Assembly (NCBI GenBank): GCA_029881495.1
Contig: JAOUMJ010000004.1
Location: 28,476-92,475, forward strand
DNA: 64,000 nucleotides
Direction of reading: 5' to 3'
Source: Nitrospinota bacterium
Lineage (GTDB): Bacteria; Nitrospinota_A; UBA7883; JACRGQ01
How positions within the stretch are numbered: the first letter of the stretch is position 1; each line of letters begins with the position of its first letter. Made by a program: the position numbers and the translations under genes. The notes under the pieces were generated by a model. The model was not told where the DNA came from and ran no database searches. It was given only the letters and a program-made list of their open reading frames with translations. Positions 1-64,000 of the stretch are shown piece after piece.

Positions 1-606
1 ATTCTCCTTTTCTTCTTTTTCAACGCGACACGCGCGAGGGTGGAGGGGAACTGGCCTATCCTTGGCTATCTCCCTCTCTTTGTCCAGACAGGTGTGTTGG
101 CCGTTGAAAGGTATTTGAAGGATGGCGTACGCTGGAGTGTTTCCGTTTCCGTCGGCATCGCGCTGTTCCTCCTGGCATTTTTCCATCTGCAGATAGTGAA
201 TCCCGTGATACCCCATCCTCACAGGGATGAGATAAGCATACGCCTCTACGGCTGGGAAGAGATAGGGAGAAGGGTCGACGCGAACAGGGAGAACGGCAGG
301 TTCACCTTCGCGGTGACGAACAGGGCACAGGTCGCTTCCCTTGTGAACTATTACACATCACCCCATATGGAAACCTACATGCCCCACTCGAACTGGAAAA
401 GATTCTTTTTTCTAAAACCGATAGATTCGCGCATCGGTGAGAACGCGATATACGTTACCGAAGTTAGGCGCGACGATATCGAAAATATAAAAAAGATGTT
501 CGAGAAAGTCGAGAAGGCGGAGTCGTTCGACACCCTTAGAAAGGGGGAGCTCATTAGGAAGGTGAATATCTACAAGTGCTACAATTACCTTGGAGGCATA
601 AAGTGA
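1..606 (+). CDS. C-terminal fragment of a membrane protein (5' end outside window); possibly a glycosyltransferase-like protein
   Basis: Reading frame is open from position 1 to the stop at 604-606; hydrophobic segment followed by soluble C-terminal domain. No recognisable catalytic motif. Confidence 0.4.
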   Translation: MLLFFFFNATRARVEGNWPILGYLPLFVQTGVLAVERYLKDGVRWSVSVSVGIALFLLAFFHLQIVNPVIPHPHRDEISIRLYGWEEIGRRVDANRENGRFTFAVTNRAQVASLVNYYTSPHMETYMPHSNWKRFFFLKPIDSRIGENAIYVTEVRRDDIENIKKMFEKVEKAESFDTLRKGELIRKVNIYKCYNYLGGIK

Positions 607-1163
607 CAATCGTCGGCAAAGCCTCGTACGACAAGGTGGTCTTCGCCGGTTTCAAGCATTCGGGGAAGAGCCTCATCGGGAAAATGGTTGCCGAAAAGCT
701 CGGGTTCAGGTTTGTCGATATCGACGATGTCATTGAAGACGAGTATGTAGCCGGCGGAGGCGAAAAGGTCACGGTCAGGGAGATCTATAAAAAACTTGGA
801 AGTGGAGGTTTTTTGGAACTCGAAGCGCTGGCTATCCGCGCAGTGTCGGGGGAAAAAGGGGCGGTCATTTCCCTTGGAGGGGCGAGCCCGCTTAACTCCG
901 GTTTCGATAAGGCACTTTTCGGGCGGGCGGTATTTGTATATCTGGCGGTAAGGCCGGATGTGCTTTATGAAAGAATAATCGCGAAAGGAATTCCCCCCTT
1001 TCTGGATGAAGAGAGGCCGAGGGGGAGCATGGATGAACTCCTTGAGAAGAGAACTCCGTATTACGAGTCGATTTCTGATATAAAGGTGGATAATACCGAC
1101 AGGGAACCGGCGGAAGTCGCCGGGGGGATAATTGAAGAACTAAGGAGAAGGTATGCCGGGTAA
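603..1163 (+). CDS. aroK: shikimate kinase
   Basis: P-loop GFKHSGKS near N-terminus, size ~185 aa, immediately upstream of chorismate synthase. GTG at 603 overlaps upstream stop as GTGA; ORF track alternative start is 576. Confidence 0.8.
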
Positions 1164-2214
1164 TACTTTCGGGACTCTGCTCCGCCTGACAACGTGGGGC
1201 GAATCGCATGGCGCCGCAATAGGCGGCGTTCTGGACGGATGCCCGTCGGGCATTGAATTGAGCGAGGCCGACATGCAGGTCGATCTCGACAGGCGGAAGC
1301 CGGGGCAGAGCAGGCACGCGTCACAGCGCAAGGAGCCGGACACCGTTGAAATTCTCTCCGGCCTGTTTGAAGGGAAAACAACCGGCGCGCCTATCTCATT
1401 TCTCATAAAGAACAGGGATAAGGATTCGTCGGCTTACGAAGATATAAAAAACCTCTATCGTCCCGGCCACGCCGATCTCTCATACGATATGAAATACGGA
1501 TTCCGCGATTACCGGGGGGGGGGCCGTTCATCCGCCAGGGAGACGGCGGTGCGCGTTGCCGCCGGTGCGATCGCCAAAAAGATAATCGCAGGAATAAAGG
1601 TTACCGGCTACACCATCCAGATAGACGGCGTAAGAGCTGAAACATTCAGCGAGGAAGAGATAGAAAAAAATCCGGTACGTTCCCCCGACCCGAAAGCGGC
1701 GGAGGAGATGGAAAAGATCATAGACCTCGCCAGGAAAGCGGGGGATTCCGTCGGTGGGATAGTGGAGGTCACAGCGTCGAATGTCCCGCCGGGGCTTGGG
1801 CAACCTGTGTACGGAAAGATCAGCGCCGACCTAGCCTCCGCGCTGATGAGCATCAACGCGATTAAAGGGGTGGAGATAGGGGCCGGGTTTGCCTGCGCTT
1901 CCATGAAAGGGAGCGAGTTCAACGACCCGATAACGGCAAAGGGTGGCAAATTCACATTCAAATCGAATAACGCCGGAGGGATCCTCGGCGGGATCACTTC
2001 AGGACAGGATATAGTCGTGAGGATAGCGGTCAAGCCTACCCCTTCGATCCTGAAAGAGCAGGAGACAGTCGACAAGGATGGAAAGAGCGCCAGCATCAGC
2101 GTGACCGGGAGGCACGACCCCTGCATCTGCCCCCGCGTAGTTCCCGTTGCCGAAGCGATGGTCGCCCTTGTGCTTGCGGATCACATCCTCATCGGCAGGT
2201 CGTCGCGAATCTGA
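1153..2214 (+). CDS. aroC: chorismate synthase
   Basis: 353 aa; N-terminal [18 protein letters not shown] motif ([26 protein letters not shown]), RPGHADL motif; RBS aaggagaagg before ATG 1153. Confidence 0.92.
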
Positions 2215-2218
2215 GAGT

Positions 2219-2812
2219 ATGGAAAGAGTTTCCCTCATCCTCGCTTCGGGGTCGCCGAGGAGGAAAGAGATTCTTGAGGAGATGAGCCTCCTTTTCGAAG
2301 TAAGGAGCGCCGATGTGGACGAAACCTTGCGCGACGGGGAGAGCGCGGAGTCTGCCGCGAGAAGACTCGCTCTGGACAAGGGGGAAGCCGTTGCAAAGGA
2401 AGCTGTCGATTCACTCATCATCGCGGCGGACACGCTGGTTACGGTGGAGGGGGAGATACTGGGTAAACCGAAAGATGAAAACGACGCACGCAGGATGCTG
2501 AAACTCCTTAGCGGAAGGGGGCACGAAGTTGTCACCGGAATCGCCTTCATTCTCCGCGCGGAGGATGTAAGGCATGTCGTATTCAGCAGGACGGAAGTCT
2601 TTTTCCGCAAACTTTCCGAGATCGATATTGAAGATTATATTTCCACCGGCGAATACGCGGGGAAGGCGGGGGCCTACGCCATACAGTCCGCCGGTGGTAC
2701 GCTCATAGAATCCCATTCGGGGAGCTTTTCAAATGTAGTCGGGTTACCGGTTACCGAGGTGCTGAAATTCGCGTCGGCGTTCGGCATTGACCGTTTTCCG
2801 TGGAAGGGGTGA
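2219..2812 (+). CDS. maf: Maf-like nucleoside triphosphate pyrophosphatase
   Basis: N-terminal LILASGSPRRKEIL motif typical of Maf family; ATG 2219 five nt after aroC stop. Confidence 0.85.
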   Translation: MERVSLILASGSPRRKEILEEMSLLFEVRSADVDETLRDGESAESAARRLALDKGEAVAKEAVDSLIIAADTLVTVEGEILGKPKDENDARRMLKLLSGRGHEVVTGIAFILRAEDVRHVVFSRTEVFFRKLSEIDIEDYISTGEYAGKAGAYAIQSAGGTLIESHSGSFSNVVGLPVTEVLKFASAFGIDRFPWKG

Positions 2813-2813
2813 A

Positions 2814-3425
2814 ATGCTGGTCATAGGGCTAACCGGGGGGATAGGCTCTGGGAAATCGACGGCTCTCCGGGTCTTTAAGAAACTTGGTGCATTCATAATA
2901 GATGCCGACAGGCTCGCTCGCGATGTGGTTAAACCGGGGCGCCCCGCGTGGCAAGATATCAGGAGCCGTTTCGGCAAAACGGTATTCAATGCAAACCATA
3001 CTCTCAACAGGAAGAAGCTCGCATCGATAGTTTTCAAGGACGCCAAGGCGCTAAAGGAGCTGAACGCCATGATCCATCCCCGCGTATTCGAAGAGGAGAA
3101 GGCGCTTATAGGAAAATATTCGAAGAGCGGCAAAAATGCCGTCGTCGTAGTTGACGCGCCCCTGATGATAGAGAGCGGTTCGCATAAATGGAAAGACGTC
3201 TTGGTGGTAATGAAGGCTTCGCGCGAAAGTCAGGTTGCGCGCATTGTAAAGAACAAGGGTATGAGCAGGAAAGAGGCGGAAGCCCGCATCGCGGCGCAGA
3301 TGCCGCTGGCGGAAAAGCTCAAGTATGCCGATTTCGTTATTGAAAACGATTCCACGCTGGCAGACTGCAGGCGCAACGCGGAGAAGGTTTATCGGGAAAT
3401 TCTGAAAAGGCATCGAGGTAAATAG
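2814..3425 (+). CDS. coaE: dephospho-CoA kinase
   Basis: N-terminal IGLTGGIGSGKST P-loop typical of CoaE; ATG 2814 overlaps maf stop (ATGA-type junction). Confidence 0.88.
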   Translation: MLVIGLTGGIGSGKSTALRVFKKLGAFIIDADRLARDVVKPGRPAWQDIRSRFGKTVFNANHTLNRKKLASIVFKDAKALKELNAMIHPRVFEEEKALIGKYSKSGKNAVVVVDAPLMIESGSHKWKDVLVVMKASRESQVARIVKNKGMSRKEAEARIAAQMPLAEKLKYADFVIENDSTLADCRRNAEKVYREILKRHRGK

Positions 3426-3480
3426 TCCACTCGCGCAACTCCCGTTTACCGGTTTCCCGGAGCCGGAAATATTTCAGGAG

Positions 3481-4344
3481 CTAAAAATTGTATTTGACCA
3501 GCGTGATGAATTTGCTGTCGAGCATTTTCACGTCCGGCGAGGGCGGAAGATTTGAGTAATCGGCGATTACCTTGAATTCAAGCGCGAGATTGTTCGTCAA
3601 ACTGTTTTCGACGCTCCCTTCATAGTAGATGTAGTAGTCCTTGTCGCTCTTTGATGAAACCTTAAGTACCAGCTTCTCCTTGAATTTTATGCTGTCGTTG
3701 AATTTGTGCCGAAAACGCCATTCGGCGTAGTTTACGAAATGCTCCTCTTTCATGTTGCCATCCTTATCGGGTCGGATGAAGGAATCCTTGTTGTAAAGGA
3801 CGTAAACGCTTCCGGTAAGGTAGGTTTTTTCAGTTTTAATAAAATAGTATCCGCAACCAGGACCGGTTGAGAGCCTGTTGTCGTATCCCTTGAAAGGATT
3901 TTTATAGTAGTTTACGTTCCAGAATGGAAAGAGCCTGTCGAACCTCATCTCCCCCCTCAGGTCGAGTTCGTTTTCATCGTTGCTCTTTATTCCCTTTGAT
4001 TCGCTGTACGCCGATTTGCCGTCGAGAAAAAAACGGTATGTCTTCCGCTCCAGTGACAGGTCGAAGTTCAGCGACATATCGGCGGTATCGGTGTTTCCTC
4101 CGGTCCGGTGGTAGCCGAGTGAGATCGATCCTTCATCCTTCGGCACGAATGCAAGGCGACCTATCGAGGCAGAGATAGGCACAACCGTTATCTCCTGTTC
4201 GCCGAGGCCAGGATTTTCATCTCCATAAAGCGGTCTTGCCGGTACGGTCGCTTCTTCAGGCTTGGGCGGGTCGGCATACGCCTGCCCCGTGAAGAGAAGC
4301 AACGCTCCAAGGATCGCAAACGCTCTGTATCTTTTCGCTCTCAT
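3481..4344 (-). CDS. DUF481-like outer membrane beta-barrel protein with signal peptide
   Basis: Signal peptide (AFAILGALLLFTGQAYA), alternating amphipathic strands, C-terminal aromatic residue (ends ...VKYNF). Confidence 0.55.
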   Translation of the reverse strand: MRAKRYRAFAILGALLLFTGQAYADPPKPEEATVPARPLYGDENPGLGEQEITVVPISASIGRLAFVPKDEGSISLGYHRTGGNTDTADMSLNFDLSLERKTYRFFLDGKSAYSESKGIKSNDENELDLRGEMRFDRLFPFWNVNYYKNPFKGYDNRLSTGPGCGYYFIKTEKTYLTGSVYVLYNKDSFIRPDKDGNMKEEHFVNYAEWRFRHKFNDSIKFKEKLVLKVSSKSDKDYYIYYEGSVENSLTNNLALEFKVIADYSNLPPSPDVKMLDSKFITLVKYNF

Positions 4345-4485
4345 AGAATGGAAATTCTACAATTTTTCAGCCACGGGGGGAACCTCCAGGCACCGGATGG
4401 CAAGATAATCTTGCTCCTCCATACGGTCGGGATTATGTAATAATATGAATGAAGATGTTAATCGGTATCAGTAGGGGATTTTGAA

Positions 4486-6069
4486 ATGTCTTTGCCTTTG
4501 AATTTTGGTATTCCGTATCACACGCTCGTAACCGCCGTAATCATCGCCTTGTCCACGGCTCTTCTGGCGGTACTGTATCAGAAGTTCTTCAGGAAAAAGG
4601 GGATAAACGATTATCCCGACAACTGGCATATGCCGCACCGGCAGAACCTTCATTTCACCGGCAGGGAAGAGCAGATATTGGCTCTCCATGCCTTGCTCCA
4701 CGCTTCCGTTAAGGTCGTGATCATCGGGATGAAGTCCGAGCATGTTTCGGGGGGTATAGGCAAGAGCGAGCTCGCCATTGAGTTCGCATACAGGTGCCGT
4801 GACGAGTATTCCCTGATATGGTGGATTGACGCCGAAACGATATTCTCCATCGAAACCGCTTACATGATGATTGCCAGGAATCTTGGCATCCTGAAAAAGA
4901 ACGAGAGAGATCAAAACAGCATCTCCGCCGCCGTGAAGGATTGGCTCTCCATGAACGGAGAATGGCTCCTTGTTTTCGACAACATGATGAATGAAGAGGA
5001 CCTGCTCCCGTACATCCCCTCGGAAGTGAAGGGGAGGATACTTGTCACCACCCCAAAAAGCGACTGGAAAGAGAGCGTTGCCGCAAGGTTTTCTCTCGAC
5101 GTCTTTACCCCGAAAGAGGCCGTGGATTTTCTTCTGGAAAGGGAAGGGAACACATCGGAGGCGAGAGAGGCGGAAGAGCTATCAAAGGAGACCGGTTTTC
5201 TCCCGCTCGCGCTGGAGCAGGCTTGCGCGCATATTAAATATGAAAAGATATCCATCGCCCAATATCTGGATTCGTTCAGGACAAGAAGGGTCGAGATATT
5301 AATGTCCGGCAGTCCGGCTTCGCCAAATGGTGTGGTCGAGACGGCGTGCGACCTCTCTTTTTCCAAATTGCATGAGGAGGCGAAACAGCTTCTGTTCCTC
5401 TGCGCGTTCCTCCACCCGGAGGATATCCAGTTTGAAATGATAAAGGACGGCGCGGAACATCTCCCTGAACCGCTGAGGTCGGCGGCATACGACATACTGA
5501 GGCTTAGGACCGCCGCCGCAAGCCTCACCTCATACTCCCTCCTGTATTATGAGGAAAACATGATCATCATTCATCGTCTCATGCAGAAAGTGATACGGAA
5601 TCGGATGGACGCGGAAACGAGGAAAATATTCGCGGGGGCCGCGGTGGCGATAGTCGACAAAGCTTTCACCTACGGAGAATACAAGCAGGAAACATGGGAG
5701 CATTCCGACCGCCTTATCGCTCAGGCGTTAACGGCAACGAGCCACGCGGTAGAGGAGGAGGAGGCGCTTGGAACGGCGATAGACCTGATAAATAACACCG
5801 GTCTTTATTTCCAGCAGACGTCGAGATGCCCTGCCGCAAGAGAGCGTCTTGAACTTGGGCTTGCGCTCTCCGGAAAAGTTTACGGCCCCGATAATGCCGA
5901 TGTCGCGGTAATGCACGACAACCTCGCCGAAGTTCTGATGAAACTCCGCGATTTCGAGAACGCGAAAAAACATTTTCAGCGCGCTCTGGAGATAGGTATC
6001 AAGGTTTACGGAGAGGATCACCCCACCACGAACCTCTACCGTGAGAACGTGGAATCGCTCACAAGCTGA
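4486..6069 (+). CDS. membrane-anchored NB-ARC/STAND NTPase with C-terminal TPR repeats
   Basis: N-terminal TM helix; P-loop GGIGKS; Walker B LLVFDN; ILVTT motif; GFLPLAL (GLPLAL-type) motif; C-terminal TPR-like repeats (NLAEVLMKLRDFENAKKHFQRALEI). Confidence 0.7.
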   Translation: MSLPLNFGIPYHTLVTAVIIALSTALLAVLYQKFFRKKGINDYPDNWHMPHRQNLHFTGREEQILALHALLHASVKVVIIGMKSEHVSGGIGKSELAIEFAYRCRDEYSLIWWIDAETIFSIETAYMMIARNLGILKKNERDQNSISAAVKDWLSMNGEWLLVFDNMMNEEDLLPYIPSEVKGRILVTTPKSDWKESVAARFSLDVFTPKEAVDFLLEREGNTSEAREAEELSKETGFLPLALEQACAHIKYEKISIAQYLDSFRTRRVEILMSGSPASPNGVVETACDLSFSKLHEEAKQLLFLCAFLHPEDIQFEMIKDGAEHLPEPLRSAAYDILRLRTAAASLTSYSLLYYEENMIIIHRLMQKVIRNRMDAETRKIFAGAAVAIVDKAFTYGEYKQETWEHSDRLIAQALTATSHAVEEEEALGTAIDLINNTGLYFQQTSRCPAARERLELGLALSGKVYGPDNADVAVMHDNLAEVLMKLRDFENAKKHFQRALEIGIKVYGEDHPTTNLYRENVESLTS

Positions 6070-6245
6070 CCTCTTCCTCGCACCGCCGAAAAGAGATTGC
6101 CGCACTCTGTCCGCAATGACTGTTTAATGAACCACCCCTTGTCCTTCGTCAAGCCGGAGAAACAGCTGATAAAAGTCCGCGTTAACGGAAAAAATGGAAG
6201 AACGGATTCGATTCTGAAATAAGGAAAAACCTGTACAATAGGCGG

Positions 6246-6701
6246 ATGATAAAGACTATCGCCAGCAACAAAAAGGCGTTTCACGACTACACGATCCTTG
6301 AAAAGATCGAAGCTGGGCTTGTACTTGTGGGAACCGAGGTGAAATCACTGCGCGCTGGGAACGTGCGTCTCAGCGAGGCGTACGCCTGGCCGGTAAACGG
6401 CGAGCTTTACATACAGAACATGTTCATCGGCGAATACAAGCAGGGGAACATACACAACCACGAGCCGACGCGCGACAGGAAGCTGCTACTCAAGAAAAAG
6501 GAACTTGAAAAACTCATCGCGAAGACACAGGAAAAGGGATTGAACATCGTCCCGTTAAGGATATATTTCAAGGATGCTCTCGTGAAGCTGGAGCTTGGGC
6601 TTGGCAAAGGTAAAAAACTATACGATAAGCGCGAGACCCTCAAGAAAAAGGTGATGGATCGCGAGGCGCAGAGGAGTCTCGCCGACAGGAACAAGGGGTA
6701 G
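6246..6701 (+). CDS. smpB: SsrA-binding protein SmpB
   Basis: 151 aa; N-terminal NKKAFHDYTILEKIEAGLVLVGTEVKSLR signature of SmpB. Confidence 0.9.
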   Translation: MIKTIASNKKAFHDYTILEKIEAGLVLVGTEVKSLRAGNVRLSEAYAWPVNGELYIQNMFIGEYKQGNIHNHEPTRDRKLLLKKKELEKLIAKTQEKGLNIVPLRIYFKDALVKLELGLGKGKKLYDKRETLKKKVMDREAQRSLADRNKG

Positions 6702-6772
6702 TCAGTCATCCGCAAATTCTGTTTTCAGAAGCTTCTCTGCATGAAGCATGCTAAGCCCGGGGGGAAAGGATA

Positions 6773-7579
6773 TTGAGCGCACTGCATTTCGAATCTGCCG
6801 GTTTCGGCGAACCGATAATTTTCATCCACGGCTGGGGTGTGAGTTCGGCGGTTTGGAAAGAGGAGGCCGACTACTTCTCGAAGAGGTTCCGCGCAGTGAC
6901 GGTAGATCTACCGGGACACGGAAAGTCGGCGCCGGTCGACGTAGAGCTGACCATTAAGCTCTGCGCGGAGCTGTTAAAGGAGCTAATGAAAAACGAGGGG
7001 CTGGAAGGCGCGCACCTTGTCGGGTGGTCGCTTGGCGCGGAGGTTGCCGCGCGTACGGCGATGATCTCCGGAGGCAGATTGGTCCGCTCACTCGTATCGG
7101 TCGGAGGAACGCCGTGCTATGTCGCTCCGACGCAGAAGGACGAGTGGGGTATGCCTGAGGGGAAAGCAAAATATTTCCAGCGACAGCTTGAGCGCGATTT
7201 CTCGGTGAGCCTTTCGATGTTCATACACACATTCTTTGAGGCGGAGAAGGATATTTCAGCCGAGCGGGCGGCGTTCATCAAATCGGTTTTTTTCGGCGAA
7301 GATTTTCCGCCGGACCAAAGGTCTGCCATTGACCTCTTAAAAAGTCTCTATGACGAGGATCTGCGCGGGGAATTGAAGGCCTCTCCTCTCACATTGCCTC
7401 TCTTGGTATGCCATGGCGACCGTGATATGATTGTCCCGATTGGAGCGGCCGAACAATGGAGCGCTCTCCTTTCGCAGGTGAAGATCGTGAAATTTGAAAA
7501 TTGCGGGCACGCCCCGTTCCTTACAAACAGCGAGCTATTTCGGGAAACCGTTGAAAATTTCATAACGGCATTAGGATGA
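6773..7579 (+). CDS. bioH: alpha/beta hydrolase, probable pimeloyl-ACP methyl ester esterase
   Basis: IIFIHGWG and GWSLGA (GxSxG nucleophile elbow) motifs; sits directly upstream of bioC and bioD/bioA. TTG start; stop overlaps bioC ATG. Confidence 0.6.
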   Translation: MSALHFESAGFGEPIIFIHGWGVSSAVWKEEADYFSKRFRAVTVDLPGHGKSAPVDVELTIKLCAELLKELMKNEGLEGAHLVGWSLGAEVAARTAMISGGRLVRSLVSVGGTPCYVAPTQKDEWGMPEGKAKYFQRQLERDFSVSLSMFIHTFFEAEKDISAERAAFIKSVFFGEDFPPDQRSAIDLLKSLYDEDLRGELKASPLTLPLLVCHGDRDMIVPIGAAEQWSALLSQVKIVKFENCGHAPFLTNSELFRETVENFITALG

Positions 7580-8352
7580 CCAATACCGACAAGATAAAAC
7601 GGGCCTTCGGGAGGAGCGCCGGAAGCTACGAAAGATTCGGCACCTTGCAGCGCGAGGTATCCGCGCGCCTCGTGCGGGAATTCACTCCGTTTGATGGCTC
7701 CCCGCAACGCGCTCTCGACATCGGATGCGGCACAGGGTTCACTTCGACCGATATGAAGAAGCGTTGGCCCACGGCTGACATTCATCCGCTCGACCTCGCT
7801 TTGCCGATGGCGAAACGTACTCACGCGGCGGGCTTCATAAAAAGTGTCGCCGGCGACGCATCATCCCTCCCTTACGCGGAGGCTCTCTTTGATGTAGCGG
7901 TATCTTCACTCGCACTGCAGTGGGGGAGCGATTATGAAAGAATATTTTCCGAAGTCTCCCGTACGCTGAAGCCGGGGGGACTCTTTTCGTTCAGCGCCCT
8001 TCTCCCCGGAACGCTGAGGGAGCTTCGAGGCGCTTACGATTCGGCTAGCAGGGAGTGCACCGGCAAGGGGGCGAATTTCCCCTCCTTTGCTTCGATAGAG
8101 GAAATGACTGCGCCTCTTGAAACCGGGGGATTCCGCAATTTGTCGATACATGCCGAGAGCGTGGTGAAGAGCTACTCCACAGTTGAAGAGATGATGCGGA
8201 CATTGAAAGGTATAGGAGCTACAAATCCGGCAAGACCGGAAAATCCTCCGAGGCGTGACGTGCTTGCGCGGACCATGGAATTTTATCCCGGGCGCAACGG
8301 CCATGTGGAGGCGACATATGAAATCTCCTACATCTCCTGCGTGAAGGGGTAG
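7576..8352 (+). CDS. bioC: malonyl-ACP O-methyltransferase
   Basis: SAM-binding motif LDIGCGTGF; N-terminal FGRSAGSYERFGTLQREV typical of BioC; biotin gene context. Confidence 0.7.
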   Translation: MTNTDKIKRAFGRSAGSYERFGTLQREVSARLVREFTPFDGSPQRALDIGCGTGFTSTDMKKRWPTADIHPLDLALPMAKRTHAAGFIKSVAGDASSLPYAEALFDVAVSSLALQWGSDYERIFSEVSRTLKPGGLFSFSALLPGTLRELRGAYDSASRECTGKGANFPSFASIEEMTAPLETGGFRNLSIHAESVVKSYSTVEEMMRTLKGIGATNPARPENPPRRDVLARTMEFYPGRNGHVEATYEISYISCVKG

Positions 8353-8356
8353 CGGT

Positions 8357-10480
8357 ATGGATGTAAATGCTCGCGCCGGATATTTCGTCACAGGTACAGG
8401 CACAGGTGTAGGGAAGACCGTCGCGGCGGGAGCCGTCGCGTACCTTTTGAAAAAAGCGGGATACTCAACAGGGGTGATGAAACCTGTACAGACCGGGGCG
8501 AAGAGCGTAAAGGGGAAACTGGTATCGGAGGATTACGAATTTCTCCGCGCGGTAGCCGATACGGACGATCCTTATGAAACGGCCGTTCCGGCAATATTGA
8601 AAACTCCGCTCTCCCCGTATCACGCATCCCTTGCTGAAAGGGAGAAGGTGGATGTGGCCCATCTCGCGATCAGTTTCCAGAAGATGAAAGAGCGGTACGA
8701 GGTCGTAGTGGTCGAAGGGGCGGGGGGGTTGATGGTTCCGCTCACGGAAAATCTTTTCTGGCACCACTTCATCAAGATGATAGACCTTCCGTTGATAGTG
8801 GTGACAGGCGCGGAGCTTGGAATGATCCATCAGACCCTCTCCACGATCCTTTCTGCGGAGATGTATGGGCTGGAGATAGCCGGGATAATGATAATGGAGA
8901 CGAAGAAAAAGAATAATCCCGAGCCGGATATCAAGTGGCTCGAAAAAACTTCCGGCTATCCGGTGCTCGGAGTCCTCCCTCACACCTCTTCGGTTGCGGG
9001 GGCGAAGGTGAAGAAAAAGGCCTTCCACTCGCACGTTGAAAAACATATCAAGGCAAAACCTTTCGTCGATTATATCGAAAGGAAGGGGTGCGAAGCGGAG
9101 TGGAAACGGCTGAACGAAGCGGATCACAAATATGTATGGCACCCCTTTACCCAGATGGCGGATTGGGTGAAGGAGGAGACGCTTGTCATCGAATCTGCGA
9201 GCGGAATGAAGCTGAAGAGTATAACGGGGGAAGAGTATTACGACGGGCATTCCTCTTACTGGGTGAACGTGCATGGGCACGGCAATCCAGAACTTTCAAG
9301 AACGCTTGCCCGTGAAACTGCAAAGCTCGATCACTCCACATTCCTCGGATTGAGCAACAGGCCGGCGATTGATCTTGCTGAAAAGCTTGTGGAGATTACG
9401 CCAAAAGGTTTGAGCAAGGTATTCTTTTCCGATAACGGCTCCACCGCGGTGGAAGTCGGCATGAAGATGGCCGTGCAGTATTTCCGCCAGAGGGAGAAGG
9501 GGAAGAGCCGGAAGAAAAGGAAGTTCATCGCGCTTGGCGAGGCTTATCATGGCGATACGCTCGGCGCGGTTGCCGTAGGTGGAGTTGAGATATACAGAAA
9601 TATCTTCGGCCCGCTCCTTGCCGACGTGGTATTCACACCTTCGCCATACTGCTATCGGTGCCCATTGAAGAAGTTTCCGTCCGACTGTTCTCTTGCGTGC
9701 GCCGCGGAGATGGAGAAGTTGATAGTGGAGAACCACGAAGATATCGCGGCATTTGTTATAGAACCGATAGTCCAAGGGCCGGGGGGGATAATCGTGGCCC
9801 CTTCGGGCTATCTGAAAAGGGTGCGGGAGCTATGCACGAAATACGACATACTTATGCTTGCCGACGAGGTTGCCGTAGGGTTTGGCCGTACTGGAAAGAT
9901 GTTCGCCTGCGAACATGAAGAGGTTGAGCCGGATCTGATGGCGCTCTCAAAAAGCCTCGGTGCGGGACTTGTCCCGATAGCGGCGACGATGGCGACCGAT
10001 GAGATTTACGAAGCTTTTCTCGGGAAGTGGGAGGAGCAGAAGACGTTTTTTCACGGTCACACATTCACCGCCCACCCCCCGGCGTGCGCAGTCGCCCTGC
10101 AATCGCTGAATTTATACAGGAAGCAGGGGATTATCAGGCAGGTCGAGACGAAAAGCCAGGCTCTTGCCGATTCGCTTGTGAGGTTCGAGAACCTCCCGCA
10201 TGTAGGGGATATCCGGCAGAAGGGGATGATAGCCGGGATCGAACTCGTAAAGAACCGTGAAACAAAAGAACGTTTTGAGATAGCGGTTCGTGCGGGTAAC
10301 ATGGTCTCAAAGGAAGCGAGGAGGAACGGGCTGATAGTGCGCCCCCTGGGTGATACTCTGGTGCTCTTTCCGATCCTTTCCGTCAGTGAAGGCGATTTGA
10401 GAAAAATGACGGATATACTTTACAATTCGATCGCGGCTGTTACAGGTTCGTTCGAAAAGAACGAACCGTTTGTGAAATAG
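8357..10480 (+). CDS. bifunctional dethiobiotin synthetase / adenosylmethionine-8-amino-7-oxononanoate aminotransferase (BioD-BioA fusion)
   Basis: N-terminal ~230 aa BioD with P-loop GTGTGVGKT; C-terminal ~460 aa class-III aminotransferase with WHPFTQM, DEVAVGFGRTGKMFA and PLP-lysine region LSKSLGAG in one uninterrupted frame. Confidence 0.85.
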   Translation: MDVNARAGYFVTGTGTGVGKTVAAGAVAYLLKKAGYSTGVMKPVQTGAKSVKGKLVSEDYEFLRAVADTDDPYETAVPAILKTPLSPYHASLAEREKVDVAHLAISFQKMKERYEVVVVEGAGGLMVPLTENLFWHHFIKMIDLPLIVVTGAELGMIHQTLSTILSAEMYGLEIAGIMIMETKKKNNPEPDIKWLEKTSGYPVLGVLPHTSSVAGAKVKKKAFHSHVEKHIKAKPFVDYIERKGCEAEWKRLNEADHKYVWHPFTQMADWVKEETLVIESASGMKLKSITGEEYYDGHSSYWVNVHGHGNPELSRTLARETAKLDHSTFLGLSNRPAIDLAEKLVEITPKGLSKVFFSDNGSTAVEVGMKMAVQYFRQREKGKSRKKRKFIALGEAYHGDTLGAVAVGGVEIYRNIFGPLLADVVFTPSPYCYRCPLKKFPSDCSLACAAEMEKLIVENHEDIAAFVIEPIVQGPGGIIVAPSGYLKRVRELCTKYDILMLADEVAVGFGRTGKMFACEHEEVEPDLMALSKSLGAGLVPIAATMATDEIYEAFLGKWEEQKTFFHGHTFTAHPPACAVALQSLNLYRKQGIIRQVETKSQALADSLVRFENLPHVGDIRQKGMIAGIELVKNRETKERFEIAVRAGNMVSKEARRNGLIVRPLGDTLVLFPILSVSEGDLRKMTDILYNSIAAVTGSFEKNEPFVK

Positions 10481-10495
10481 CCGGTTTCGTATACC

Positions 10496-11944
10496 ATGTT
10501 AAAAAAATATTGGGAGACGGCAGGAACATTGGAGACATCCGAGAGCAAGTTTCATGACGAGTGTGCCATTTTCGGCATTTACAGGCACCCCGAAGCGGCG
10601 AACGTAACATACCTCGGCCTTTACGCGCAGCAGCACCGCGGGCAGGAGAGCTCCGGCATAGTATCATCTGACGGTTCCGACCATCATATACACCTCGGCA
10701 TGGGGCTTGTGGCAGATGTGTTCAAAAGGGAGATCATAGAAAAACTGCACGGGAATATGGCGATAGGGCACAACCGCTATTCAACCACCGGCGCGTCGAA
10801 ACTTATGAACGCACAGCCGCTGGCGATCGAATATTCCGCCGGATATCTTGCCATCGCGCACAACGGCAACCTTGTGAACGCGTCGACCGTCAGGGCGGAG
10901 CTTGAGGATATCGGCTCAATTTTCAGATCGACCATGGATACGGAGGTGATATCCCACCTTATCGCGAAGTCGAGCGAGAACACGCTCTTCAGCCGCGTGG
11001 TGGACGCACTGCATCAGGCTAGAGGGGCCTATTCGCTACTGGTTATGAACGAGGATGAAATGATAGCGGTGCGCGACCCGAAAGGGTTCAGACCGCTTGT
11101 GATGGGGAAGCTGGATGGCGCGACGGTCTTTGCATCGGAGACTTGCGCGTTCGACCTCATTGGAGCGACGTTCGAAAGGGATCTGAAACCGGGAGAGCTG
11201 GTTCATGTAACCTCCGACGGCGTGAGATCGCACTTTCCGTTCCCTCCAAAAAAGAGCTGTCAGTGCGTTTTCGAGTTCATATATTTCGCCAGGCCCGACA
11301 GCAATATCTTCGGCCGTTCAGTCCATGAGGTGAGAAAAAATTTCGGCAAGGCGCTTGCGCTTGAACTTCCGGTCGAAGCGGACATGGTGATCCCCGTGCC
11401 GGATTCCGGGGTCCCCGCCGCGATGGGTTACGCGGAAAAATCTGGCATCCCTTTCGATATGGGTTTGATAAGGAACCACTACATAGGGAGAACGTTCATC
11501 GAGCCGGAGAGCAGGATCAGGCATTTCGGCGTAAAGCTGAAACTGAATCCTATACGTTCTCTCATCGAAGGGAAAAAGGTCGTAGTCGTCGACGATTCCA
11601 TAGTGCGGGGCACCACATGCAAGAAAATAATCGGAATGGTGCGCTCAGCTGGCGCAAAAGAGGTTCATATGCGCATCAGTTCCCCCCCTACCACGCACCC
11701 CTGTTTTTACGGAATTGATACCCCGACAAAAGAGGAGCTTATCGCTTCGAACATGACCGTCGAGGAGACGAGAAAATTCATCGAGGCCGATTCGCTTGCC
11801 TACCTTACGCAGGAGAAGATGCTCTCCATATTCGGCGATGAGGCGGTCGATTTCTGCACGGCATGTTTCGACGGAAACTATCCGATAAAACGGTTCGATA
11901 TGGATATCGTTCAGGCCGAGCTTTTCGACTCAATAAGAAAATAG
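10496..11944 (+). CDS. purF: amidophosphoribosyltransferase
   Basis: N-terminal propeptide then CAIFGIY nucleophile Cys motif; C-terminal PRTase domain (VVVVDDSIVRGTT) and Cys cluster. Confidence 0.92.
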   Translation: MLKKYWETAGTLETSESKFHDECAIFGIYRHPEAANVTYLGLYAQQHRGQESSGIVSSDGSDHHIHLGMGLVADVFKREIIEKLHGNMAIGHNRYSTTGASKLMNAQPLAIEYSAGYLAIAHNGNLVNASTVRAELEDIGSIFRSTMDTEVISHLIAKSSENTLFSRVVDALHQARGAYSLLVMNEDEMIAVRDPKGFRPLVMGKLDGATVFASETCAFDLIGATFERDLKPGELVHVTSDGVRSHFPFPPKKSCQCVFEFIYFARPDSNIFGRSVHEVRKNFGKALALELPVEADMVIPVPDSGVPAAMGYAEKSGIPFDMGLIRNHYIGRTFIEPESRIRHFGVKLKLNPIRSLIEGKKVVVVDDSIVRGTTCKKIIGMVRSAGAKEVHMRISSPPTTHPCFYGIDTPTKEELIASNMTVEETRKFIEADSLAYLTQEKMLSIFGDEAVDFCTACFDGNYPIKRFDMDIVQAELFDSIRK

Positions 11945-11996
11945 CCGGTCACTGTTTCGCTGAGCCGGCTCTATAAATCGTATATAATCCCACACC

Positions 11997-12737
11997 ATGG
12001 CAAAGCTTGGAGTAAACGTGGATCATGTCGCTACCCTTAGGCAGGCTCGTCTTATCGACTATCCCGATCCGGTTGCGGCGGCGAAAATTGCGATTGAGCA
12101 TGACGTCTCATGCATCACTGTGCACCTGCGCGAGGACAGAAGGCACATTCAGGATAGAGACGTATACCGTATCAGGGAGCTTGAGAATTGCAGGCTGAAC
12201 CTGGAGATGGCGGCGTCCGAGGAGATCATAAAAATTGCGCTTGATGTAAAGCCGGATCAGGTGACCCTCGTGCCGGAGAGGCGGGCGGAGTTGACTACCG
12301 AAGGGGGGCTTGATGTCCTTTCCAGGATCGATTTCTACAGGGAGCTTGTCGCACGATTCAGGGATGCCGGAATACCGGTATCGCTTTTTATAGATACGGA
12401 TGATAAACAGGTAGAGGCTTCATCCAGGACGGAGGCTGGCGCCGTGGAGATAAACACAGGAAAATATTCGGAAGCCGATTCAAAAAGTAAACAGGCCGAG
12501 AGACTGAACGATGTCCGTCGCGCAGTTGAATCGGCCCACGCGCTCGGCATGGTTGTTCATGCGGGGCATGGGCTTCACTACGAAAACGTCTCACCCGTTG
12601 CCGCGTTGCCATGGGTGGATGAACTTAACATTGGTCATTCGATAGTGTCGCAGGCGGTCTTTGTCGGTTTTTCAAAGGCTGTTCTTTCGATGAAAGAGTT
12701 GATCGAAAAAGCGTCCGCGGGCGCAAAGGGGGTTTGA
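11997..12737 (+). CDS. pdxJ: pyridoxine 5'-phosphate synthase
   Basis: N-terminal KLGVNVDHVATLRQAR signature of PdxJ; 246 aa. Confidence 0.9.
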   Translation: MAKLGVNVDHVATLRQARLIDYPDPVAAAKIAIEHDVSCITVHLREDRRHIQDRDVYRIRELENCRLNLEMAASEEIIKIALDVKPDQVTLVPERRAELTTEGGLDVLSRIDFYRELVARFRDAGIPVSLFIDTDDKQVEASSRTEAGAVEINTGKYSEADSKSKQAERLNDVRRAVESAHALGMVVHAGHGLHYENVSPVAALPWVDELNIGHSIVSQAVFVGFSKAVLSMKELIEKASAGAKGV

Positions 12738-12739
12738 AA

Positions 12740-13033
12740 ATGATCAGGCATATAGTTTTGTTCAAGATGAAGGAAGGGAGCACCGGCGAGGAGAAGGAGA
12801 AGCTTATGGCGGACCTTGCGGGGCTGAAGGATTCAACCGACGGGCTCATGCTTGAGTGCGAGGTCGCTTCGGATGTCGCGTCTACCCCTACTTCTTACGA
12901 TGTCGCGCTGAATTCCCTTTTTGAAAGCATGGAAATGGTCGCCTCCTACCAGGTGCATCCTGCACATGTAAAGGTGCTTGAATATATAAAGAAGGTATGC
13001 GGAGCAATTTCGAAAATCGATTACGAGGTGTAA
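12740..13033 (+). CDS. Dabb-type stress-responsive alpha/beta-barrel protein
   Basis: ~98 aa; IRHIVLFKMKEG N-terminus and conserved His near C-terminus typical of Dabb family. ATG 12740 just after pdxJ stop; ORF track start 12734 is TTG. Confidence 0.55.
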   Translation: MIRHIVLFKMKEGSTGEEKEKLMADLAGLKDSTDGLMLECEVASDVASTPTSYDVALNSLFESMEMVASYQVHPAHVKVLEYIKKVCGAISKIDYEV

Positions 13034-13090
13034 CGCACCTAAAGCAGGCTTCCAGCCTGGCCGATTAAACCGAAAGGGAACCTGAAAGGT

Positions 13091-13477
13091 TCAGCTCTTA
13101 ATTACAGCTCCGGCGGTAAATATCCCTACCGGCTTTTCTTCCTTTACGACAATGAGGTGCATAATCTTTTTGTCGGCCATGATCTTTTTCGCTTCAAAGA
13201 TCGATTCGGTATGGTCGATTACTATAGGCTTCTTCGTCATGATCTTCGAAATGGCTGTAGCAGCGAGATCCTTTCCGCTGGCGACACCTCTTCTCACGAT
13301 ATCCTGCTCGGTTACGATTCCGGTGATTTTTCCGGTCTTTCCGATAACAAGGAGAGAGCCTGTATTTTTGCTTTTCATTTTTGCGGCGGACTTTTTTATG
13401 GTTTCAGTTTCCTTTATGGTTACCACGTTTTTATCGGCCATATCACCAACTGCGAGCAGCGTTTTAAATTCCGCCAT
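13091..13477 (-). CDS. CBS domain pair protein
   Basis: 128 aa; two CBS-like repeats (SLLVIGKTGKITGIVTEQDIVRR / HLIVVKEEKPVGIFTAGAVI). Confidence 0.75.
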   Translation of the reverse strand: MAEFKTLLAVGDMADKNVVTIKETETIKKSAAKMKSKNTGSLLVIGKTGKITGIVTEQDIVRRGVASGKDLAATAISKIMTKKPIVIDHTESIFEAKKIMADKKIMHLIVVKEEKPVGIFTAGAVIKS

Positions 13478-13752
13478 TTTGGAACTCCTCCCGGTTTATG
13501 TAAGTTGAATTATGGTAATTTACCCTTGCCTTGAGGAAGTGTCAAATTAATTAAAAAAGTTCATTGAATTGCCATGAGCTATTTAAACATCTGAAAGTGA
13601 AGCGTTTTTGGAGATATCTGGAAATGTGCCTAAGGAAATAATGTTATGTATGATAACAGGTAGAATTGAGTAGCGGCTCTGGTTTGACCAGTGAACAGTA
13701 AACGCTGAATATATTGTTGAATGTTCAGCAACATTTCAGTAATATCCCAAAG

Positions 13753-14361
13753 GTGGAAACCAACGAAGATATCAAGGGTAAAATTCTCGAGGCGGCGATG
13801 GCGAGGTTTATCCATTACGGTTTTCATAAAACTACAATGGCGGAAATTGCCAAGGATTGCGGCATGTCAGCTGCGAACCTCTACCGGTTTTTCCAGAACA
13901 AGGCCGAGATAATCGTCACACTTGCGCTGAATCATTTTGAGGTGACATGGGAGAAGATGGAGGCGATCGTTGGCAACCGTACCCTTGCTTCAGCGGAAAA
14001 ACTTGAAAGCTTCTTTGTTCATCTCTTCAGATGCAACCGCGATCTGTTGCGCGAAAAGCCGAATATTTCAGAGGTGGTCGAGTTCTTCCTTAATGAACGC
14101 CCGGACATCGTAAAGGAGATGGTTTCCCGCGAAATCGTTACGCTGGAAAAAATTCTCGTAGATGGAAATGATTCGGGCGAATTCGCCATTGAGGATACCG
14201 CGGAAACCGCCAGGAATTTCAGGATGGCGTTTACTCCGTTTATCGTCACGCCGTTCCTTCTTCATATTATGGATAACAAGGTCATCGACCATGGCGACCT
14301 GGAAACGAGGCTGAAGAGTCTGCTGAAGCTCCTTTTGAAAGGTATATCCGCGTCGAATTAA
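13753..14361 (+). CDS. TetR/AcrR family transcriptional regulator
   Basis: N-terminal HTH region ILEAAMARFIHYGFHKTTMAEIAKDCGMSAANLYRFFQNK; GTG at 13753 with aaagg RBS; upstream of efflux genes. ORF track start is 13714. Confidence 0.8.
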   Translation: METNEDIKGKILEAAMARFIHYGFHKTTMAEIAKDCGMSAANLYRFFQNKAEIIVTLALNHFEVTWEKMEAIVGNRTLASAEKLESFFVHLFRCNRDLLREKPNISEVVEFFLNERPDIVKEMVSREIVTLEKILVDGNDSGEFAIEDTAETARNFRMAFTPFIVTPFLLHIMDNKVIDHGDLETRLKSLLKLLLKGISASN

Positions 14362-14403
14362 TAGATCGGCAAAAACCGAATTGGCTTAAAAGGTGTATTG
14401 AAA

Positions 14404-15936
14404 ATGATTAGTACATTCAGGAACGGAAAATATATTCTCTTTGCGGCCCCCTTGTTCGCTGTCGCGGTCGGATTCCTCGGAACCGCTGAATCGGCAAAGG
14501 GGGCGGGAGAGAGGATCATCTCTTCAGCCAGAGATATCAGGAATATTATCGGGAGCAACAATTACGATGTAAAGATCCTAGGCGAGCAGGTAAAGCGCGC
14601 GTCGGCTGTCGTGGAAGGGATCGAAGGGGCCTACTTCCCGATGCTTTCGCTCGACACCAGCATCATGGACGACAGAAAACAGCCGCTGAGCAATTTTCAG
14701 CCTGCGAGGGTGGAGAACACGCACTGGGGCGCGACGCTTATTCAGAGAACACCGATGGGGATCAATTTCTCGGCAGGGGTAACGAACGACACGGCTAAAC
14801 TTTACCAGTCCGACCCTCCAAACGATTTTCTTCCATATCCGGCAACGTTCAACCAGCCGGTGGTCTTCCTGAAGATGGAGATGGACATTCTTCAGGATCT
14901 CATGGGCTTTGTGAGCTTCAAGGAGTGGGATCAGTACCGGATAGACGAAGAGGTGTCGAAGATGCAGGTCGAACTTATAAAGCACAAGCTGTTCACCAGC
15001 AGTTCGGCGCTTCTCTGGAATACCAGGGAGATGATGGAGATGAAGTCGATCATCGAGGAGATGGTGACGAGGTTTGAAAAACTTGAAAAGGATGTTGATG
15101 CCAAGGTGCGCAAGAGGATTGCCGAGCCTGGGGACATCTACAAGCTCAAAGCGCTCGTCGCCCAGAGGAAGGCGGACGTTGTGGCGCTAGAGAGGACAGT
15201 GCGGGAGATAGAAAAATCGATCGCCGAAATTCTTTCTGTGCAGGAGGGGATTCGCTTCATGCCTGACAGGACGCTTGCGTCGCTGGAAAAGGGGATAGAC
15301 GCTTGCGAACAGGATATTCTCAGCCGGAAGGAGATGGATACCGCCTGGAGCAGGGAGTTCGACGTTCTTGAAAAAAATATCAGGCGCGGAGAGCTTGAAA
15401 AGGATATCAGGTACAGGAAGGCGCTCCCCGACCTGAAACTCGTTGGCTCCTACGCGAAGACCGGCACCGATTCAACCTTCGGAGACGCGTTTTCAAATAT
15501 CGTGGACCAGGACAAGCCGCAGGTATATGTCGGTTTGAATTTTTCCTGGCCGCTTTCCTCCAGCGTTGCGAAATCAAGGCGGGTATTCGGCGATACCGCG
15601 CTCGCAACCCAGGGGATGACATACGGCAAATTCTACGAAGGGAGCAGGGTTTTTCACGAATCGACTATCAGGAAAATCGGGCATCTGAGGGAAGAGGGGA
15701 AACTTTCAGATGAAGCTGTCGGATACGGCAGAAAACAGATAGACGATCTGCACAAGAGGTACAGGCAGGGGCGGGTAAGCATGTTCGAGCTTGTACAGGA
15801 GGAGAGCTCCGTGCTTCAAAGCGAGTTGACCCGCAAGAGGGTATGGGTTGAGAGGATAAATAATATCTACCAGTACCTTGGCCGCTTCGACAGGCTTAGT
15901 TGCGCCGATAGCGATCTTACGGCTGGAAGAGATTAA
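14404..15936 (+). CDS. TolC-family outer membrane efflux protein (putative)
   Basis: Signal peptide, long coiled-coil segments, ~510 aa; stop 3 nt before RND pump start. Family call is by architecture, not a diagnostic motif. Confidence 0.55.
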   Translation: MISTFRNGKYILFAAPLFAVAVGFLGTAESAKGAGERIISSARDIRNIIGSNNYDVKILGEQVKRASAVVEGIEGAYFPMLSLDTSIMDDRKQPLSNFQPARVENTHWGATLIQRTPMGINFSAGVTNDTAKLYQSDPPNDFLPYPATFNQPVVFLKMEMDILQDLMGFVSFKEWDQYRIDEEVSKMQVELIKHKLFTSSSALLWNTREMMEMKSIIEEMVTRFEKLEKDVDAKVRKRIAEPGDIYKLKALVAQRKADVVALERTVREIEKSIAEILSVQEGIRFMPDRTLASLEKGIDACEQDILSRKEMDTAWSREFDVLEKNIRRGELEKDIRYRKALPDLKLVGSYAKTGTDSTFGDAFSNIVDQDKPQVYVGLNFSWPLSSSVAKSRRVFGDTALATQGMTYGKFYEGSRVFHESTIRKIGHLREEGKLSDEAVGYGRKQIDDLHKRYRQGRVSMFELVQEESSVLQSELTRKRVWVERINNIYQYLGRFDRLSCADSDLTAGRD

Positions 15937-15939
15937 CCG

Positions 15940-18900
15940 ATGATCACATATTTCATAAAAAATCCGAAGGTCGTTGCTCTCATAACTCTTGCGATCGTGA
16001 TTGGGGGGATTATCAGTCTGTTGGCGATGAGGCGGGAGGCTTTCCCCAACGTCGATTTTGCCATGGCGACGATCACAACATTCTATCCGGGTGCCACGCC
16101 GGAAGATGTTGAGATACAGGTAACAAAAAAAATAGAAGACGAGTTGAGGGGCATAGAGGGGATAAAGCAGACGCGCTCCATCAGCCAGGAGGGGTATTCC
16201 GAGATAACCATTGTCGTAGATATAGATAATGTGAGCTCAAGGGAAGTGCTGGACGAAGTACAGCGAACCACCGACAGGGTGGTCGACCTCCCGGCTGAAC
16301 TCCCCGATCCCCCTCATTTCAACGAGATCAAGACGAAGCATTTCCCGGTTCTGGAGGTTTCGGTTCTCGGCGATGTTGACGAGGAGAAGTTAAGAAAGGT
16401 TGCCGATCAGCTGGAAGATGTTTTCGACATGAACAGCGGTGTGGCCGCGGTAAACAAGATCGGGTACAGGGAGCGCGAATACAGGATCTATATAGATCCC
16501 GTAAAAATGGGGAGATATCACGTAAGTTTCAACGAGGTGATACGGGCGATCGGCGCGAGCAATGTCGATACTCCCGGCGGCATATTCGAAAGCCGCCCGT
16601 TCAAGAAATCGGTCAGAACAGTAGGGTCGCTCAAGGAAGCCGAGATGTTTCTCGACGTTGTGGTTCGCACGAATCTTTCGGGCCAGGTCATACGCGTGCG
16701 TGATATCGCCACAGTGGACGATACGTATGAAGATCCGAGGGTGGTGGCGAAGACCAACGGCAAGCCGAGCATAATCCTGGTTGCCATGAAAAAGGAGCAT
16801 ACCGACATACTGAAATTGACCAAAGAGCTCAAGGAAGCGATTGCCGAATTCAGGAAGGGATTGCCGGAAGGGGTTGGCGTAATTGTCAGCAACGACGAGT
16901 CGGAAAGGACAAGGACACGCCTCGACATCATAATTTCCAATTCGATCATCGGATTTTTTCTCATGCTCATTGCCCTTATCGTATTCCTTGATCTGAGGAA
17001 CGCGCTTGTAACGTCTCTGGCGGCGCCAATCGTTATCCTTGTCACGCTCATTCTCATGAGCTTTTTAGGAATTACGTTCAACATGATCTCAATGCTGGCG
17101 GTGATAATCGCGCTCGGCATGTTCGTGGATAACAGCATCGTCATATCAGAAAATATTTTCAGGCTGAAGCAGACAGGATTGTCGATGGAAGAGGCGGCGA
17201 TGAAGGGGACGATAGCGATAGCCGCTCCCATAACGGCGACGGTACTAACTACTATCGCGGCGTTTGTTCCGATGATGGTTACCTCGGGCGTAATGGGGCA
17301 GTTCATTATTGCCATTCCGATAGTGGTCACATGCTCACTCCTTGCCTCCCTGTTCGATTCCTTTTTCCTCCTCCCGGCAAGGATAATCGCGCTGGACAGG
17401 GAAGCGGTCATAAAGGAATCACGGTGGTTCGCCTGGTGGAGACATCTGTTTGAAAGTTTCGTAAGGTTCTTCATCAGATACAAGTGGTCTTCGATCGCAC
17501 TTGCGAATCTTCTCCTTATTGGCGCACTGATATTTGCCGTGAAAAAGATAGACTTCATTCTCTTTCCGCCGGAAGGGGTCGACAGGTTTGCTGTCAAATA
17601 TCTTGCCCACCCCGGAACTCCCATTGAGGATGTGAACAGGGGGATAGAGAAAGTTGAAAACGCTCTGATGAGTCTTCCCTCCGATGAAGTGTACGCCATC
17701 ACTACGAGAACCGGCGTCCAGCAGATGGGCCTTGGTGACCCTCTATCCAGGGTCGGGGACAACGTGGGGATGATACTCGTATACCTGACGCCGGAGAACG
17801 AACGGAAAAGAACCGCGGCGGAAATAATATCCTGGCTGAGGGAGAATGTAGATATCTACGAGCCGTTTGAAATGATCCAGTTCGAGACCCTGGCGATGGG
17901 CCCACCTGTAGGAAAGGCGGTTACGGTCTCTGTGCAGGGGGATGACCTCGAAAAGCTGAAGGAACTAGCCGGACAGATATGGAAGTTCCTTTCCGATATC
18001 GACGGCGTGACGGACATCGATCAGGATCTAAAGCCCGGCATAAGGCAGTTGCGCGTTGAGATAAATAAGGGTGTTCGCGAAGAGATAGGCCTTACCGTAG
18101 CAGAGATCGCGGCCGCTCTTAGAACCGCGCAGGAAGGGGTCATCGCTTCAAAGGTCAGGAAGTATGATGATGATATTGATGTCCGCGTCCTTTTTTCAAA
18201 GGAGGCGAGAGGGAGCATGACCTCGCTGGAAAACCTTCTCATATCGGATGTGAGGGGAAACCTCATCCCTCTTCATAAAGTTGCGAACATCAGGGAGGTG
18301 GAGGGGCCGGAGCCGCGACGGCATTTTGATTACAGGCGTTCCATCACTATTACCGCCGGTGTCGACACCGATAAGGTCACTTCGGTGGAGGTGAACGCCG
18401 CGCTGAGAAAGGCGTTCGCTTTCATCCCGGAGAAGAATCCAGGTTATGTGCTGAAATTCGGAGGCGAAGAAGAGAGCACGATGGAGTCGATGTCGAGCCT
18501 TGCGCGCGCGATGGTCTTTGCGATCATCGGGATATTCTCGATACTCGTGGCGCTGTTTGGCTCGTACGCTCTGCCGTTTTTGATAATGTTCTCCATCCCT
18601 TTGGGATTCGTAGGGGTAATAGTAGGGTTTGCGGCCCACGACAAGCCTTTCGGCTTTCTGGCGATTATCGGGATGATAGGTCTTTCCGGCGTTATCGTAA
18701 ATTCGGCGATAGTGCTAATCGCCTTCATTGAGGACATGAGGAAAAATACTAAATTAAGTCTCGAAGAGTGTCTCGTACAGAGCGCCGGCACAAGGCTCCG
18801 CCCGATACTGCTGACGACGTTCACGACGGTGCTCGCGCTTTTCCCGACCGCGTACGGGATAGGAGGATTCGATCCGATGCTAGTTCCGATGACGCTTGCC

Positions 18901-19038
18901 ATGGCTTGGGGTCTCCTCTTTGGAACTCTCCTCACGCTACTTGTAATACCGTGCGGATACGCAGTGATAGAAGATGTAATCCAGTTCTCTAATAGAGTGC
19001 GGGGTAAAAAAGGGGAAAAGCATCCGGTAAAAATATAA
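15940..19038 (+). CDS. RND efflux transporter permease (AcrB/CzcA-like)
   Basis: 1032 aa, 12-TM architecture with two large periplasmic loops; N-terminal FIKNPKVVALITLAIVIGGI typical of AcrB family. Confidence 0.9.
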   Translation: MITYFIKNPKVVALITLAIVIGGIISLLAMRREAFPNVDFAMATITTFYPGATPEDVEIQVTKKIEDELRGIEGIKQTRSISQEGYSEITIVVDIDNVSSREVLDEVQRTTDRVVDLPAELPDPPHFNEIKTKHFPVLEVSVLGDVDEEKLRKVADQLEDVFDMNSGVAAVNKIGYREREYRIYIDPVKMGRYHVSFNEVIRAIGASNVDTPGGIFESRPFKKSVRTVGSLKEAEMFLDVVVRTNLSGQVIRVRDIATVDDTYEDPRVVAKTNGKPSIILVAMKKEHTDILKLTKELKEAIAEFRKGLPEGVGVIVSNDESERTRTRLDIIISNSIIGFFLMLIALIVFLDLRNALVTSLAAPIVILVTLILMSFLGITFNMISMLAVIIALGMFVDNSIVISENIFRLKQTGLSMEEAAMKGTIAIAAPITATVLTTIAAFVPMMVTSGVMGQFIIAIPIVVTCSLLASLFDSFFLLPARIIALDREAVIKESRWFAWWRHLFESFVRFFIRYKWSSIALANLLLIGALIFAVKKIDFILFPPEGVDRFAVKYLAHPGTPIEDVNRGIEKVENALMSLPSDEVYAITTRTGVQQMGLGDPLSRVGDNVGMILVYLTPENERKRTAAEIISWLRENVDIYEPFEMIQFETLAMGPPVGKAVTVSVQGDDLEKLKELAGQIWKFLSDIDGVTDIDQDLKPGIRQLRVEINKGVREEIGLTVAEIAAALRTAQEGVIASKVRKYDDDIDVRVLFSKEARGSMTSLENLLISDVRGNLIPLHKVANIREVEGPEPRRHFDYRRSITITAGVDTDKVTSVEVNAALRKAFAFIPEKNPGYVLKFGGEEESTMESMSSLARAMVFAIIGIFSILVALFGSYALPFLIMFSIPLGFVGVIVGFAAHDKPFGFLAIIGMIGLSGVIVNSAIVLIAFIEDMRKNTKLSLEECLVQSAGTRLRPILLTTFTTVLALFPTAYGIGGFDPMLVPMTLAMAWGLLFGTLLTLLVIPCGYAVIEDVIQFSNRVRGKKGEKHPVKI

Positions 19039-19110
19039 TTTGAACTAGCGGCGCAATACACGCTTAATGGCGGTATGAGATCGACTTGACCATGTGAAGA
19101 GAGGATTCTG

Positions 19111-21408
19111 ATGGCGAAGCTCAATTTTGGTTCGAAACTAGCGCTTAAGGTAATAAAGTACCGTTTCCAGATCATCATACTCACCGTTCTTTCAGTAGCG
19201 GTCTCATCCGCCGGTCTTGCATATCTCACCTTCTCCAGCGACAGCAGGGCGTATTTCGGTCCCGATAATCCACAGCTAAAGGCTCTCGAAAAGCTGGAGA
19301 ATACATATTCTAGGGACGACTCCGTTCTCCTTGCGATTGCGCCGAAGGACGGTAACATCTTTTCCGCCAGGACACTTTCGATTATCGGCGAGATAACCGA
19401 TGAATTCTGGAAGCTCCCCTTCTCCAGCAGGGTGGAATCCCTCACCAACTACCAGCATACTTCGGCAGACGGCGACGAGCTTATAGTGGAGAACCTTGTA
19501 AAGGAGGCCGATGAACTGACGGGCGCTGACCTTGACCGCATAAGGGAGATCGCCGTAAACGAACCGTTCCTGAAGGATCGCCTTGTTTCTTCCAAAGGGA
19601 GCGTTGCCGGCGTCGTAGCTCTTTTCAGAATGCCGGAGAATAAGAACGAGGCGACAAAGGAGGTCGTTGGGAAAGTTCGTGCGTATGTGAAGGAGGTTAA
19701 AAAGAAATACCCCGACATGGAAATATACCTGGTCGGGAGCCTGATGGTGGATACCGCTTTCGCGGAAGCGGGGGAGGACGACATGAGGAGCCTCATCCCT
19801 ATCATGTTCGCGATAATGGTTTTCTTCATGTGGGTGATGCTAAGGTCGGTTACTGCAATGCTTGTCACCACGCTCGTAATTATTTTTTCGTCGGTCGTCT
19901 CCATGGGGATTGCGGGCTGGCTCGGAATCGTGCTTACCGCTCCGTCGGCGAATTCGCCTATAGTCATACTCACGCTTTCGATAGCGGATTCGATACATGT
20001 CCTCGTTACCATGCTGCAGGAGATACGAAAAGGGAGATCGCGCGAAGAGGCGATAGTGGAATCGATGCGCATAAACCTTTCTCCGGTGTTTCTGACCACC
20101 ATTACCACTTCGATAGGTTTTCTCAGCATGAACTTTTCGGATTCTCCCCCTTTCTGGGATCTCGGAAATATAGTATCGATCGGGGTGCTGGTAGCTTTTA
20201 TATATTCGGTTACGTTTCTCCCTGCGATGATGGCCATCCTCCCGATCAAGGTGGGAGAAGAGAAAACTTTCGGCCCGCCGATAATAGACCGGTTCGCCGA
20301 TTTTGTCGTATCCAAAAGTACGGCTCTTATGTGGGGTATGGCTCTTTTTATAATTTTTTCCGTATCGGGCATCTCCAGGATAGACGTGAACGATCTGTAC
20401 CTCGATTATTTCGGAAAGAAGTTCCAGTTCAGGAAGGATACCGATTTCATTGTGGCAAATCTCACCGGTGTAAGCATGGTCGAATACGACCTCTCGTCGG
20501 GTGAAGAGGGGGGGGTATCCTCTCCAGAATATCTTGACACTCTTGAGCGTTTCACTGTTTGGCTCCTTGCCCAGCCGGAAGTAAAACAGATAAGCGGATT
20601 CCATGACGTCATGAAGAGGCTGAACAAAAGCATGCATGGCGACGACCCCGCCTATTACAAGGTACCGGACAGGAGGGATCTTGCCGCGCAGTACCTCCTT
20701 CTGTACGAGATGTCGCTCCCGTTCGGGCTCGATATGAACAACATGATAAACGTCGACAAGTCCTCCACAAGGTTCAGGATATCGCTTATCGACATTTACA
20801 ACCGGGAGATACGGCAGTTCGAAAGGAGGGCGACCGCGTGGCTCGAAGAGAATGCTCCGCCGTCGATGCATGTTGACGGCACAGGGATGTCGATCATCTT
20901 CGCGCACATCACCGACAGGACTATCAACTCAATGTTCAGGGGTACCGCCTTCGCCCTCTTTCTTATATCTGGGCTACTCATACTCGCGTTCATGAATCTC
21001 CGCATAGGGTTGATAAGCCTCCTGCCGAACATAGTTCCGGCGTTGATGACATTCGGTCTATGGGGTTATACGGTGAGCCAGGTCGGTCTCGCCGCTTCGG
21101 TCATCGCGGCGCTCAGCCTCGGGATAGTGGTGGACGACACGATACACTTTCTCTCGAAATATCTTAGGGCAAGAAAGGAGCTCGGCCTAAGTCCAGAAAT
21201 GGCGGTGAGGTACTCCTTCCATACGGTCGGCAGGGCGCTTGTAATAACTTCAGTCATACTCGTTGCCGGATTCGGGATATTGACCCTCTCAAATTTCAAG
21301 GTGAATTCAAACATAGGCACCCTCACCGCGATAGCGATAGCGATAGCGCTCATAGTCGATTTTCTTTTCCTTCCCGCCCTTCTGCTTAAACTTGAAAAGA
21401 GAAGATGA
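19111..21408 (+). CDS. MMPL/SSD-type RND superfamily exporter (HpnN-like)
   Basis: 765 aa; two repeats each of a periplasmic domain followed by a 5-6 TM bundle, typical of MMPL exporters. Confidence 0.75.
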   Translation: MAKLNFGSKLALKVIKYRFQIIILTVLSVAVSSAGLAYLTFSSDSRAYFGPDNPQLKALEKLENTYSRDDSVLLAIAPKDGNIFSARTLSIIGEITDEFWKLPFSSRVESLTNYQHTSADGDELIVENLVKEADELTGADLDRIREIAVNEPFLKDRLVSSKGSVAGVVALFRMPENKNEATKEVVGKVRAYVKEVKKKYPDMEIYLVGSLMVDTAFAEAGEDDMRSLIPIMFAIMVFFMWVMLRSVTAMLVTTLVIIFSSVVSMGIAGWLGIVLTAPSANSPIVILTLSIADSIHVLVTMLQEIRKGRSREEAIVESMRINLSPVFLTTITTSIGFLSMNFSDSPPFWDLGNIVSIGVLVAFIYSVTFLPAMMAILPIKVGEEKTFGPPIIDRFADFVVSKSTALMWGMALFIIFSVSGISRIDVNDLYLDYFGKKFQFRKDTDFIVANLTGVSMVEYDLSSGEEGGVSSPEYLDTLERFTVWLLAQPEVKQISGFHDVMKRLNKSMHGDDPAYYKVPDRRDLAAQYLLLYEMSLPFGLDMNNMINVDKSSTRFRISLIDIYNREIRQFERRATAWLEENAPPSMHVDGTGMSIIFAHITDRTINSMFRGTAFALFLISGLLILAFMNLRIGLISLLPNIVPALMTFGLWGYTVSQVGLAASVIAALSLGIVVDDTIHFLSKYLRARKELGLSPEMAVRYSFHTVGRALVITSVILVAGFGILTLSNFKVNSNIGTLTAIAIAIALIVDFLFLPALLLKLEKRR

Positions 21409-21455
21409 CCGGATGCCGGTTTTTAAAAAGTGTAGAATGGGTGAGCAGCGAAGAG

Positions 21456-22289
21456 ATGGCGCGCCCTTCATATTTTAATAGGAGAATTGCCGTGAGATTA
21501 TTTGCGATTCCGTTTTTTATTTTCCTGACACTCGTCGCGCCTGCGACAGCAGAGACGCCGGAGGAGAAAGGGCTCGCCATAGCGCTGGAAGCGGAGAAGC
21601 GCGACAGGGGATGGGGGGATTCCACATCCGAGCTTGAGATGATCCTTATGAACCGGCATGGGGAGACCAGTATTCGCCAGATGAGGGGGGAGTCGCTTGA
21701 AGTGGAGGGTGACGGCGACAAATCGCTGATGGTTTTCGATAATCCCCGCGACGTGAAAGGCTCCGCCATGCTTACATGGTCGCACAAGAATGGGGACGAC
21801 GACCAGTGGCTCTACCTTCCGGCCCTTAAACGTGTGAAGAGGATATCGTCTTCCAGTAAATCGGGCTCCTTCATGGGTTCGGAGTTCTCATATGAAGACC
21901 TCTCCAGCAGGGAGGTGGAGAAGTACAGCTACCGCTTCCTTCGGGAAGAACCGTGCCCGTGCGAAGAGCTGAAATCGCTTACCTGTTTTGTCTCTGAAAG
22001 TTTTCCGGTGGATAAAAGCTCCGGATACACAAGAATTGTCAGCTGGCTCGATACGAACGACTACCGGTCGTGCAAGGTTGAGTTCTACGACAGGAAGAGC
22101 TCCCATTTGAAAACTCTTCTGTCCAGCAATTATAAAAGATTTCTCGACAAATTCTGGAGGCCGATGAGGCTCGACGTCACGAATCACCAGTCGGGGAAGA
22201 GTACAACGCTGGAGTTCAAGGAATACAAATTTAAAACGGGATTAAAAGATTCGGATTTCAATCAGAACGCTCTCATGAGATTCAAGTAG
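21456..22289 (+). CDS. periplasmic LolA-like / outer-membrane lipoprotein-sorting-like protein (putative)
   Basis: Signal peptide (VRLFAIPFFIFLTLVAPATA); soluble ~250 aa beta-rich protein; start overlaps MMPL stop. Family assignment tentative. Confidence 0.4.
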   Translation: MARPSYFNRRIAVRLFAIPFFIFLTLVAPATAETPEEKGLAIALEAEKRDRGWGDSTSELEMILMNRHGETSIRQMRGESLEVEGDGDKSLMVFDNPRDVKGSAMLTWSHKNGDDDQWLYLPALKRVKRISSSSKSGSFMGSEFSYEDLSSREVEKYSYRFLREEPCPCEELKSLTCFVSESFPVDKSSGYTRIVSWLDTNDYRSCKVEFYDRKSSHLKTLLSSNYKRFLDKFWRPMRLDVTNHQSGKSTTLEFKEYKFKTGLKDSDFNQNALMRFK

Positions 22290-22305
22290 GGGTGTGGGAG
22301 CGGGT

Positions 22306-23556
22306 ATGAAAGGCGTTGTCGGTCCGGCTGTTCGGTTGATGTGGGGCGTTCTATTTTTCATTGCTCTTCTCCACGTAGAATCGCATGCCGCGGAGATCTC
22401 CGGTTATATCGAAGGGGAGGCCAGGATATTTCCATCTTCTCCTCTTTACGACGGGCAGGAGAACCACTCCGGCTCAGTTGCGGTACTGTCGGAGTTTTAC
22501 CAGGAGCTCGGCCCAACCTCCGCAATGACTATCACGCCATTTGCCAGGTTGGATTCGGGTGATCCGAACAGGACCCATTTCGACCTGAGGGAGTTCTTCT
22601 TCCTTCTTCATGGGGAGTGGTGGGAGGTTCGCGCCGGTATCGACAAGGTCTTCTGGGGTGTGACGGAATCCGTGCACCTTGTCGACATAGTGAACCAGAC
22701 AGACATGCTTGAATCGTTTGACGGTGAGGAGAAGTTCGGTCAGCCGATGCTGAAACTCTCAATTGCGGGAGACGTCAAAGGGATCGATCTTTTCATTCTC
22801 CCCCTCTTCAGGGAGAGAAATTTTGCAGGCGAGGGGGGGCGTTTGCGCAGTGAAATACTTGTGGAAGGGGACGAGGCCGCTTATGAAAGCGTAAACAGGG
22901 AAAAGAGTGTCGATTTTGCGGTGCGTTACAGCTATACGTCGGGGGGATTCGATCTTGGCATTTCGTATTTCAAGGGGACCGGCAGGGAGCCGTCGCTTCG
23001 CCTTAAACGGAACGACATGGGATTTCCAGAGATAGACGCGAAAGGGAACATTCATCTCTTCCCGTATTATGAGCAGATCACGCAAGCGGGGGTCGATATG
23101 CTGCTGGTGCTCGATGCGTGGCTGCTGAAACTGGAGTCGATATACAGAACGGGGCAATCCGACAGGGACTGGATGAAAAACGATTTCGCATCTTCGGCGC
23201 TCGGCATTGAATACACGGTATACGGGGTCGCCGGTAGCGGCGCCGATGTAGGCATTCTCGGGGAGTGGGTTTACGACGACAGGGGTGATTCCGCCGTCTC
23301 CGCGCTCAACAACGACCTGATGGCGGGGCTGAGGTTTTCACTAAATGACGTTTCAGGCTCCACCGCGCTCCTTGGATATATCCATGATTATAAAAATAGC
23401 TCTTCTTTCCTCACGCTGGAGGGGAGCAGAAGGCTAAATGACCATCTGAAGCTGGAGCTGCAGGGATTTTACTTCCTCTTCTCCCCGGAGGATGATCCGT
23501 CATGGGTGATAAGGAGAGACTCATTCATGGAGGCTCGGCTCGTCTGGTATTTTTAG
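22306..23556 (+). CDS. putative outer membrane beta-barrel protein
   Basis: Signal peptide (LFFIALLHVESHAA), alternating beta-strand pattern, terminal aromatic (ends ...RLVWYF). Confidence 0.45.
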   Translation: MKGVVGPAVRLMWGVLFFIALLHVESHAAEISGYIEGEARIFPSSPLYDGQENHSGSVAVLSEFYQELGPTSAMTITPFARLDSGDPNRTHFDLREFFFLLHGEWWEVRAGIDKVFWGVTESVHLVDIVNQTDMLESFDGEEKFGQPMLKLSIAGDVKGIDLFILPLFRERNFAGEGGRLRSEILVEGDEAAYESVNREKSVDFAVRYSYTSGGFDLGISYFKGTGREPSLRLKRNDMGFPEIDAKGNIHLFPYYEQITQAGVDMLLVLDAWLLKLESIYRTGQSDRDWMKNDFASSALGIEYTVYGVAGSGADVGILGEWVYDDRGDSAVSALNNDLMAGLRFSLNDVSGSTALLGYIHDYKNSSSFLTLEGSRRLNDHLKLELQGFYFLFSPEDDPSWVIRRDSFMEARLVWYF

Positions 23557-23962
23557 CTGCTGATAAAAATCGGCAGTAGCAAACAGCTCGGGAAAACTTT
23601 GAATCGATATAAAAGTACGCCGCTGTAACCCGGTTACCCGCTTTTTTCTTCTAAATGATTTATTTTTTTATCTATTTTTGTTTGTCCATCAACACTTTAT
23701 TAAATACAAAATGCAATAAGTAACGAAAAATAAGTATGTTTTATATTAAATATCATTCTCATTATTCGGTATATCAAGGAGGCCTGTATCTATAAATATA
23801 CATATATGAGCAAAGATGGTATATATTGCACATTTGTGCATGTCGGGATTATTGACGAGTTTTTACCAGTTATATCAACGGTTTCACTTTCCTTTAGTTG
23901 ATTTTAATCTCATTTCAAGTTAAATTAGATGGAATTATATTGAATTAGGGTGGTAATCGGCT
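23557..23962 (+). promoter_or_regulatory. AT-rich intergenic island upstream of the sigma-54 activator gene, containing palindrome TGCACATTTGTGCA
   Basis: Visibly AT-rich relative to flanking coding sequence; perfect 6-bp inverted repeat TGCACA-TT-TGTGCA near 23829-23842; multiple A/T tracts. Confidence 0.4.
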
Positions 23963-25240
23963 ATGGATAGCGTCAAAGAAATGAACGATGATTCATCAGG
24001 GAGTGATGAGATCTTCCCTGAACCGAAGATAGCTCTTTCCGGTGCACAGGTTTCCGGCGACGATTATGCGACATCCTCTACCGAGGATACGGAGGAGCCT
24101 TTGAATTCCGACTCCGATTCTTTTTCCGACTCCGCGCCCCTGCCCGGCGCTGTTCCGACTGCCGAGACGCAATCAACCCCTGTTTCTGAAGCAGCTGTTC
24201 CGGCAAATCCGTTCTCACGGATAATCGGCAACAGCCAGCAGCTGAACAAGGTTTTTGATTCTGTAAGGAAGATTGCCGACACCGATTCCACTGTGCTGAT
24301 ACTCGGCGAATCGGGAACCGGCAAGGAGCTTTTCGCCAGGGCGATACATGATCATTCGCCGAGAGCAAAAAACAATTTTGTTGTAGTGAACTGCGGCGCG
24401 ATACCGGAGGATCTCCTTGAAAGCGAGCTCTTCGGCCACGAGAAGGGATCGTTTACCGGCGCCATAAGGACGAGGCTCGGGAAATTCGAGCTTGCCAACC
24501 ACGGCACGATCTTCCTCGACGAGATAGGGGACATGAGCCCTTCCCTCCAGGTGAAGCTGTTAAGGATACTGCAACAGCAGGAGTTCGAGCGCGTCGGCGG
24601 AAACCAGGTTATCCGCACGTCGGTAAGGGTTCTTGCCGCCACGAACCGCGACCTCCAGAAGGCGATAGCCGAAAAGAAGTTCCGCGAGGACCTCTTTTAC
24701 CGCCTCAACGTAATCCCGCTCAACCTCCCTCCCCTGCGGGAGAGGAAGGACGATATCCCGAAACTTATTGAGCATTTCATGGGGCGCTTCAACAGGAGCA
24801 AGAACCGAAGCGTCAGCTCCGTCACCTCCGAAGCGATGAGCGCGCTGATAAAGTACGACTGGCCCGGCAATATAAGGGAGCTTGAGAATATCTGCGAGCG
24901 GATGGTTGTCATGACCGGCGAAGGGGAGATAGGGATGGATGATCTGCCGTTCCATATCGTCCCGGACAACGTGGAGAGCGAACAGCTCCTTCACGACATG
25001 CTCCTTGTAGGTAGCGAGGAGGTTGATCTCTTTGTTCCTCAGGACATCCCGCCCGGCCTGGTGGTAAAACTTCCGGATGAGGGGATAAGCCTCAAGGATG
25101 TTGTCGAGGAGTATGAAACGATGCTGATAATGCAGGCGCTCGAAAGGTCTAACTGGGTAAAGAACAAGGCGGCCACGCTCCTTGGACTAAACCGCACTAC
25201 CCTCGTCGAAAAACTGAAGAAAAAGGGTATCAACCGCTAG
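23963..25240 (+). CDS. sigma-54-dependent transcriptional activator (bEBP) with acidic low-complexity N-terminus
   Basis: AAA+ sigma-54 interaction domain ([35 protein letters not shown]), C-terminal Fis-type HTH ([21 protein letters not shown]); first ~95 aa are S/D/E-rich with no REC/GAF/PAS. Confidence 0.9.
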
Positions 25241-25850
25241 ACGCTATCTCCGCCACCCACTCCCGCTCAAGTAAAAGCTTCTCTCCGTCGAAAATTTTTC
25301 CTGTAATGCGGTCACCGGCTTTGTAGGAGCCGACCCCTTTCGGTGTTCCGGTCATTATTATGTCGCCATCCTCTAGCGTGAAATGCCTTTTAGCTTCCGC
25401 GAGTATTTGAGAGGGATTGTGTATCATCAGTTCCTCCCCCCCCTCCTGTGCCGCGCTTCCGTTTATCGAAAGGGTGAGGCGGAGGTTGCCTAACCTCTCA
25501 AGCGTTATGAAATCGCTGAATACGGCAGAGCGGTCGAAAGCTTTCGCCTTCTCCCACGGCAATCCCTTCGCCTTGAGCCTTTTTTGCACCTCCACAAGGG
25601 TAAGGTCGAGGCCGAATCCGACGCCGGCATACTCCCCGTTCTCCACGATGAACGATATCTCCCCCTCGTATCGGCAGACCTCCTCCGGTACGGAGAGCGT
25701 GGATGATATGGAGCTGTTCGGCTTCATAAAGAGCACAAGCTCCCCCGGCTCCCAGTTGCCGAGTTCCTCTATATGTTCGGCGTAATTCATTCCGACACAG
25801 ATCACCTTTGTCGGAAAGTATTTTCTCTTATCAAACAGAACGGAATTCAA
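25230..25850 (-). CDS. fumarylacetoacetate hydrolase (FAH) family protein
   Basis: 206 aa; [13 protein letters not shown]-terminus and MTGTPKGVG motif typical of FAH family. Confidence 0.8.
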
Positions 25851-25889
25851 TTCTCTCCCCCTTTACGCGAAGCGGACGATTTGGGAAAA

Positions 25890-26435
25890 CTATGACAGGG
25901 TATCAACCTTTTGCCCCACATTCATTTTATAAACGAAGGCCTCCCTGTTTCCGTAAATGTATACAGGCTTGAATCCTTTTAGCAGAAACCGGTAGGTGAT
26001 TATCACGGCGGTAGGCTTCAGTTCGCGTCTGAATTTTTCATGGAGCTGGTCGGTCGCCTGGTGCGAGAGGTAGCAGTAGACGAAATCGGCGTCGCTCAGC
26101 TCCGTACTGCTTGCCGAGGCGAGCCGGATCTTTATTTTGTCCGACAAGCCGGCTCTCCAGACGAGAAGCCGCGCGATAAGAACTTTCAGCGGGTCTATCT
26201 CTATGCCGACCCCTTTTGCGCCGAATGTTTTTGCCAGATATAAAAGCACCCTTGCGTCGCCGCAACCGAGGTCGTAAACGAGCGAGTTCTCGTTTATCCC
26301 CGCTACCTTGAATATCTGTTCGATATCCTTTTGCGGGGTGGGGAGCCATACGGCGCCGAAGATTCCGGGGAGTCCGATAGAAAGGGCGATTATGAGAACA
26401 AAGCCGAGAGGGAGATAGTAAAGGAGTGATTCCAA
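25890..26435 (-). CDS. class I SAM-dependent methyltransferase with N-terminal TM helix
   Basis: Motif I VYDLGCGDARVL; N-terminal hydrophobic helix. Confidence 0.7.
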   Translation of the reverse strand: MESLLYYLPLGFVLIIALSIGLPGIFGAVWLPTPQKDIEQIFKVAGINENSLVYDLGCGDARVLLYLAKTFGAKGVGIEIDPLKVLIARLLVWRAGLSDKIKIRLASASSTELSDADFVYCYLSHQATDQLHEKFRRELKPTAVIITYRFLLKGFKPVYIYGNREAFVYKMNVGQKVDTLS

Positions 26436-26478
26436 CTATTCGTATATCCCAATCAATGGAAAAGGGAAGGGGGCTGGA

Positions 26479-26733
26479 TCAATCGTGACCGGCATCGTCC
26501 CTGTCGGTCAGCGACCTGTACGCGGCCCGTAGCGGAAAATAGGCGATGCTGATGAATACCGCCAGCAGTATCAGAGCATGCGGCGAGGTCAGAACCTCAT
26601 AGATCGGATTGTTAACAAGAATCGCGACTGAATACCCAATCCCGATAATTCCGGCGAGAACGGGGAAGATTACCGCTTCCGTTTTTGCCCAAATACTCTC
26701 TTTATTATTTTCCAATGTAATCTGTTCGCTCAT
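26479..26733 (-). CDS. small membrane protein, hypothetical
   Basis: 84 aa, two predicted TM helices; no family recognised. Confidence 0.35.
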   Translation of the reverse strand: MSEQITLENNKESIWAKTEAVIFPVLAGIIGIGYSVAILVNNPIYEVLTSPHALILLAVFISIAYFPLRAAYRSLTDRDDAGHD

Positions 26734-26813
26734 TTAATCGTTCTCATTTTTTATATCAGTAAAGATAATATGTTGAATGGGGTATCACCGCAAGTCATTT
26801 CGGAACAGCGAGT

Positions 26814-27095
26814 TCATAACCTCACGCTGAATGTTTCAAATCCGTTTCCAGGTTCTTCCCATCTGGCATCAACCGATGTGACCCTTGCCGATGGGGGACC
26901 CTTTTTGCACCAGGCGACAAGTTTTTCGAGCTTTGACTTTTCCCCTTCGGCTACAATCTCGACCGTACCGTCCGGCAGATTTTTTGCCCATCCGGTAAGG
27001 CCGAGGGAGAGCCCGGTCTCGGCCGTAGTTGAGCGGAAGAAAACCCCCTGCACAATTCCGTGCACTATCAGGTGTACCCTCGCTTTTTCACCCAT
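26814..27095 (-). CDS. acyP: acylphosphatase
   Basis: 93 aa; HGIVQGVFFRSTT and GWAKNLPDGTVEI motifs typical of acylphosphatase. Confidence 0.8.
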   Translation of the reverse strand: MGEKARVHLIVHGIVQGVFFRSTTAETGLSLGLTGWAKNLPDGTVEIVAEGEKSKLEKLVAWCKKGPPSARVTSVDARWEEPGNGFETFSVRL

Positions 27096-27810
27096 TTTTG
27101 AGCGCCTCTTTTATCTCCTTAATTATCATCTCCGCCGCCTTTAAAGGTTCCTCCGCGGCAAGGATAGGGCGGCCTACGACGATATAATCCGCTCCGTCCA
27201 TTATCGCATTAAAAGGGGTGGAAATCCGTTTCTGGTCGTCCGTTTTGGCCCATTCCGGTCTCACTCCGGGGGTGACGATAAGAAAATCCTTTCCGAATTT
27301 TTCGCGAAGCCTCCTTGTTTCGAGCGGCGAGGCGACTACTCCGTCGAGACCTGAGCCAATCGCTGTACCGCAAAGCTCCTCAACCCGGTCTGGGAGAGGT
27401 GTTCTTATTCCGGCGATGTTCATCTCCGCCTCGTCCATCGAAGTGAGGATGGTAACGGCGATGAGGAGGGGAGGTTTTTTTATCTGTTGTACGGTTTGCG
27501 CGGTTTTTTTAAGAGCCGCCGGCCCGGCGAGAGCATGCACGTTTATCAGGAAGGCGCCGCTTTCGCACGCGGATTTGACGGCACCCGCCATCGTATTCGG
27601 GATATCGAAAAATTTCAGGTCGAGGAATACCTTGCCGCCGAGAGTGTTTATTTTTTTTACGATCGAAGGGCCTGCCGTGCAGAAGAGCTCAAGGCCGACC
27701 TTGAAAGTGCTGACGGCAGGGCGAAGTCTCTTCACCCATTTCAACGCTTCCGCTCCCGTGCCGACGTCAAGCGCGACTATCAATCTTTCAGCAGGAGTTA
27801 TCTTTTTCAA
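27088..27810 (-). CDS. pyrF: orotidine 5'-phosphate decarboxylase
   Basis: LIVALDV, FLDLKFFDIPNT and IVVGRPI motifs characteristic of PyrF. Confidence 0.9.
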   Translation of the reverse strand: MKKITPAERLIVALDVGTGAEALKWVKRLRPAVSTFKVGLELFCTAGPSIVKKINTLGGKVFLDLKFFDIPNTMAGAVKSACESGAFLINVHALAGPAALKKTAQTVQQIKKPPLLIAVTILTSMDEAEMNIAGIRTPLPDRVEELCGTAIGSGLDGVVASPLETRRLREKFGKDFLIVTPGVRPEWAKTDDQKRISTPFNAIMDGADYIVVGRPILAAEEPLKAAEMIIKEIKEALKNG

Positions 27811-27820
27811 ACCGCTCTCC

Positions 27821-28609
27821 CTACCTCTCCTCTATCTGGTCTATCGGCGTAACGGCATTGACATCCTTTTTCCCCTTTTTAGCTGTGGTTTTCAGGATGA
27901 GAATGCTCGCTTCATAAAGTATCACTATAGGGATAGCCAAAACGACCTGGGTAAAAACATCAGGCGGGGTAATTACCGCCGATATTACAAACGCAGTTAC
28001 GACCAGATAAGGGCGGAACCCGGCGAGCTGTTCCACGGTCACCAGGTCGGCCATGTTCAGGAAAATGACCACGATGGGGAGCTGGAAGACAATTCCGAAT
28101 ACCACCATTAAATTGAGGCAAAACCCAATCACCGCGGAAATAGAGAGCATCGGCAATAGTGTTTCTCCGCCGAACCCAAGAAGAAAGGCCAATCCGTAGG
28201 GGAGTATCATGTTGAAACAGAAGAGGGCGCCGGCTGTGAAGAACAGCGTCGAGAAAAAAATGAATCCTGAGAGGTATTTTTTCTCCTTCTTTAAAAGCCC
28301 GGGTGCCAGAAACGCCCACGCATGGTAGAGGAAGAAGGGGAGGCCCAGAATGCCCGCCGCGTAAAAGGCTATTTTCATATGGACGAAAAAGGCTTCAGTA
28401 GGGCTTATGAAGACCAGTTTACCCCCGGGGAGGAGCGAGGTAAAAGGTGCAAGGAGGCGGTCCGAAACGGCCCATGTTGCGAAGAAAAGGACAAACACCA
28501 TTCCAAGGCAGAGCATCAGCCTTGAGCGAAGCTCCTCAAGGTGCTCGGTAAATGGAACTTTCTCGCCCTCTTTCAGTTTCTTGATCATCATTCTCTCCAG
28601 TGGAATCAT
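27821..28609 (-). CDS. tatC: twin-arginine translocase subunit TatC
   Basis: ~255 aa, 6 TM; N-terminal FTEHLEELRSRL motif typical of TatC. Confidence 0.9.
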   Translation of the reverse strand: MIPLERMMIKKLKEGEKVPFTEHLEELRSRLMLCLGMVFVLFFATWAVSDRLLAPFTSLLPGGKLVFISPTEAFFVHMKIAFYAAGILGLPFFLYHAWAFLAPGLLKKEKKYLSGFIFFSTLFFTAGALFCFNMILPYGLAFLLGFGGETLLPMLSISAVIGFCLNLMVVFGIVFQLPIVVIFLNMADLVTVEQLAGFRPYLVVTAFVISAVITPPDVFTQVVLAIPIVILYEASILILKTTAKKGKKDVNAVTPIDQIEER

Positions 28610-28815
28610 AAGGATAACACGCGATTTTCAGAATGTCTTTTTCGCGATGCATTTTAAATATGAGGGAAGGGTCATCCATGTTTTTTCCCGGTTTTTGGAA
28701 CATCGCCTCGCCAATCCCGGGGAGTTACCCAAACCTGCAATATGGTTTAAACTTGTTATACTTGTTTGCAACGGCTTATCCAGCCGGTATGGATCGAAAT
28801 AGGGAGCATTCGATT

Positions 28816-30957
28816 ATGGATGACAGGTTATTACGGAGATTGGCGGGCGTCAGGCCGGCATATATTGTTCTTGTGTCGGTGCTTGCCTCTGTCAGCCTCA
28901 CCCTGGTAATTGTCTCCATATGCAGTCTCTATTTTTACGGTCGCGTTACTTTCGAGTTTATCGCTACCGGGATCATCGCCTCTTTCTTTGTGGCTTTCTT
29001 GGTCGTCATGTTTCTGCAAAAAATTACGAATAGCATTATGGAAGTGAAGCTCCAGTCGGATTCCATGATCCAATCCCTGGAGAAAAATATCTCCAATATC
29101 ATCCAAAAGAGCAATGACGTCTTCTACAGGACCAACCTGAAGGGGGAGATAGTCTGGATATCTCAATCGGTTCAAAAGGTGATGGGATATTCTCCGGAAG
29201 AGTTGATCGGGAAGGATATTTCCAGTTTTTACGTAAATCCGGAAGAGCGATTGAGGCTCCAGGAGTTGCTGAGGGAGAATGGCGGATTCGTAAAGAATTT
29301 TGAGGCAAAACTCCGGAAGAAGGATGGGAGCGAGATATGGCTCTCAACGGACACCGGTTATTATTACGACGAACACGGGAGCATCGCCGGAGTTGAAGGG
29401 GAGACCAAGGATGTAACCGAAAAGAAGGAGATCGAAAACGCCCTGAGGCTCTCCGAGGAAAAGTACAGAACGCTTATCGAAAATATACAGGAGGGGATAT
29501 TCCTCCTTCAGGAAGGGAAGTTCGTCTACGTAAATGACAGGTTTGCCGAAATGACCGGCTACAAGGTAGCCGAGATAATTGGAAAGGAGTTTGCCCCTTT
29601 CGTGGCCCCGGAAGACAGGAACAAGGTTTTCGAGCGGTACAAAAGGAGGTTGCAGGGGGAAGACGTTCCAAAGGAGTACGAGTTCCGGCTCCTGCATAAG
29701 GATGGCAATGCGCGGGTGGTTGTGCATATGCTGGTGAGTCTCACCCAGTATCAGGGAAAACTGGCAACCACCGGTACGATCACCAATGTATCCGAAAAGC
29801 GGAAGATGGAAACTCTCTATCAAAAAGCCCAAAAACTCGAATCTGTGGGATTGCTGGCTGGCGGCATTGCCCATGATTTCAACAACCTCCTCACCTCGAT
29901 ACTGGGCGGTCTCTCACTGCTGAAGCTTACTATCGACAAGAGCGGAGATGACGAGGATTTGCAGATAGTCACGGAATCTATAAACGCCACTAAGCGCGCG
30001 AAAGACCTCGCAAGACAGCTCCTTTCATTTTCGAAGGGGTCGGAGCCTGTAAAGAAGCTGTTAAGCCTCAAAGATCTCCTGATGGACTGCGTGTCGTTTT
30101 CTCTTCGGGGTTCGTTATCGAATTATTCGTTCGATATTGTCGACGACCTCTGGAACGTGGAGGCCGATGAAGGACAGCTTAACCAGGTATTCAATAATTT
30201 GATAATCAACGCGGAACAGTCAATGCCGGACGGCGGCGTGATAGATGTCTGCGCCTACAATATAAACATATCGTCGCACAGCGGGATACCTCTTCCACCA
30301 GGGAAGTATGTTCAGATTACGGTTGAGGATGCCGGCCACGGAATACCGGATGAATATCTCGACAAGATATTCGATCCCTACTTCACCAGTAAACAGAAGG
30401 GGAGCGGGCTCGGCCTTGCGTCAGCATATTCGATAATCAGGAACCACGGCGGATTTATCGATGTTGAATCCGATCTCGGAAAGGGGAGCAGGTTCCATGT
30501 ATTCGTTCCGGCCAGCGATTTGGCGATAAATGAATACGCCTCTTCTCCAGCGCTTGTGAAAGGCCATGGGAGGGTTCTTGTTATGGATGATGAGGATGTC
30601 GTAAGGAATGTTCTCGGCAGGATGTTAAAGAGGCTGGGGTACGAGACGGAGTATGCCGTCGACGGCGAAGAGGCCGTCAGCATTTACAGGCAAAACCTCG
30701 AAAACGGCACCCGGTTTAAGGCGATAATTACCGATCTCACGATACCCGGCGGGATGGGGGGAGAAAAGGTCTTGAAAATCCTCAAGGAGGCCGACCCTGA
30801 GATCAAGGCGATAGCAACAAGCGGCTACGCGCTTGATCCCATAATGTCGGATTATCCCAAATACGGATTTGCCGGAATTCTTCAAAAACCTTTTGAAATG
30901 GAAAACCTAAGCGTGGTACTGGAAAAGGTGACGGCGGAGAACGGCGGGAAATCATAA
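28816..30957 (+). CDS. hybrid sensor histidine kinase (membrane N-terminus, two PAS, HisKA, HATPase_c, receiver)
   Basis: H-box GIAHDFNNLLTSILGG; N/G boxes (NNLIINAEQSM, DAGHGIPDEYLDKIF, GSGLGLASAYS); C-terminal REC (VLVMDDE ... ITDLTIPGGMGG). ATG 28816 chosen by RBS; ORF track start is 28633. Confidence 0.85.
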   Translation: MDDRLLRRLAGVRPAYIVLVSVLASVSLTLVIVSICSLYFYGRVTFEFIATGIIASFFVAFLVVMFLQKITNSIMEVKLQSDSMIQSLEKNISNIIQKSNDVFYRTNLKGEIVWISQSVQKVMGYSPEELIGKDISSFYVNPEERLRLQELLRENGGFVKNFEAKLRKKDGSEIWLSTDTGYYYDEHGSIAGVEGETKDVTEKKEIENALRLSEEKYRTLIENIQEGIFLLQEGKFVYVNDRFAEMTGYKVAEIIGKEFAPFVAPEDRNKVFERYKRRLQGEDVPKEYEFRLLHKDGNARVVVHMLVSLTQYQGKLATTGTITNVSEKRKMETLYQKAQKLESVGLLAGGIAHDFNNLLTSILGGLSLLKLTIDKSGDDEDLQIVTESINATKRAKDLARQLLSFSKGSEPVKKLLSLKDLLMDCVSFSLRGSLSNYSFDIVDDLWNVEADEGQLNQVFNNLIINAEQSMPDGGVIDVCAYNINISSHSGIPLPPGKYVQITVEDAGHGIPDEYLDKIFDPYFTSKQKGSGLGLASAYSIIRNHGGFIDVESDLGKGSRFHVFVPASDLAINEYASSPALVKGHGRVLVMDDEDVVRNVLGRMLKRLGYETEYAVDGEEAVSIYRQNLENGTRFKAIITDLTIPGGMGGEKVLKILKEADPEIKAIATSGYALDPIMSDYPKYGFAGILQKPFEMENLSVVLEKVTAENGGKS

Positions 30958-31059
30958 CTCCCCTTATTTGGCTCTAATAACAACTTAATAAAGAGCTTTC
31001 CGGGCCTATTCCAGCATTGGGGTATCGTTTCCCGTAACGGCTCGGTTATTATCAATGTA

Positions 31060-32004
31060 ATGAAAACTCTTCTCCACTATCTGAAGCTGGTCGCGATAGT
31101 TGTAGGCGCAGGGACGCTCAGCGGCCTCTTTGTGATGCTTATCGCCCTGAGGGACAAGGGTGAGGTGGAGGTTCCCTACATAGAGAGGGAAGAGATAGTC
31201 ACGGCCCTTGAGAAGATATCTTCGGTTGGGCTGAACCTCAAGATGACCGAACTTGCCTATCACGATCATCTGCCGCGAAATTATGTGATAAGCCAGAATC
31301 CCGAAGCGGGGAAGGGGCTAAAGCCGGGGCGGGATGTCCGTGTTGTTGTCAGCAAGGGTGTGCGTGATTTTGTCATGCCGGACGTAAGGGAGATGTCGCT
31401 TCGGCAGGCAAAAAACATTCTTTCCCAGCGCGGCATGAAGATCTCCCAGGTAGAGGAGGCGCATTCCGATGTGAAGGAGGGGTATGTCATCGTCCAGTCC
31501 CCTCCGAGAGGGAGAAGGATAGATAAGGAGGCGCGCGTGGAGCTTTTTGTCAGCATCGGCCCGTGGCCGGAAAAATTCATCCTCCCCGATTTCCGCGGGG
31601 ACGCGGCGGGGGACGCGGCGAGCGAGATACAGATGGCGGGGTTGAAACTTGGAAAGCTCCGCTACTCCAGCGAAGGGGACGGTTTGCCGGATACTGTTGT
31701 GGCGCAGGAGCCGACAGCAGGTAAACCTGTAGAAAAGGATGAAGAGATATCACTCGTTATAAAGAAGGAGAAGTCCTCCGCATCAAAGAAGGGGCGAACC
31801 TATACCGTATACAACTACACGGTTCCTTCAAACGCCTCCGGCACCGTCCGCGTAAAGGCGGAGAACGTCGACGGCGAAAAGGATATCTATCTCCGCTCCC
31901 ACAAGGGGGGACAGACGATATCCATCCTTGTGGAGGTTGCCGGCAAAACAACGGTAAGGATATTCCTTGGCGACGAGCTGATGGAAGTTAAGGATTTTCA
32001 GTAA
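31060..32004 (+). CDS. membrane-anchored PASTA-domain protein (no kinase or transpeptidase domain)
   Basis: N-terminal TM helix followed by PASTA-like repeats (VPDVREMSLRQAKNILSQRGMKI; LPDFRGDAAGDAASEIQMAGLKLG). Confidence 0.6.
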   Translation: MKTLLHYLKLVAIVVGAGTLSGLFVMLIALRDKGEVEVPYIEREEIVTALEKISSVGLNLKMTELAYHDHLPRNYVISQNPEAGKGLKPGRDVRVVVSKGVRDFVMPDVREMSLRQAKNILSQRGMKISQVEEAHSDVKEGYVIVQSPPRGRRIDKEARVELFVSIGPWPEKFILPDFRGDAAGDAASEIQMAGLKLGKLRYSSEGDGLPDTVVAQEPTAGKPVEKDEEISLVIKKEKSSASKKGRTYTVYNYTVPSNASGTVRVKAENVDGEKDIYLRSHKGGQTISILVEVAGKTTVRIFLGDELMEVKDFQ

Positions 32005-32114
32005 TCGCGGAATTTGACCCGACGGCGGCAAGGAATGGTAAACTAGACCTCGTTTTTTACAGGATATTCCTTGTTGCGTTAAAGAAATAGTTTTCGTATT
32101 TAGGGGAAAGACAA

Positions 32115-32762
32115 ATGGCTCTAATAGCGCCCTCGATACTCTCGGCGGATTTCGCACGCCTCGGCGAAGAGGTAAAGGCGGTAGAGAAAGCCGGCGCCGA
32201 CTGGATACATGTCGACGTCATGGACGGCCATTTCGTTCCGAACATAACCATCGGTCCGCTTGTTGTCTCCGCCGTAAGGCCTGTCACGAAACTCACGCTC
32301 GACGTGCATCTGATGATAGAGAACGTCGATACATACATACCGGAGTTCGCAAAGGCTGGCGCCGATTACATCACCATCCATCAGGAGGCGGGGAAACATC
32401 TCCACCGCTCGCTGATGATGATAAGATCGCTCGGTAAAAAAGCGGGTATCTCGCTAAATCCGGCCACGCCTGTGGAGAGCATCCGTTCCATCGCAAAGGA
32501 GGTGGACCTTGTTCTTCTCATGTCGGTAAATCCCGGGTTCGGCGGGCAGTCTTTCATCGAAAGCTCCATCGCCAAGGGGAAGGAGCTTAGAAAACTGCTC
32601 GATGAAACAGGCTCGAAGGCCCTTATCGAGATGGACGGCGGCATCGGCACCGGGAACGCAAAAACCGTCAGGGAAGAGGGTTGCGTAGATGTTATCGTCG
32701 CCGGCTCCGCGGTCTTCGGCTCGAAGGACTACGCGGACGTGATCGCAAAGCTGAGAGGGTAG
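32115..32762 (+). CDS. rpe: ribulose-phosphate 3-epimerase
   Basis: [28 protein letters not shown] and [10 protein letters not shown] motifs. Confidence 0.92.
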
Positions 32763-32784
32763 CCTCCGGCGCATCGTGACCTAT

Positions 32785-32809
32785 CTTTCATATAGATGAA
32801 AGCTTTTCC
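32785..32809 (+). terminator. candidate intrinsic terminator downstream of rpe
   Basis: 7-bp stem CTTTCAT/ATGAAAG with 4-nt loop followed by CTTTTCC; T-run is short. Confidence 0.4.
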
Positions 32810-32879
32810 TGTAAACCATCCATGCGCATCCACATTTTTTTATTTAATGGAAAGTTGCAGATGGGGTAATAAAACCGGG

Positions 32880-33464
32880 TCAGCTTGAAAGCGTTTTGAG
32901 CGACTGCCTGATTATCTCCGATATGGAGAGTTCCTTTTCAGGCGCCGATACCGCCATTACCGCTTTTTCCGCCTGCGCCCTTTTGTAGCCGAGGTTCACG
33001 AGCGCTTCTACAGAATCCCGTATATCGGCGCTTCCCGACAGCGCGGTTCCGGCGCCGGTCGGCGGTGCCATTTTATCCTTCAGCTCGATTATGATCCTTT
33101 CGGCGGTCTTCTTGCCGAGGCCGTGAACGCGGGAGAGTTTCGCCACGTCGTTATTCGCGATTGCCGATTCGAGGTTGCTTGAGCTGATGCCGGAGAGTGT
33201 CTGTATAGCGAGCTTCGGACCGACGCGCGAGACGGTTATCAGTTTGTTGAAAACATCCTTCTCATCGGTATCGAAAAATCCGTAGAGGTGCAAAGCGTCT
33301 TCCCTGGCTATCGTGACAACATGAAGCCTTGCGTTCTCCCCCCTTTGCGGAAGTTTTTCATAGGTGTTGAGCGATATGAAAAGCCGGTACCCGACCCCAC
33401 CTACATCGAGGATGACCTGCGTCGGTTTTTTCTCCGCCACAATTCCGGTAAGCAGGGCGATCAT
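32880..33464 (-). CDS. ruvA: Holliday junction DNA helicase subunit RuvA
   Basis: MIALLTGIVAEKKPTQVILDVGGVGY N-terminus matches RuvA; start overlaps ruvC stop (ATGA). ORF track start is 33509. Confidence 0.85.
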   Translation of the reverse strand: MIALLTGIVAEKKPTQVILDVGGVGYRLFISLNTYEKLPQRGENARLHVVTIAREDALHLYGFFDTDEKDVFNKLITVSRVGPKLAIQTLSGISSSNLESAIANNDVAKLSRVHGLGKKTAERIIIELKDKMAPPTGAGTALSGSADIRDSVEALVNLGYKRAQAEKAVMAVSAPEKELSISEIIRQSLKTLSS

Positions 33465-33955
33465 TTGAGCGCAAGCCTCTTCAACGCGGGCGCCGAATGT
33501 ATATGGCATATCGCGACGCCGAGCGCATCGGCGGCATCGGCAGGCTTTGGAGCCTCTTTGAGCGAAAGGAGACGGCGCACCATCCCGGCGACCTGATGCT
33601 TCTCCGCCTTCCCGTGTCCCGTAAGCGCCTTTTTCACCTGAAGCGCGCTGTATTCATATACGGCGATGCCGCGGTTTACGGCGGGGAGCATCGCGGCTGA
33701 GCGCGCCTGACCAAGAAGCAGTGCCGATCTCGGATTCTCGGCGGTGAATATGTTTTCTATCGCCGCTTCGTCCGGAGAATATTTTTCGATTATTTCGCTG
33801 AAGCTCCTGTATATTTCACCCAGCTTTTCTGGGAGATTTTTGGACGGGTCTGTCTTTACCGCGCCGAAAGCGACGAGGGAAAGCCTGTTCCCTTTTTCCT
33901 CAACGAGCCCCCACCCCGCTATTCTGCTTCCCGGATCTATGCCAAGGGTAAGGAT
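33461..33955 (-). CDS. ruvC: crossover junction endodeoxyribonuclease RuvC; no canonical start codon in frame (see findings)
   Basis: Continuous frame encodes (I)LTLGIDPGSRIAGWG...GQARSAAMLPAVNRGIAVYEY...; ORF track only reports the C-terminal 76 aa from an internal ATG at 33691. The 5' boundary 33955 is an ATC codon. Confidence 0.7.
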   Translation of the reverse strand: MLTLGIDPGSRIAGWGLVEEKGNRLSLVAFGAVKTDPSKNLPEKLGEIYRSFSEIIEKYSPDEAAIENIFTAENPRSALLLGQARSAAMLPAVNRGIAVYEYSALQVKKALTGHGKAEKHQVAGMVRRLLSLKEAPKPADAADALGVAICHIHSAPALKRLALK

Positions 33956-33960
33956 GTCCG

Positions 33961-34710
33961 TTACTCCGAAAGCTTCTTCATGATTTCGTCGGAGATGTCG
34001 AAATTTGCGTAGACCTTTTGAACGTCGTCGTGGTCCTCGATGCTATCCATCAGTTTGAGCATTGCCGCCGCTTTGCTCTCGTCGAGGCTTACGGTATTTT
34101 GAGGGATCATTGTCAGCTCGCATTCTGTCGGTTCCAAGCCTTTTTTCTGAATGGCTTCCCTTACCGCTTCGAAATTCGAGGGTTCGGTCCTTATCTCGTA
34201 AACATCATCTTCGGTCTTGATGTCCTCCGCCCCTGCTTCGAGAGCCAACTCTATCAGCTCATCTTCAGATATCTGGTCGACCGGAATTTCGATGTACCCC
34301 TTGTTGTCGAATAGATAGCTCACACTGCCGGTAGTCCCCATGCTCCCTCCGCTTTTGCCGAGAAGGAGCCGTATTTCCGGGAGTGTTCTGTTCTTGTTGT
34401 CTGTCGCGCACTGAATGAGGATGGCCACTCCCCCCGGCCCGTATCCTTCATAAGCGACCTCTTCTATCATCTGTCCGGGGAGTTCTCCCGTCCCTTTCTT
34501 GATGGCTCTGGTAATGTTATCGGCCGGCATGTTCACCGATTTCGCGGCGTACACGGCTGTTCTTAGCCTCGGGTTGGCATCTATATCTCCTCCTCCCGAC
34601 TTTGCGGCAAGAGTTATCTCCTTGATATATTTTCCAAAAATCTTCCCCTTTTTCTGGTCGGCGGCCCCCTTTTTCCGTTTTATCGTCGACCATTTTGAAT
34701 GACCTGACAT
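33961..34710 (-). CDS. yebC: YebC/PmpR family DNA-binding regulator
   Basis: [26 protein letters not shown]-terminus is the YebC signature; 249 aa. Confidence 0.9.
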
Positions 34711-34837
34711 CGTAATGCTCCCAAAAAGTAAGGTTGTATCTGTAATTTGCTGTTGAGAATGTTATCACAGCTGAAATGCGCCGCATAGCGGACAACTTTT
34801 TCCTCTGAGTTGATCTGATTTCTGCGGGGAGGCAGGC

Positions 34838-35098
34838 TCATCCTTTCCGGATTTTTTCGATATCCTCCTCCCCCTTCGCCTCTATCTTGCGGATGTCTGC
34901 TGAGTATCTTTCGGTGATGTCGTCACGTTCCGCCGGATTGGAGGTTTTTGACAACGCCTCCCGAAACATTATCTCCTCCTGGGCGAGCCTCGCGGCGGTT
35001 TTGGAGCGCACTTCGGCTATCCCCTTTCTTTGTTCGTCGGTCAGTTTGCGGTTCTCTCCACCGGATCTTTCCATGGCGAGTTCTATGGCGCTTTTCAT
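34838..35098 (-). CDS. hypothetical small charged coiled-coil protein
   Basis: ORF on minus strand divergent from ruvB; highly charged (K/E/R-rich), no family recognised. Confidence 0.3.
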
Positions 35099-35194
35099 TA
35101 CTCCCTCCGATTCAGAAACATTCTTTTCCAGATGATACATTATTTCGCGCCGCTTATCTGGTCAAGTACGCGCGCGCAAGGTTATAATCCGGTC

Positions 35195-36211
35195 ATGTCC
35201 GAATTGATCGAACCGCAGGGAGAATCGCCGGCAGATGTCGTCATTGATGAAAGCCTCAGGCCGAAATCGATCGACGATTACGTCGGGCAACAGAGGATAA
35301 AGGAAAACCTCAAGATATCGATAGCCGCCACGCGCAAACGTGGCGAAGCGCTCGACCACATCCTTTTTTACGGACCTCCCGGCCTCGGAAAGACCACTCT
35401 CGCCTACATAATGGCAAACGAGCTTGAAGTGAACATAAGGGCCACCTCCGGCCCTGCCATAGAAAAAGCGGGAGACCTCGCCGCAATACTTACCAATATC
35501 GAAGAGAACGAGATAGTCTTTATCGACGAGATACACAGGCTTGCCCCGCCGGTGGAGGAGATACTCTATCCCGCCATGGAGGACGGGAATATAGATCTCG
35601 TTATCGGGCAGGGCCCGTCGGCAAGGTCGGTAAAGCTGGAAATCCCGCCATTCACGCTGGTAGGAGCCACAACGCGAGCCGGGCTTTTAACCTCCCCTTT
35701 AAGGGACAGGTTCGGCATTGTTCACCGTCTCGAATTCTATACCGAGGGGGAGCTTGCGCAGATAGTCAAGCGTTCAGCCGGAATCTTAGGCGCTCCTCTC
35801 GACGATGAAGGGGCAAGGGAGATCGCGCGCCGCTCGCGGGGAACCCCCCGCATCGCCAACCGGCTCCTTAGGCGCGTCCGTGATTACGCGGAGGTAAAGG
35901 GTGACGGCAGGGTAACCATGGAGATAGCGGGTCTCGCGCTCCGCATGATAGATATCGACGAAATGGGATTCGACAGAATGGATAGAATGCTTCTCCTTGC
36001 GATAATAGAAAAGTTCGGTGGAGGTCCGGTAGGGCTGGATACGCTTGCCGCCGCCATCAACGAGGAGAAGGATACGATAGAGGATGTCCTGGAGCCGTAT
36101 CTCATCCAGGAGGGATTTCTCCAGAGGACACCTCGCGGAAGGGTCGCCTGTGAAGCGGCATATCGTCACCTGAAAAAAAATCCCCCTTCACGACAAAAAG
36201 AGATCTTTTAG
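35195..36211 (+). CDS. ruvB: Holliday junction DNA helicase RuvB
   Basis: Walker [12 protein letters not shown], Walker [11 protein letters not shown], sensor and C-terminal winged helix; ATG at 35195 (MSELIEPQ). Confidence 0.92.
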
Positions 36212-36446
36212 GGCTACTCGAAAGAAGCCCTTTTCGACAGAGCCGTCCGGGGAAAACAGCCTCTCTCCCCCAACGAAATCTAAAAAGAGACTGTAACGGA
36301 TGTTGCGACACTCGTATTTCCGTTACAGACAAATATAGTTATTTTGTATATAATTTTCCAATCTGCGCTTTAGCACAGTTTAAACCAGCGGTGTCTCTCT
36401 TTTTGCGGTTTTAAGCTGGTTTTATTTTATTTATGGGGAGAGCTAA

Positions 36447-38444
36447 ATGAGTTCGTATTTTAAGAGTTCTGAATCTTGTGTCAGGTTTTTGATGCGTGTA
36501 AATATTTTGATTTTATCTCTGTTCATTAGTGCTGTCTTTAATCCATCGCCTGCGTATGCGGAAGTGCAGGTGGTTGCGTCGAACGATCTCTTCGATATGG
36601 ACATAGTCGACCTCATGGAACTTGCTGTCACCACCGCGTCGAGAAAATCCGAGAAGCTTGTGCATACCTCCTCGGCAGTATATGTAATTACATCCGAGGC
36701 TATCAGGAACAGCGGAGCGACGACCATACCCGAAGCGCTGAGACTTGCGCCCGGGCTTCAGGTAGCGAGAATGGGATCGCACAGCTGGGCGATAACGTCG
36801 CGCGGTTTCAACAATGCATACGCAAACAAGCTCCTCGTATTGATAGACGGGCGGAGCGTATACACACCTCTCTTTGCGGGGGTCTACTGGGATGAGCAGG
36901 ATACCCTGATGGAGGATATCGACAGGATAGAGGTGGTCCGAGGTCCCGGCGGCACCATGTGGGGGGCGAACGCCGTGAACGGGGTGATAAACATCATCAC
37001 GAAAAAGGCAAACGAAACGGAGGGGACACTCACCTATATCGGAGGGGGCGATTTTGAAAAGAAATTTGCCGGTTTAAGGTATGGCGGGAAGCTGGGTGAA
37101 AACAGCTCGTACCGCATGTTCACGAAATATGACGACAGAGGCTCACTGGTAAAAAATGGTACTGATGAAAACATAAACGACGATTGGGATACCGGGAGAT
37201 TCGGATTCAGGATAGATTCAGAACCTTCCAGTACGAACACGTTCATGTTGCAGGGTGACATCTTCAAAAAGAGGAATGATTACACCTCAGACTCGCAGAC
37301 ACTGAAGTACGGCGGGGATATCGTCGGAAATTGGAGCCATACCATCTCGGAGAAATCAAAGACCGATTTGCAGTTTTATTACGACAGGACCGAAATGTTC
37401 GACGAGGATTCCTCGAGGATAATCGAAACGCTGGATCTTGATTTTCAGCACCACCTCTCTGCGGGTGACAGGCATGATTTGAGCTGGGGAGCCGGGATGA
37501 GAAACATCAGGTTTGATAATGAAAATACCTCCCCCCCCATTTTCTACGATCCGGCGAAGCGGGAGGACAGCCTGACAAACGTTTTTTTGCAGGACAAGAT
37601 AGCCGTTTCCCCCGGCCTGTTTTACTGGACTGTCGGGGCAAAGGTTGAGAACAATCCCTACACGGGGGTTGAGTACCAGCCGAATACCAGGTTCCTTTAC
37701 ACACCGGGTGAGAAGAACGTCTTTTGGGGTGCGGTATCAAGGGCTACCAAAACCCCCACGCGCGCCGACATGGACATGGGGATGTATAACTCAAAAGGGG
37801 GGCTTTTCCTAGTTCCGAAGAAGGATATGGCGTCGGAAATTCTCGTCGCCTACGAGCTTGGCCACCGCGCGATGCCGTCGGAAAAACTTTCATTTGATAC
37901 CACCATCTTCTACAACGACTACGACAAACTTGAAACTACCGAATGCGGATTTGCCGGCGGTTCCATGCAGTGCTACCAGGACAACCAGATGTACGGAACC
38001 ACCCACGGATTTGAAGCGGCCGCGAATTGGAGCCCGGTCCATGACTGGGTGCTCACCGCTACCTACACGTTCCTTGAGATGGATATGAAACTTCTCGATG
38101 GTTCCGAATCGATATACGCCACCGACGAGATGGAGTGGGAAAACCCCAAACAGCAGGCAAGGCTCAACTCCTATATCAAGCTCCCCTATAACATGCAGTT
38201 TGATTTGGCGGTATTTCATTCCGCCCCCGTAAGTTTCCAGCTATACACCGGCGAATACAAGCTGGCAGGCTACACGCGCGTAGATACCAGGCTGTCATGG
38301 AACGCGGGGAACGGATTTGTCACCTCGCTTTTTGTACAGGACGTGCTTAACGAATCAGGGCGCGGGGAATATAAAGGGGCAAGTTACGATCCATCTACTG
38401 ACGTGGAAAGAAATGTATATCTGAAAGTTTCGTTTGAAAAGTAA
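36447..38444 (+). CDS. TonB-dependent outer membrane receptor
   Basis: Signal peptide; plug domain motifs (VYVITSEAIRNSGATTIPEALRLAPGL, NKLLVLIDGRSVYTP, IEVVRGPGGTMWGANAVNGVINIITKK); ~600-aa barrel. RBS ggggagag before ATG. Confidence 0.85.
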   Translation: MSSYFKSSESCVRFLMRVNILILSLFISAVFNPSPAYAEVQVVASNDLFDMDIVDLMELAVTTASRKSEKLVHTSSAVYVITSEAIRNSGATTIPEALRLAPGLQVARMGSHSWAITSRGFNNAYANKLLVLIDGRSVYTPLFAGVYWDEQDTLMEDIDRIEVVRGPGGTMWGANAVNGVINIITKKANETEGTLTYIGGGDFEKKFAGLRYGGKLGENSSYRMFTKYDDRGSLVKNGTDENINDDWDTGRFGFRIDSEPSSTNTFMLQGDIFKKRNDYTSDSQTLKYGGDIVGNWSHTISEKSKTDLQFYYDRTEMFDEDSSRIIETLDLDFQHHLSAGDRHDLSWGAGMRNIRFDNENTSPPIFYDPAKREDSLTNVFLQDKIAVSPGLFYWTVGAKVENNPYTGVEYQPNTRFLYTPGEKNVFWGAVSRATKTPTRADMDMGMYNSKGGLFLVPKKDMASEILVAYELGHRAMPSEKLSFDTTIFYNDYDKLETTECGFAGGSMQCYQDNQMYGTTHGFEAAANWSPVHDWVLTATYTFLEMDMKLLDGSESIYATDEMEWENPKQQARLNSYIKLPYNMQFDLAVFHSAPVSFQLYTGEYKLAGYTRVDTRLSWNAGNGFVTSLFVQDVLNESGRGEYKGASYDPSTDVERNVYLKVSFEK

Positions 38445-38468
38445 ACCGGGCAGGGGAGCATCGGAATT

Positions 38469-39023
38469 TTGAAAAGAAAGAACGGAGAGATACATGTCAT
38501 CGCGGCGGTAATCTCCCTACTTCTCTGCTCATCCGCCTTTTCAAGTGAGAAGGTATTCACCGAGTACCAGGTAAAATCCGTTTTCATATACAACTTCGCG
38601 AAGTTCGTCGACTGGCCCGAACAGGCATTCAGTAGCGAGGCCTCCCCTGTAAACGTATGCGTGCTTGGCGAAGACCCTTTCGGCAACGAGATGGACCTCC
38701 TCACAAAAAAATCGGCCAGGGGGAGAGGATTCGACGTTCTCAGGTTCAGCAAGTTCAAGGATAAGGAGGAGCTGAAATCGTGCCACCTCCTCTTTATCAG
38801 TAAATCGGAAGAAAGCCGTATCGGCTCGATAATCGAGTCCCTTTCGGGATTCGGTGTCTTAACCATATCCGATGTGGAAGGTTTCATGGATTCCGGGGGG
38901 ATCATTGAGTTCACGATGAGGGAGAACAAGGTTCGCTTCGCCGTAAATCTGAAGGCCTCCGAACAGGCAGGGATAAGAATAAGCGCGAAGCTTCTGAAAC
39001 TTGCCGAGGCGGTGAAAAAATAG
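38469..39023 (+). CDS. YfiR-like DUF4154 periplasmic protein (putative)
   Basis: Signal peptide; conserved N-terminal EYQVKSVFIYNFAKFVDWPE-type segment; TTG start with GGGGAG RBS; stop 3 nt before kinase start. Confidence 0.55.
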   Translation: MKRKNGEIHVIAAVISLLLCSSAFSSEKVFTEYQVKSVFIYNFAKFVDWPEQAFSSEASPVNVCVLGEDPFGNEMDLLTKKSARGRGFDVLRFSKFKDKEELKSCHLLFISKSEESRIGSIIESLSGFGVLTISDVEGFMDSGGIIEFTMRENKVRFAVNLKASEQAGIRISAKLLKLAEAVKK

Positions 39024-39025
39024 CC

Positions 39026-41296
39026 ATGCCGAAAACCAGGGACTTCACGATAAAGCAGAAGCTGGGGCTCATCATCGGGGTGACCACTGTTGTGGCGCTC
39101 CTTCTCGCTTCGGTGTCGTTCATCCTCTACCAGAGATACATGCTAAGGCAGACCATAGTGCAGGATCTCTCTTCGCTAGCGGAGATCACGGGAAACAACA
39201 ACGCCGCTTCACTCGCGTTCATGGACACCGGTTCGGCAAGGGATACGCTCGGTGGCCTGAGCGCCAGGCCGTCTATCGAAGGGGCCGCTATATACTCCGC
39301 TGACGGCGAGCTGTTCGTGAAATATATAAAGATGAACGCGGATTTTGACGTTCCTGAATACCCAGGCGAGGACGGGCAGAGCTTTTCAGGCGGGAGGCTT
39401 ATCCTTGCAAGGGGGATAATATTCGACGGTGAGAGGATAGGTACCTTTTTCCTGGCGGCAAACATGGACGAGCTGAACGCACTGACAATAAAAAGTTCGA
39501 TGACAGTTCTGCTGGTAATGTTTATTTCGTTGATAGCCTCAATGATCGTCTCTTCAAGGCTTCAGGGGCTTATTTCAAATCCGGTAGCGGCCCTTTCAAG
39601 CCTCGCCATATCGGTTTCTGAGAGCAAGGATTATTCCGTCCGCGCAAAAAGCGACAGCCGCGACGAATTCGGCGACCTCATGAACGCGTTTAACGAGATG
39701 CTTGAACAGATCCAGTCAAGGGATCAAAAGCTGAGGGAACATGGCAAAGAACTGGAAAAGGAAGTTGAGGAGCGTACAAGAGAGTTGAACATCGCCAATA
39801 CGAATCTAAACGAAGAACTATTGGACCGCAGAAAGGCGGAACAGGCGCTTGCCCGCACGCTAAGCGAACTGGAAACGATAATGAACGCAAATCCCGACAT
39901 CCTTTACGTCGTAAACATGGAAGGGAAACTGATCAAATGGAACAACGGACTGGCAATGCTCACTGGGCTGGGGCCGGACAAGCTGATGCTACGGCCGATA
40001 ACCGAATTCATTCATGAAGATGACCGGGATATCGTCATGAGGAGGGTAAAGGATGTATTCCAAAATGGGGAGGCAACGGTCGAAGCGAGATTCTTCGACA
40101 GGAACGGCGACCTTTTCCCTTACTACTGCAACGGAATTGTTCTCAGGAACGAAAAGGGGGAAGTGACCGGCTTTACCGGAACGGGGCGCGACATCTCCAT
40201 ACTGAAGGAGACAGAGCTAGAACTGCGAAGGGCAAAGGATAGCGCCGAGGAGGCCACAAGGCTAAAGGACAAGTTCGTATCGCTAGTTTCCCACGACCTC
40301 AAAGGGCCTCTTGGAAGTCTTTTGGGATTTCTGGAGCTTATCAAAAGGGACTCTGCGAATGGCATCTCTGCGGAATCGGGAAAGTACCTAAGCATCGCCC
40401 TAGATTCCGGCGAGAAAATGCTCACATTGATAGATGATCTCCTCAACATCAGCAGGCTCAAGACCGGAAACATCATGCCGCACTACACATTCAACGATCT
40501 TCACATTATCATGTTGAAGATTCTTTCCGGCCTCGCCTATCCCGCGTCCCTGAAGGGTGTGACAATACAGAACGACGTAAGACCCGGCATCCGCGTATAT
40601 GCCGATAAACAGCTTCTGCAGGAGGTTTTGCAAAACCTTATTTCAAATGCGGTGAAGTTCTGCAATCAAGGGGACACTATCAGGATATTCCTTCCGTCAG
40701 GAAACGGGGGGCAAATTTCCGTTGCCGACACCGGGCAGGGGATCGCCCCCGAAAGGATAGGTAAACTCTTTAATTACGAAGAGAAGACCTCCACTATAGG
40801 CACCGCAGGTGAGACCGGAACGGGGCTGGGGCTCCCGCTTTCAATGGACATCATAAAGGCGCACAAGGGGAACATAGCCATAAGTTCCGAAGTTGGCATA
40901 GGGAGCACTTTCACCGTTTCGCTCCCGATAGTGAAGCCTGTCATTCTCCTTGTGGAAGACGACATAAACCTGATGGAACTCGTAAAGTTCATGCTTGAAG
41001 GGCTGGATGTGTTTATTATGGAAGCGAGGGACGGACAGGAAGCACTCGATATTCTCAGCGAGAAAACCCCTCATCTCATTCTCTCCGACATAATGATGCC
41101 GCGAGTGGATGGTATGGAACTGCTCGAAAAGGTGAGAAATACCGAACTCCTTAAAGATATCCCTTTTATAGTAATGACAACTTCCAGGGAGCCTGAAGTA
41201 TCGGAGAGAGCTTTTCAGCTTGGAGCGGACGACTTCCTGGTAAAACCGGTCACGCAAAACGAAATGATCCCGCGTATCAAGAGATTTATTTTATAG
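39026..41296 (+). CDS. hybrid sensor histidine kinase (periplasmic sensor, HAMP, PAS, HisKA, HATPase_c, receiver)
   Basis: Two TM helices flanking a ~130-aa periplasmic domain; H-box SLVSHDLKGPL; G boxes DTGQGIAPE, GTGLGLPLSMDI; REC ILLVEDD ... ILSDIMMPRVDG. Confidence 0.85.
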   Translation: MPKTRDFTIKQKLGLIIGVTTVVALLLASVSFILYQRYMLRQTIVQDLSSLAEITGNNNAASLAFMDTGSARDTLGGLSARPSIEGAAIYSADGELFVKYIKMNADFDVPEYPGEDGQSFSGGRLILARGIIFDGERIGTFFLAANMDELNALTIKSSMTVLLVMFISLIASMIVSSRLQGLISNPVAALSSLAISVSESKDYSVRAKSDSRDEFGDLMNAFNEMLEQIQSRDQKLREHGKELEKEVEERTRELNIANTNLNEELLDRRKAEQALARTLSELETIMNANPDILYVVNMEGKLIKWNNGLAMLTGLGPDKLMLRPITEFIHEDDRDIVMRRVKDVFQNGEATVEARFFDRNGDLFPYYCNGIVLRNEKGEVTGFTGTGRDISILKETELELRRAKDSAEEATRLKDKFVSLVSHDLKGPLGSLLGFLELIKRDSANGISAESGKYLSIALDSGEKMLTLIDDLLNISRLKTGNIMPHYTFNDLHIIMLKILSGLAYPASLKGVTIQNDVRPGIRVYADKQLLQEVLQNLISNAVKFCNQGDTIRIFLPSGNGGQISVADTGQGIAPERIGKLFNYEEKTSTIGTAGETGTGLGLPLSMDIIKAHKGNIAISSEVGIGSTFTVSLPIVKPVILLVEDDINLMELVKFMLEGLDVFIMEARDGQEALDILSEKTPHLILSDIMMPRVDGMELLEKVRNTELLKDIPFIVMTTSREPEVSERAFQLGADDFLVKPVTQNEMIPRIKRFIL

Positions 41297-41714
41297 GCCG
41301 CTACAGGCGGTTGTACTTCGGTTCACATTTTTCGATTCCTTTGTTCGATAAACGTACAGCAATCCAGATATTTTGCGTATTGACGGTACCGGAGTTCAGA
41401 AATTATGAAACTTCCAGATATTGTTAAGCTTAAGCCTTATGAAACCAAATCCTTGCATGTGGTAAAATGTACTTGGTTGGAACTTCCATCCGAAATATGC
41501 GCACTAAACGGTGGAAATTCCCTAAAGGGGAGAAATCAGATTTGTTGCGAAATGGAACGTTTTTTTTACTGATTTTCTGCATCATGGAAGCTACGAAAGG
41601 GAGAAGCTGATCTCTCTGGATGAAAGCGACGGCATAAAAAACCGTCAATTTCCCGTATGGGTGTACGTAATGCAAGGAGTAGCCTGAGACAGATCAGGAT
41701 CTTTCGGTGTAAAT

Positions 41715-44700
41715 ATGACCTCAAAGCCGCAATCAGGGATAGCAAAGCTGATTTTTTCCCCTTGGGGAGCCGTATTGGTATGGAGTGTCTTTATCGCCAT
41801 CTCCCTTCTGTGGAACATCAGCCACCATAGGAAAGACACCCTGGAAATGGCGGTCAAGGAAGCAACCATCCACTTCAACAAGGATCAGGCTTTCAGGTAC
41901 TGGGTTACTTCGCATGGCGGCGTTTACGTCCCTGTGGATGAAAGAACACCTCCAAATCCTCTTCTTTCGCATGTGCCGGAAAGGGATATCGAAACCAAAT
42001 CGGGAAAAAAACTTACCCTGATGAATCCCGCTTACGCCTTGCGCCAGTTGATGAACGATTACAGCGACAAATACGGGATAAAAGGGCGCATTACGAGTCT
42101 GAAACTCCTTAACCCGGCAAACGCTCCCGACGAGTGGGAAAAGAAAGCGCTAAAGTCCTTCGAGAATGGCGCGGCTGAAGCGGTTGAATTCACCAAGATC
42201 GACGGCGTTCCGTTTCTGAGGTTCATGCGTCCGATGATCACCGAAGAGGGATGTCTTAAATGTCACGCGCATCAAGGGTACAAGGTCGGCGATGTGAGGG
42301 GTGGGGTCGGGGTAATCCTTCCGGTACAGCCGTATATGGAAATAGAGAAAAGCGAAGTTGCATCAATAGCCATCTCGCACAACCTGTTCTGGATAATCGG
42401 GCTTTTTGCCATCGGGTTCGTATCGAGGCTGAATAAAAAGAGGATACAGGAAAAGAGCGAGGCCGAACAGGCAGTTTTCCTTTTCAGGACCCTTCTTGAC
42501 CGCTCCAGCGACGCCATCACCGTTGTTGATCCCGACAACGGAAGGTTCCTCGATTTCAATGAAAAGTTCTGCGCTAATCTCGGTTACGGACGCCATGAGA
42601 TCATGGGGAAGAGCATTATTGATATCGATTCAACCATCAAGGATATCTACGAGTGGAACAAGCGAATTGAAGAGCTGGAGAAACATGAAGAGCTTGTTTT
42701 TGAGAGTGTGCATGTCCGGAAGGATGGCTACAAATTTCCGGTAGAGGTCAGCGTAAAGCTTGTTCGGGAAAAAGGGAAGAGGTTTATCATTGGAGTCACC
42801 AGGGATATTACGGAGAGAAAGCGCGCGGAAGAGGCGCTCTTGCGGAGCGAGGAAAAATACAGGCTGTTGGTGGAGAGCGGTCTCCTGATCGCGTGGGAAG
42901 CGAAGTTCCCTTCGCGGCAGTTCACCTTTGTAAGCTCGCATGCCGGAAAGCTCACAGGCTACAGCGAAAAGGAGTGGTGCAAGCAGGATTTCTGGGTGAA
43001 CCATCTTTATACCGAAGACAGGGAGAAGGCAATAAAACAGAGCGGGGAGCTTGTCAAAAAAGGTGAGGGTCACACACTCGAATATCGGATGATCGCGAAG
43101 GACGGCAAGGTTATCTGGTTCAAGGATATGGTGAGCGTCATAAAGGATTCGGCCTCGGCGCCTGTCGGCCTGCGCGGGTTCCTTACCGATATAACAGAAA
43201 GAAAAAACATGGAAGATCTTGCCAAGAGCAGGGGGGAATCCCTCGCCAGAGCGCAGGAGATAGCGCACATAGGGAGCTGGAGCTGGGATGTTCAAACAGG
43301 CCATCTCTACTGGTCCGACGAAAATTTCAGGCTCTTCGGATTCTCTCCCCAGGAATTCGAGCCTACGTATGAAAAGTTCCTTGAAATTTTACATCCATCC
43401 GATAGAGAGAGCGTGATCCAGGCCGTCAATCTCACGCTGGAGGGGGGCGGGAATTACGATATTGAACATAGGATCGTCCGTCCCGACGGCACGGTAAGGC
43501 TGATACATGGGCAGGGGAGGGTTGAATACGGGAGGGACGGAACGCCTGCAAGGATGTATGGCACGGGACACGATATCACCGATCAGCGGAAATCCGAGGA
43601 GACCATGCGTCTGCAGAGCGAGATGATGGCGAACATGGGGGAGGGGGTTCTGCTGATAAAGGCCGACAACATGAAAATAGTTCACGCGAATTCCAGACTT
43701 GAGAAGATGTTCGGCTATGGTGAGGGGGAGCTTTTGGACAAAGAGGTCGCCATACTTAACGCGCCCACGGAACGCGATCCGAAGGAGACCGCGAGGGGAA
43801 TAGTCACTCTGCTGCAGGAAAAAGGTTTCTGGCAGGGGGAGGTTCACAATATCAAAAAGGACGGTTCCACGTTCTGGTGTTTTGCGTCAATCGCGGGGTT
43901 CGACCACCAGGAGTACGGGAAGGTCTGGATATCGGTGCATGCCGACATAACCGAAAACAAACGCGCAGAGGAAGAAAAACTTCTTTTCAGGAGGCTTGTC
44001 AACAGATCTAACGACATGATCCTTCTGGTCGACCCGGAGAGCGCGCTCATTCTCGATATAAACGACAAGGGGTGCGAGCACCTCGGATATGACCGTGAAG
44101 AGTTGATGAAGATGCGGGTAATAGATTTCGACGCAACCGTAAGTGAAGTTGAAGCGTGGCAGGCACACACTGCGGAGCTGGAAGCTAAGGATTCACTCCT
44201 CTTTGAAAGCGTTCATATAAGAAAAGACGGCGCCCGGATACCGGTAGAGATAAACGTAAAGCTGGTTTCGGAGAGCGGCAGAAGCTTTATAATCGGCGTG
44301 GTTCGGGATATATCCGACAGAAAGCGCGCCGAAGAAGAGCTGAGAAACAGCCAGAAGATACTCGCCCGCGCCCAGAAGATAGCAAATATTGGAAACTGGA
44401 CATGGGATGTGCCGGATCAGAAGTTCAGCTGGTCGGATGAGCTCTATCACATACTCGGTTTAAGCGAGAAGAAGGGGAAGGCGGATTACCTGGCGATACT
44501 GGAGACGACCCACCCGGAGGAGAGGGAAGGATTGAAGCGGGCAATTTTCGATGCGCTCGAAGAGAAAAAGCCATGGAACCTTGATCACAGAATAGTTCTT
44601 GAGGATGGGAATATTCGCGTAGTGCATCACCAGGGGGAGGTCACCTTGAACAGCGATGAGGAGGTCCTCCTCATCGAAGGGACGTTGCAGGATATTACCG

Positions 44701-46184
44701 AACGGAAGGAGGCCGAGCGCGCCCTGGAAAAGTCGGAGAGAAATATCAGGGCGATAGTCAAATCGGTCGGAGAAGGGATAGTCGTTGCCAATCGTGATTC
44801 GCGGGTGACATTCGTGAACGGAGAGCTCTGCGAAATTTTCGGCTGTTCCGAAGAGGAGATTATCGGACAGCCGCTCGAAATACTTATGCCGGAGCGTTTC
44901 AGGGAATCTCACAGGACGTCATTCAAGAGATATCTGGAAGGTGGGAAAGCGAGGGTCGTAGGGAAGAGGATCGAACTGGAAGGCCTTCGAAAGGATGGCT
45001 CGGAGTTCCCGCTTGAACTGAGGATCGAGGAGTCGGTATGGGATCACCAGGAGAAATTCTTCGTAGGCGCGATAAGGGATATTACTGAAAGCAGGCGAAT
45101 CTTCGAGGAGCTCCGAAAGGCGAAGGAAGAGGCTGAAGGGGCCACAAAACTGAAGGACAAGTTTGTGTCGATGGTCTCGCACGACCTCAAGGGGCCGCTT
45201 GGGAACATGATGGGATACCTGAAACTGCTGTTGAACGAGCAGGCCGAGCCGCTGGGGGAAGGGGCAAATGTCATCCTCGGGTCCGCGCTGAAATGCGGCG
45301 AGGGGATGATAAGCCTGATAGAAGAACTCCTGAATATCTCCCGGCTTAAGACCGGTAAGCTGGTTCCGCAGATGAGATTCCACGATCTGTATGTTGTCTC
45401 ATTGAGAGCGCTTTCGGGTCTCAGCTATCTCGCCCTCCAGAAAGGGATCGAAATTGTTAACGAAATAAAGCCCGGTGCGAGGGTCTTCGGAGACGAGCAG
45501 CTCCTTTCGGAGGTTGTCGCTAACGTCCTTTCTAACTCGATAAAATTCAGCGGGCGCGACAGCAGGATAACGATATCCCACTCCGCAGGAGAGAAGACAC
45601 TCCTTGCCATCAAGGATAACGGAGTGGGAATTCCGCCCGAAAAAATTGAATTCCTGTTTGATTATGAGGTGAAGACATCGACCGTCGGAACCGCCGGGGA
45701 GACCGGCACCGGCCTCGGTCTCCCGCTGGCAATGGATATCGTCAAGGCGCATGGGGGGGATATATCGGTGGATTCAAAGCCGGATGCCGGGAGCAGCTTC
45801 ACTATTGCGCTTCCGGTCGTGACGCCGAGGATCCTCGTGGCGGATGACGATGAAGGTGTACTCCATATCATCAGAACGATCCTTGCGGATGAGTCGGTGG
45901 AGATAATCGAAGCGCTCGACGGCAAGGAGGCGATGGAGCTCATCAGGGAGAAGGCTCCGCACTTTATAATCGCCGATTTCCACATGCCTGAGATCGACGG
46001 CCTAAAGCTCCTCGAAAGGGTGAAAAAAGAGAAGTCGATCAAGAACGCGGTATTCTTTATCATGACAAGCGACAAGGATACAGAGATAAAGGAGAGGGCG
46101 TTCCAGCTTGGGGCGGATGATTTTCTAAACAAACCGATATTGAAGGGGGACCTCCTCCCCAGGGTGAGGAGATATATAATTTAG
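41715..46184 (+). CDS. giant multi-PAS hybrid sensor histidine kinase with N-terminal CxxCH heme-type periplasmic domain
   Basis: 1489 aa; periplasmic N-domain with CLKCH motif (near 42252-42266); TM helix; at least five PAS/PAC modules; H-box SMVSHDLKGPL; HATPase_c; C-terminal REC. Confidence 0.85.
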   Translation: MTSKPQSGIAKLIFSPWGAVLVWSVFIAISLLWNISHHRKDTLEMAVKEATIHFNKDQAFRYWVTSHGGVYVPVDERTPPNPLLSHVPERDIETKSGKKLTLMNPAYALRQLMNDYSDKYGIKGRITSLKLLNPANAPDEWEKKALKSFENGAAEAVEFTKIDGVPFLRFMRPMITEEGCLKCHAHQGYKVGDVRGGVGVILPVQPYMEIEKSEVASIAISHNLFWIIGLFAIGFVSRLNKKRIQEKSEAEQAVFLFRTLLDRSSDAITVVDPDNGRFLDFNEKFCANLGYGRHEIMGKSIIDIDSTIKDIYEWNKRIEELEKHEELVFESVHVRKDGYKFPVEVSVKLVREKGKRFIIGVTRDITERKRAEEALLRSEEKYRLLVESGLLIAWEAKFPSRQFTFVSSHAGKLTGYSEKEWCKQDFWVNHLYTEDREKAIKQSGELVKKGEGHTLEYRMIAKDGKVIWFKDMVSVIKDSASAPVGLRGFLTDITERKNMEDLAKSRGESLARAQEIAHIGSWSWDVQTGHLYWSDENFRLFGFSPQEFEPTYEKFLEILHPSDRESVIQAVNLTLEGGGNYDIEHRIVRPDGTVRLIHGQGRVEYGRDGTPARMYGTGHDITDQRKSEETMRLQSEMMANMGEGVLLIKADNMKIVHANSRLEKMFGYGEGELLDKEVAILNAPTERDPKETARGIVTLLQEKGFWQGEVHNIKKDGSTFWCFASIAGFDHQEYGKVWISVHADITENKRAEEEKLLFRRLVNRSNDMILLVDPESALILDINDKGCEHLGYDREELMKMRVIDFDATVSEVEAWQAHTAELEAKDSLLFESVHIRKDGARIPVEINVKLVSESGRSFIIGVVRDISDRKRAEEELRNSQKILARAQKIANIGNWTWDVPDQKFSWSDELYHILGLSEKKGKADYLAILETTHPEEREGLKRAIFDALEEKKPWNLDHRIVLEDGNIRVVHHQGEVTLNSDEEVLLIEGTLQDITERKEAERALEKSERNIRAIVKSVGEGIVVANRDSRVTFVNGELCEIFGCSEEEIIGQPLEILMPERFRESHRTSFKRYLEGGKARVVGKRIELEGLRKDGSEFPLELRIEESVWDHQEKFFVGAIRDITESRRIFEELRKAKEEAEGATKLKDKFVSMVSHDLKGPLGNMMGYLKLLLNEQAEPLGEGANVILGSALKCGEGMISLIEELLNISRLKTGKLVPQMRFHDLYVVSLRALSGLSYLALQKGIEIVNEIKPGARVFGDEQLLSEVVANVLSNSIKFSGRDSRITISHSAGEKTLLAIKDNGVGIPPEKIEFLFDYEVKTSTVGTAGETGTGLGLPLAMDIVKAHGGDISVDSKPDAGSSFTIALPVVTPRILVADDDEGVLHIIRTILADESVEIIEALDGKEAMELIREKAPHFIIADFHMPEIDGLKLLERVKKEKSIKNAVFFIMTSDKDTEIKERAFQLGADDFLNKPILKGDLLPRVRRYII

Positions 46185-46304
46185 CTGCCGAGGGTTGCAG
46201 TCCTTTGCTGTTCATAGTCATGGCAGTTCAATCACCTTTGCGGACGCGGGAATGAAAAATATCCAGCGCGATCGGGCGGGAAAAGAGCGTTTGAGTAATC
46301 TCGC

Positions 46305-48116
46305 CTACCTTCCGAAGTGGCGGAACAGTCTTTCTTTTTCGATGTTTATCGCCACCGGCCTTCCATGCGGGCAGGTGTAGGGGAGTTCGGCTCTACCGAG
46401 TTCGGCGACCATCGCGGTTATTTCGTTGAGCGAAAGTGTATCTCCCGCCATGACCGCCGCTCTGCATGCCATGTTTGAAACGAGTCCCGATATCATCGTC
46501 GTGAAATCGGAGTCGCGGTTTCCAGCGATACTCTCGGCGAGTTCGTCGATGAGCGGGACGATATCCTTTCCCGAAAGGATGGCCGGGATCTCCCGGACGA
46601 TGAAAGAGGTGTCGCCGAACTCCTCTATCTTCCATCCCAGGTCGTCGAACGTTTTGAGATGGGCGCGTATGACATCTGCCCGCCCATGTTTTTTGTCTAT
46701 CGTCAGTGGGATAAGTAGCTGTTGCCGCTCTACCTTTTTCTCCTTCAGTCGCTTGAGGAACTTTTCATAAAGTATCCTCTCGTGAACGGTATGCTGATCC
46801 ATTATTACCAGCCTGTTGCCGTCTTCAATGATGAGAAGGGTATCGAACAGCTGACCGACAACTTTCGATTGAGGGGAGAGGACACCATGCACCGGCGAAA
46901 ATACCGGAATCTCCCCAAGGGGGGGGTAATTGCTTCTGTCGTTTTCTCTGAGCGGTTCGCTCCAAAGCTCGAACGATCGTTCAAACCCGGCAGACATCCC
47001 CGTTTCGCGCTTGTTGGCAAGATGAGGCTCCATTTTGGGAGCGGGATAACCGGAGAGCGCCGGGGCGACGTAGTAGTCTGTACCGGCAGTTTGCGCCGCG
47101 ACAGAGTATCCACCTCCACCGGCGTATTTTGAAAGCGACTGCCTGACGCAGGCGATGATGGCGGAAGTAATCCTCCCGGGGTCGGAAAAACGGACTTCGG
47201 CCTTTGTCGGGTGAACATTGACGTCGACTTCATTTACAGGGAGTTCGATAAAGATGAAGATGACCGGCTTTCTGCCGCGCGGGATGAGATCGTCGAACGC
47301 CCTGGCGAGCGACATCCTGATAAGGGGATCCTTCACCGGACGGTTGTTAACGAAAAAATATTGGTCCAGATTTGTTGCCCGGTTGAATTCCGGCTTTCCG
47401 GCGAGGCCTGAGACATGGAGTGTGCCGTCGGCCAATTCCATCTTCACCAGGTTTTCAGAATATTCCGAGCCGAATATCTGGTGAACCCTTTCGAGGAGCG
47501 ACGAGGCGGGGGGGAACTCCATCACCCTCTTTTTCTCCTTTATGAATGTGTACCTGACGGAGGGGGTCGCCAGCGCGGCCTGTATTATCCTTCCGGTGAT
47601 GTGACCCATTTCGGTTGTGTTGGCCCTTGCGAACTTCCTCCTGGCCGGCGTGTTGTAGAAAAGGTTTTCAACAATAGCCTCCGTTCCGCCGATAGGGGGG
47701 CTTTCATGGCTGCTCACGGTTTTGCCGCCGTCGACCACTATTGTCCTTCCGCTCTTTTCGCCGCTCCTTTGTGATGAGAGCGTAAACCGCGAAACGGAAG
47801 CAATCGAGGGGAGCGCCTCGCCACGGAAGCCGTAAGTGCCGATATTGAATATGTCGTCGAGCTCGAATACCTTGCTCGTCCCATGCCTCGCAACCGCCAG
47901 ATGAAGCTCGCCGGAGGGTATCCCCGCGCCGTTGTCCTTTACACGGATCCTCTTCCGTGATAGCGACACCTCCACCTCTATGGAGGTCGCCCCGGAATCG
48001 AGGGAATTTTCGATAAGCTCCTTTATGACGTTTGCGGGCCTCTCGATCACTTCACCAGCCGCTATCTGGCTGGCAAGCTCCGGGGGCATAACTTTTATTT
48101 GACCGCTATTCTCCAT
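46305..48116 (-). CDS. mutL: DNA mismatch repair protein MutL
   Basis: N-terminal IKVMPPELASQIAAGEVIERPANVIKELIENSLDSGA (GHKL ATPase); C-terminal dimerisation domain. ORF track start is 48209; 48116 preferred by N-terminal alignment. Confidence 0.9.
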   Translation of the reverse strand: MENSGQIKVMPPELASQIAAGEVIERPANVIKELIENSLDSGATSIEVEVSLSRKRIRVKDNGAGIPSGELHLAVARHGTSKVFELDDIFNIGTYGFRGEALPSIASVSRFTLSSQRSGEKSGRTIVVDGGKTVSSHESPPIGGTEAIVENLFYNTPARRKFARANTTEMGHITGRIIQAALATPSVRYTFIKEKKRVMEFPPASSLLERVHQIFGSEYSENLVKMELADGTLHVSGLAGKPEFNRATNLDQYFFVNNRPVKDPLIRMSLARAFDDLIPRGRKPVIFIFIELPVNEVDVNVHPTKAEVRFSDPGRITSAIIACVRQSLSKYAGGGGYSVAAQTAGTDYYVAPALSGYPAPKMEPHLANKRETGMSAGFERSFELWSEPLRENDRSNYPPLGEIPVFSPVHGVLSPQSKVVGQLFDTLLIIEDGNRLVIMDQHTVHERILYEKFLKRLKEKKVERQQLLIPLTIDKKHGRADVIRAHLKTFDDLGWKIEEFGDTSFIVREIPAILSGKDIVPLIDELAESIAGNRDSDFTTMISGLVSNMACRAAVMAGDTLSLNEITAMVAELGRAELPYTCPHGRPVAINIEKERLFRHFGR

Positions 48117-48234
48117 AAGCCGATAATTTACCTTTCTGTCTGCATGGTAATAGTAATGCGTCCGCCATGCAAGCGGTAAGATAATTAATGGTAGTAATAT
48201 ATATACCACATAACAGGAGACGAGTCTGAGCGAA

Positions 48235-48969
48235 ATGAAGAGCGATAAACCAAGTCAGTTAAGGTTCGGATTGACCCTGCCGGAGAAGACTCTCTTTTCG
48301 CTAGGCAGGTTCATCGAGGGGGAGCACAACGCAGTCCCGCTCGAGGCAGCAAGAAGGTTCACGCGCGAGGGGAATATCCAAAGCCTGGTGATCTTCGGGA
48401 GCCGGGGATCCGGCAAGAGCCATCTCCTTAAAGGGATGGCGATAAATATCGCGGATGAAAGATCAACCGCCGTAGTCGACGCGGCTGAAATGCTGAATAA
48501 AAGGAAGATACGGGAAGAGATGAAGAATCTTGCCGGCTATCAGGTTGTCTGCATCGACAACCTTGACGCCCTCTCTGGAACGCCGGAGCTTTTCGATGAG
48601 GTTTTCCACCTCTTCAACGAACTCACGGGGAAGGGGGGATTTTTCGCCGCCACAATGGAAGAGTCGCCGGCAAGGGGGGGGAATATGCCGGACTACCTCT
48701 ATACCAGGCTCCTCTCCGGACTGATAGTGGCAATCGAAAGGCCCGGTGATGCGGAGAAGGGGGAGATACTCAAAAAACTCGCCGCCGACAGGCAGATCGA
48801 ACTTTCGCAAAAAGAGGTCAAGTACATCCTTGAGCACTCCGCCAGGTCGATCGGCGATCTCGTAGGGCTGCTCGGCAGGCTCGAATCGATGCTTGGAAAA
48901 GGGGAGCGCAACATCGGCATACAGCATATAAAGGAGGCGATGTCGGCCGGTGAAATATTCAAAAAGTAA
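48235..48969 (+). CDS. DnaA-homolog AAA+ protein (Hda-like, putative)
   Basis: Walker A GSRGSGKSHLL, Walker B VVCIDNLD; ~240 aa like Hda/DnaA domain III. Assignment tentative. Confidence 0.5.
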   Translation: MKSDKPSQLRFGLTLPEKTLFSLGRFIEGEHNAVPLEAARRFTREGNIQSLVIFGSRGSGKSHLLKGMAINIADERSTAVVDAAEMLNKRKIREEMKNLAGYQVVCIDNLDALSGTPELFDEVFHLFNELTGKGGFFAATMEESPARGGNMPDYLYTRLLSGLIVAIERPGDAEKGEILKKLAADRQIELSQKEVKYILEHSARSIGDLVGLLGRLESMLGKGERNIGIQHIKEAMSAGEIFKK

Positions 48970-49013
48970 AATTGGAAAGAGGGCTCGATTTTTAATATCA
49001 TACTGATTGGAGT

Positions 49014-49430
49014 TTGGTTCAAATTCATCCTGAATATTTCGAGGAGTTAATGGGAAAAAGGATTGGCGAAGGACAGAGCGGCCAGATAATAGACTGCCCG
49101 AAATGCGGCTGTCCAAACAGGTCCACCGACATACGTTGCACATACTGCCGCGTCGAGCTTTCATCAGCAAAACCGGGGCTGGGGGACAGGCTAGAACATT
49201 ACTTCAATTACCTGAAGTTCAAATATAAGCTCCCCAGATACGCCACCTCCGCACGGGAAGCTGTCAAATACTCCCTCATTATCATGGCGGCTCTCCTCCT
49301 TTTCTTCGCCGGTAGCTACCTTATATATCTCGCCATGACAGGGGAAGGATTCCTCTACCTCTGTATTGGGATACTCCTCTGCCTCTACGGTGGGGGGGCT
49401 ATTTACAGCGTTTACAACAGGCCCGCCTGA
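49014..49430 (+). CDS. zinc-ribbon membrane protein, hypothetical
   Basis: CPKCGC ... CTYC zinc-ribbon-like motif followed by two TM helices. Confidence 0.4.
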   Translation: MVQIHPEYFEELMGKRIGEGQSGQIIDCPKCGCPNRSTDIRCTYCRVELSSAKPGLGDRLEHYFNYLKFKYKLPRYATSAREAVKYSLIIMAALLLFFAGSYLIYLAMTGEGFLYLCIGILLCLYGGGAIYSVYNRPA

Positions 49431-49486
49431 CCTCCTTGAGTTGAAAGGGTCAGGGCATTAGCCTCCCACTGAACGGTGTCCCTGTG

Positions 49487-50299
49487 CTAGCTGATTATAA
49501 AGCTTGCGTACCCCACGACCCGATCCAGGTCGCCGGTTATGTCGCCGGAGTTCGCGTATTCCACCAGCTCCGCTTTCGTTGCCCCCATCTCGCCAGCCGC
49601 CCATAGGAGCGTTGAAACAGAGGAGACTCCGCAGAGGGCGTTGTCGCTCTTTAATATATCTATAATCGATTCCTCCGTGAATTCCACAATCTGTTCAATA
49701 GTGCGCCGGTCGCGTTCCCGCGCCTCGCTGTCGGTCAAAAAATGGGAAAGATCGCTACTCGATATCACTAGCGAGCCCGATTCGGATGCGCGCTTCCCGA
49801 TAGCGCTCCCGAGCATCTTGAGCGTTTGCGCCCTCTGCGTACCTAGCGACACAGGCACTATCCTGATATTCTTGTTCCTGTAATAGAGGAACGGAACTAG
49901 CACTTCGAGGGAGTGCTCCATCATATGCGCGGCGGAATCAAACCTTACATGTTCGCAATCGGAGGCTATCTTTTTGGCGAGTTCCCGGTCGACAGGGACA
50001 TCGCCGAACGGGAATTCCCACGCATTGGCGCTGTCGATAGCGACCCTTTCTCCAAGGCCACGGTGGTTTGGTCCGATAAGGATTATGCTGTCAGGTATCT
50101 TTATCGAGCCGAACAGCGCTCCGGCAACCTCCCCGGAGTACATCCACCCGGCGTGGGGGGAGATGCAGCCCGCGACTTCCCGCTCAACGCGACTGTCGCC
50201 AAGGAGCCTGTTTACCTCTTTCGACATCTCTTTTTCGGTGCCCGGATAAAAACTTCCAGCCACCGCCGTTCTTCTCTTCGCAGTAATGGGCATATTCAA
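49487..50299 (-). CDS. MEMO1-family protein (AmmeMemoRadiSam system protein B-like)
   Basis: GSFYPG and ISPHAGWMYSG motifs typical of Memo family; 270 aa. Confidence 0.75.
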   Translation of the reverse strand: MNMPITAKRRTAVAGSFYPGTEKEMSKEVNRLLGDSRVEREVAGCISPHAGWMYSGEVAGALFGSIKIPDSIILIGPNHRGLGERVAIDSANAWEFPFGDVPVDRELAKKIASDCEHVRFDSAAHMMEHSLEVLVPFLYYRNKNIRIVPVSLGTQRAQTLKMLGSAIGKRASESGSLVISSSDLSHFLTDSEARERDRRTIEQIVEFTEESIIDILKSDNALCGVSSVSTLLWAAGEMGATKAELVEYANSGDITGDLDRVVGYASFIIS

Positions 50300-50310
50300 A
50301 TCACCTTGAT

Positions 50311-51819
50311 TTATTCTAAACCTCTTTGTGGTTTTTTAGCTCCTTTTTCCAGAAGTGAGAGGTAGAGCTCTTCGTACTTCTTCGCCGACCCCTTCCATGA
50401 GTGATCTTGCGACATTCCGTTCCTCATGATCCTCGTCCATTCGGCACGGTCGCCAAACGCCTTTATCCCCCGCTTTGCGGCGTCGAGGAATTCCCCCGCT
50501 TCCGGTTTGCTGAAAACAAAACCATTCCCTCTTTCAGGGTTGGAGGTCCAGTCGGTGACGGTATCGGCAAGCCCCCCCGTAGAGCGGACAAGCGGGACCG
50601 TGCCGTACCGAAGGGAGAACATCTGGTTTAAACCGCACGGCTCAAATCGGGACGGCATTAGAAAAATGTCGGATCCCGCCTCGATAAGGTGGGCGATGGT
50701 GTTGTCGAATCCGATTTTGAGCGCCACCCTTCCCGGATGCTTTTTGGCGAGTGATGTAAAGAAAGATTCGTACTCCTTCTGTCCGGTTCCAAGGATGACG
50801 AGGTTCATCCTCTCCTCCATCAGTTTTTCCGCTGAGTCGGCGATTATGTCGCAACCCTTCTGCTCGATAAGTCGTGAGACCATGCCGAAGATCGGGGTAT
50901 CCTCCCCACCGGTCAAACCAAACCGGTCGATCAGCGCTTTTCTGCAGTGACTCTTCCCTTCAAGGCTGTTAATCGAAAAATTGGCTGGTATAAGCCGGTC
51001 GGTCTCCGGGTTCCATTCGTCGGTGTCGATCCCGTTCAATATTCCGGCGAGATCCTCCTTCCGTTTTTCGAGGAACGGTTCAAGTCCGAAGCCTAGCTCC
51101 GGGGTGAGTATTTCGCGGGCGTATGTGGGGCTGACGGTTGTCAGCGCGTCGGCAAAAAGTATCGCGCTTTTGAGGAGCGCGAGCTTTCCGTACTGCTCCA
51201 CTCCATCAATGGAGAATAGCTCTTCGGGTAGGGTGGTCAGTTTGAACGACTCTTTCGGAAAAAGTCCCTGGTATGCGAGATTGTGTATCGAAAAAACCGA
51301 AACAGTCCCCTTGAGCGGGGAGCGGTCAATCCCCCTCTCCAGTCGGAGTAACAGCGGAATGAGCCCCCCCTGCCAGTCGTTTGAATGGATTACATCAGGG
51401 AGAGGCTGTGACGATCTTGCCAATTCGACAACCGCGAGGTCGAAAAAGATGAAGCGTTCATCGTTGTTTTCATAGTCCCCGTTCTCATCGCCATACGGGT
51501 TTGGAAGTCCCCCGAAAAGCTCCGGCTGGTCGATAAACAGGGCTTCGGTATTTTCAGCTATTTTTTTTGAAAAAACTGCGGCATGAAAAATTTTTTTTCC
51601 AACTTTTTTTTCAATTGTGAACGGGAGCCTGGTGAAACCGCTTCTGTCGATCGAACCGTAAAGCGGGAGGATCACTTTGACATTGTGGCCAAGTCTTCCA
51701 AGCTCTACCGGGAGTGAATAGGAGACATCGGCCAAACCCCCTGTTTTTACAAAGGGTTTGACCTCTGATGAGGCAAAAAAGATGCAAAGACTCTTCTCTT
51801 GGCTAATTGCGGCCCCCAA
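50311..51819 (-). CDS. glgA: glycogen synthase
   Basis: N-terminal KTGGLADV motif; GT-B fold size (~500 aa). Confidence 0.88.
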   Translation of the reverse strand: MGAAISQEKSLCIFFASSEVKPFVKTGGLADVSYSLPVELGRLGHNVKVILPLYGSIDRSGFTRLPFTIEKKVGKKIFHAAVFSKKIAENTEALFIDQPELFGGLPNPYGDENGDYENNDERFIFFDLAVVELARSSQPLPDVIHSNDWQGGLIPLLLRLERGIDRSPLKGTVSVFSIHNLAYQGLFPKESFKLTTLPEELFSIDGVEQYGKLALLKSAILFADALTTVSPTYAREILTPELGFGLEPFLEKRKEDLAGILNGIDTDEWNPETDRLIPANFSINSLEGKSHCRKALIDRFGLTGGEDTPIFGMVSRLIEQKGCDIIADSAEKLMEERMNLVILGTGQKEYESFFTSLAKKHPGRVALKIGFDNTIAHLIEAGSDIFLMPSRFEPCGLNQMFSLRYGTVPLVRSTGGLADTVTDWTSNPERGNGFVFSKPEAGEFLDAAKRGIKAFGDRAEWTRIMRNGMSQDHSWKGSAKKYEELYLSLLEKGAKKPQRGLE

Positions 51820-51975
51820 AATGTGAAAGATTACCGAGCCAGAATATCATGAAAAAAGGGGTAAATCGGCAAGGAAAAAGTGGCGATATTTTTTTATTTT
51901 TTTCTTTGCAGGGGGTTGACAACCTGGTAAATATGTGCAAATATTAGTCATAGAATTAATTGGAATAGTAGCTAT

Positions 51976-52006
51976 TTGACAATGAACTATTTTAAATTAA
52001 TAAATA
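51976..52006 (+). promoter_or_regulatory. candidate sigma-70-type promoter for the RHH gene
   Basis: TTGACA at 51976-51981, 16-17 nt spacer, A/T-rich -10-like TAATAA; second TTGACA at 51916-51921; followed by GGGGG RBS and ATG 52022. Confidence 0.4.
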
Positions 52007-52021
52007 AATGGGGGTAAGTTG

Positions 52022-52198
52022 ATGGCTGGCTCGAAGAAAAAGGTTCCGGTTACTACCCATTTATACGAGGACCAGGTTGAAATGCTCAACAAGATCGCCA
52101 AGGAGTTGCAGGTGACCAAGGCTGTGCTCTTTCGAACGGCTATTGAGGAGCTGTTGAAGAAATACGAGAACAAGCAACTCGACATTGGGATTAAATAG
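52022..52198 (+). CDS. ribbon-helix-helix (CopG/Arc-like) small DNA-binding protein, 58 aa
   Basis: Not in ORF track (<60 aa). ATG with GGGGG RBS; N-terminal basic strand (KKKVPVTTHLYEDQ) followed by two helices. Fold assignment by pattern only. Confidence 0.5.
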   Translation: MAGSKKKVPVTTHLYEDQVEMLNKIAKELQVTKAVLFRTAIEELLKKYENKQLDIGIK

Positions 52199-52248
52199 GG
52201 ATTCTGTTTCAGGAACAGAAAACTAAATTAAGAAAGGAGGGTAGCAAA

Positions 52249-52341
52249 ATGGCAACTAAGAAAAAAGCTAAGAAAAAGGCCACAAAGAAAAAAGCAGCTA
52301 AGAAAAAAGTAGCGAAGAAGAAATCAAAAAAGAAGAAATAA
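52249..52341 (+). CDS. 30-aa poly-lysine micro-protein (MATKKKAKKKATKKKAAKKKVAKKKSKKKK)
   Basis: Not in ORF track. Strong RBS aaggaggg 7 nt upstream of ATG; 20 of 30 codons are Lys in repeating KKK-A-x units; followed by intrinsic terminator. Confidence 0.45.
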   Translation: MATKKKAKKKATKKKAAKKKVAKKKSKKKK

Positions 52342-52424
52342 AAAAATAGGAAAATCATGAAGTCGGCCTTTGTTGCGGCACGCAACATATGGCGGACCTT
52401 AAGAGAGCATAGCTGTTCTTTTGA

Positions 52425-52465
52425 GCCGGGAGGCGAGCCAAGGAAAGCCTCCCGGCTTTTTTTTT
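52425..52465 (+). terminator. Rho-independent terminator
   Basis: Perfect 11-bp stem AGCCGGGAGGC / GCCTCCCGGCT with 11-nt loop, followed by T9 run. Confidence 0.8.
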
Positions 52466-52567
52466 ACCAAATTCACCAGTTCAATCCAGCAATATATAGG
52501 AAATTGTCATCTCCACGTCTGTTAGACGTTCCCTATTCGATCAAAAAGGGGTAATATCTACCCCGAT

Positions 52568-53686
52568 ATGGAAGGTATGCGCAAGACGGGGAAGGGTGTT
52601 TTTCCAATACAGCTTATAAAACACGCGGTCCAGAAAGGTTTTATTCAGGCGCGCGAACCGATAAGGAGCGACCAGTACCAGCCGTCGAGCATTGATCTCC
52701 GCCTTGGGGAGAAGGCTTACCGTATCAGGAGTTCCTTCCTCCCTCAGAAACGGAAGGTCGAAGAGATACTGGGGGAGCTTGAGATGTACGAGATAGATCT
52801 CAAAAAGGGGGCGATACTCGAAAAGGGCAATGTCTATCTAATCCCGCTTCTTGAGGAGCTGAACCTCCCGGAAGATGTTTACGCGAGGGCGAATCCGAAA
52901 TCGTCGACCGGCAGGCTCGACATATTCACAAGGGTAATTACCGACAATTCCCACAGGTTCGAGGATGTCGCGGCGGGATACCGGGGCAAACTTTACCTGG
53001 AGGTGGTCCCCCGCTCATTCACTATCAAGCTCAAGACAGGATTATGCCTGAACCAGTTGCGGTTATTCAGGGGTGATTCATCCCTTTCCGATATTGAAAT
53101 CGCCAAGATACATGAGGAGAGTCCTCTTCTCTACTGCTATTCGAGGGAGAGCATAGTGCCGGTGCTCAACGACGGCCTCTTTGTGAGCATTGAGGTCGTA
53201 AAGGAGGGGAACGGCGGCGTGATCGGCTATATGGCGAAGAAGAACAGCACGGTAATAGATCTTTCCAACGTGGGGGGGTACAGGGTCCGTGATTTCTGGG
53301 ATCCTATAACTTCGCCGGAGGAGAATTTTCTGATACTTGAACCGGAGGAGTTTTACATATTCGCGTCGAAGGAGCGGGTGAGGGTACCGGTTGACTGCGC
53401 CGCGGAGATGGCGGAGTACGACGCCGGATCGGGGGAGTTAAGGACACATTACGCCGGATTTTTCGATTCGGGATTCGGCGGGGGGAGCGTTGAGGGGACG
53501 AAGGCGGTTCTCGAAGTGAGGCCTCACGATGTGCCGTTCCGCATTGAGGACGGGCAGATATTTTTCAAGCTCCGTTACGAGAGGATGCTGGAAACGCCTA
53601 ACGTCGCCTATGGCGAGAAACTTGGTTCGAACTATTTCAATCAGGGATTACGGCTCAGCAAACATTTTGTAATGGAAAGCGAATAG
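52568..53686 (+). CDS. long-form 2'-deoxycytidine 5'-triphosphate deaminase (DCD family, putative)
   Basis: 372 aa; dUTPase-fold motif NPKSSTGRLDIF in first half and a second related half. Family assignment from motif and length. Confidence 0.65.
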   Translation: MEGMRKTGKGVFPIQLIKHAVQKGFIQAREPIRSDQYQPSSIDLRLGEKAYRIRSSFLPQKRKVEEILGELEMYEIDLKKGAILEKGNVYLIPLLEELNLPEDVYARANPKSSTGRLDIFTRVITDNSHRFEDVAAGYRGKLYLEVVPRSFTIKLKTGLCLNQLRLFRGDSSLSDIEIAKIHEESPLLYCYSRESIVPVLNDGLFVSIEVVKEGNGGVIGYMAKKNSTVIDLSNVGGYRVRDFWDPITSPEENFLILEPEEFYIFASKERVRVPVDCAAEMAEYDAGSGELRTHYAGFFDSGFGGGSVEGTKAVLEVRPHDVPFRIEDGQIFFKLRYERMLETPNVAYGEKLGSNYFNQGLRLSKHFVMESE

Positions 53687-53723
53687 GGCGGAATCTTCTG
53701 CCGATTCGGGAGGGTTTTTAGTC

Positions 53724-56168
53724 TTAGTTCGCGAAGAGCTCCTTGTGTTTCAGTTTCCATTCGATATTCTCCAGCGTTGCGCTTGCCACTCTGCCGTATA
53801 CGGAGAGCGGCTCCCCTTTTACCAGATCCTGTAGTTCCGCGGTTGCGTTTTCATCCTGGCTCAGCTTCAGCTGGCTGTCGCTCCTCACATACCGTACCCA
53901 GCTGTTCTGCTTGTCGTCCGGGTAGAGGTTTAGGACAGCTGTGGAATATTTCTGCACGGCGTCGAAATCGCGCGAGAGATAGGCTGATTCTATGAGCTGG
54001 TAGCGGCTCTCGACCACGAACCATTGGTCAGCCTGGCCAGGCATCTTTTCCTGTTTGTCGACCGCCATTTCGAAGTAGGTGATCGCGTTCTTGTATTCAT
54101 GCCGCGCCTTGTGCATCAGACCGAGATAGTAGGCGGTCTTTGAAACCCTTTCGAAATCCTGGTCAAGGGAGATCGCCCGCACATATGTCGTCATCGCCTC
54201 GCTGTTCTTCTTCTGAATCAGGTAGATATCCCCGAGTGTATGGACAGCCTCCGGGGCGTGGATTGAGCTGTCAAGCAGGTCCGCAAATGGGAGGAGCGTC
54301 TCTTCCGCTTCGTCGTATCTCTTAAGGAGGGCAAGTGTCGTTCCCTTTCCAAGCCGTATCCTCTCCTTGAGGAATCCCTGCCTGTCGAGCCTTTCGGCCT
54401 CTTCAAAACGCGCGAGCGCCTTGTCGTTCAATCCCATTTCGGAGTAGGCATCGGCAACCTTCACCATTACATTGGCGTCCTTGATATCCGTGAGGAACGG
54501 ATCAAAGTTGTCGTAATATGTCGCGAGTATGGTGTAGAACCCTTCCTGCTCATGCAGTCCGTGAATAAGCTCGTAGAGGTCGTTCTTGACGAGTTTCACA
54601 ACAGGTTCCTCCATCTGCGAGTCGGGGAAGTCCACCATCATCTTTTTCAATGCAAGTATCGATTCAATGTATCTCTTCTCCTGGTTGAGGAGTTTAGCTT
54701 TCTGGAACAGCGCGTTTCTTGACTGCGGCGTGTTCGGATGTTTTTTGATTATGTGGTTGTATGTATTGTAGGGTTCGAAGTAATCGGGATAGTCGTATAT
54801 GAGCGCGTCCTTTGGTTCGATAAGTTTTTTCGGCGCGTGACCGAGGGCGGCAAGCCTCAGCCTGGAGTCGAGGCCGTGCGGGAGTTCCGGTATTTTCCTT
54901 GCCTGAATCCCTAGAATTCTCATCGCTTCCATCGGCTGGTTTTTCGAAACATAAATGTCGGCGAGCCTGTTCACGGAGGCTCTCCCCTCGTCGCCGTTGG
55001 GGAAAAGGTTTATCAGCTTTACGTATAGATCCATAGCCTCGTCGAACTTGTTTAGCTGGTAATAGGTGTCGGCAAATCTGAAAAGTGTGTCGGGGTTCGA
55101 CATAACGAATGAGGGCCACTTAAGGTTCGAATCTTCGAACATTTTAAGGGCGGTCTTGTACCGTTTTTTGAAATAGAACGCCTCTGCGATCTTGAACCTT
55201 GCCTCACGCACTTCCTTTGCTTCGGGGTAGAGGAGAAGTATCTTTTCAAGCTCGTTGTATGCGAGAGCGTAATCTCCATTCTTCAGGTATATGTTTGCCC
55301 TGCCGGTGAGCGCACTGACGGTGAATTTCCCTTCAGGCTCCGATTCGATAATGCTTTTATATATGGCGAGAGCTTCAACGTCGAGCCCCTGATCTATATA
55401 GAGGTTCGCGATCCTCATTTTCGCCCTGTTCGCCGCCATAGAGCTGGGGAATGAGGCGGCGACAAGCCTGAACGCATTTATCGCTTCAGGGATCCTTTCA
55501 TTCTTTTTCTTTGCTATGCGGTAGACCGTTTCGGCAAGCATGAACATCGCTTTTTCCTGGTATTTGCTGTCGGGATACTGCCGAATGAATTCGGTAAGTT
55601 TGATTTCGGCGTCATCGAATTTGTTTTTCTGGAACGCCATCATACCCTCGGTATAGAGGTCCTTTCCGCCGAATTTCTGGATATCCTCAACCTTTGCGAG
55701 AAGCTCCTTTTCCTTTTTTTTCAATTCAGCTCTCTTCTCTTTCCCTTTGCTGTTTTTATCCACAGCAAGGAGTCCTGCCCTGTTTTTCAGTCTAATGGTC
55801 AGATCTTTTTTATCCGTTGAAAGGGAGTGGTATACGGATGTTTTAAAATCCTTCAGGTATATATTGGTGATCGTTTCGGCGTTGTCGGTAAGCATCACCG
55901 TTATCTTCTCAACCCTTTTATCGGCAAGCTTATCAGCGTCAAGCTGGGCTCCTATCCCGCTTTGTGGAGTGACTATGGTGATAACCTTGTCTTCCAGGTT
56001 AGGGTCAATGGAATACTCCATTGCCGGTTCGTCAAATGAAATTACCACGGAGGAGAACTGCTCCCCCTCGACCAGCGCGATCTTATTTATCTTGGTAAAG
56101 GAGGCCTCGGATATTCCCGCAAAGACAAGCATCAGAACCGATACTTTTACTGCAATAAATTTTCTCAT
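53724..56168 (-). CDS. secreted TPR-repeat protein (~815 aa)
   Basis: Signal peptide (MRKFIAVKVSVLMLVFAGISEA); many TPR-like repeats; AAAGGA RBS before ATG. ORF track start is 56225. Confidence 0.75.
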   Translation of the reverse strand: MRKFIAVKVSVLMLVFAGISEASFTKINKIALVEGEQFSSVVISFDEPAMEYSIDPNLEDKVITIVTPQSGIGAQLDADKLADKRVEKITVMLTDNAETITNIYLKDFKTSVYHSLSTDKKDLTIRLKNRAGLLAVDKNSKGKEKRAELKKKEKELLAKVEDIQKFGGKDLYTEGMMAFQKNKFDDAEIKLTEFIRQYPDSKYQEKAMFMLAETVYRIAKKKNERIPEAINAFRLVAASFPSSMAANRAKMRIANLYIDQGLDVEALAIYKSIIESEPEGKFTVSALTGRANIYLKNGDYALAYNELEKILLLYPEAKEVREARFKIAEAFYFKKRYKTALKMFEDSNLKWPSFVMSNPDTLFRFADTYYQLNKFDEAMDLYVKLINLFPNGDEGRASVNRLADIYVSKNQPMEAMRILGIQARKIPELPHGLDSRLRLAALGHAPKKLIEPKDALIYDYPDYFEPYNTYNHIIKKHPNTPQSRNALFQKAKLLNQEKRYIESILALKKMMVDFPDSQMEEPVVKLVKNDLYELIHGLHEQEGFYTILATYYDNFDPFLTDIKDANVMVKVADAYSEMGLNDKALARFEEAERLDRQGFLKERIRLGKGTTLALLKRYDEAEETLLPFADLLDSSIHAPEAVHTLGDIYLIQKKNSEAMTTYVRAISLDQDFERVSKTAYYLGLMHKARHEYKNAITYFEMAVDKQEKMPGQADQWFVVESRYQLIESAYLSRDFDAVQKYSTAVLNLYPDDKQNSWVRYVRSDSQLKLSQDENATAELQDLVKGEPLSVYGRVASATLENIEWKLKHKELFAN

Positions 56169-56486
56169 ATAAAATAATCCTTTCACTCTCACACCATAGG
56201 TAGCAAGATGCGGGCCAAAATGCAACCCGGATAGCCCGATACCTTTTATATTGCCACTTTCGTGTCTGACTAATATGTGAGCAATATAAGTGCCAACGAA
56301 TCAAAGGCTTTAAGTCCTGAATAATTGGCGGGTATTTGGGAAAAACCTGGTCTGGATATCTGTATTTTGTTTTGAAACCGGCAAAATTTGCCGGGTGTGG
56401 GGCGGAATTATCCTTTTATCATGATCTCTACGGAAAAAGGGACGGATTTCGTCTGATAAATACCTGTAACGGCAACCTGAGGCGGG

Positions 56487-57614
56487 TTACCGCCTCTTTG
56501 CTGCTGTTGGAAGAGGGATCGTTTCAAGGAATTCCCGGTTGCTGGCCGACTCTTTGAATTTATCAAGGAACATTTTGTATTTTTCTCCCCGCCTGTCGTC
56601 GAGCATTGCCCTGCGCAGAAGCGTCGCCTTTGCGAGGATTTCGGGGTCGAGGAGTTTTTCCTCTTTTCTTGTTCCCGATTTTTGAAAGTTCATCGCCGGA
56701 AAAATTCTGAGGTCGGCCAGGCTTCGCTCAAGGACGAGCTCGGAGTTTCCGGTCCCTTTGAATTCCTGGAAGATCAGTTCGTCCATTTTGCTACCGGTAT
56801 CGACCAGGATGGAGGCGATAATGGTCAGGCTCCCCCCGCCGTCGACATTCCGCGCGGAGCCGAAAATTTTTCTCGGGAAATCAAGCGCCCCGGTTGATAG
56901 ACCTCCGGTCATGGTCTTTCCGCGGTTATCCATATCTCTGTTGAACGCCCTACCGAGTCTCGTGAGGGAATCGATCATCAGCACTACGTCCCTTCCCGAC
57001 TCAACGAGGCTCTTAACCCTTTCGAATATGAGGTGTGCTACGCGGATATGCTCCTTGTTTGGTTTATCGAAATCGGTCGCGATCACCTCGCCGCCAATGA
57101 GACGCTTGAAGTGCGTAGACTCTTCCGGCCTTTCGTCGGCGAGATAGATTATCTGAGCCATATCCGGATAATTTTTCTTCATCCCCATGGCCATTTCTTC
57201 CATTATGGTGGTTTTACCGGCTTTCGGCGGAGAGACTATCAGGAAGCGTTGCCCCTTTCCGATAGGTATCAGCAGGTCGATAATCCTTGTGGAGACAGTA
57301 TTCTGATCGGTTTCAAGAATAAGCTGTTCATTCGGATCGATGGCTGTCAGTTTGGGAAACGGCACCCGTTTTTTTATTTCGTCCGGGCTTCTTCCGTTTA
57401 TCGATTCTATCGATTCAAGGGAGATGTTCGGCTGGTTTTTCAGCGCCTTCCCGGTTCCGGTGACTTCCATGCCTGTTTTAAGCCAGTTGGTCTGAATGAG
57501 TTTTGGCGACAGGTATGGATCGGTCGGCGCGATCCCTATGTCGTTGGTTACTGATCTTAAAAAACCGAATCCTTTCGGAACGATTTCAAGAATGCCTGTT
57601 ACGGATTCTCCCAT
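56487..57614 (-). CDS. rho: transcription termination factor Rho (short N-terminus)
   Basis: OB-fold RNA-binding motif GILEIVPKGFGFLRS; Walker A PPKAGKTT; Q/R loops; C-terminal ATPase domain. ATG 57614 with AAAGG RBS; ORF track start is 57677. Confidence 0.88.
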   Translation of the reverse strand: MGESVTGILEIVPKGFGFLRSVTNDIGIAPTDPYLSPKLIQTNWLKTGMEVTGTGKALKNQPNISLESIESINGRSPDEIKKRVPFPKLTAIDPNEQLILETDQNTVSTRIIDLLIPIGKGQRFLIVSPPKAGKTTIMEEMAMGMKKNYPDMAQIIYLADERPEESTHFKRLIGGEVIATDFDKPNKEHIRVAHLIFERVKSLVESGRDVVLMIDSLTRLGRAFNRDMDNRGKTMTGGLSTGALDFPRKIFGSARNVDGGGSLTIIASILVDTGSKMDELIFQEFKGTGNSELVLERSLADLRIFPAMNFQKSGTRKEEKLLDPEILAKATLLRRAMLDDRRGEKYKMFLDKFKESASNREFLETIPLPTAAKRR

Positions 57615-57768
57615 TTCTATACCTTTATAAGTTTTTTGGTTGCATTCCAAAACGTGGAATAAACAGCCGAGCCGCAAAGTTCAAATGCGGTAGGCGGATA
57701 TCAAAAAATTCGAACTAGAAAAGTCGTATGGTCCCCTAGTTGGAGTTCTAATAATGACTATACAGGAT

Positions 57769-58191
57769 TTATCCCAGGTTTTCTATTCTTTCCTGAGGGG
57801 TGATAACCTCTGTCAGGCGTACCCCAAATTTTTCATTAACAACTACAACCTCTCCCTTTGCGACAAGCTTGTCGTTAACGAGTACGTCAAGAGGTTCGCC
57901 GACAAGTTTGGTAAGTTCGATGACCGATCCCTGTCCCAGCTGAAGAAGGTCGTTGATCAGCATTTTCGCCTTCCCCATCTCAACCGAAAGGGTAAGCGGA
58001 ATATCAAGCACGCGTGCGTACTTGACATCGTCCCGGGAGGATGGCTGTCCCGTGGCAAGGGCCCCGCCGCCGCTGGTCAATCCTTCAGGATTGCTTTCGA
58101 CCTCTTCGCGGAGCATCTCGCGCTGTTTTTCAAGGTCGTCAGCCGCGGCTCCCCAAAGGTCGTCATCAGATTCCAAATTATCATCAACCAT
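57769..58191 (-). CDS. fliN: flagellar motor switch protein FliN
   Basis: 140 aa; C-terminal SpoA domain (LDIPLTLSVEMGKAKMLINDLLQLGQGSVIELTKLVGEPLDVLVN). Confidence 0.85.
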   Translation of the reverse strand: MVDDNLESDDDLWGAAADDLEKQREMLREEVESNPEGLTSGGGALATGQPSSRDDVKYARVLDIPLTLSVEMGKAKMLINDLLQLGQGSVIELTKLVGEPLDVLVNDKLVAKGEVVVVNEKFGVRLTEVITPQERIENLG

Positions 58192-58195
58192 ATTT

Positions 58196-59200
58196 CTACC
58201 CGATTTTACTTTCTTTCTCTATTCCATGTCTAGGAACAATGCTTGATATCCTGATAGCCTTGTTCCCCCTTACAACACCCGGATATCCCCGGAATTTTTC
58301 TACTTCGCTCACATAGATGGGGAGTTCGTCGGTAATATCCCGTTCCAGCTGTATTATCGACCCCTCTTTGAGATTTATGAAGTCCCTTGTCGACATTGTT
58401 GCTTCTCCCAGTTCCACCTTGATATCTACCTCGGCCTGCGCGAGCCTGTCGCTGAGCCTTGTTACCCATGTAAGGTCGACTTCCAGCTGATCGCTCTGGA
58501 AACCTGCTTTGAGTTTTCCGATGATAGGTTCGATGGTCGAGTATGGAAGACATATCGTCAACGTACCGGCAAACTGATCCATCTCCACTTCGTAAAGGAC
58601 AACCACAACAACGTCCGTGGGGGGGACGATGGCGGCGAACTGCGGATTCACCTCCGAGCGTACAAACTGCATCTGGCATGGGTGAACGGGTTGCCATGCT
58701 TTCTGGGTGTCTCTCAGCATCATGAGAACGACCTTTTTTATTACTCTCTGCTCGATGGCGGTGAAGTCGCGCCCCTCTATCTTCATCTTCGCTTCTCCCG
58801 AGCCGCCGAAGAATGAATCTACAAGCGCGAACGCCATTTTCGATTCGACTACCAGAAGTGCGAATCCTCTGAGGGGATTTATTCGGAAGATGTGAAGGGA
58901 TGCCGGCACCGGCAGGGATTTTATGAATTCGCCGAATTTCACCGTATCGGTTGAGACCGCGCTTACGTCGAGAACTTTCCTGAGGGCCGCCGAGAGGGAG
59001 TTTCTGAAGATACGCGAGAATCTCTGGTTGATGATGTCGAGAGTCGGCATCCTTCCCCTGATGATCCTCTCCTGGCTGGTAAGGTCGTAGGGAACCACGC
59101 CCGAATCGTCGCCGAGGTCATCGGCTTCGGTCTCTATCTCTCCGTCGCTTACGCCTCGTAATAGGGCGTCAACTTCGTCCTGAGAAAGTACCTGACTCAT
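58196..59200 (-). CDS. fliM: flagellar motor switch protein FliM
   Basis: N-terminal LSQDEVDALL CheY-binding motif; 334 aa. Confidence 0.9.
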   Translation of the reverse strand: MSQVLSQDEVDALLRGVSDGEIETEADDLGDDSGVVPYDLTSQERIIRGRMPTLDIINQRFSRIFRNSLSAALRKVLDVSAVSTDTVKFGEFIKSLPVPASLHIFRINPLRGFALLVVESKMAFALVDSFFGGSGEAKMKIEGRDFTAIEQRVIKKVVLMMLRDTQKAWQPVHPCQMQFVRSEVNPQFAAIVPPTDVVVVVLYEVEMDQFAGTLTICLPYSTIEPIIGKLKAGFQSDQLEVDLTWVTRLSDRLAQAEVDIKVELGEATMSTRDFINLKEGSIIQLERDITDELPIYVSEVEKFRGYPGVVRGNKAIRISSIVPRHGIEKESKIG

Positions 59201-59263
59201 ATTTTTTTGGCTCCCAATTCCACTTCCAGCTTTACCGGGGTTATCTTACCCCCAAGTTTGAAG

Positions 59264-59794
59264 CTATTGAATAACAAATTCAACAAAATATACGTTTTTT
59301 ACGACTCCGGTTTTAATCCTTGAATTTATTCTTGTTAGAATCTGCTCTTTGAGCTTGAATTTCCCTTCCACGGTCAATATTTCATCGACTGTCTTGGAAG
59401 AGAGTACCGTTATTACCATATCTTTCACCTGAGGCATCCGGTTTGCCAACTCCTCGGCCACCTTCGGATTGTTAAGCTCAACCTGCATGGTTACCTTCAG
59501 GAAGCGCTTCCCCTCATCCCCTGAAAGGTTGACGATGAAAGGCTCGAAAGCGACCATCTCGCCTAGTTTAAGGGGGTCGTACTGCTCCTGGGCTTCGACC
59601 GCCTGCTTTGACTGGCCTCCGGCCCCTTCCTGCACAGCCGCGTCCTTTTTAATGAAGTTGGAATAGATCAGGAATCCGCCTACGCCGAGAAGTGTCAGAA
59701 GGAGAACGATTATGACAATAAGCAGTACCTTGCTTTTACCTTTAGCCGGTTTTTCTCCACCAGACTCTTCATCCATATCTTCTTCAATAGCCAT
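59264..59794 (-). CDS. fliL: flagellar basal body-associated protein FliL
   Basis: 176 aa; single N-terminal TM helix and periplasmic domain; between motB and fliM. Confidence 0.75.
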   Translation of the reverse strand: MAIEEDMDEESGGEKPAKGKSKVLLIVIIVLLLTLLGVGGFLIYSNFIKKDAAVQEGAGGQSKQAVEAQEQYDPLKLGEMVAFEPFIVNLSGDEGKRFLKVTMQVELNNPKVAEELANRMPQVKDMVITVLSSKTVDEILTVEGKFKLKEQILTRINSRIKTGVVKNVYFVEFVIQ

Positions 59795-59811
59795 CAGGCA
59801 ACCTCCTAAAC

Positions 59812-60621
59812 TTAAAAAGAATCCTTTTCGAATTGTTTTATCACAATTTCAACCCGTCTGTTGTATTTCCTGTATTTATCGCTAATGTTCTTAACGCGAG
59901 GCTTGTTTGAAGAGTAGCCCTTCGCCTCCATCCTCATAGTATCTATTAAGCCGGTCGACATAAAGTAGTTATATACGGAGAGGGCCCTGGCGGAGGAAAT
60001 TTCCCAGTTGGAAGGGAAATTTTTCCCCTTTGCCGGAATATCGTCCGTGTGTCCCTCAATACTTATGTTGTTTTTCGAGATGGAGAGAATGCCGGCGATC
60101 CTGTTTAGAATCGGTTCAAGCGATTTTTTTATTTCGACGCTCCCCTTGTCGAACATCGCGTCATCCGGGATCGATAGTGCCACATCTTCGCCTCGCTTGA
60201 TCACCTCGACGCCGCTCCGCTCTATAGTGATTAAAAGCGTCTGAGCCTCTTTTTCGAGAAGTTTGCGGGATTCGGCTATCTCCTGGTCGTAGGTGATCAC
60301 CTCTTTCAATTCGTCCCAGCCTAGTGAATCGGGCTTGAAGTTCGGGACGACATCCATAGCGGAGGAGCGGGAGCTTTGCGTAAGGTTCAGTGCGCCAGCC
60401 GCGCCGGAGAAAACATTAAACATCTCCTTTATCACCTTGTCGTCCATTGATGACATTGAAATGAGCAGAACGAAAAAGGTGATAAGAAGCTGAAGGAGAT
60501 CGGAGAAGGTGACCATCCACGCATCCTTGTCAGGTCCTGCTTCTTCTGTTTCTTCATCCTTTTTTCCGCTTTGCCAGTCGGTGATTTTGGAGTGTTCGGT
60601 TCCCTTTTCCTGTTCGCCCAT
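59812..60621 (-). CDS. motB: flagellar motor stator protein MotB
   Basis: TM helix with conserved Asp (WMVTFSDLLQLLITFF); C-terminal OmpA-like peptidoglycan-binding domain (SNWEISSARALSV, NRRVEIVI). Confidence 0.85.
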   Translation of the reverse strand: MGEQEKGTEHSKITDWQSGKKDEETEEAGPDKDAWMVTFSDLLQLLITFFVLLISMSSMDDKVIKEMFNVFSGAAGALNLTQSSRSSAMDVVPNFKPDSLGWDELKEVITYDQEIAESRKLLEKEAQTLLITIERSGVEVIKRGEDVALSIPDDAMFDKGSVEIKKSLEPILNRIAGILSISKNNISIEGHTDDIPAKGKNFPSNWEISSARALSVYNYFMSTGLIDTMRMEAKGYSSNKPRVKNISDKYRKYNRRVEIVIKQFEKDSF

Positions 60622-61331
60622 TATGTCAGCCTCTGTTTTTTAAGAACTATTTCGATCCTGTCCTTGAACTTTTCCCTTGTGGCGGTATTACCGCCGAAAA
60701 TGGGACGGCTGGAACCATATCCCGATACCGAGATCCTTCTCTCTTTTATTCTTTTGGTGCTTATAAGGAATTGTGCGGCGCTTCCCCCTCTGGCGATGGA
60801 GAGTATCTCCTCGTTTGGGAAATAGCCCCCCTTGTGCCCACCCTGCGACGCGTGCCCTATCAGGTTTATTTCACCGCTTATCGATACGAGTAGCGGGATT
60901 ATCCTGGTTATTATTTCCGTGGCCTTCGGCTTGAGCTCCGCCTTCCCTTTGTCAAACGCGAGGTCGCCGGAAAGGATAAGTACTACTCCGTCTTTCCCCA
61001 GATTCAGGATTACTTCATCTGCGATATCCTTTTCAAGGCTGAATTTTTCAAGTTTGCGAATGAATTCCATGATGTTGTATTCCCTTGATGATAACTCCGA
61101 CGAGGGGGGTACAGTGTTGCTCCCCTTGCTGGTTCCTGGTGAAAGTCCGCCGGGGAGGATACCTACCGTTCCGAGGAGGGAGCCGAGCGCCTTTCGCGTG
61201 CGGTTGTCGTCCTTTACCGCCAGTGAATTCAGAACGATGAAAAAAGCGAGCAGCACCATATTGAGCGTGGTGAAGAGAACGGTGGTTGAATCACCGCGTT
61301 GATTGAAGAAGGTATTGGAGAGAATTTTCAT
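60621..61331 (-). CDS. MotB-like OmpA-domain protein, second paralog (apparently lacking conserved Asp)
   Basis: TM helix TTVLFTTLNMVLLAFFIVL with no Asp at the expected position; C-terminal OmpA-like region (GYGSSRPI, RIEIVL). Overlaps motA and motB ends. Confidence 0.55.
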   Translation of the reverse strand: MKILSNTFFNQRGDSTTVLFTTLNMVLLAFFIVLNSLAVKDDNRTRKALGSLLGTVGILPGGLSPGTSKGSNTVPPSSELSSREYNIMEFIRKLEKFSLEKDIADEVILNLGKDGVVLILSGDLAFDKGKAELKPKATEIITRIIPLLVSISGEINLIGHASQGGHKGGYFPNEEILSIARGGSAAQFLISTKRIKERRISVSGYGSSRPIFGGNTATREKFKDRIEIVLKKQRLT

Positions 61332-62089
61332 TTAAAGGATGATTTCCTGAACTTCGGCATGAGGTAGCCGTGAAGTTTTTGCTCAAGTATGCGCGGGTTG
61401 TCCCCCGCGGCAATGGAGACGACACCCTCCAGGGAGAGTTCAAGTATGAGTATTTCGTCTGAACTTTTCTTTTTCAGTTTTCCAGCCATAGGAATAAAGA
61501 CAAGGTTGGCCAGAACCGCGCCGTAGAATGTCGTGATAAGAGCGATCGACATTGAAGGTCCGATTTTCGAAGGGTCGTCCATCTGCTGAAGCATAAGAAC
61601 CAGGCCGATCAGTGTGCCGATCATCCCGAAAGCGGGGGCGAAAGTACCGAAAGTCAGAATAATTTCATAACCGGATTTATGCCTCCCTTTCACGTTATCG
61701 ATCTCGTTTTCAAGGATGGCATTTATAACCTGCGGTTCCATGCCGTCTATGGCTAGCTGTATCCCTTTCTGAAGAAAAGGGTTTGCTATTCTGCCGGTTT
61801 CGTTTTGCAGTACCAGTATTCCGTCGCGCCTCGCTTTTTGTCCCAGTTCCACAAGCAGGGGAATAACTTTTTCGGGATTTTCAGTTGAGCCAAATATAGT
61901 CTTTTTAACCACCGCGATAGCAGTCAGAATATCCTTAAATGGATAATTAACCATTACCGCCGCGAAGGTTCCCCCCATAACGACAAGGACCGAAGGTATG
62001 CTGATAAAGAAGGGGAGATTTGCACCGCCTATCGCGGCTACAATCAGGCCTAGCCCCCCGACAATGCCGGCTATTGTTGCTATATCCAT
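61328..62089 (-). CDS. motA: flagellar motor stator protein MotA
   Basis: 253 aa, 4 TM; TolQ/ExbB/MotA-family C-terminal region (FGTFAPAFGMIGTLIGLV, ALITTFYGAVLANL). Confidence 0.88.
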   Translation of the reverse strand: MDIATIAGIVGGLGLIVAAIGGANLPFFISIPSVLVVMGGTFAAVMVNYPFKDILTAIAVVKKTIFGSTENPEKVIPLLVELGQKARRDGILVLQNETGRIANPFLQKGIQLAIDGMEPQVINAILENEIDNVKGRHKSGYEIILTFGTFAPAFGMIGTLIGLVLMLQQMDDPSKIGPSMSIALITTFYGAVLANLVFIPMAGKLKKKSSDEILILELSLEGVVSIAAGDNPRILEQKLHGYLMPKFRKSSFK

Positions 62090-62194
62090 GAAACCGCTTT
62101 TCTCCTCCTAAGCCAAATTAAGGTATACCTTCACGGAAATCTTATCGGAATTTTGTCTATTTAGCTGAATACTTATATTGCCCGTGCCGATTTG

Positions 62195-63532
62195 TCATAT
62201 CTGTTTTTCTGTTTCAACGCTTCCTTCACCATTGTAAACTTTTTTCTCGGTTTCTCCACACTCTTGGAGAGAGTATTTGAACAGGACGGGACCTACAAGG
62301 AGGTTAACGGCTACCGAAGCGATAATGATACTTGATACCGTATACCCGAAAGACGGGAAATTCGATTCAAGGATCATAACAAGTCCGAGCGTAACCCCTG
62401 CTTGCGGGACGAATCCGCTCCAGAGATGTTTTTTGACCAAAGGTTTCTCCTTCATCAGGGAGGCAACGCCTGTGGTTGTAGCCCAAATAAGCAGCATTCT
62501 TAAAACGACATAGAAAAGGGCGATTCCCCAAGTTGTTTGGAGCGCGTACAGGTCGATGGATGCCCCTGCCATTGCGAAAAAAACAACGAATACCGGCATT
62601 GAACCTTTTTCGAGGGAGAGTACGAACTCGTTTCCAGAAGCAAGGAGGCTCCGAAGCGCAAACCCTGCCGTCACGCAAAGCACAAGTTCATTCAGGCCGA
62701 GCATGGCGGATAACTCGCTACAGAGCACAGCAAGTCCGGAGATGAAGATGAAATTTTTGCTGGCGAATCCGCTGAAAAAAACGGCGACGATTCCGGCTAT
62801 TGCCCCGCCGAGGGCCGCGGACATAATGACCGTCTTGCCCGTTGCCAGAAATATGGACCATGCAGTAGTATCTGCGCCGGGCTCCGATTGGTAGAAGTGG
62901 AGCGTCATTGAGACAGTAAGGGCGAAAAGCATGATAACCAGCACGTCTTTTAGCACGGAAACCGACAGGACGGTTTGGGAAACCGTCCCTTTCGCCCCGG
63001 TTTCGTTGATTACCGCTATGGCCGCATCCGGCGAGTTTACCGTCGCGATGATTCCGATAAATATCGCGGCGAATAGCGCGTGTCGCGGATCAGCCAATCC
63101 TCCAAAGCCAGCCTTAAAGAAAACAAGGAACGAGGCGAATACCGTAAAAAAGACCGTGATAACAAAAATAGTGGTAAGCCCTGTGATCTTCATTATCCTG
63201 TTTTGGAGTTTGCCCCATTCGAGTTCAGCTCCAGCCGATAGCGCGATAAAGGAGAGGGCGAGGTGGTTGATGAACTGAAGCCTGTCGAGATCTTCAATAG
63301 AAAGGATTTTCATTCCCCATGGGCCGAACAGCATCCCTCCGATTATGTATCCGGTGATCATCGGAAGTTTCATTCTTCCCGACGCCTTTCCGATGAAGAG
63401 CGAGGCAAGAAGGAGGAATCCGAGCACAGCGGTTGTATACACAGGTTCATGCGCGGGGAGGGCGCCGGGGAGGGAGGGGAGTATGGACATTGTCACGAAA
63501 AGAACGGAGAGAATGAAAAGCCAGACGATCAT
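62195..63532 (-). CDS. cation:proton antiporter (CPA family) membrane protein
   Basis: ~445 aa, about 12 TM helices; ATG at 63532 overlaps upstream gene stop (ATGA). ORF track start is 63595. Confidence 0.7.
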   Translation of the reverse strand: MIVWLFILSVLFVTMSILPSLPGALPAHEPVYTTAVLGFLLLASLFIGKASGRMKLPMITGYIIGGMLFGPWGMKILSIEDLDRLQFINHLALSFIALSAGAELEWGKLQNRIMKITGLTTIFVITVFFTVFASFLVFFKAGFGGLADPRHALFAAIFIGIIATVNSPDAAIAVINETGAKGTVSQTVLSVSVLKDVLVIMLFALTVSMTLHFYQSEPGADTTAWSIFLATGKTVIMSAALGGAIAGIVAVFFSGFASKNFIFISGLAVLCSELSAMLGLNELVLCVTAGFALRSLLASGNEFVLSLEKGSMPVFVVFFAMAGASIDLYALQTTWGIALFYVVLRMLLIWATTTGVASLMKEKPLVKKHLWSGFVPQAGVTLGLVMILESNFPSFGYTVSSIIIASVAVNLLVGPVLFKYSLQECGETEKKVYNGEGSVETEKQI

Positions 63533-64000
63533 GATATCCCCCGAAAGACCTTTGTTATCAGGTAGGGTGCGATCATTTCGCTTACCATTACGCATATGAG
63601 TATTACTGAAAAGAGGATCTCGGAGTTGTTCCCGGGATAGGTTGTAAGGAAAGCGAAACCTATAGTCAGCGCCATGGCCCCCTGCGATGCGAGGGCGAAC
63701 CCGGCATTTGCGGGAAACGTCATGGAGCGATCGAGGCGTGGAGCCGCGTATGCCATGAACAGATACTTTCCGGCGAATCTGAAAACAATTATCAAGAAGG
63801 AAAGGAGGAGGCCGAATCCACCGGGATAGGAGAACATAATGCCTGCGATTATCAGCATGAGGATGTAAAGTGGTTTTTCGGCATTAATAATGACGGCGTG
63901 AAACTTGTCGTCCTTTGTAAGCATGTTGGCCAGATACATTCCGCATACAAGATTTATGAAAAGGGGTGATACCTGAAGTATCCCTCCAACGCCGCTGCTG
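63529..64000 (-). CDS. polytopic membrane protein, C-terminal part (start outside window); possible antiporter-associated subunit
   Basis: Hydrophobic helices; ORF track begins at an internal Met (63939) but the frame is probably open to the window edge. Confidence 0.4.
   Translation of the reverse strand, partial: SSGVGGILQVSPLFINLVCGMYLANMLTKDDKFHAVIINAEKPLYILMLIIAGIMFSYPGGFGLLLSFLIIVFRFAGKYLFMAYAAPRLDRSMTFPANAGFALASQGAMALTIGFAFLTTYPGNNSEILFSVILICVMVSEMIAPYLITKVFRGIS

Follow-up and report, generated by a model that had tools for sequence, protein, structure and literature searches.

Our analysis of a 64-kb stretch of DNA from a Nitrospinota MAG (the window) revealed a conserved unit of three genes, encoding a TonB-dependent outer-membrane receptor, a periplasmic YfiR-like protein and an inner-membrane hybrid kinase. 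Since the kinase sensor is homologous to that of YfiN and co-varies with the YfiR-like protein, and since GGDEF domains are encoded in related loci, the triad appears on balance to be an envelope-spanning input module derived from YfiBNR, in which the receptor has taken over the position of YfiB and a phosphorelay precedes the c-di-GMP output. The triad is already catalogued as an associated set in NCBIfam (release 20.0, June 2026; models NF053590, NF053591 and NF053592 for the three proteins) and is not a new recognition; neither an experimental paper on it nor a described function for these models was found in the literature. The locus belongs to a system that has been catalogued but not studied.

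The coordinates of the genes and domains are given in Table 1. The gaps of 24 nt between the receptor and YfiR-like genes and of 2 nt between the YfiR-like and kinase genes, reported in the first-pass annotation, were borne out by the list of open reading frames and by direct reading of the sequence, and gene calling in two publicly available assemblies of this organism gave these same three genes. The three genes are presumably co-transcribed, because the gaps are tiny, no terminator-like hairpin was seen on the forward strand between them, and one promoter-like site precedes the receptor gene; this site is weak evidence, as a consensus scan found no more promoter-like sites in the region than in shuffled sequences.

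Table 1. Features of the triad and its surroundings (window coordinates; extents and start codons of the triad genes are from a mechanical ORF list).
Feature	Position	Strand	Description
Sigma-70-like promoter candidate	36326-36354	+	CAGACA-17-TATAAT, 5' of the receptor gene; 10/12 consensus matches
TonB-dependent outer-membrane receptor, TOL_0244-like	36447-38444	+	665 aa, ATG start; N-terminal signal peptide, family N-terminal motif, plug, barrel
Periplasmic YfiR-like protein (DUF4154, TOL_0243 family)	38469-39023	+	184 aa, TTG start; signal peptide approximately residues 1-26
Hybrid kinase	39026-41296	+	756 aa, ATG start
Kinase sensor module, aa 1-235	39026-39730	+	TM1 15-33; CHASE8 ~34-156; TM2 157-175; HAMP 181-230
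Kinase cytoplasmic PAS domain, aa 281-392	39866-40201	+	PAS_9, PAS, PAS_3 and PAS_4 matches, 1e-9 to 3e-13
Kinase transmitter	40265-40930	+	HisKA aa 414-481 (6e-14), HATPase_c 527-635 (1.5e-21)
Kinase C-terminal receiver, aa 640-751	40943-41296	+	Response_reg 2e-25
Second hybrid kinase, outside the conserved triad	41715-46184	+	Tll0287-like periplasmic domain, ~6 PAS domains, transmitter + REC

The middle protein, earlier proposed to be a DUF4154/YfiR homologue, was confirmed as such by profile searches (DUF4154, E = 3.7e-44; NF053591 (TOL_0243), 147.8 bits with a curated cut-off of 125; solved YfiR, 1.4e-12) and by its fold: the best PDB matches of the AF2 model (pLDDT 92.5) are YfiR chains (TM 0.75-0.81), followed by type I periplasmic binding proteins (3lft, 3lkv and a Rhodothermus SBP), of which the fold resembles a single lobe. 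The database entry with the identical protein is named 'YfiR family protein [Nitrospinota bacterium]'. Identity to Pseudomonas aeruginosa YfiR is approximately 24%. The Cys145-Cys152 disulfide pair, essential to folding and redox sensing in canonical YfiR, is found in none of the 35 family members that we compared, and two of the proposed YfiN-contact residues of YfiR, E163 and I169, are replaced by A158 and S164 in the window protein; therefore, the YfiR interface is not simply transferable to it. The YfiB-binding pocket residues are partly kept.

Hydropathy and AF2 models predict signal peptides on the receptor, which has a hydrophobic N-terminus, and on the YfiR-like protein, and two transmembrane helices flanking the kinase sensor domain. 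The kinase has the domain order CHASE8-HAMP-PAS-HisKA-HATPase_c-Response_reg (Pfam search), with an H-box SHDLKGP at residue 422 and the acceptor Asp of the receiver within LILSDIMMP. No Hpt domain was found 3' of the receiver, and a search with an Hpt profile derived from the relatives gave no match. By sequence, residues 1-235 form a homologue of the sensor half of YfiN, a diguanylate cyclase: residues 8-234 match positions 3-226 of the 390-position DgcN/YfiN model (E = 8.7e-23), the periplasmic PAS/Cache-like domain belongs to CHASE8 (6.8e-12), HAMP was also matched, and the score against NF053592 ('sensor histidine kinase, YfiR-like protein-associated') is 217.6 bits with a cut-off of 194. 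The best folds for the AF2 model of the sensor module (pLDDT 86.6) are WalK TM-ECD-TM-HAMP (TMq 0.80), the periplasmic domain of an LapD orthologue, and CitA. WalK and LapD have PAS/Cache-like extracytoplasmic domains whose regulators or binding partners are accessory proteins and not small ligands. However, the likeness to WalK-YycH/YycI and LapD-LapG is one of fold only, with 8-15% identity, and their partner proteins are unrelated to DUF4154.

Conservation of the triad as a unit, the lack of which would have refuted the first-pass annotation, was seen in co-occurrence counts from both anchors. With the YfiR-like gene as the anchor, a homologous sensor gene lies directly 3' in approximately 72 of 80 genome loci and a receptor gene directly 5' in at least 57; the receptor gene is divergent in seven loci and absent in a few. 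Reciprocally, a YfiR-like gene is next to the receptor gene in 51/60 metagenome loci, and 42 of these 51 also have the sensor gene. The junction of the YfiR-like and sensor genes is the tightest in the unit (median gap 2 nt, many 4-nt overlaps), the median gap between the receptor and YfiR-like genes being 17 nt. Overall, 85-90% of the related loci keep the adjacency with either gene as the anchor; these loci represent at least 12 phyla, and such recurrence is far beyond chance. Among 1515 ORFs in 160 loci, no inner-membrane transporter, binding protein, TonB/ExbBD or OmpA/YfiB-like protein is conserved. The window proteins match the NCBIfam models end to end, and their gene order is that of the relatives; the curated cut-offs are exceeded by the YfiR-like protein and by the kinase sensor domain, whereas the receptor is below its own. 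The models serve for annotation.

For the YfiR-like protein, pairwise distances track those of the sensor periplasmic domain (r 0.70, with Mantel p 0.0005 and partial r 0.59, in 30 loci; r 0.66 in 65 loci) far more closely than those of the kinase core of the same polypeptide (r 0.22-0.23; bootstrap difference 0.44, 0.31-0.57). The YfiN periplasmic domain, now classed as CHASE8, is the YfiR-binding site (PMC8085984; PMC4887326). The earlier suggestion that the YfiR-like protein acts on the kinase periplasmic sensor is thereby supported indirectly, through homology of the sensor to the YfiR-binding half of YfiN and through co-variation; a physical interaction with CHASE8, and its sign, are inferred. 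The co-variation could instead have arisen without contact, if the input cassette was inherited together while output domains were shuffled. These correlations also bear on another possible function of the YfiR-like protein, chiefly in transport, as a periplasmic binding protein or chaperone for the receptor cargo, the kinase sensing the same compound independently via CHASE8. The resemblance to a binding-protein lobe and the position of the gene directly 3' of the receptor gene would fit such a function. However, the protein has one lobe only and lacks the hinge architecture seen in true binding proteins, its strong co-variation is with the sensor domain and not with the receptor, its gene is joined most tightly to the sensor gene, and conservation of an inner-membrane permease or ABC partner was not seen in the 160 loci, so that we consider this function highly improbable.

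The receptor matches NF053590 (TOL_0244) over its full length (model positions 1-602 of 604), and its score of 604.6 bits falls slightly short of the curated cut-off, 645. The model match begins at residue 47 and the plug at residue 73 (Plug domain, 1.3e-20); among solved structures, CirA is the closest relative (6e-17, residues 57-492). Identity to 23 context-linked orthologues is 32-43%; a C-terminal aromatic residue, present in 21 of these 23, is absent from the window receptor. The family has an N-terminal motif, DL..(.)D/SL..LM.(I/L)(E/A)VT, and the strongly conserved form DLT..SLE(D/E)LMNIEVTSVSKK immediately precedes the plug. Domain and family-model searches found no STN/FecA-type signalling extension on the receptor.

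The receptor could replace YfiB directly, its periplasm-exposed N-terminal segment or plug capturing and sequestering the YfiR-like protein at the outer membrane, whereby the kinase is released; the trigger of this protein-relay type of cell-surface signalling would be ligand occupancy or TonB energisation, and delivery of a ligand would be needless. The receptor does occupy the outer-membrane slot, a YfiB/OmpA-like gene being conserved in none of the 160 loci; moreover, the motif before the plug is strongly conserved, the conservation of the receptor across phyla is unusually high (46% mean column identity), and YfiB itself docks onto YfiR via an extended N-terminal peptide (PMC4887326). Against this stand the lack of a FecA-type N-terminal signalling domain, the partial retention of the YfiB-binding pocket residues of YfiR, and the weak co-variation of the receptor with the YfiR-like protein (r 0.20-0.21, compared with 0.66-0.70 for the sensor domain). 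N-terminal motifs like that of the TOL_0244-like receptor also occur in other receptor families. We therefore regard direct replacement by capture as unlikely. The weak receptor co-variation, the absence of the cysteine pair and of the two contact residues, and the sub-threshold score and missing C-terminal aromatic residue of the receptor were counted against the YfiBNR-derived input module.

Among the sensors in relatives, 56 are hybrid kinases and 48 are plain kinases; a few are direct CHASE8-HAMP-GGDEF(-EAL) fusions, still preceded by the receptor and YfiR-like genes. The input module is thus portable across outputs. The gene that follows the kinase gene in relatives usually encodes a REC-GGDEF regulator: immediately 3' of the sensor gene, 34 REC proteins are encoded, of which 20 contain GGDEF (six of them with EAL in addition), one an HD-GYP-type HD domain and one a nucleotide cyclase. 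A complete example, based on independent precomputed Pfam calls, is TBDR / DUF4154 / CHASE8-HAMP-HK-REC-Hpt / REC-GGDEF. Because of such REC-GGDEF neighbours and GGDEF fusions, the pathway family is still largely a c-di-GMP one, and the earlier contrast of a kinase instead of a diguanylate cyclase holds at this locus but not for most relatives.

These outputs also bear on the possibility that the receptor is a regulated target and not an input, its gene sharing the operon so as to be co-expressed or autoregulated, in the manner of the many nutrient receptors encoded beside their regulators, while the YfiR-like protein and the kinase sense a periplasmic state such as envelope or redox stress. 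Canonical YfiR needs no transporter to sense redox and envelope stress in the periplasm (PMC4887326), and TOL_0244, the type receptor, behaves as regulated, being 7-fold up on n-C28 alkane in a proteomic study where alkane uptake was guessed (PMC6304351, the sole paper found naming it); the weak co-variation of the receptor and its divergence or absence in some loci would also fit. Nevertheless, the outputs are mostly c-di-GMP enzymes and not DNA-binding regulators able to control the operon, the redox-sensing cysteine pair is absent from the family, and a gene that is simply a target would not be expected to show linkage as tight as that seen from both anchors, across so many phyla and with every kind of output domain; a role as target only is distinctly unlikely.

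In the YfiBNR-derived module, which we prefer, the secreted YfiR-like protein would bind the CHASE8 domain and set kinase activity, as YfiR does with YfiN, the GGDEF output being replaced at this locus by HisKA-HATPase-REC. The receptor would fill the outer-membrane place of the lipoprotein YfiB and provide the input, most likely by bringing a compound into the periplasm, where the YfiR-like protein, with its half-periplasmic-binding-protein fold, or its complex with CHASE8 would read it and change kinase activity. P. aeruginosa YfiR shows weak small-molecule binding within a surface pocket (PMC4887326). Because no co-encoded inner-membrane transporter is conserved, the imported molecule would be a periplasmic signal rather than a nutrient for the cytoplasm. 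Phosphoryl groups would pass from the kinase receiver to a separate Hpt protein or regulator encoded elsewhere and then to the output, in most relatives a REC-GGDEF or REC-GGDEF-EAL enzyme and hence c-di-GMP. No Hpt, response regulator or GGDEF gene was found within the 64-kb window; therefore, a c-di-GMP output here is extrapolated from relatives.

Known kin of the triad are YfiBNR/TpbB of P. aeruginosa, DgcN-YfiR-YfiB of Escherichia coli and HmsCDE of Yersinia pestis; AwsXRO of P. fluorescens also belongs with the YfiBNR-type systems. Shared with YfiBNR are a YfiR-family periplasmic protein beside a YfiN-homologous inner-membrane TM-CHASE8-TM-HAMP sensor, a three-component envelope-spanning layout with an outer-membrane partner, and, in most relatives, c-di-GMP as the final output. 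In contrast, the outer-membrane partner is a 22-strand-type TonB-dependent receptor and not the OmpA/Pal-like YfiB, the sensor drives a hybrid histidine kinase where YfiN has GGDEF, the YfiR disulfide is missing, and the gene order is receptor, YfiR-like protein, sensor. In FecA-FecR-FecI, a TonB-dependent receptor is likewise encoded with a periplasm-spanning signalling partner, which raises the possibility of an inward relay of receptor occupancy; however, the triad receptor lacks the N-terminal STN domain, the unit has no anti-sigma or ECF sigma factor, and the relay would reach a two-component kinase via the soluble YfiR-like protein. Import-dependent two-component control is known from PfeA-PfeS/PfeR and PirA-PirS/PirR of P. 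aeruginosa and from pairs of SusC-type transporters and hybrid two-component sensors in Bacteroides. The favoured model shares their logic, in that a receptor would import a compound detected in the periplasm by an inner-membrane kinase, whereas those systems have no YfiR-like accessory protein, use other sensor domains, and employ regulators that are transcription factors controlling the receptor gene, not c-di-GMP enzymes. Cell-surface signalling coupled to transport, as suggested in the first-pass annotation, is plausible for the triad, but the receptor has no FecA-type extension and its co-variation with the YfiR-like protein is weak.

The second hybrid kinase (Table 1) is encoded 418 nt from the triad, with a promoter-like site (41439-41468) between them. 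It has transmembrane segments at residues 12-36 and 218-236 and a CLKCH haem-c motif (CxxCH at residue 180). Its transmitter and REC are 49% identical to those of the triad kinase (BLASTP, 175/356 identities, no gaps, 5e-134), and the two kinases may share a downstream partner. The arrangement of the triad with this kinase recurs in a second assembly.

The locus comprises three open reading frames on one strand, separated by 24 and 2 nt and encoding a TonB-dependent receptor, a YfiR-like protein of the DUF4154 family and a CHASE8 hybrid histidine kinase. The ORF list and the sequence reproduce the coordinates of the first-pass annotation exactly, and the same three gene calls occur in two public assemblies of this organism, a Nitrospinota MAG. 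The triad is embedded among housekeeping genes, with those for RuvA, YebC and RuvB upstream and, after a second hybrid kinase gene, those for MutL and Hda downstream. A single sigma-70-like site precedes the receptor gene, and no terminator-like hairpins were seen on the plus strand between the three genes, which makes their co-transcription likely. The whole window yielded no matches to known RNAs at Rfam gathering thresholds; permissive scans for riboswitches and other known RNAs 5' of the receptor gene and in the 418 nt that follow the kinase gene produced only a chance-level Alpha_RBS hit (E 0.55). The best upstream match to a Fur box (12/19) is typical of background windows and gives no hint of iron regulation. 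An antisense ORF that covers the YfiR-like gene almost entirely is probably spurious.

Genes of the triad and other ORFs of the window (positions in the window)
Feature	Position	Strand	Product
TonB-dependent receptor gene	36447-38444	+	665 aa
YfiR-like gene	38469-39023	+	184 aa; TTG start, GGGGAG before the start
Hybrid kinase gene of the triad	39026-41296	+	756 aa
Antisense ORF	38384-38929	-	181 aa
Second hybrid kinase gene	41715-46184	+	1489 aa
Third histidine kinase gene	28633-30957	+	PAS-rich
DUF7779 protein gene	4486-6069	+	527 aa
Likely biotin-synthesis cluster	6773-10480	+	BioH-like, BioC-like, 707-aa fusion
Transporter and LolA-like genes	19111-22289	+	765 aa and 294 aa

The middle protein, annotated at first from the sequence alone as YfiR-like, matches DUF4154 (PF13689) over profile positions 1-143 of 143 (3.7e-44; 150.7 bits against a gathering threshold of 24.9). 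It also exceeds the cut-off of NCBIfam model NF053591, which describes the TOL_0243 family of YfiR-like periplasmic proteins (147.8 vs 125 bits), and stays below the equivalog cut-off of the canonical YfiR model NF053586, "regulatory sequestration protein YfiR" (49 vs 85 bits). Its sole N-terminal hydrophobic segment (residues 8-26), followed by AFS/SE, is a signal peptide as predicted from hydropathy. The AF2 model (pLDDT 92.5) has the YfiR fold, a mixed beta-sheet with flanking helices that looks like a single lobe of a periplasmic binding protein; all of its top 15 PDB matches are YfiR chains (TM 0.70-0.81, the best ones 0.75-0.81), and one-lobe periplasmic-binding-protein folds come next.

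Several differences from Pseudomonas aeruginosa YfiR, to which the protein is about 24% identical, bear on its mechanism. First, the Cys145-Cys152 disulfide, which YfiR needs both to fold and to sense redox state (PMC4887326), is replaced by M140 and E147, and these positions are never Cys among 35 family members, whereas the equivalents of Cys71 and Cys110 are kept as C64 and C105. Second, among the residues for which contacts with YfiN or YfiB have been proposed (PMC4887326), E163 and I169 are changed to A and S, respectively, while F151 and V176, both I here, count as kept, and L181 is invariant. Therefore, the redox-switch mechanism of YfiR should not be transferred to this protein. Of the 29,940 clusters at 50% identity that match the YfiR-like profile, 12,153 do so at E <= 1e-30. 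Two DUF4154 domains per chain occur in several database proteins of 340-380 aa (P0147-P0153 of the representative library).

The triad kinase has the layout TM-CHASE8-TM-HAMP-PAS-HisKA-HATPase-REC (Pfam HisKA, HATPase_c and Response_reg), with an intact H-box, SHDLKGP at residue 422, and an intact acceptor Asp in DIMMP at residue 688. Its first 235 residues score above the cut-off of NF053592, "sensor histidine kinase, YfiR-like protein-associated" (213.9 to 217.6 bits vs 194), and align with positions 3-226 of the DgcN/YfiN model (E 8.7e-23). The sensor module, modelled from an alignment of 26 mostly truncated proteins found by database search with residues 1-235, is predicted to form one PAS/Cache-like domain flanked by two long helices (pLDDT 86.6), its closest folds being WalK and a LapD-type periplasmic domain. 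An ad hoc profile built from relatives found no Hpt domain in the two hybrid kinases or elsewhere among the window ORFs of 60 aa or more, and a phmmer search of the 64-kb window with the REC domain matched only the two hybrid kinases, that is, no separate REC protein.

The second hybrid kinase, encoded 418 nt downstream of the triad, has a Tll0287-like periplasmic domain between transmembrane segments 12-36 and 218-236, with a CLKCH haem-c motif at residue 180, followed by about six PAS domains. Its transmitter and receiver are 49% identical, without gaps, to those of the triad kinase, and both kinases share the H-box SHDLKGP; this combination suggests paralogous outputs fed by two different periplasmic inputs. 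The third histidine kinase gene of the window, upstream of the genes for a PASTA protein and ribulose-phosphate epimerase, encodes a protein that lacks a receiver and is only distantly similar to the core of the triad kinase.

The receptor contains a Plug domain (Pfam, 1.3e-20) and matches NCBIfam model NF053590 (the TOL_0244 family) over positions 1-602 of 604 (E 2e-181), with a score of 604.6 bits, slightly below the curated cut-off of 645. Gene context and the 32-43% identity that it shares with context-linked orthologues favour its placement in this family as a divergent member. The Pfam barrel model had no match at E 0.01; the barrel is covered by the full-length NCBIfam match and by the alignment of residues 57-492 with CirA, the closest solved relative, and the Pfam barrel domain is present in the orthologues, so that the protein has both the plug and the C-terminal beta-barrel of a TonB-dependent receptor. 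The C-terminus ...NVYLKVSFEK (38427-38444) lacks the final aromatic residue, F or W, with which 21 of the 23 context-linked orthologues end (typically TWRF); therefore, the usual C-terminal signal for outer-membrane insertion is atypical here. No STN signalling domain was matched in the receptor, where about 35 residues separate the signal peptide from the plug, and no sigma or anti-sigma genes adjoin the triad. A FecA-like transducer, with its STN domain and adjacent pair of anti-sigma and ECF sigma factors, is thus ruled out.

The triad is conserved as a unit. In 80 loci anchored on YfiR-like genes and taken from one-genome-per-species contigs of Acidobacteriota, Nitrospirota, Desulfobacterota, Verrucomicrobiota, Planctomycetota, Latescibacterota, Armatimonadota, several Proteobacteria and further phyla, a homologous sensor gene lies directly downstream on the same strand in about 72 (median gap 2 nt) and a homologous receptor gene directly upstream in at least 57 (median gap 17 nt), with the receptor gene divergently transcribed in 7 more. 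The YfiR-like ORF was checked by hand in nine loci where over-extended kinase ORFs overlapped it. Reciprocally, among 60 receptor-anchored metagenome loci with enough sequence, the YfiR-like gene comes next in 51, of which 42 also have the sensor gene. Clustering of all 1515 ORFs from 160 loci revealed only three recurrent families, those of the receptor, of the YfiR-like protein and of signalling proteins; the loci share no inner-membrane transporter, no binding protein, no TonB/ExbBD and no OmpA/YfiB-like protein as a conserved feature. That the YfiR-like protein is itself a cargo-binding protein serving transport is, in our estimate, very improbable. In four loci (L001, L003, L016 and L047) two tandem receptor paralogues precede the YfiR-like gene, and L003 also has two YfiR-like genes in tandem.

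YfiR represses the diguanylate cyclase YfiN through the periplasmic domain of the latter, now classed as CHASE8 (PMC4887326; PMC8085984), and both the YfiR-like protein and the kinase sensor are homologous to this pair. In a mirror-tree analysis, in which distances among YfiR-like proteins were compared with those among other parts of the system, the YfiR-like protein correlated with the sensor periplasmic domain at r 0.70 (31 sequences; Mantel p 0.0005, partial r 0.59) and at r 0.66 in a larger set of 66 sequences, in which distances for the HAMP segment were saturated. Against the kinase core of the same polypeptide, r was 0.22-0.23, and the bootstrap difference between the two correlations was 0.44 (95% interval 0.31-0.57). 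The YfiR-like protein and the sensor periplasmic domain thus evolve as a pair while the outputs swap. Such co-variation is compatible with physical contact between them, without proving it.

The correlation of the YfiR-like protein with the receptor was about 0.2, and this weak co-variation, together with the absence of a signalling extension on the receptor, speaks against the main rival explanation, by which the receptor plays the part of YfiB and sequesters the YfiR-like protein. Sequestration, which we consider unlikely, is favoured by an N-terminal motif that is conserved in the receptor family. That the receptor is merely a co-expressed target of the pathway seems rather improbable. We lean slightly towards a joint reading in which the YfiR-like protein would regulate the kinase through its CHASE8 domain, the receptor would provide the signal, most likely through import of a compound active in the periplasm, and the output would pass by phosphorelay to a distant regulator, probably, by analogy with relatives, a c-di-GMP enzyme.

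The output domains of the sensors were surveyed in the fetched loci of relatives, where the module occurs in 56 hybrid kinases, of which 27 have an Hpt fused to them, in 48 plain kinases and in a few direct CHASE8-HAMP-GGDEF(-EAL) proteins, all of them still preceded by receptor and YfiR-like genes. Among 34 REC proteins encoded right after the sensor, 20 carry GGDEF (6 of these with EAL in addition), and HD-GYP-type, nucleotide cyclase and Hpt domains occur once each. A complete chain, receptor / DUF4154 / CHASE8-HAMP-HK-REC-Hpt / REC-GGDEF, was found in independent precomputed Pfam calls for an acidobacterial-type contig. These domain architectures make the triad family, for the most part, a pathway to c-di-GMP in which a phosphorelay stands between a YfiN-like input and the cyclase. 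The earlier proposal that the partner is a kinase instead of a diguanylate cyclase consequently applies to the window, where the output is PAS-HisKA-HATPase-REC, but not to the family as a whole, since in relatives GGDEF reappears on REC proteins or in fusions. In two loci (L002:2427-4553 and L069:8495-10378) the gene after the receptor and YfiR-like pair encodes CHASE8-HAMP-GGDEF-EAL or CHASE8-HAMP-GAF-GGDEF, an intermediate form with a YfiN-like cyclase and a TonB receptor in place of YfiB. In a Desulfococcaceae locus (L075:11384-12454) the regulator after the sensor kinase combines REC with an adenylate/guanylate cyclase domain and not with GGDEF.

YfiBNR is among the best-studied pathways from the envelope to c-di-GMP, and the signal that it senses is still debated. 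As in YfiBNR, a YfiN-type TM-CHASE8-TM-HAMP sensor gene adjoins the YfiR-like gene, here with a 2-nt gap; unlike in YfiBNR, the sensor does not end in a GGDEF diguanylate cyclase, and no OmpA/YfiB-like partner was found in the window neighbourhood. The triad association is already known, as it is encoded in three NCBIfam models, and its recognition is therefore not new; the locus adds a somewhat divergent new member to a catalogued kind, which is itself a YfiBNR variant. Our literature search found no paper that relevantly links either DUF4154 or YfiR to histidine kinases or TonB receptors, and no experimental or bioinformatic paper on the association of the three proteins. The triad version is far commoner in environmental bacteria; the roughly 12,000 clusters that match the YfiR-like profile at E <= 1e-30 come from Acidobacteriota, Nitrospirota, Nitrospinota, Desulfobacterota, Verrucomicrobiota, Planctomycetota and others.

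That a YfiR/YfiN-type sensor is paired with its own dedicated TonB-dependent receptor suggests a defined chemical signal that is imported, and this pairing opens a tractable route to a ligand. Should the receptor indeed be the input, energised outer-membrane uptake would be tied to biofilm and motility decisions without a sigma/anti-sigma relay. A bolder and, to our mind, doubtful proposal is that TonB-dependent cell-surface signalling has a third, very widespread class in the triad, separate both from FecA-FecR-FecI and from pairs of SusC-type transporters and hybrid sensors; here the receptor itself would take the place of YfiB as outer-membrane partner and capture or release a soluble YfiR-like adaptor. 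In many phyla of environmental diderm bacteria, surface ligand occupancy or a TonB-driven conformational change would thereby lead directly to two-component and c-di-GMP output. For annotation, the receptor family should not be assumed to consist of nutrient importers, an example being the role proposed for TOL_0244, whose one mention found in the literature is a proteomics study suggesting alkane uptake (PMC6304351).

Several other genes of the window can be assigned tentative functions. The likely biotin-synthesis cluster consists of genes for an alpha/beta hydrolase, a methyltransferase and a fusion protein in which a dethiobiotin-synthetase-type AAA_26 domain is joined to a class-III aminotransferase (BioD-BioA fusion). 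An MMPL/RND-type transporter gene is overlapped by the following gene for a LolA-like protein, a pair resembling those of lipid-export type. The DUF7779 protein carries C-terminal TPR repeats, an architecture that recalls signalling ATPases of the STAND/NB-ARC type.

Follow-up and report, generated by a model that had tools for sequence, protein, structure and literature searches.

Neighbouring hybrid sensor kinases in a Nitrospinota genome: probable old paralogs with different inputs on a shared kinase-receiver cassette

Two neighbouring hybrid sensor kinases, kinase A and kinase B, are encoded within a 64,000-nucleotide stretch of DNA from Nitrospinota bacterium (GCA_029881495.1 JAOUMJ010000004.1:28476-92475; the whole stretch analysed is hereafter the window). 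The two proteins are probably old paralogs from a subfamily of hybrid sensor kinases that is lineage-specific and centred on the Nitrospinota, and in which different inputs have been grafted onto a common cassette many times. Their kinase-receiver cores are only 49% identical, which argues for old family members with different sensors rather than near-identical, recent duplicates. Similarity of this degree is what remains of common family ancestry after long divergence, not the trace of a recent local duplication, and a pair of old paralogs with different sensors is an ordinary arrangement.

The kinase genes lie on the plus strand: kinase A (756 aa; MDH5541858) at positions 39026–41296, and kinase B (1489 aa; MDH5541859) at positions 41715–46184. 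As predicted originally, both open reading frames end in HisKA, HATPase_c and Response_reg domains (Pfam). Two further plus-strand genes lie upstream: (i) that of a 665 aa TonB-dependent-receptor-like outer-membrane protein (36447–38444; Pfam Plug, E = 1.3e-20; NCBI "TonB-dependent receptor", MDH5541856), and (ii) that of a 184 aa YfiR/HmsC-like periplasmic protein (DUF4154; 38469–39023; PF13689 over the full profile, E = 3.7e-44; NCBI "YfiR family protein", MDH5541857), the stop codon of which sits 2 nt ahead of the kinase A start codon. The 418 nt gap between the kinase genes (41297–41714, plus strand) contains a promoter-like site at 41439–41468 with an extended -10 element (TGnTAAAAT); a search of the gap returned neither a terminator-like site nor an Rfam match. 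The four-gene module, of which the receptor-like gene is the first member, is conserved in a related genome (L013), with protein identities of 57% (C-terminal 136 aa of the receptor-like protein), 69% (YfiR-like protein), 77–79% (kinase A) and 70–72% (kinase B). In the gap between the kinase genes, the -10-like patch alone is conserved in L013; the remainder is ~45% identical. The window matches independent ENA and Logan assemblies at 99.979% identity over 9,738 nt, without gaps.

The kinase-receiver cores occupy aa 404–756 of kinase A (40235–41293, plus strand) and aa 1137–1489 of kinase B (45123–46181, plus strand). The span flagged originally, 40200–46184, begins ~35 nt before the kinase A core and takes in the intergenic gap and the whole of kinase B. 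Each core contains (i) a HisKA domain (PF00512; E = 6e-14 and 4e-12) with the H-box SHDLKGP (H423 in A, H1156 in B), (ii) a HATPase_c domain (PF02518) with N-box (NLISNAVKF in A, NVLSNSIKF in B), G1 box (DTGQGI in A, DNGVGI in B) and G2 box (GTGLGLP in both), and (iii) a receiver domain (PF00072) with intact catalytic residues (D645/D646, D688, T718 and K740 in A; D1377/D1378, D1421, T1451 and K1473 in B). Hybrid kinases of the BarA/ArcB/TorS type, which occur with or without Hpt, have this domain order and the same catalytic motifs (H, N, G1 and G2 boxes; DD-D-T-K in the receiver). Neither A nor B carries a Pfam-detectable Hpt domain, and the BarA/ArcB/TorS-type cores are only 23–30% identical to those of A and B, with many gaps.

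Comparison of the two cores revealed a relationship that is specific, but far from close. The alignment is in strict register with no gaps, and its significance is far past chance (BLASTP E = 1e-126 over a 503 aa alignment). The original terms "near-identical" and "almost residue for residue" were overstatements: 173 of 353 residues (49.0%) are shared, with identity falling from 56% in HisKA to 53% in HATPase and 43% in REC, and the PAS domains adjoining the cores are just 26.5% identical. At the DNA level, the cores are 58.6% identical in codon register. Third codon positions agree at 38.5%, consistent with saturation, the longest stretch of exact identity being 11 nt. With no longer run, and with the independent assemblies concordant, the locus presents no recombination or assembly-collapse hazard of the kind that had been suggested. 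All four peptide strings quoted in the original prediction are present verbatim; they are drawn from the H-box and the G2/ATP-lid box, which are 80–99% conserved in 153 other family members. More generally, 80% of the residues identical between A and B (139/173) are family-consensus residues, and a gapless, fixed length is a family-wide property (nearly all homologs align over positions 1–352 without indels). The age of the split is indicated by an ortholog of kinase A, P0291: its core is 79% identical to that of A and yet only 50% identical to that of B, and hence A and B separated well before that speciation.

The subfamily is defined by a fixed-length HisKA-HATPase-REC cassette of ~353 aa, with mutual identities of 42–54%. 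We assembled 155 full-length cores from the matches listed in two core searches (the protein search scored the 8000 candidates sharing most words, an incomplete sampling); their median pairwise identity is 43%, with a 90th percentile of 48%. Other kinases in the same genome, outside this family, are 28–30% identical to the A and B cores, and the relationship between A and B thus exceeds generic kinase similarity, as originally proposed. The same genome encodes a further paralog, D (MDH5541815), ~43 genes away, which is 45.5% identical to A and 45.2% to B; the A–B value of 49.0% is marginally higher.

The inputs joined to this cassette are diverse, and the proposal of a common cassette with different inputs was borne out. 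Kinase A consists of a transmembrane (TM) segment, CHASE8 (aa 40–143; PF17152, E = 6.8e-12), a second TM segment, HAMP (aa 181–230; PF00672, E = 1.9e-8), PAS (aa 281–392) and the core, the two hydrophobic segments at aa ~9–40 and ~152–180 flanking CHASE8. In kinase B, a TM segment, an sCache_heme/Tll0287-like domain (aa 42–203), a second TM segment and seven PAS units (aa 250–1127) precede the core. Elsewhere, the cassette is found behind dCache-HAMP-PAS (L003), HAMP only (P0007), GAF or PAS only (others), and REC-PAS (P0002 and P0005, within a conserved UvrB-kinase-regulator operon). Sensor swapping is directly visible in two places. Firstly, homologs of the kinase A sensor (40–48% identical) are attached to BarA-like cores, another kinase class, only 23–30% identical to the A core. 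Secondly, one of an adjacent kinase pair in Nitrospinia bacterium OFTM173 (L003 K1) carries the HAMP-PAS-core portion of A behind a dCache sensor.

The input design of kinase A is that of the YfiBNR and HmsCDE systems (YfiN/TpbB and YfiR in P. aeruginosa; HmsD and HmsC in Yersinia). The periplasmic domain of YfiN has been classed as CHASE8 (PMC8085984); as in YfiN, the CHASE8 domain of kinase A is predicted to lie in the periplasm between two TM helices and is followed by HAMP, and, as in both systems, the gene is directly downstream of one encoding a YfiR/HmsC-family periplasmic protein. There are two differences. Firstly, the output of kinase A is PAS-HisKA-HATPase-REC (phosphorelay) and not the GGDEF (c-di-GMP) output of YfiN; Pfam detects no GGDEF domain in kinase A. 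Secondly, the outer-membrane partner gene encodes a TonB-dependent-receptor-like (Plug) protein, rather than YfiB, the OmpA/Pal-like outer-membrane lipoprotein that, as the YfiBNR system is defined here, sequesters YfiR. OmpA-family genes occur in the window solely at 59812–61331, where they are MotB-like. Kinase A is very probably co-transcribed with the YfiR-like and TonB-dependent-receptor-like genes, which suggests a YfiR-type periplasmic control input on the kinase, including repression by the YfiR-like protein.

Kinase B probably has its own promoter. Its sensor domain (41838–42323, plus strand; PF11845, i.e. DUF3365/Tll0287-like, E = 5.2e-22) is bracketed by two hydrophobic segments in the hydropathy profile, and contains the pentapeptide CLKCH (aa 180–184; encoded at ~42252–42266, plus strand), a canonical CXXCH c-type heme attachment motif that is retained in the L013 ortholog. 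The seven PAS units are each marked by a PAS-terminal DIT(E/D)xK/R motif. Homologs of the sensor domain in several phyla are 50–62% identical, and are fused there to GGDEF, PAS or HisKA. CXXCH is the defining feature of sCache_heme domains, and those fused to signalling modules show NO-sensor properties (bioRxiv 10.64898/2026.02.01.703092). Kinase B has PF11845, CXXCH and a position between two hydrophobic segments in common with sCache_heme signalling receptors such as the NO-binding Cache_heme receptor of Pseudomonas azotoformans, and the fusion of its domain with a signalling output corresponds to "Cluster 2" of the same paper; it differs in that the domain is followed by seven PAS units and then a hybrid kinase cassette. 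By these sequence features, kinase B is probably a heme-c Cache sensor for NO or redox signals.

The ancestry of the pair was further addressed with neighbour-joining trees of about 350 columns, in which the placement of B is unstable and B-ortholog cores from relatives are not included (L013 being truncated). The main alternative to scattered family members is an ancient tandem duplication, whereby the cassette was copied between the neighbours A and B before the split from L013, acquired a new sensor, and evolved faster in B, mainly in the receiver. We regard this as a tentative reading, with perhaps a third of the credibility of the preferred one. The two genes sit side by side on one strand, an arrangement kept in L013; moreover, the best match of B among the scored candidates is A (385 bits, against 349 for the next; 49% identity, against a maximum of 47%), the two share 8 family-rare residues where 3.1 ± 2.0 are expected for equally similar pairs, and the best kinase-half tree places both in a five-member clade, with sister support of 8–12/100 for that half. 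Given these last three observations, A may have been duplicated long ago to give B, with the B copy evolving faster, which would in turn account for the failure of B to group with A. Against it, the sister relationship of B and the A lineage is recovered in only 2–3/100 bootstraps for the full core and 0/100 for the REC half. At least 13 proteins from other genomes, among the matches listed, are as close to the A core as B is, or closer. A groups with its ortholog P0291 in 100/100 bootstraps and, with P0007 added, in 80/100; outside partners share more rare residues (12 for A and P0007, 13 for B and P0058); and D, many genes away, is almost as similar as the adjacent kinase. On the side of duplication, a true adjacent sister pair does exist in another Nitrospinia genome: the L003 dCache-HAMP-PAS hybrid kinases K1 and K2 belong to the same cassette subfamily (45–47% identical to the A core) and, unlike A and B, share one sensor type. 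Their cores are 56% identical and sisters in 73/100 bootstraps, and so this pair seems to be a genuine local duplication, whereas A and B do not.

Conserved motifs suggest how the two kinases may signal. Each would autophosphorylate at an H-box histidine, H423 in kinase A or H1156 in kinase B, after which the phosphoryl group would move to the receiver aspartate of the same protein (D688 or D1421, respectively); from there, an unlinked Hpt protein or response regulator may take over, or regulation may be purely intramolecular. The expectation that A and B feed the same downstream partner found no support, because the 64 kb window encodes no Hpt or stand-alone REC gene, and because the receivers, the partner-contacting part, show no specific relationship to one another within the family in the REC-half tree. 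It is possible, though rather improbable, that the TonB-dependent-receptor-like protein, the YfiR-like protein and both kinases form one functional unit, combining an envelope signal (YfiR-type, with its c-di-GMP output rewired to a phosphorelay) with an NO/redox signal; the related transmitter cassettes would then have been kept because both converge on a single unlinked phosphorelay. The cultivated members of the Nitrospinota are nitrite oxidisers, for which the chemistry of nitrogen oxides is central.

Two remaining explanations for the similarity of the cores have very little in their favour. Convergent or partial homogenisation, in which gene conversion between the neighbours keeps patches of the core alike, would fit the patchy identity, which peaks at 22/30 residues in the H-box and 26/30 around the G2 box. 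However, these peaks lie precisely on motifs that the whole family conserves; no nucleotide tract of raised identity is seen, as the short exact runs and divergent third positions attest, and the nucleotide statistics point away from any stretch in which dS falls far under the mean for the gene. This explanation is accordingly most doubtful. Least credible of all is a recent local duplication leaving near-identical, recombination- or collapse-prone cores that serve one shared partner: only the same two peaks speak for it, and it is refuted by the nucleotide comparison, besides the consensus nature of the quoted motifs, the identical structure of independent assemblies, the distance of the A ortholog from B, and the unallied receivers.

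The main value of this work is corrective: no near-identical repeat is present at the locus, which therefore poses no assembly or recombination problem, and neither adjacency nor shared conserved motifs should be taken as signs of recent duplication or of common signalling partners. Both kinases were already deposited in GenBank, under generic names only. In kinase A, the YfiR/CHASE8 input module is linked to a phosphorelay rather than to a diguanylate cyclase, and a TonB-dependent receptor takes the position of YfiB. With kinase B, the NO-sensing heme-Cache family, described only recently, gains a large multi-PAS hybrid kinase. Joined to CHASE8, dCache, heme-Cache, REC-PAS and GAF inputs, the lineage-specific, fixed-length cassette of the Nitrospinota is a natural case in which modular sensor swapping can be seen cleanly.

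In this stretch of a Nitrospinota metagenome-assembled genome, the kinases of interest, A and B, are encoded by neighbouring forward-strand genes that follow those for a TonB-dependent-receptor-like and a YfiR-like protein (MDH5541856-59; GenBank names TonB-dependent receptor, YfiR family protein, response regulator and PAS domain S-box protein, respectively). Kinase A (window 39026-41296; 756 aa) has the arrangement CHASE8-HAMP-PAS-HisKA-HATPase_c-REC, and kinase B (41715-46184; 1489 aa) consists of a Tll0287-like/DUF3365 domain, a PAS array and HisKA-HATPase_c-REC; the domains could be assigned without ambiguity. In each, the N-terminal sensor domain lies between two hydrophobic segments; that of B contains a single CxxCH motif (CLKCH at aa 180). 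Both proteins retain the phospho-accepting histidine (H423 in A, H1156 in B) with intact N, G1 and G2 boxes, and an intact receiver (D688 in A, D1421 in B, with acidic pair, Thr and Lys). Two starts vary by gene caller: that of B (1489 aa for NCBI and Logan, 1469 aa for ENA and JGI), and that of the receptor-like gene at 36447 (665, 650 or 624 aa). The PAS array of B spans window 42462-45092 (B aa 250-1127) and comprises seven units, each with a terminal DIT(E/D)xK/R motif. A PAS-unit identity matrix revealed 51% identity between PAS1 and PAS5 (61/120) and 39% between PAS3 and PAS6 (49/125), and the array therefore grew via internal duplication of PAS units.

The original prediction held that A and B share a near-identical kinase-receiver core. 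The C-terminal HisKA-HATPase-REC cores (A aa 404-756, B aa 1137-1489) align in register with zero gaps, and 173 of 353 residues (49.0%) are identical: 56% in the HisKA region, 42% in the inter-domain spacer, 53% in the HATPase domain and 43% in the receiver. Identity is 26.5% in the PAS domain directly N-terminal of the core, and a BLASTP alignment of the two proteins covers 503 aa at 41% identity (E 1e-126). Compared in codon register, the core DNA is 58.6% identical, with 38.5% identity at third positions. The homology is thus real and highly significant, yet the cores are not near-identical. The peptides originally quoted are all found verbatim in A and B; the two example stretches correspond to the H-box and the G2/ATP-lid box, columns that are 80-99% conserved among 153 other family cores (consensus KLKDKFVSLVAHDLRSPL and KTSTVGTAGERGTGLGLPL, respectively). 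More broadly, 139 of the 173 identities between A and B are the family-consensus residue, and the gapless register is itself a family trait, nearly all homologs aligning over positions 1-352 without indels.

How far the similarity exceeds background depends on the background chosen. The core identity of A or B is 23-30%, with many gaps, to generic hybrid kinases bearing an A-type CHASE8-HAMP sensor, 28-30% to kinase E of the same genome, and 29%, over a partial alignment, to the third hybrid kinase of the window (28633-30957; 774 aa, PAS-PAS-HisKA-HATPase-REC), which lies outside the A/B cassette subfamily. Top database matches, mostly from Nitrospinota, are 42-54% identical to the A core, and those of the B core reach 47%; across all family pairs the median is 42.9% and the 90th percentile 47.7%. 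A paralog from the same genome, D (P0451, MDH5541815.1; a 592-aa hybrid kinase from the same read set, its accession 43 below that of A), is 45.5% identical to A and 45.2% to B. This paralog is encoded outside the window, at positions 3654-5432 of its own locus, where it adjoins a non-hybrid dCache kinase. Judged by these alignments, A-B similarity is clearly raised over generic and non-family kinases, and barely above that within their own subfamily. By the yardstick attached to the original prediction, elevation over the other kinases of the genome, the similarity is therefore no more than family-level when set against the subfamily (paralog D at 45%), but exceeds that level when set against kinases in general (28-30%).

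The second element of the original prediction, a local duplication, was examined using core relationships. The closeness of A and B is asymmetric. The best non-self core match of B is A (385 bits vs 349 for the next), and no outside protein is as identical to the B core as A is; the best core match of A is P0002, a protein from another Nitrospinota genome (389 bits), with B second at 383, and the identity of B to A is equalled or exceeded by thirteen proteins of other genomes. A and B have 8 family-rare residues in common, against 3.1 +/- 2.0 in equally similar pairs, while two outside pairs have more (12 for A with the cassette protein P0007, 13 for B with the cassette protein P0058). Neighbour-joining trees with bootstrap were built from the full core, the kinase half and the receiver half. 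None contains a B-ortholog core, since the listed matches of a B-sensor search are all <=455 aa and none shows a complete HisKA-HATPase-REC cassette; the sole B ortholog found, in a related organism from the same metagenome (locus L013), ends after 588 aa. Kinase A groups with its ortholog P0291 in 100/100 replicates, and with P0007 added in 80/100. Trees of the full core join the A lineage and B as sisters in 2-3/100 replicates, those of the kinase half in 8-12/100, and those of the receiver half in 0/100. As a positive control, two adjacent kinases of Nitrospinia bacterium OFTM173 (L003) have cores that are 56% identical and are sisters in 73/100; by the same measures, this pair appears to be a genuine local duplication. 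The L003 pair (5118-11588) consists of convergent dCache-HAMP-PAS hybrid kinases of the A/B subfamily, and is followed by an ODP-GGDEF gene. The P0291 core is 79% identical to A vs 50% to B, and so A and B split long before that speciation. Together with the 49% core identity and the low sister support, this speaks against a recent local duplication of A and B.

The proposed hazard of recombination or assembly collapse finds no footing either. The longest exact nucleotide run common to the two cores is 11 nt, so that neither process is a realistic concern between them. Independent assemblies agree: the ENA assembly (a 281.5-kb contig) and the Logan assembly of SRR7132271 have the same structure, each matching the window gaplessly across 9,738 nt at 99.979% identity, and the four genes are also present on the NCBI/JGI contig (130.5 kb). 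The order receptor-like, YfiR-like, A, B is kept in L013, with protein identities of 57%, 69%, 77-79% and 70-72% (first 588 aa), respectively. Gene conversion between the cores was rejected in view of these nucleotide statistics.

It had also been proposed that both kinases feed the same downstream partner. No Hpt protein or stand-alone receiver is encoded anywhere in the 64 kb window. At 43% identity, the receivers of A and B have no specific relationship inside the family, and the segment after the acidic pair differs (INLMELVKFML in A, EGVLHIIRTIL in B); we take this segment to be helix alpha-1, which is a major partner-contact surface of receivers. The DHp helix after the histidine is alike in the two (GPLGSLLGF in A, GPLGNMMGY in B), a surface that in hybrid kinases serves the attached receiver. 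On balance, this evidence leans weakly against a common partner, and the proposal is left unsupported. Elsewhere in the family, the member P0042, from another genome, is preceded by genes for a CheY-like receiver and for a CheX-like protein, and the present window encodes a flagellar motor cluster at 58196-62089 on the reverse strand (FliM, FliL, MotB-like, a second OmpA-family gene and MotA/ExbB-like), a hint that certain members of the family may act on motility. Positions 13714-23556 encode a TetR regulator, then an outer-membrane efflux protein, an AcrB-type RND pump, an MMPL/RND-like and a LolA-like protein, as well as a 420-aa protein without a Pfam match. A sigma-54 activator with AAA+ and HTH_8 domains lies at 23963-25240; its Sigma54 AAA+ domain begins at aa 87, and Pfam shows no receiver or sensor domain in the N-terminal ~86 residues.

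Only 2 nt separate the YfiR-like gene from the start codon of A, and 24 nt lie between the receptor-like and YfiR-like genes; the three (window 36447-41296) very probably form one operon. This set resembles a periplasmic control module of the YfiBNR type, wired to a phosphorelay. The periplasmic domain of YfiN is now classed as CHASE8 (PMC8085984), and YfiN is repressed in the periplasm by YfiR (PMC2837407, PMC3375315); the CHASE8 domain of A probably places this kinase, by analogy, under the control of the YfiR-like protein. The locus differs from YfiBNR in that (i) the place of YfiB at the outer membrane is filled by a TonB-dependent-receptor-like protein, and (ii) the output is a hybrid kinase rather than a GGDEF diguanylate cyclase. 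DUF3365/Tll0287 domains are Cache domains with covalent heme c, and the tested signalling-fused member, a P. azotoformans protein, shows tight binding of NO and forms no stable O2 complex (bioRxiv 10.64898/2026.02.01.703092). Since B fits this signalling-fused class, NO or redox sensing is our best guess for its function; additional signals could enter through its seven PAS domains. The 418-nt gap between A and B contains no terminator-like site, and an Rfam scan of 36000-46500, gap included, gave no match at E <= 1. The gap is poorly conserved in L013, the sole clearly conserved patch being an extended -10 promoter-like site (TGnTAAAAT, within 41439-41468, ~250 nt upstream of the B start). 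It is therefore probable that B is transcribed on its own.

Sensor and core, as their differing distributions show, have separate histories. Among the 150 best relatives of the A CHASE8-HAMP region, one, the ortholog P0291, has the A cassette; the other CHASE8-HAMP relatives examined carry a BarA-like kinase (motif 'SHEIRTPMN'), which is often accompanied by an Hpt domain. Scanned with the A sensor region, reference genomes yielded only partial relatives (L003 and L004) and distant CHASE8 proteins of Gammaproteobacteria (L005-L007); metagenomes, scanned with A aligned to its ortholog, yielded no orthologous loci, only three distant matches. The receptor and YfiR-like proteins gave no tblastn match at the distant CHASE8 loci, and the ORF lists of L005 and L007 have no obvious arrangement in common with the A locus. 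Homologs of the heme-Cache domain of B, at 50-62% identity, occur in Nitrospirota, Chloroflexota, Desulfobulbia and Vibrio, joined there to GGDEF, PAS or HisKA. Conversely, the cassette lies behind REC-PAS in P0002 and P0005, behind dCache-HAMP-PAS in L003, behind HAMP alone in P0007, and behind GAF or PAS-only inputs in further matches. The L003 kinase K1 is 40% identical to A from TM2/HAMP through REC, and its periplasmic domain is dCache, not CHASE8. The orthologs P0005 and P0002 (REC-PAS-HisKA-HATPase-REC) are among the closest core relatives of A, and in two other Nitrospinota MAGs (L014 3301-7821 and L015 3146-7665) they follow UvrB, a PAS kinase and a 147-aa response regulator in a conserved operon. 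The sensors of A and B do differ, as originally predicted, but one cassette with swapped sensors therefore describes the family, and not a local event here. On present sequence comparisons, A and B are best regarded as ordinary, old paralogous hybrid histidine kinases of a lineage-specific family.

What the first reader, a model, noticed from the sequence alone, without database searches (positions are those of the whole stretch)
41715..46184. 1489-aa multi-PAS hybrid kinase with a periplasmic CxxCH heme-binding motif
The N-terminal extracytoplasmic domain contains CLKCH, the covalent attachment motif of c-type haem, followed by a TM helix, at least five PAS/PAC modules, a kinase core and a receiver. 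This predicts a periplasmic haem-based redox or gas sensor integrating several cytoplasmic inputs. The N-domain resembles the DUF3365-type haem-binding sensor fold, but that assignment is unverified.
Basis: partly seen in the sequence, partly recalled or inferred. Interest (0 to 1): 0.55.

Follow-up and report, generated by a model that had tools for sequence, protein, structure and literature searches.

The report
Haem-c Cache sensor hybrid kinase
This gene encodes a large membrane-bound signalling kinase from a Nitrospinota bacterium whose outward-facing sensor belongs to a recently described haem-carrying "Cache" family thought to sense nitric oxide or redox state; it also seems to carry a second, FixL-like haem sensor inside the cell, so it is a well-supported but fairly ordinary member of a known kind.

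Summary

Corrections and additions:
- There are seven PAS modules, not five; A/E and C/F are internal duplicates.
- The kinase and receiver have all catalytic residues (H1156, D1421), and there is no HPt domain.
- In a syntenic orthologue only the haem-c sensor and PAS-G-kinase-receiver are conserved.

Verdict: new member of a known kind, annotated only as "PAS domain S-box protein". Haem binding and ligand identity are untested.

The parts
41715..46184 (+). Complete gene for the 1489-aa hybrid sensor histidine kinase (NCBI MDH5541859.1, 'PAS domain S-box protein', Nitrospinota MAG)
41748..41819 (+). TM1 (about aa 12-35), an uncleaved signal anchor
   Evidence: Hydropathy. The AF2 model has a continuous helix over aa 7-66.
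41820..42359 (+). Periplasmic sCache_heme (PF11845, DUF3365/Tll0287-like) sensor domain, aa 36-215
42021..42023 (+). Met103 in the invariant TLMNP motif; candidate distal pocket residue or labile haem ligand (inferred)
   Evidence: Met in 158 of 166 domains, Leu/Val/Ile in 8.
42252..42266 (+). CLKCH haem-c attachment motif (C180, C183; proximal ligand H184) on the short helix aa 178-187, just before the last beta-strand
   Evidence: H184 aligns with Tll0287 His145.
42360..42425 (+). TM2 (about aa 216-237), followed by a basic cytoplasmic stretch
42462..42830 (+). PAS-A (aa 250-372); 52% identical to PAS-E
42831..43211 (+). PAS-B (aa 373-499), PAS_3 type
43212..43592 (+). PAS-C (aa 500-626), PAS_3 type; 40% identical to PAS-F
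43593..43964 (+). PAS-D (aa 627-750)
43965..44333 (+). PAS-E (aa 751-873), duplicate of PAS-A
44334..44708 (+). PAS-F (aa 874-998), duplicate of PAS-C
44709..45098 (+). PAS-G (aa 999-1128): FixL/DosP-like candidate haem-b PAS; proximal His1066 is at nt 44910-44912
45153..45356 (+). HisKA/DHp domain (aa 1147-1214); phospho-acceptor His1156 in the H-box SHDLKGPL
45489..45818 (+). HATPase_c catalytic domain (aa 1259-1368) with N box (N1274), G1 (DNGVGI) and G2 (GTGLGL)
45831..46166 (+). C-terminal receiver domain (aa 1373-1484) with D1377-1379, D1421, T1451 and K1473

Best explanation
The gene encodes a membrane-bound hybrid sensor histidine kinase of a Nitrospinota bacterium.

Its periplasmic domain (aa 36-215, between TM1 and TM2) is an sCache_heme domain. 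This is a single Cache module carrying a short inserted helix whose CLKCH motif is predicted to bind one haem c covalently (thioethers to C180 and C183, H184 as proximal ligand) after Sec export and cytochrome c maturation. The domain belongs to the signalling class of the family: it is fused to an output and has no axial Cys.

The inferred mechanism runs as follows:
1. A change at the distal haem position is the signal. This is most likely NO binding or a redox-linked ligand switch, possibly involving Met103.
2. The change is passed through TM2 to the cytoplasmic PAS array.
3. The last PAS (PAS-G), next to the kinase, is a FixL-type PAS that probably binds haem b through His1066. It adds a cytoplasmic O2 or other diatomic-gas input that gates the DHp/CA core directly.
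4. The kinase autophosphorylates on His1156 and transfers the phosphoryl group to Asp1421 of its own receiver.
5. Further relay would need a separate HPt protein and response regulator, which are not encoded nearby.

Shown here: domain identities, topology, motif conservation, fold, catalytic residues, and synteny-conserved retention of both haem modules. Inferred: haem occupancy, the ligands sensed and the direction of regulation.
For: Periplasmic haem-c domain:
- PF11845 at 79 bits against a cut-off of 24.
- Two TM helices only, and a single CxxCH.
- CxxCH conserved in 40 of 40 and 166 of 166 relatives; no conserved third Cys.
- AF2 model with pLDDT 90.7 and pTM 0.81; the CxxCH sits on helix 178-187 before the last strand.
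- A profile of the domain hits 5b82 with H184 aligned to His145.

Literature:
- The family is defined by its CXXCH. The signalling-fused member from P. azotoformans binds haem c when co-expressed with ccm genes, lacks the axial Cys, binds NO with koff 6e-4 s-1 and forms no stable O2 complex (10.64898/2026.02.01.703092).
- GSU0582 and GSU0935 work by redox-linked Met on/off ligation, and NO or CO displaces the Met (PMC8396549).

PAS-G:
- Its 13 best PDB matches are all haem-b O2-sensor PAS domains: RmFixL E 7.4e-22, BjFixL about 1e-14, DosP about 5e-11.
- It is 38% identical to RmFixL.
- BjFixL H200, R206, Y207, M192, L236 and I238 are conserved as H1066, R1072, Y1073, M1058, L1102 and I1104.
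- PAS-G scores 73 bits against the RmFixL haem domain; the other six PAS modules score 24.5 bits or less.

Kinase and receiver catalytic residues are all present.

Synteny: in the positional orthologue P0130 (same YebC-RuvB...MutL-Hda-Memo-GlgA flanks), only TM-sCache_heme-TM (58% identity) and PAS-G (57%), kinase (50%) and receiver (32%) are conserved. The PAS array between them is not.
Against: - No experiment shows haem in either domain of this protein.
- No cytochrome c maturation genes and no other c-type cytochrome genes lie in the 64-kb window.
- NO sensing rests on a single characterised family member with a different output (HAMP only); no sCache_heme histidine kinase has been characterised.
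- Met103 is replaced by Leu, Val or Ile in 8 of 166 relatives, so it is not an obligatory ligand.
- The N-terminal half of the domain cannot be aligned to Tll0287 by sequence.
- In PAS-G the O2-binding Arg of FixL (BjFixL R220) aligns to Ile1086, with Arg1085 one position earlier, and Tyr203 is Ser. O2 selectivity is therefore uncertain.
- FixL-like PAS modules are no more frequent in sCache_heme kinases than in other multi-PAS kinases of the similarity-selected sample: 8 of 50, of which 4 are copies of this protein itself, against 7 of 76.
Confidence: 0.72

Rival explanations
1. The periplasmic haem c reports periplasmic redox potential, for example the state of the cytochrome c pool, and not NO. 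Reduction and oxidation of the iron would drive on/off ligation of a distal residue such as Met103, as in the Geobacter MCP sensors GSU0582 and GSU0935.
For: - GSU0935 and GSU0582 are among the structural matches, and their proposed mechanism is redox-linked Met60 ligation (PMC8396549).
- Met103 lies in an invariant TLMNP motif (158 of 166).
- By register, Met103 falls where Tll0287 has its axial Cys68.
- Nitrospina respiration runs through periplasmic cytochromes c (PMC3578206).
Against: - Met103 is Leu, Val or Ile in 8 of 166 relatives.
- The register argument is approximate, and the N-terminal half does not align to 5b82.
- The characterised signalling-class member behaves as an NO binder.
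- The two readings are not exclusive, since NO displaces the Met in the Geobacter sensors.
Confidence: 0.35
2. Only the periplasmic haem c is a real cofactor site. PAS-G would be a FixL homologue that has lost haem binding or gas selectivity, acting merely as a dimerisation and transmission module like the other PAS domains.
For: - BjFixL R220 is not conserved in register (Ile1086), Tyr203 is Ser and His214 is Arg.
- The NCBIfam FixL equivalog model scores 308 bits against a cut-off of 850.
- FixL-like PAS modules are scattered through many multi-PAS kinases without enrichment among sCache_heme kinases.
Against: - The proximal His and most pocket residues are conserved.
- E 7e-22 and 38% identity to the RmFixL haem domain.
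- The His is retained in the FixL-like PAS of relatives P0130, P0173, P0182 and P0190.
- PAS-G is the only PAS conserved with the positional orthologue, at 57% identity.
Confidence: 0.3
3. The CxxCH is not used for haem. The N-domain would be an ordinary small-molecule-binding sCache domain, and the motif would be structural or metal-binding.
For: - No haem data exist for this protein.
- No ccm genes lie in the window.
- The nearest non-haem folds are ligand-binding sCache domains: WalK, TlpB, CitA and DcuS.
Against: - CxxCH is conserved in 166 of 166 domains, including the His, and in 99% of more than 5,000 family members.
- Haem c is seen in the crystal structures of Tll0287, GSU0582 and GSU0935 and in two purified family members.
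- The phylum relies on c-type cytochromes.
Confidence: 0.04
4. The periplasmic haem c is an O2 sensor.
For: - Haem sensors often bind O2.
- The organism belongs to a phylum with microaerophilic ancestry, found in oxygen-minimum zones.
Against: - None of the tested sCache_heme proteins forms a stable oxy complex; they autoxidise and release superoxide.
- The protein already has a FixL-type candidate O2 sensor in the cytoplasm.
Confidence: 0.06

Closest known systems
sCache_heme / Cache_heme family (Pfam PF11845, DUF3365/Tll0287-like), signalling class ('Cluster 2'), e.g. the P. azotoformans Cache_heme-HAMP receptor (Deshpande et al., bioRxiv 2026, 10.64898/2026.02.01.703092 and 10.64898/2026.05.25.727664)
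   Same: - TM1 - periplasmic Cache module with an inserted CXXCH helix - TM2.
- No axial Cys.
- Fused to cytoplasmic signalling modules.
- Histidine-kinase fusions are among the architectures listed for the family.
   Different: - The output here is seven PAS modules plus HisKA/HATPase and a receiver, instead of a lone HAMP that recruits a Ser/Thr kinase.
- There is no HAMP.
- NO binding has not been tested here.
- It carries an additional FixL-like PAS, which that work does not mention (the term FixL occurs 0 times in it).
Tll0287 of Thermosynechococcus elongatus (PDB 5B82)
   Different: Tll0287 is a soluble stand-alone protein with His/Cys axial ligation (Cys68) and a proposed redox role. 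This domain has no third Cys, is membrane-anchored on both sides and is fused to a kinase. Identity is 17-21%, and the N-terminal half cannot be aligned by sequence.
Geobacter sulfurreducens GSU0582 / GSU0935 periplasmic haem-c sensor domains (PDB 3B47, 3B42)
   Same: Periplasmic c-type haem on a PAS/Cache-like fold between two TM helices. They have a labile distal ligand (Met), bind NO and CO, and show a redox-linked spin and ligation switch. They appear among the Foldseek matches (E 2e-3 to 3e-3).
   Different: Their output is a methyl-accepting chemotaxis module, not a kinase. Their domains are shorter (about 130 aa), and sequence similarity is marginal (E 0.43, around the CxxCH only).
FixL (Rhizobium meliloti / Bradyrhizobium japonicum) and DosP haem-b PAS O2 sensors
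   Same: - PAS-F, PAS-G and the kinase core align over nearly the whole FixL model (positions 5-482 of 485).
- PAS-G is 38% identical to the RmFixL haem domain.
- The proximal His, R206, Y207, L236 and I238 equivalents are conserved.
- The PAS sits directly before the DHp domain.
   Different: - It is not a FixL equivalog (308 bits against a cut-off of 850).
- The R220 equivalent is shifted by one residue.
- No FixJ partner is nearby.
- The protein is embedded in a much larger transmembrane hybrid kinase with a periplasmic haem-c sensor.

Membership tests
sCache_heme (PF11845, DUF3365/Tll0287-like) | Matches the family HMM above the curated threshold | tested here: met
   PF11845 at aa 42-203, covering profile positions 4-144 of 144; 79.3 bits against a gathering score of 24.1.
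sCache_heme (PF11845, DUF3365/Tll0287-like) | Canonical CXXCH on a short helix inserted before the last beta-strand of the Cache module | tested here: met
   CLKCH at aa 180-184 lies on model helix 178-187, between strands 165-175 and 194-203. It is conserved in 166 of 166 relatives.
sCache_heme (PF11845, DUF3365/Tll0287-like) | Cache fold similar to Tll0287 and to ligand-binding sCache domains | tested here: met
sCache_heme (PF11845, DUF3365/Tll0287-like) | Extracytoplasmic location | tested here: met
   The domain lies between the only two hydrophobic helices, with a basic stretch after TM2 and cytoplasmic-type PAS and kinase domains downstream. This is a prediction only; no topology experiment exists.
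sCache_heme (PF11845, DUF3365/Tll0287-like) | Covalently bound haem c | not testable with these tools
   This needs expression with a Ccm system, haem staining and spectroscopy. No maturation genes are in the window.
sCache_heme signalling class (Cluster 2, NO-binding) | Fused to a signal-transduction output and lacking the axial Cys | tested here: met
   The only Cys residues in aa 1-250 are C180 and C183. The domain is fused to a PAS array, kinase and receiver.
sCache_heme signalling class (Cluster 2, NO-binding) | High-affinity NO binding and no stable O2 complex | not testable with these tools
   This is known for only one member, from P. azotoformans.
Tll0287-type stand-alone His/Cys haem protein (Cluster 1) | Axial Cys ligand and stand-alone soluble architecture | tested here: not met
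   There is no third Cys in the domain, and the domain has two TM helices and a 1250-aa cytoplasmic extension.
GSU0582/GSU0935-type haem-c chemoreceptor sensors | Distal Met ligand that binds in the reduced state | tested here: inconclusive
   Met103 is conserved in 158 of 166 relatives but is replaced by Leu, Val or Ile in 8. Its structural equivalence to Met60 could not be established.
GSU0582/GSU0935-type haem-c chemoreceptor sensors | MCP signalling output | tested here: not met
   There is no MCPsignal domain; the output is HisKA/HATPase_c plus a receiver.
FixL (NCBIfam NF041777 equivalog) | Score above the equivalog cut-off | tested here: not met
   308.2 bits against a cut-off of 850.
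FixL/DosP-type haem-b PAS domain | Homology to haem-PAS domains, with the proximal His on the F-alpha helix and conserved pocket residues | tested here: met
   RmFixL E 7.4e-22. H1066, R1072, Y1073, M1058, L1102 and I1104 match BjFixL H200, R206, Y207, M192, L236 and I238.
FixL/DosP-type haem-b PAS domain | FG-loop Arg (BjFixL R220) that contacts bound O2 | tested here: not met
   It aligns to Ile1086, and an Arg (R1085) sits one position earlier.
Hybrid histidine kinase | H-box His, N/G1/G2 boxes, and a receiver with an acidic pocket, phospho-Asp, Thr/Ser and Lys | tested here: met
   H1156, N1274, DNGVGI, GTGLGL, D1377-1379, D1421, T1451 and K1473; Pfam domains above threshold.
Hybrid histidine kinase | HPt domain for a phosphorelay (in cis or encoded nearby) | tested here: not met
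   PF01627 is absent from the protein and from every ORF of the window that was scanned.

The most novel reading that the evidence does not exclude
The protein is a two-haem coincidence detector. A periplasmic covalently bound haem c (NO or redox) and a cytoplasmic FixL-type haem b (O2) would control one kinase, and this pairing would be the conserved functional core of the locus in a Nitrospinota lineage. In the syntenic orthologue only these two sensor modules plus the kinase and receiver are retained, while the PAS array between them is replaced. Such a sensor would let a bacterium from a phylum with microaerophilic ancestry read NO or redox state outside the membrane and O2 inside it at the oxic-anoxic interface. 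The sCache_heme papers do not mention this combination.
Probability: 0.4. Interest if true: 0.5.

Novelty: new member of a known kind. Interest (0 to 1): 0.3.

Why it matters
The sCache_heme family was only defined in 2026, and no histidine-kinase member has been characterised. This protein is a clean, full-length example from Nitrospinota, the phylum of the major marine nitrite oxidisers. In that phylum NO (produced by NirK, with no known NO reductase in N. gracilis) and O2 are physiologically central signals.

If both predicted haems are real, it would be a natural test case for two questions. One is how a periplasmic haem-c signal and a cytoplasmic haem-b signal are combined in one kinase. 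The other is whether family members fused to kinases are NO sensors or redox sensors.

In practical terms, the public annotation ('PAS domain S-box protein') can be improved. Otherwise the architecture is one of thousands of similar modular sensor kinases and is not surprising to a specialist.

Tried and rejected
1. Single-sequence phmmer of the N-domain against PDB gave nothing significant. Only profiles reached 5b82.
2. A profile of the N-terminal half (aa 36-125) against PDB, meant to place Tll0287 Cys68 against Met103, gave no hit to 5b82. The Met103/Cys68 correspondence therefore rests on register alone.
3. The idea that Met103 is an obligatory axial ligand was weakened: it is Leu, Val or Ile in 8 of 166 relatives.
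4. The scan of genome contigs with the full protein found only distant PAS kinases (24-40% identity) and no orthologue among GTDB representatives. The organism was identified through an exact-sequence look-up instead.
5. A search for cytochrome c maturation genes found none in the window and nothing in the held supplement of the N. gracilis genome paper.
6. Enrichment of FixL-like PAS among sCache_heme kinases was not supported: 8 of 50, of which 4 are self copies, against 7 of 76 in a similarity-selected and therefore biased sample.
7. LOV/flavin reading of PAS-A (prompted by a weak YtvA-family hit): rejected, because the segment that would hold the LOV NCRFL cysteine motif (motif recalled from general knowledge) lacks it.
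8. The 418-bp upstream intergenic region has only one weak promoter-like site, at the chance level, and no terminator. There are no Rfam matches anywhere in the window. The transcription unit is therefore unresolved.
9. My first attempt at column mapping of the hmmalign output was off by one and was redone.

Full report
**Observation**

The ORF lies exactly where stated: 41715..46184 on the + strand, ATG start, 1489 aa. CLKCH occupies aa 180-184 and is the only CxxCH, and the only CxxC, in the protein. Hydropathy analysis with a 19-residue window finds just two hydrophobic segments in the whole protein, about aa 12-35 and 216-237. They bracket the CxxCH-containing domain, and the stretch after the second is strongly basic (RLNKKRIQEK). 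Everything after TM2 is of cytoplasmic type (PAS, kinase, receiver), so aa 36-215 are predicted to face the periplasm.

Pfam gives the following:
- PF11845 (Tll0287-like, the former DUF3365) at aa 42-203, 79.3 bits against a gathering score of 24.1.
- HisKA at 1147-1214.
- HATPase_c at 1259-1368.
- Response_reg at 1373-1484.

The PAS region consists of seven modules, not five. Their boundaries are marked by seven D-I-T/S-x-x-R/K motifs. Each module, scanned alone, passes the Pfam gathering scores, and TIGR00229 also reports seven stretches.

**The N-terminal domain**

Homologues of aa 1-254 are very numerous.
- The word-indexed search gave 809 hits, the best at 59-62% identity. They are fused to GGDEF, PAS, HisKA or HD-GYP outputs, and many are named 'DUF3365 domain-containing protein'.
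- An exhaustive phmmer scan of 1.84 billion cluster representatives found 5832 clusters at E<=1e-3 and 3605 at E<=1e-30.

Conservation:
- In an alignment of 40 sequences, C180, C183 and H184 are invariant, as are R61, W63, Y71, the motif T101-L-M-N-P105, E142 and R169.
- Across 166 domains, including the more divergent full-length kinases, CxxCH is conserved 166 of 166 times.

Structure:
- An AlphaFold2 model built on the alignment is confident (mean pLDDT 90.7, pTM 0.81).
- It shows a long N-terminal helix (TM1 plus stalk), an alpha/beta core, a short helix at 178-187 carrying the CxxCH just before the last beta-strand (194-203), and a long C-terminal helix (stalk plus TM2).
- Foldseek against the PDB ranks Tll0287 (5b82) first (E 2.8e-6). 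Next come a full-length WalK model, the haem-c sensor domains GSU0935 and GSU0582, and the sCache domains of CitA, DcuS and a formate chemoreceptor.
- A sequence profile of the domain hits 5b82 (E 8.6e-5), with H184 aligned to the proximal His145.

**What is known about this family**

A preprint of February 2026 (Deshpande, Xing, Gumerov, Crane, Zhulin; 10.64898/2026.02.01.703092) reports the following.
- It renames DUF3365/Tll0287 'sCache_heme'.
- The CXXCH is conserved in 99% of more than 5,000 members.
- The fold is reclassified from PAS to Cache, with an inserted cytochrome-derived helix.
- The family is enriched in Nitrospirota, Desulfobacterota and related phyla.
- The family splits into two classes. 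One is stand-alone proteins with His/Cys ligation and redox-like behaviour. The other is domains fused to signalling modules, including histidine kinases, that lack the axial Cys.
- The one characterised signalling-class member (P. azotoformans) incorporates haem c when co-expressed with ccm genes, binds NO tightly (koff 6e-4 s-1) and forms no stable O2 complex.

The older Geobacter work on GSU0582 and GSU0935 proposes a redox-linked on/off switch of a distal Met, which NO and CO can displace (PMC8396549).

The present domain has no Cys other than the CxxCH pair and is fused to a kinase, so it belongs to the signalling class.

**Distal ligand**

By register from the profile alignment, Tll0287 Cys68 would fall at about aa 103-106, inside the invariant TLMNPAY motif. 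That makes Met103 a candidate distal ligand or pocket residue. Two results weaken this reading. The N-terminal half does not align to 5b82 by sequence. Met103 is replaced by Leu, Val or Ile in 8 of 166 relatives. I therefore treat Met103 as a possible labile ligand and not as an established one.

**A second haem site**

PAS-G (aa 999-1128), which directly precedes the DHp domain, is a FixL/DosP-type PAS.
- Its 13 best PDB matches are all haem-b O2-sensor PAS domains: RmFixL E 7.4e-22, BjFixL about 1e-14, DosP about 5e-11.
- It is 38% identical to the RmFixL haem domain.
- BjFixL His200 (proximal ligand), Arg206, Tyr207, Met192, Leu236 and Ile238 correspond to His1066, Arg1072, Tyr1073, Met1058, Leu1102 and Ile1104. 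His214 is Arg and Ile215/216 are Val/Val.
- The O2-contacting Arg220 aligns to Ile1086, with Arg1085 one position earlier.
- Against the RmFixL haem domain PAS-G scores 73 bits, while the other six PAS modules score 24.5 bits or less.

PAS-F, PAS-G and the kinase core align to nearly the full length of the NCBIfam FixL model, but at 308 bits against a cut-off of 850. The protein is thus FixL-like in this part but is not FixL. Haem-b binding is likely (my estimate is about 0.65). O2 selectivity is uncertain.

**Kinase and receiver**

All catalytic residues are present:
- H-box SHDLKGPL (His1156).
- N box (Asn1274).
- G1 (DNGVGI) and G2 (GTGLGL).
- Receiver Asp1377-1379, Asp1421, Thr1451 and Lys1473.

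There is no HPt domain in the protein or in any scanned ORF of the window. Any phosphorelay partner is therefore encoded elsewhere.

**Origin and context**

The exact protein is NCBI MDH5541859.1, 'PAS domain S-box protein', from a Nitrospinota MAG. It also occurs in a Logan assembly of SRR7132271. No orthologue exists among the GTDB species representatives.

The surroundings are mostly housekeeping genes: aroK, aroC, maf, coaE, smpB, bioA/D, purF, pdxJ, an RND efflux set, tatC, pyrF, rpe, ruvA, yebC, ruvB, mutL, hda, memo, glgA, dcd, rho, and flagellar and motor genes. There are no cytochrome c maturation genes and no other CxxCH proteins in the window.

Cultured Nitrospina respire through periplasmic cytochromes c, encode NirK but no known NO reductase, and show signs of microaerophilic ancestry (PMC3578206). 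A maturation system and a physiological role for NO and O2 sensing are therefore plausible, but neither is shown for this MAG.

**Comparative evidence**

Among the 126 best full-length relatives, 50 carry PF11845, so sCache_heme plus multi-PAS plus kinase (with or without a receiver) is a common architecture. FixL-like PAS modules (60 bits or more) occur in 8 of these 50, of which 4 are copies of this protein itself, and in 7 of the 76 without PF11845. The pairing recurs (P0130, P0173, P0182, P0190) but is not enriched in this biased sample. The proximal His is retained in these modules.

P0130 is more telling.
- It is 1229 aa long, from JGI metagenome 3300037247.
- It sits in the same chromosomal position: YebC-RuvB upstream and MutL-Hda-Memo-GlgA downstream.
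- Between the two proteins the TM-sCache_heme-TM module (58% identity) and the PAS-G (57%), kinase (50%) and receiver (32%) modules are conserved.
- PAS-A to PAS-F have no counterpart.

Within the present protein, PAS-A/PAS-E (52%) and PAS-C/PAS-F (40%) are internal duplicates. The conserved core of this locus is thus the haem-c sensor, the FixL-like PAS, the kinase and the receiver. The intervening PAS array is evolutionarily fluid.

**Mechanism, most likely**

1. The N-domain is exported, and one haem c is attached at C180/C183 with His184 as the proximal ligand.
2. NO binding or a redox-linked change at the distal position alters the Cache module and its stalk helices.
3. The signal crosses the membrane through TM2 and passes along the PAS array.
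4. PAS-G adds a cytoplasmic haem-b input next to the DHp domain.
5. The kinase autophosphorylates at His1156 and transfers the phosphoryl group to Asp1421.

Steps 1 to 4 are inferred from family membership and from conserved residues. Step 5 follows from the intact catalytic motifs.

**Verdict**

It is a new, uncharacterised member of a known and abundant kind. Its main point of interest is the probable second haem sensor and the conservation of that pairing in the orthologous locus. Interest 0.3.

Noticed in passing
window 44709-45098 (aa 999-1128 of the target): The kinase-proximal PAS (PAS-G) is a FixL/DosP-type candidate haem-b PAS with the proximal His conserved (H1066).
   Followed up: yes
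window 42462-42830 vs 43965-44333, and 43212-43592 vs 44334-44708: The PAS array contains an internal duplication. PAS-A and PAS-E are 52% identical, and PAS-C and PAS-F are 40% identical; the other pairs are 34% or less, or give no significant alignment. The syntenic orthologue P0130 has no counterpart for PAS-A to PAS-F, so the middle of the protein is evolutionarily fluid.
   Followed up: partly
window 36447-41296 (+): Directly upstream lies a three-gene cluster: a TonB-dependent receptor (Plug domain), a YfiR/HmsC-like DUF4154 protein, and a CHASE8-HAMP-PAS-HisKA-HATPase-REC hybrid kinase. A 418-bp gap with no terminator-like site separates it from the target. In the orthologous locus L011 this slot holds nine tandem DUF7793 paralogues plus a PAS hybrid kinase instead, so there is a variable signalling island between ruvB and the haem kinase.
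   Followed up: partly
window 41715 vs 41775: Gene calls disagree on the start. NCBI uses the ATG at 41715 (1489 aa). JGI and ENA use the TTG at codon 21 (1469 aa), which would cut TM1 to about 15 residues and remove its N-terminal lysines. The homologue alignment supports the longer form.
   Followed up: partly
window 28633-30957 (+): A third hybrid kinase lies in the same 64 kb (two PAS modules, HisKA, HATPase_c and a receiver; the N-terminal 150 aa are unassigned). None of the three hybrid kinases has an HPt domain, and no HPt gene is in the window.
   Followed up: no
window 32880-36211: ruvA (- strand) and ruvB (+ strand) are split and divergently oriented, with yebC (- strand) between them, instead of forming the usual ruvAB operon. 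The same yebC(-)/ruvB(+) arrangement is seen in L011.
   Followed up: no
window 22294-23556 (+), 40-606 (+), 57754-58233 (+): These are sizeable ORFs with no Pfam match at E<=1e-3. The 420-aa one follows an MMPL/RND-like transporter and a LolA-like gene and may belong to that export cluster.
   Followed up: no
window 58196-62089 (-): A flagellar and motor cluster (fliM, fliL, a MotB-like gene with a plug, a second OmpA-domain MotB-like gene, and motA/exbB-like). The two tandem MotB/OmpA-type stator genes suggest a motile Nitrospinota bacterium.
   Followed up: no
window 1-64000: No Rfam family reaches its gathering score anywhere in the 64 kb, which means no tRNA, riboswitch or sRNA family match.
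   Followed up: yes
L012/L013 8001-11210 (P0173, Nitrospinota): A second Nitrospinota sCache_heme kinase has the FixL-like PAS immediately after TM2 (aa 252-376). Its neighbours include a PAS-sigma54 activator, a multicopper-oxidase-like gene, another PAS kinase and a P-II protein.
   Followed up: partly
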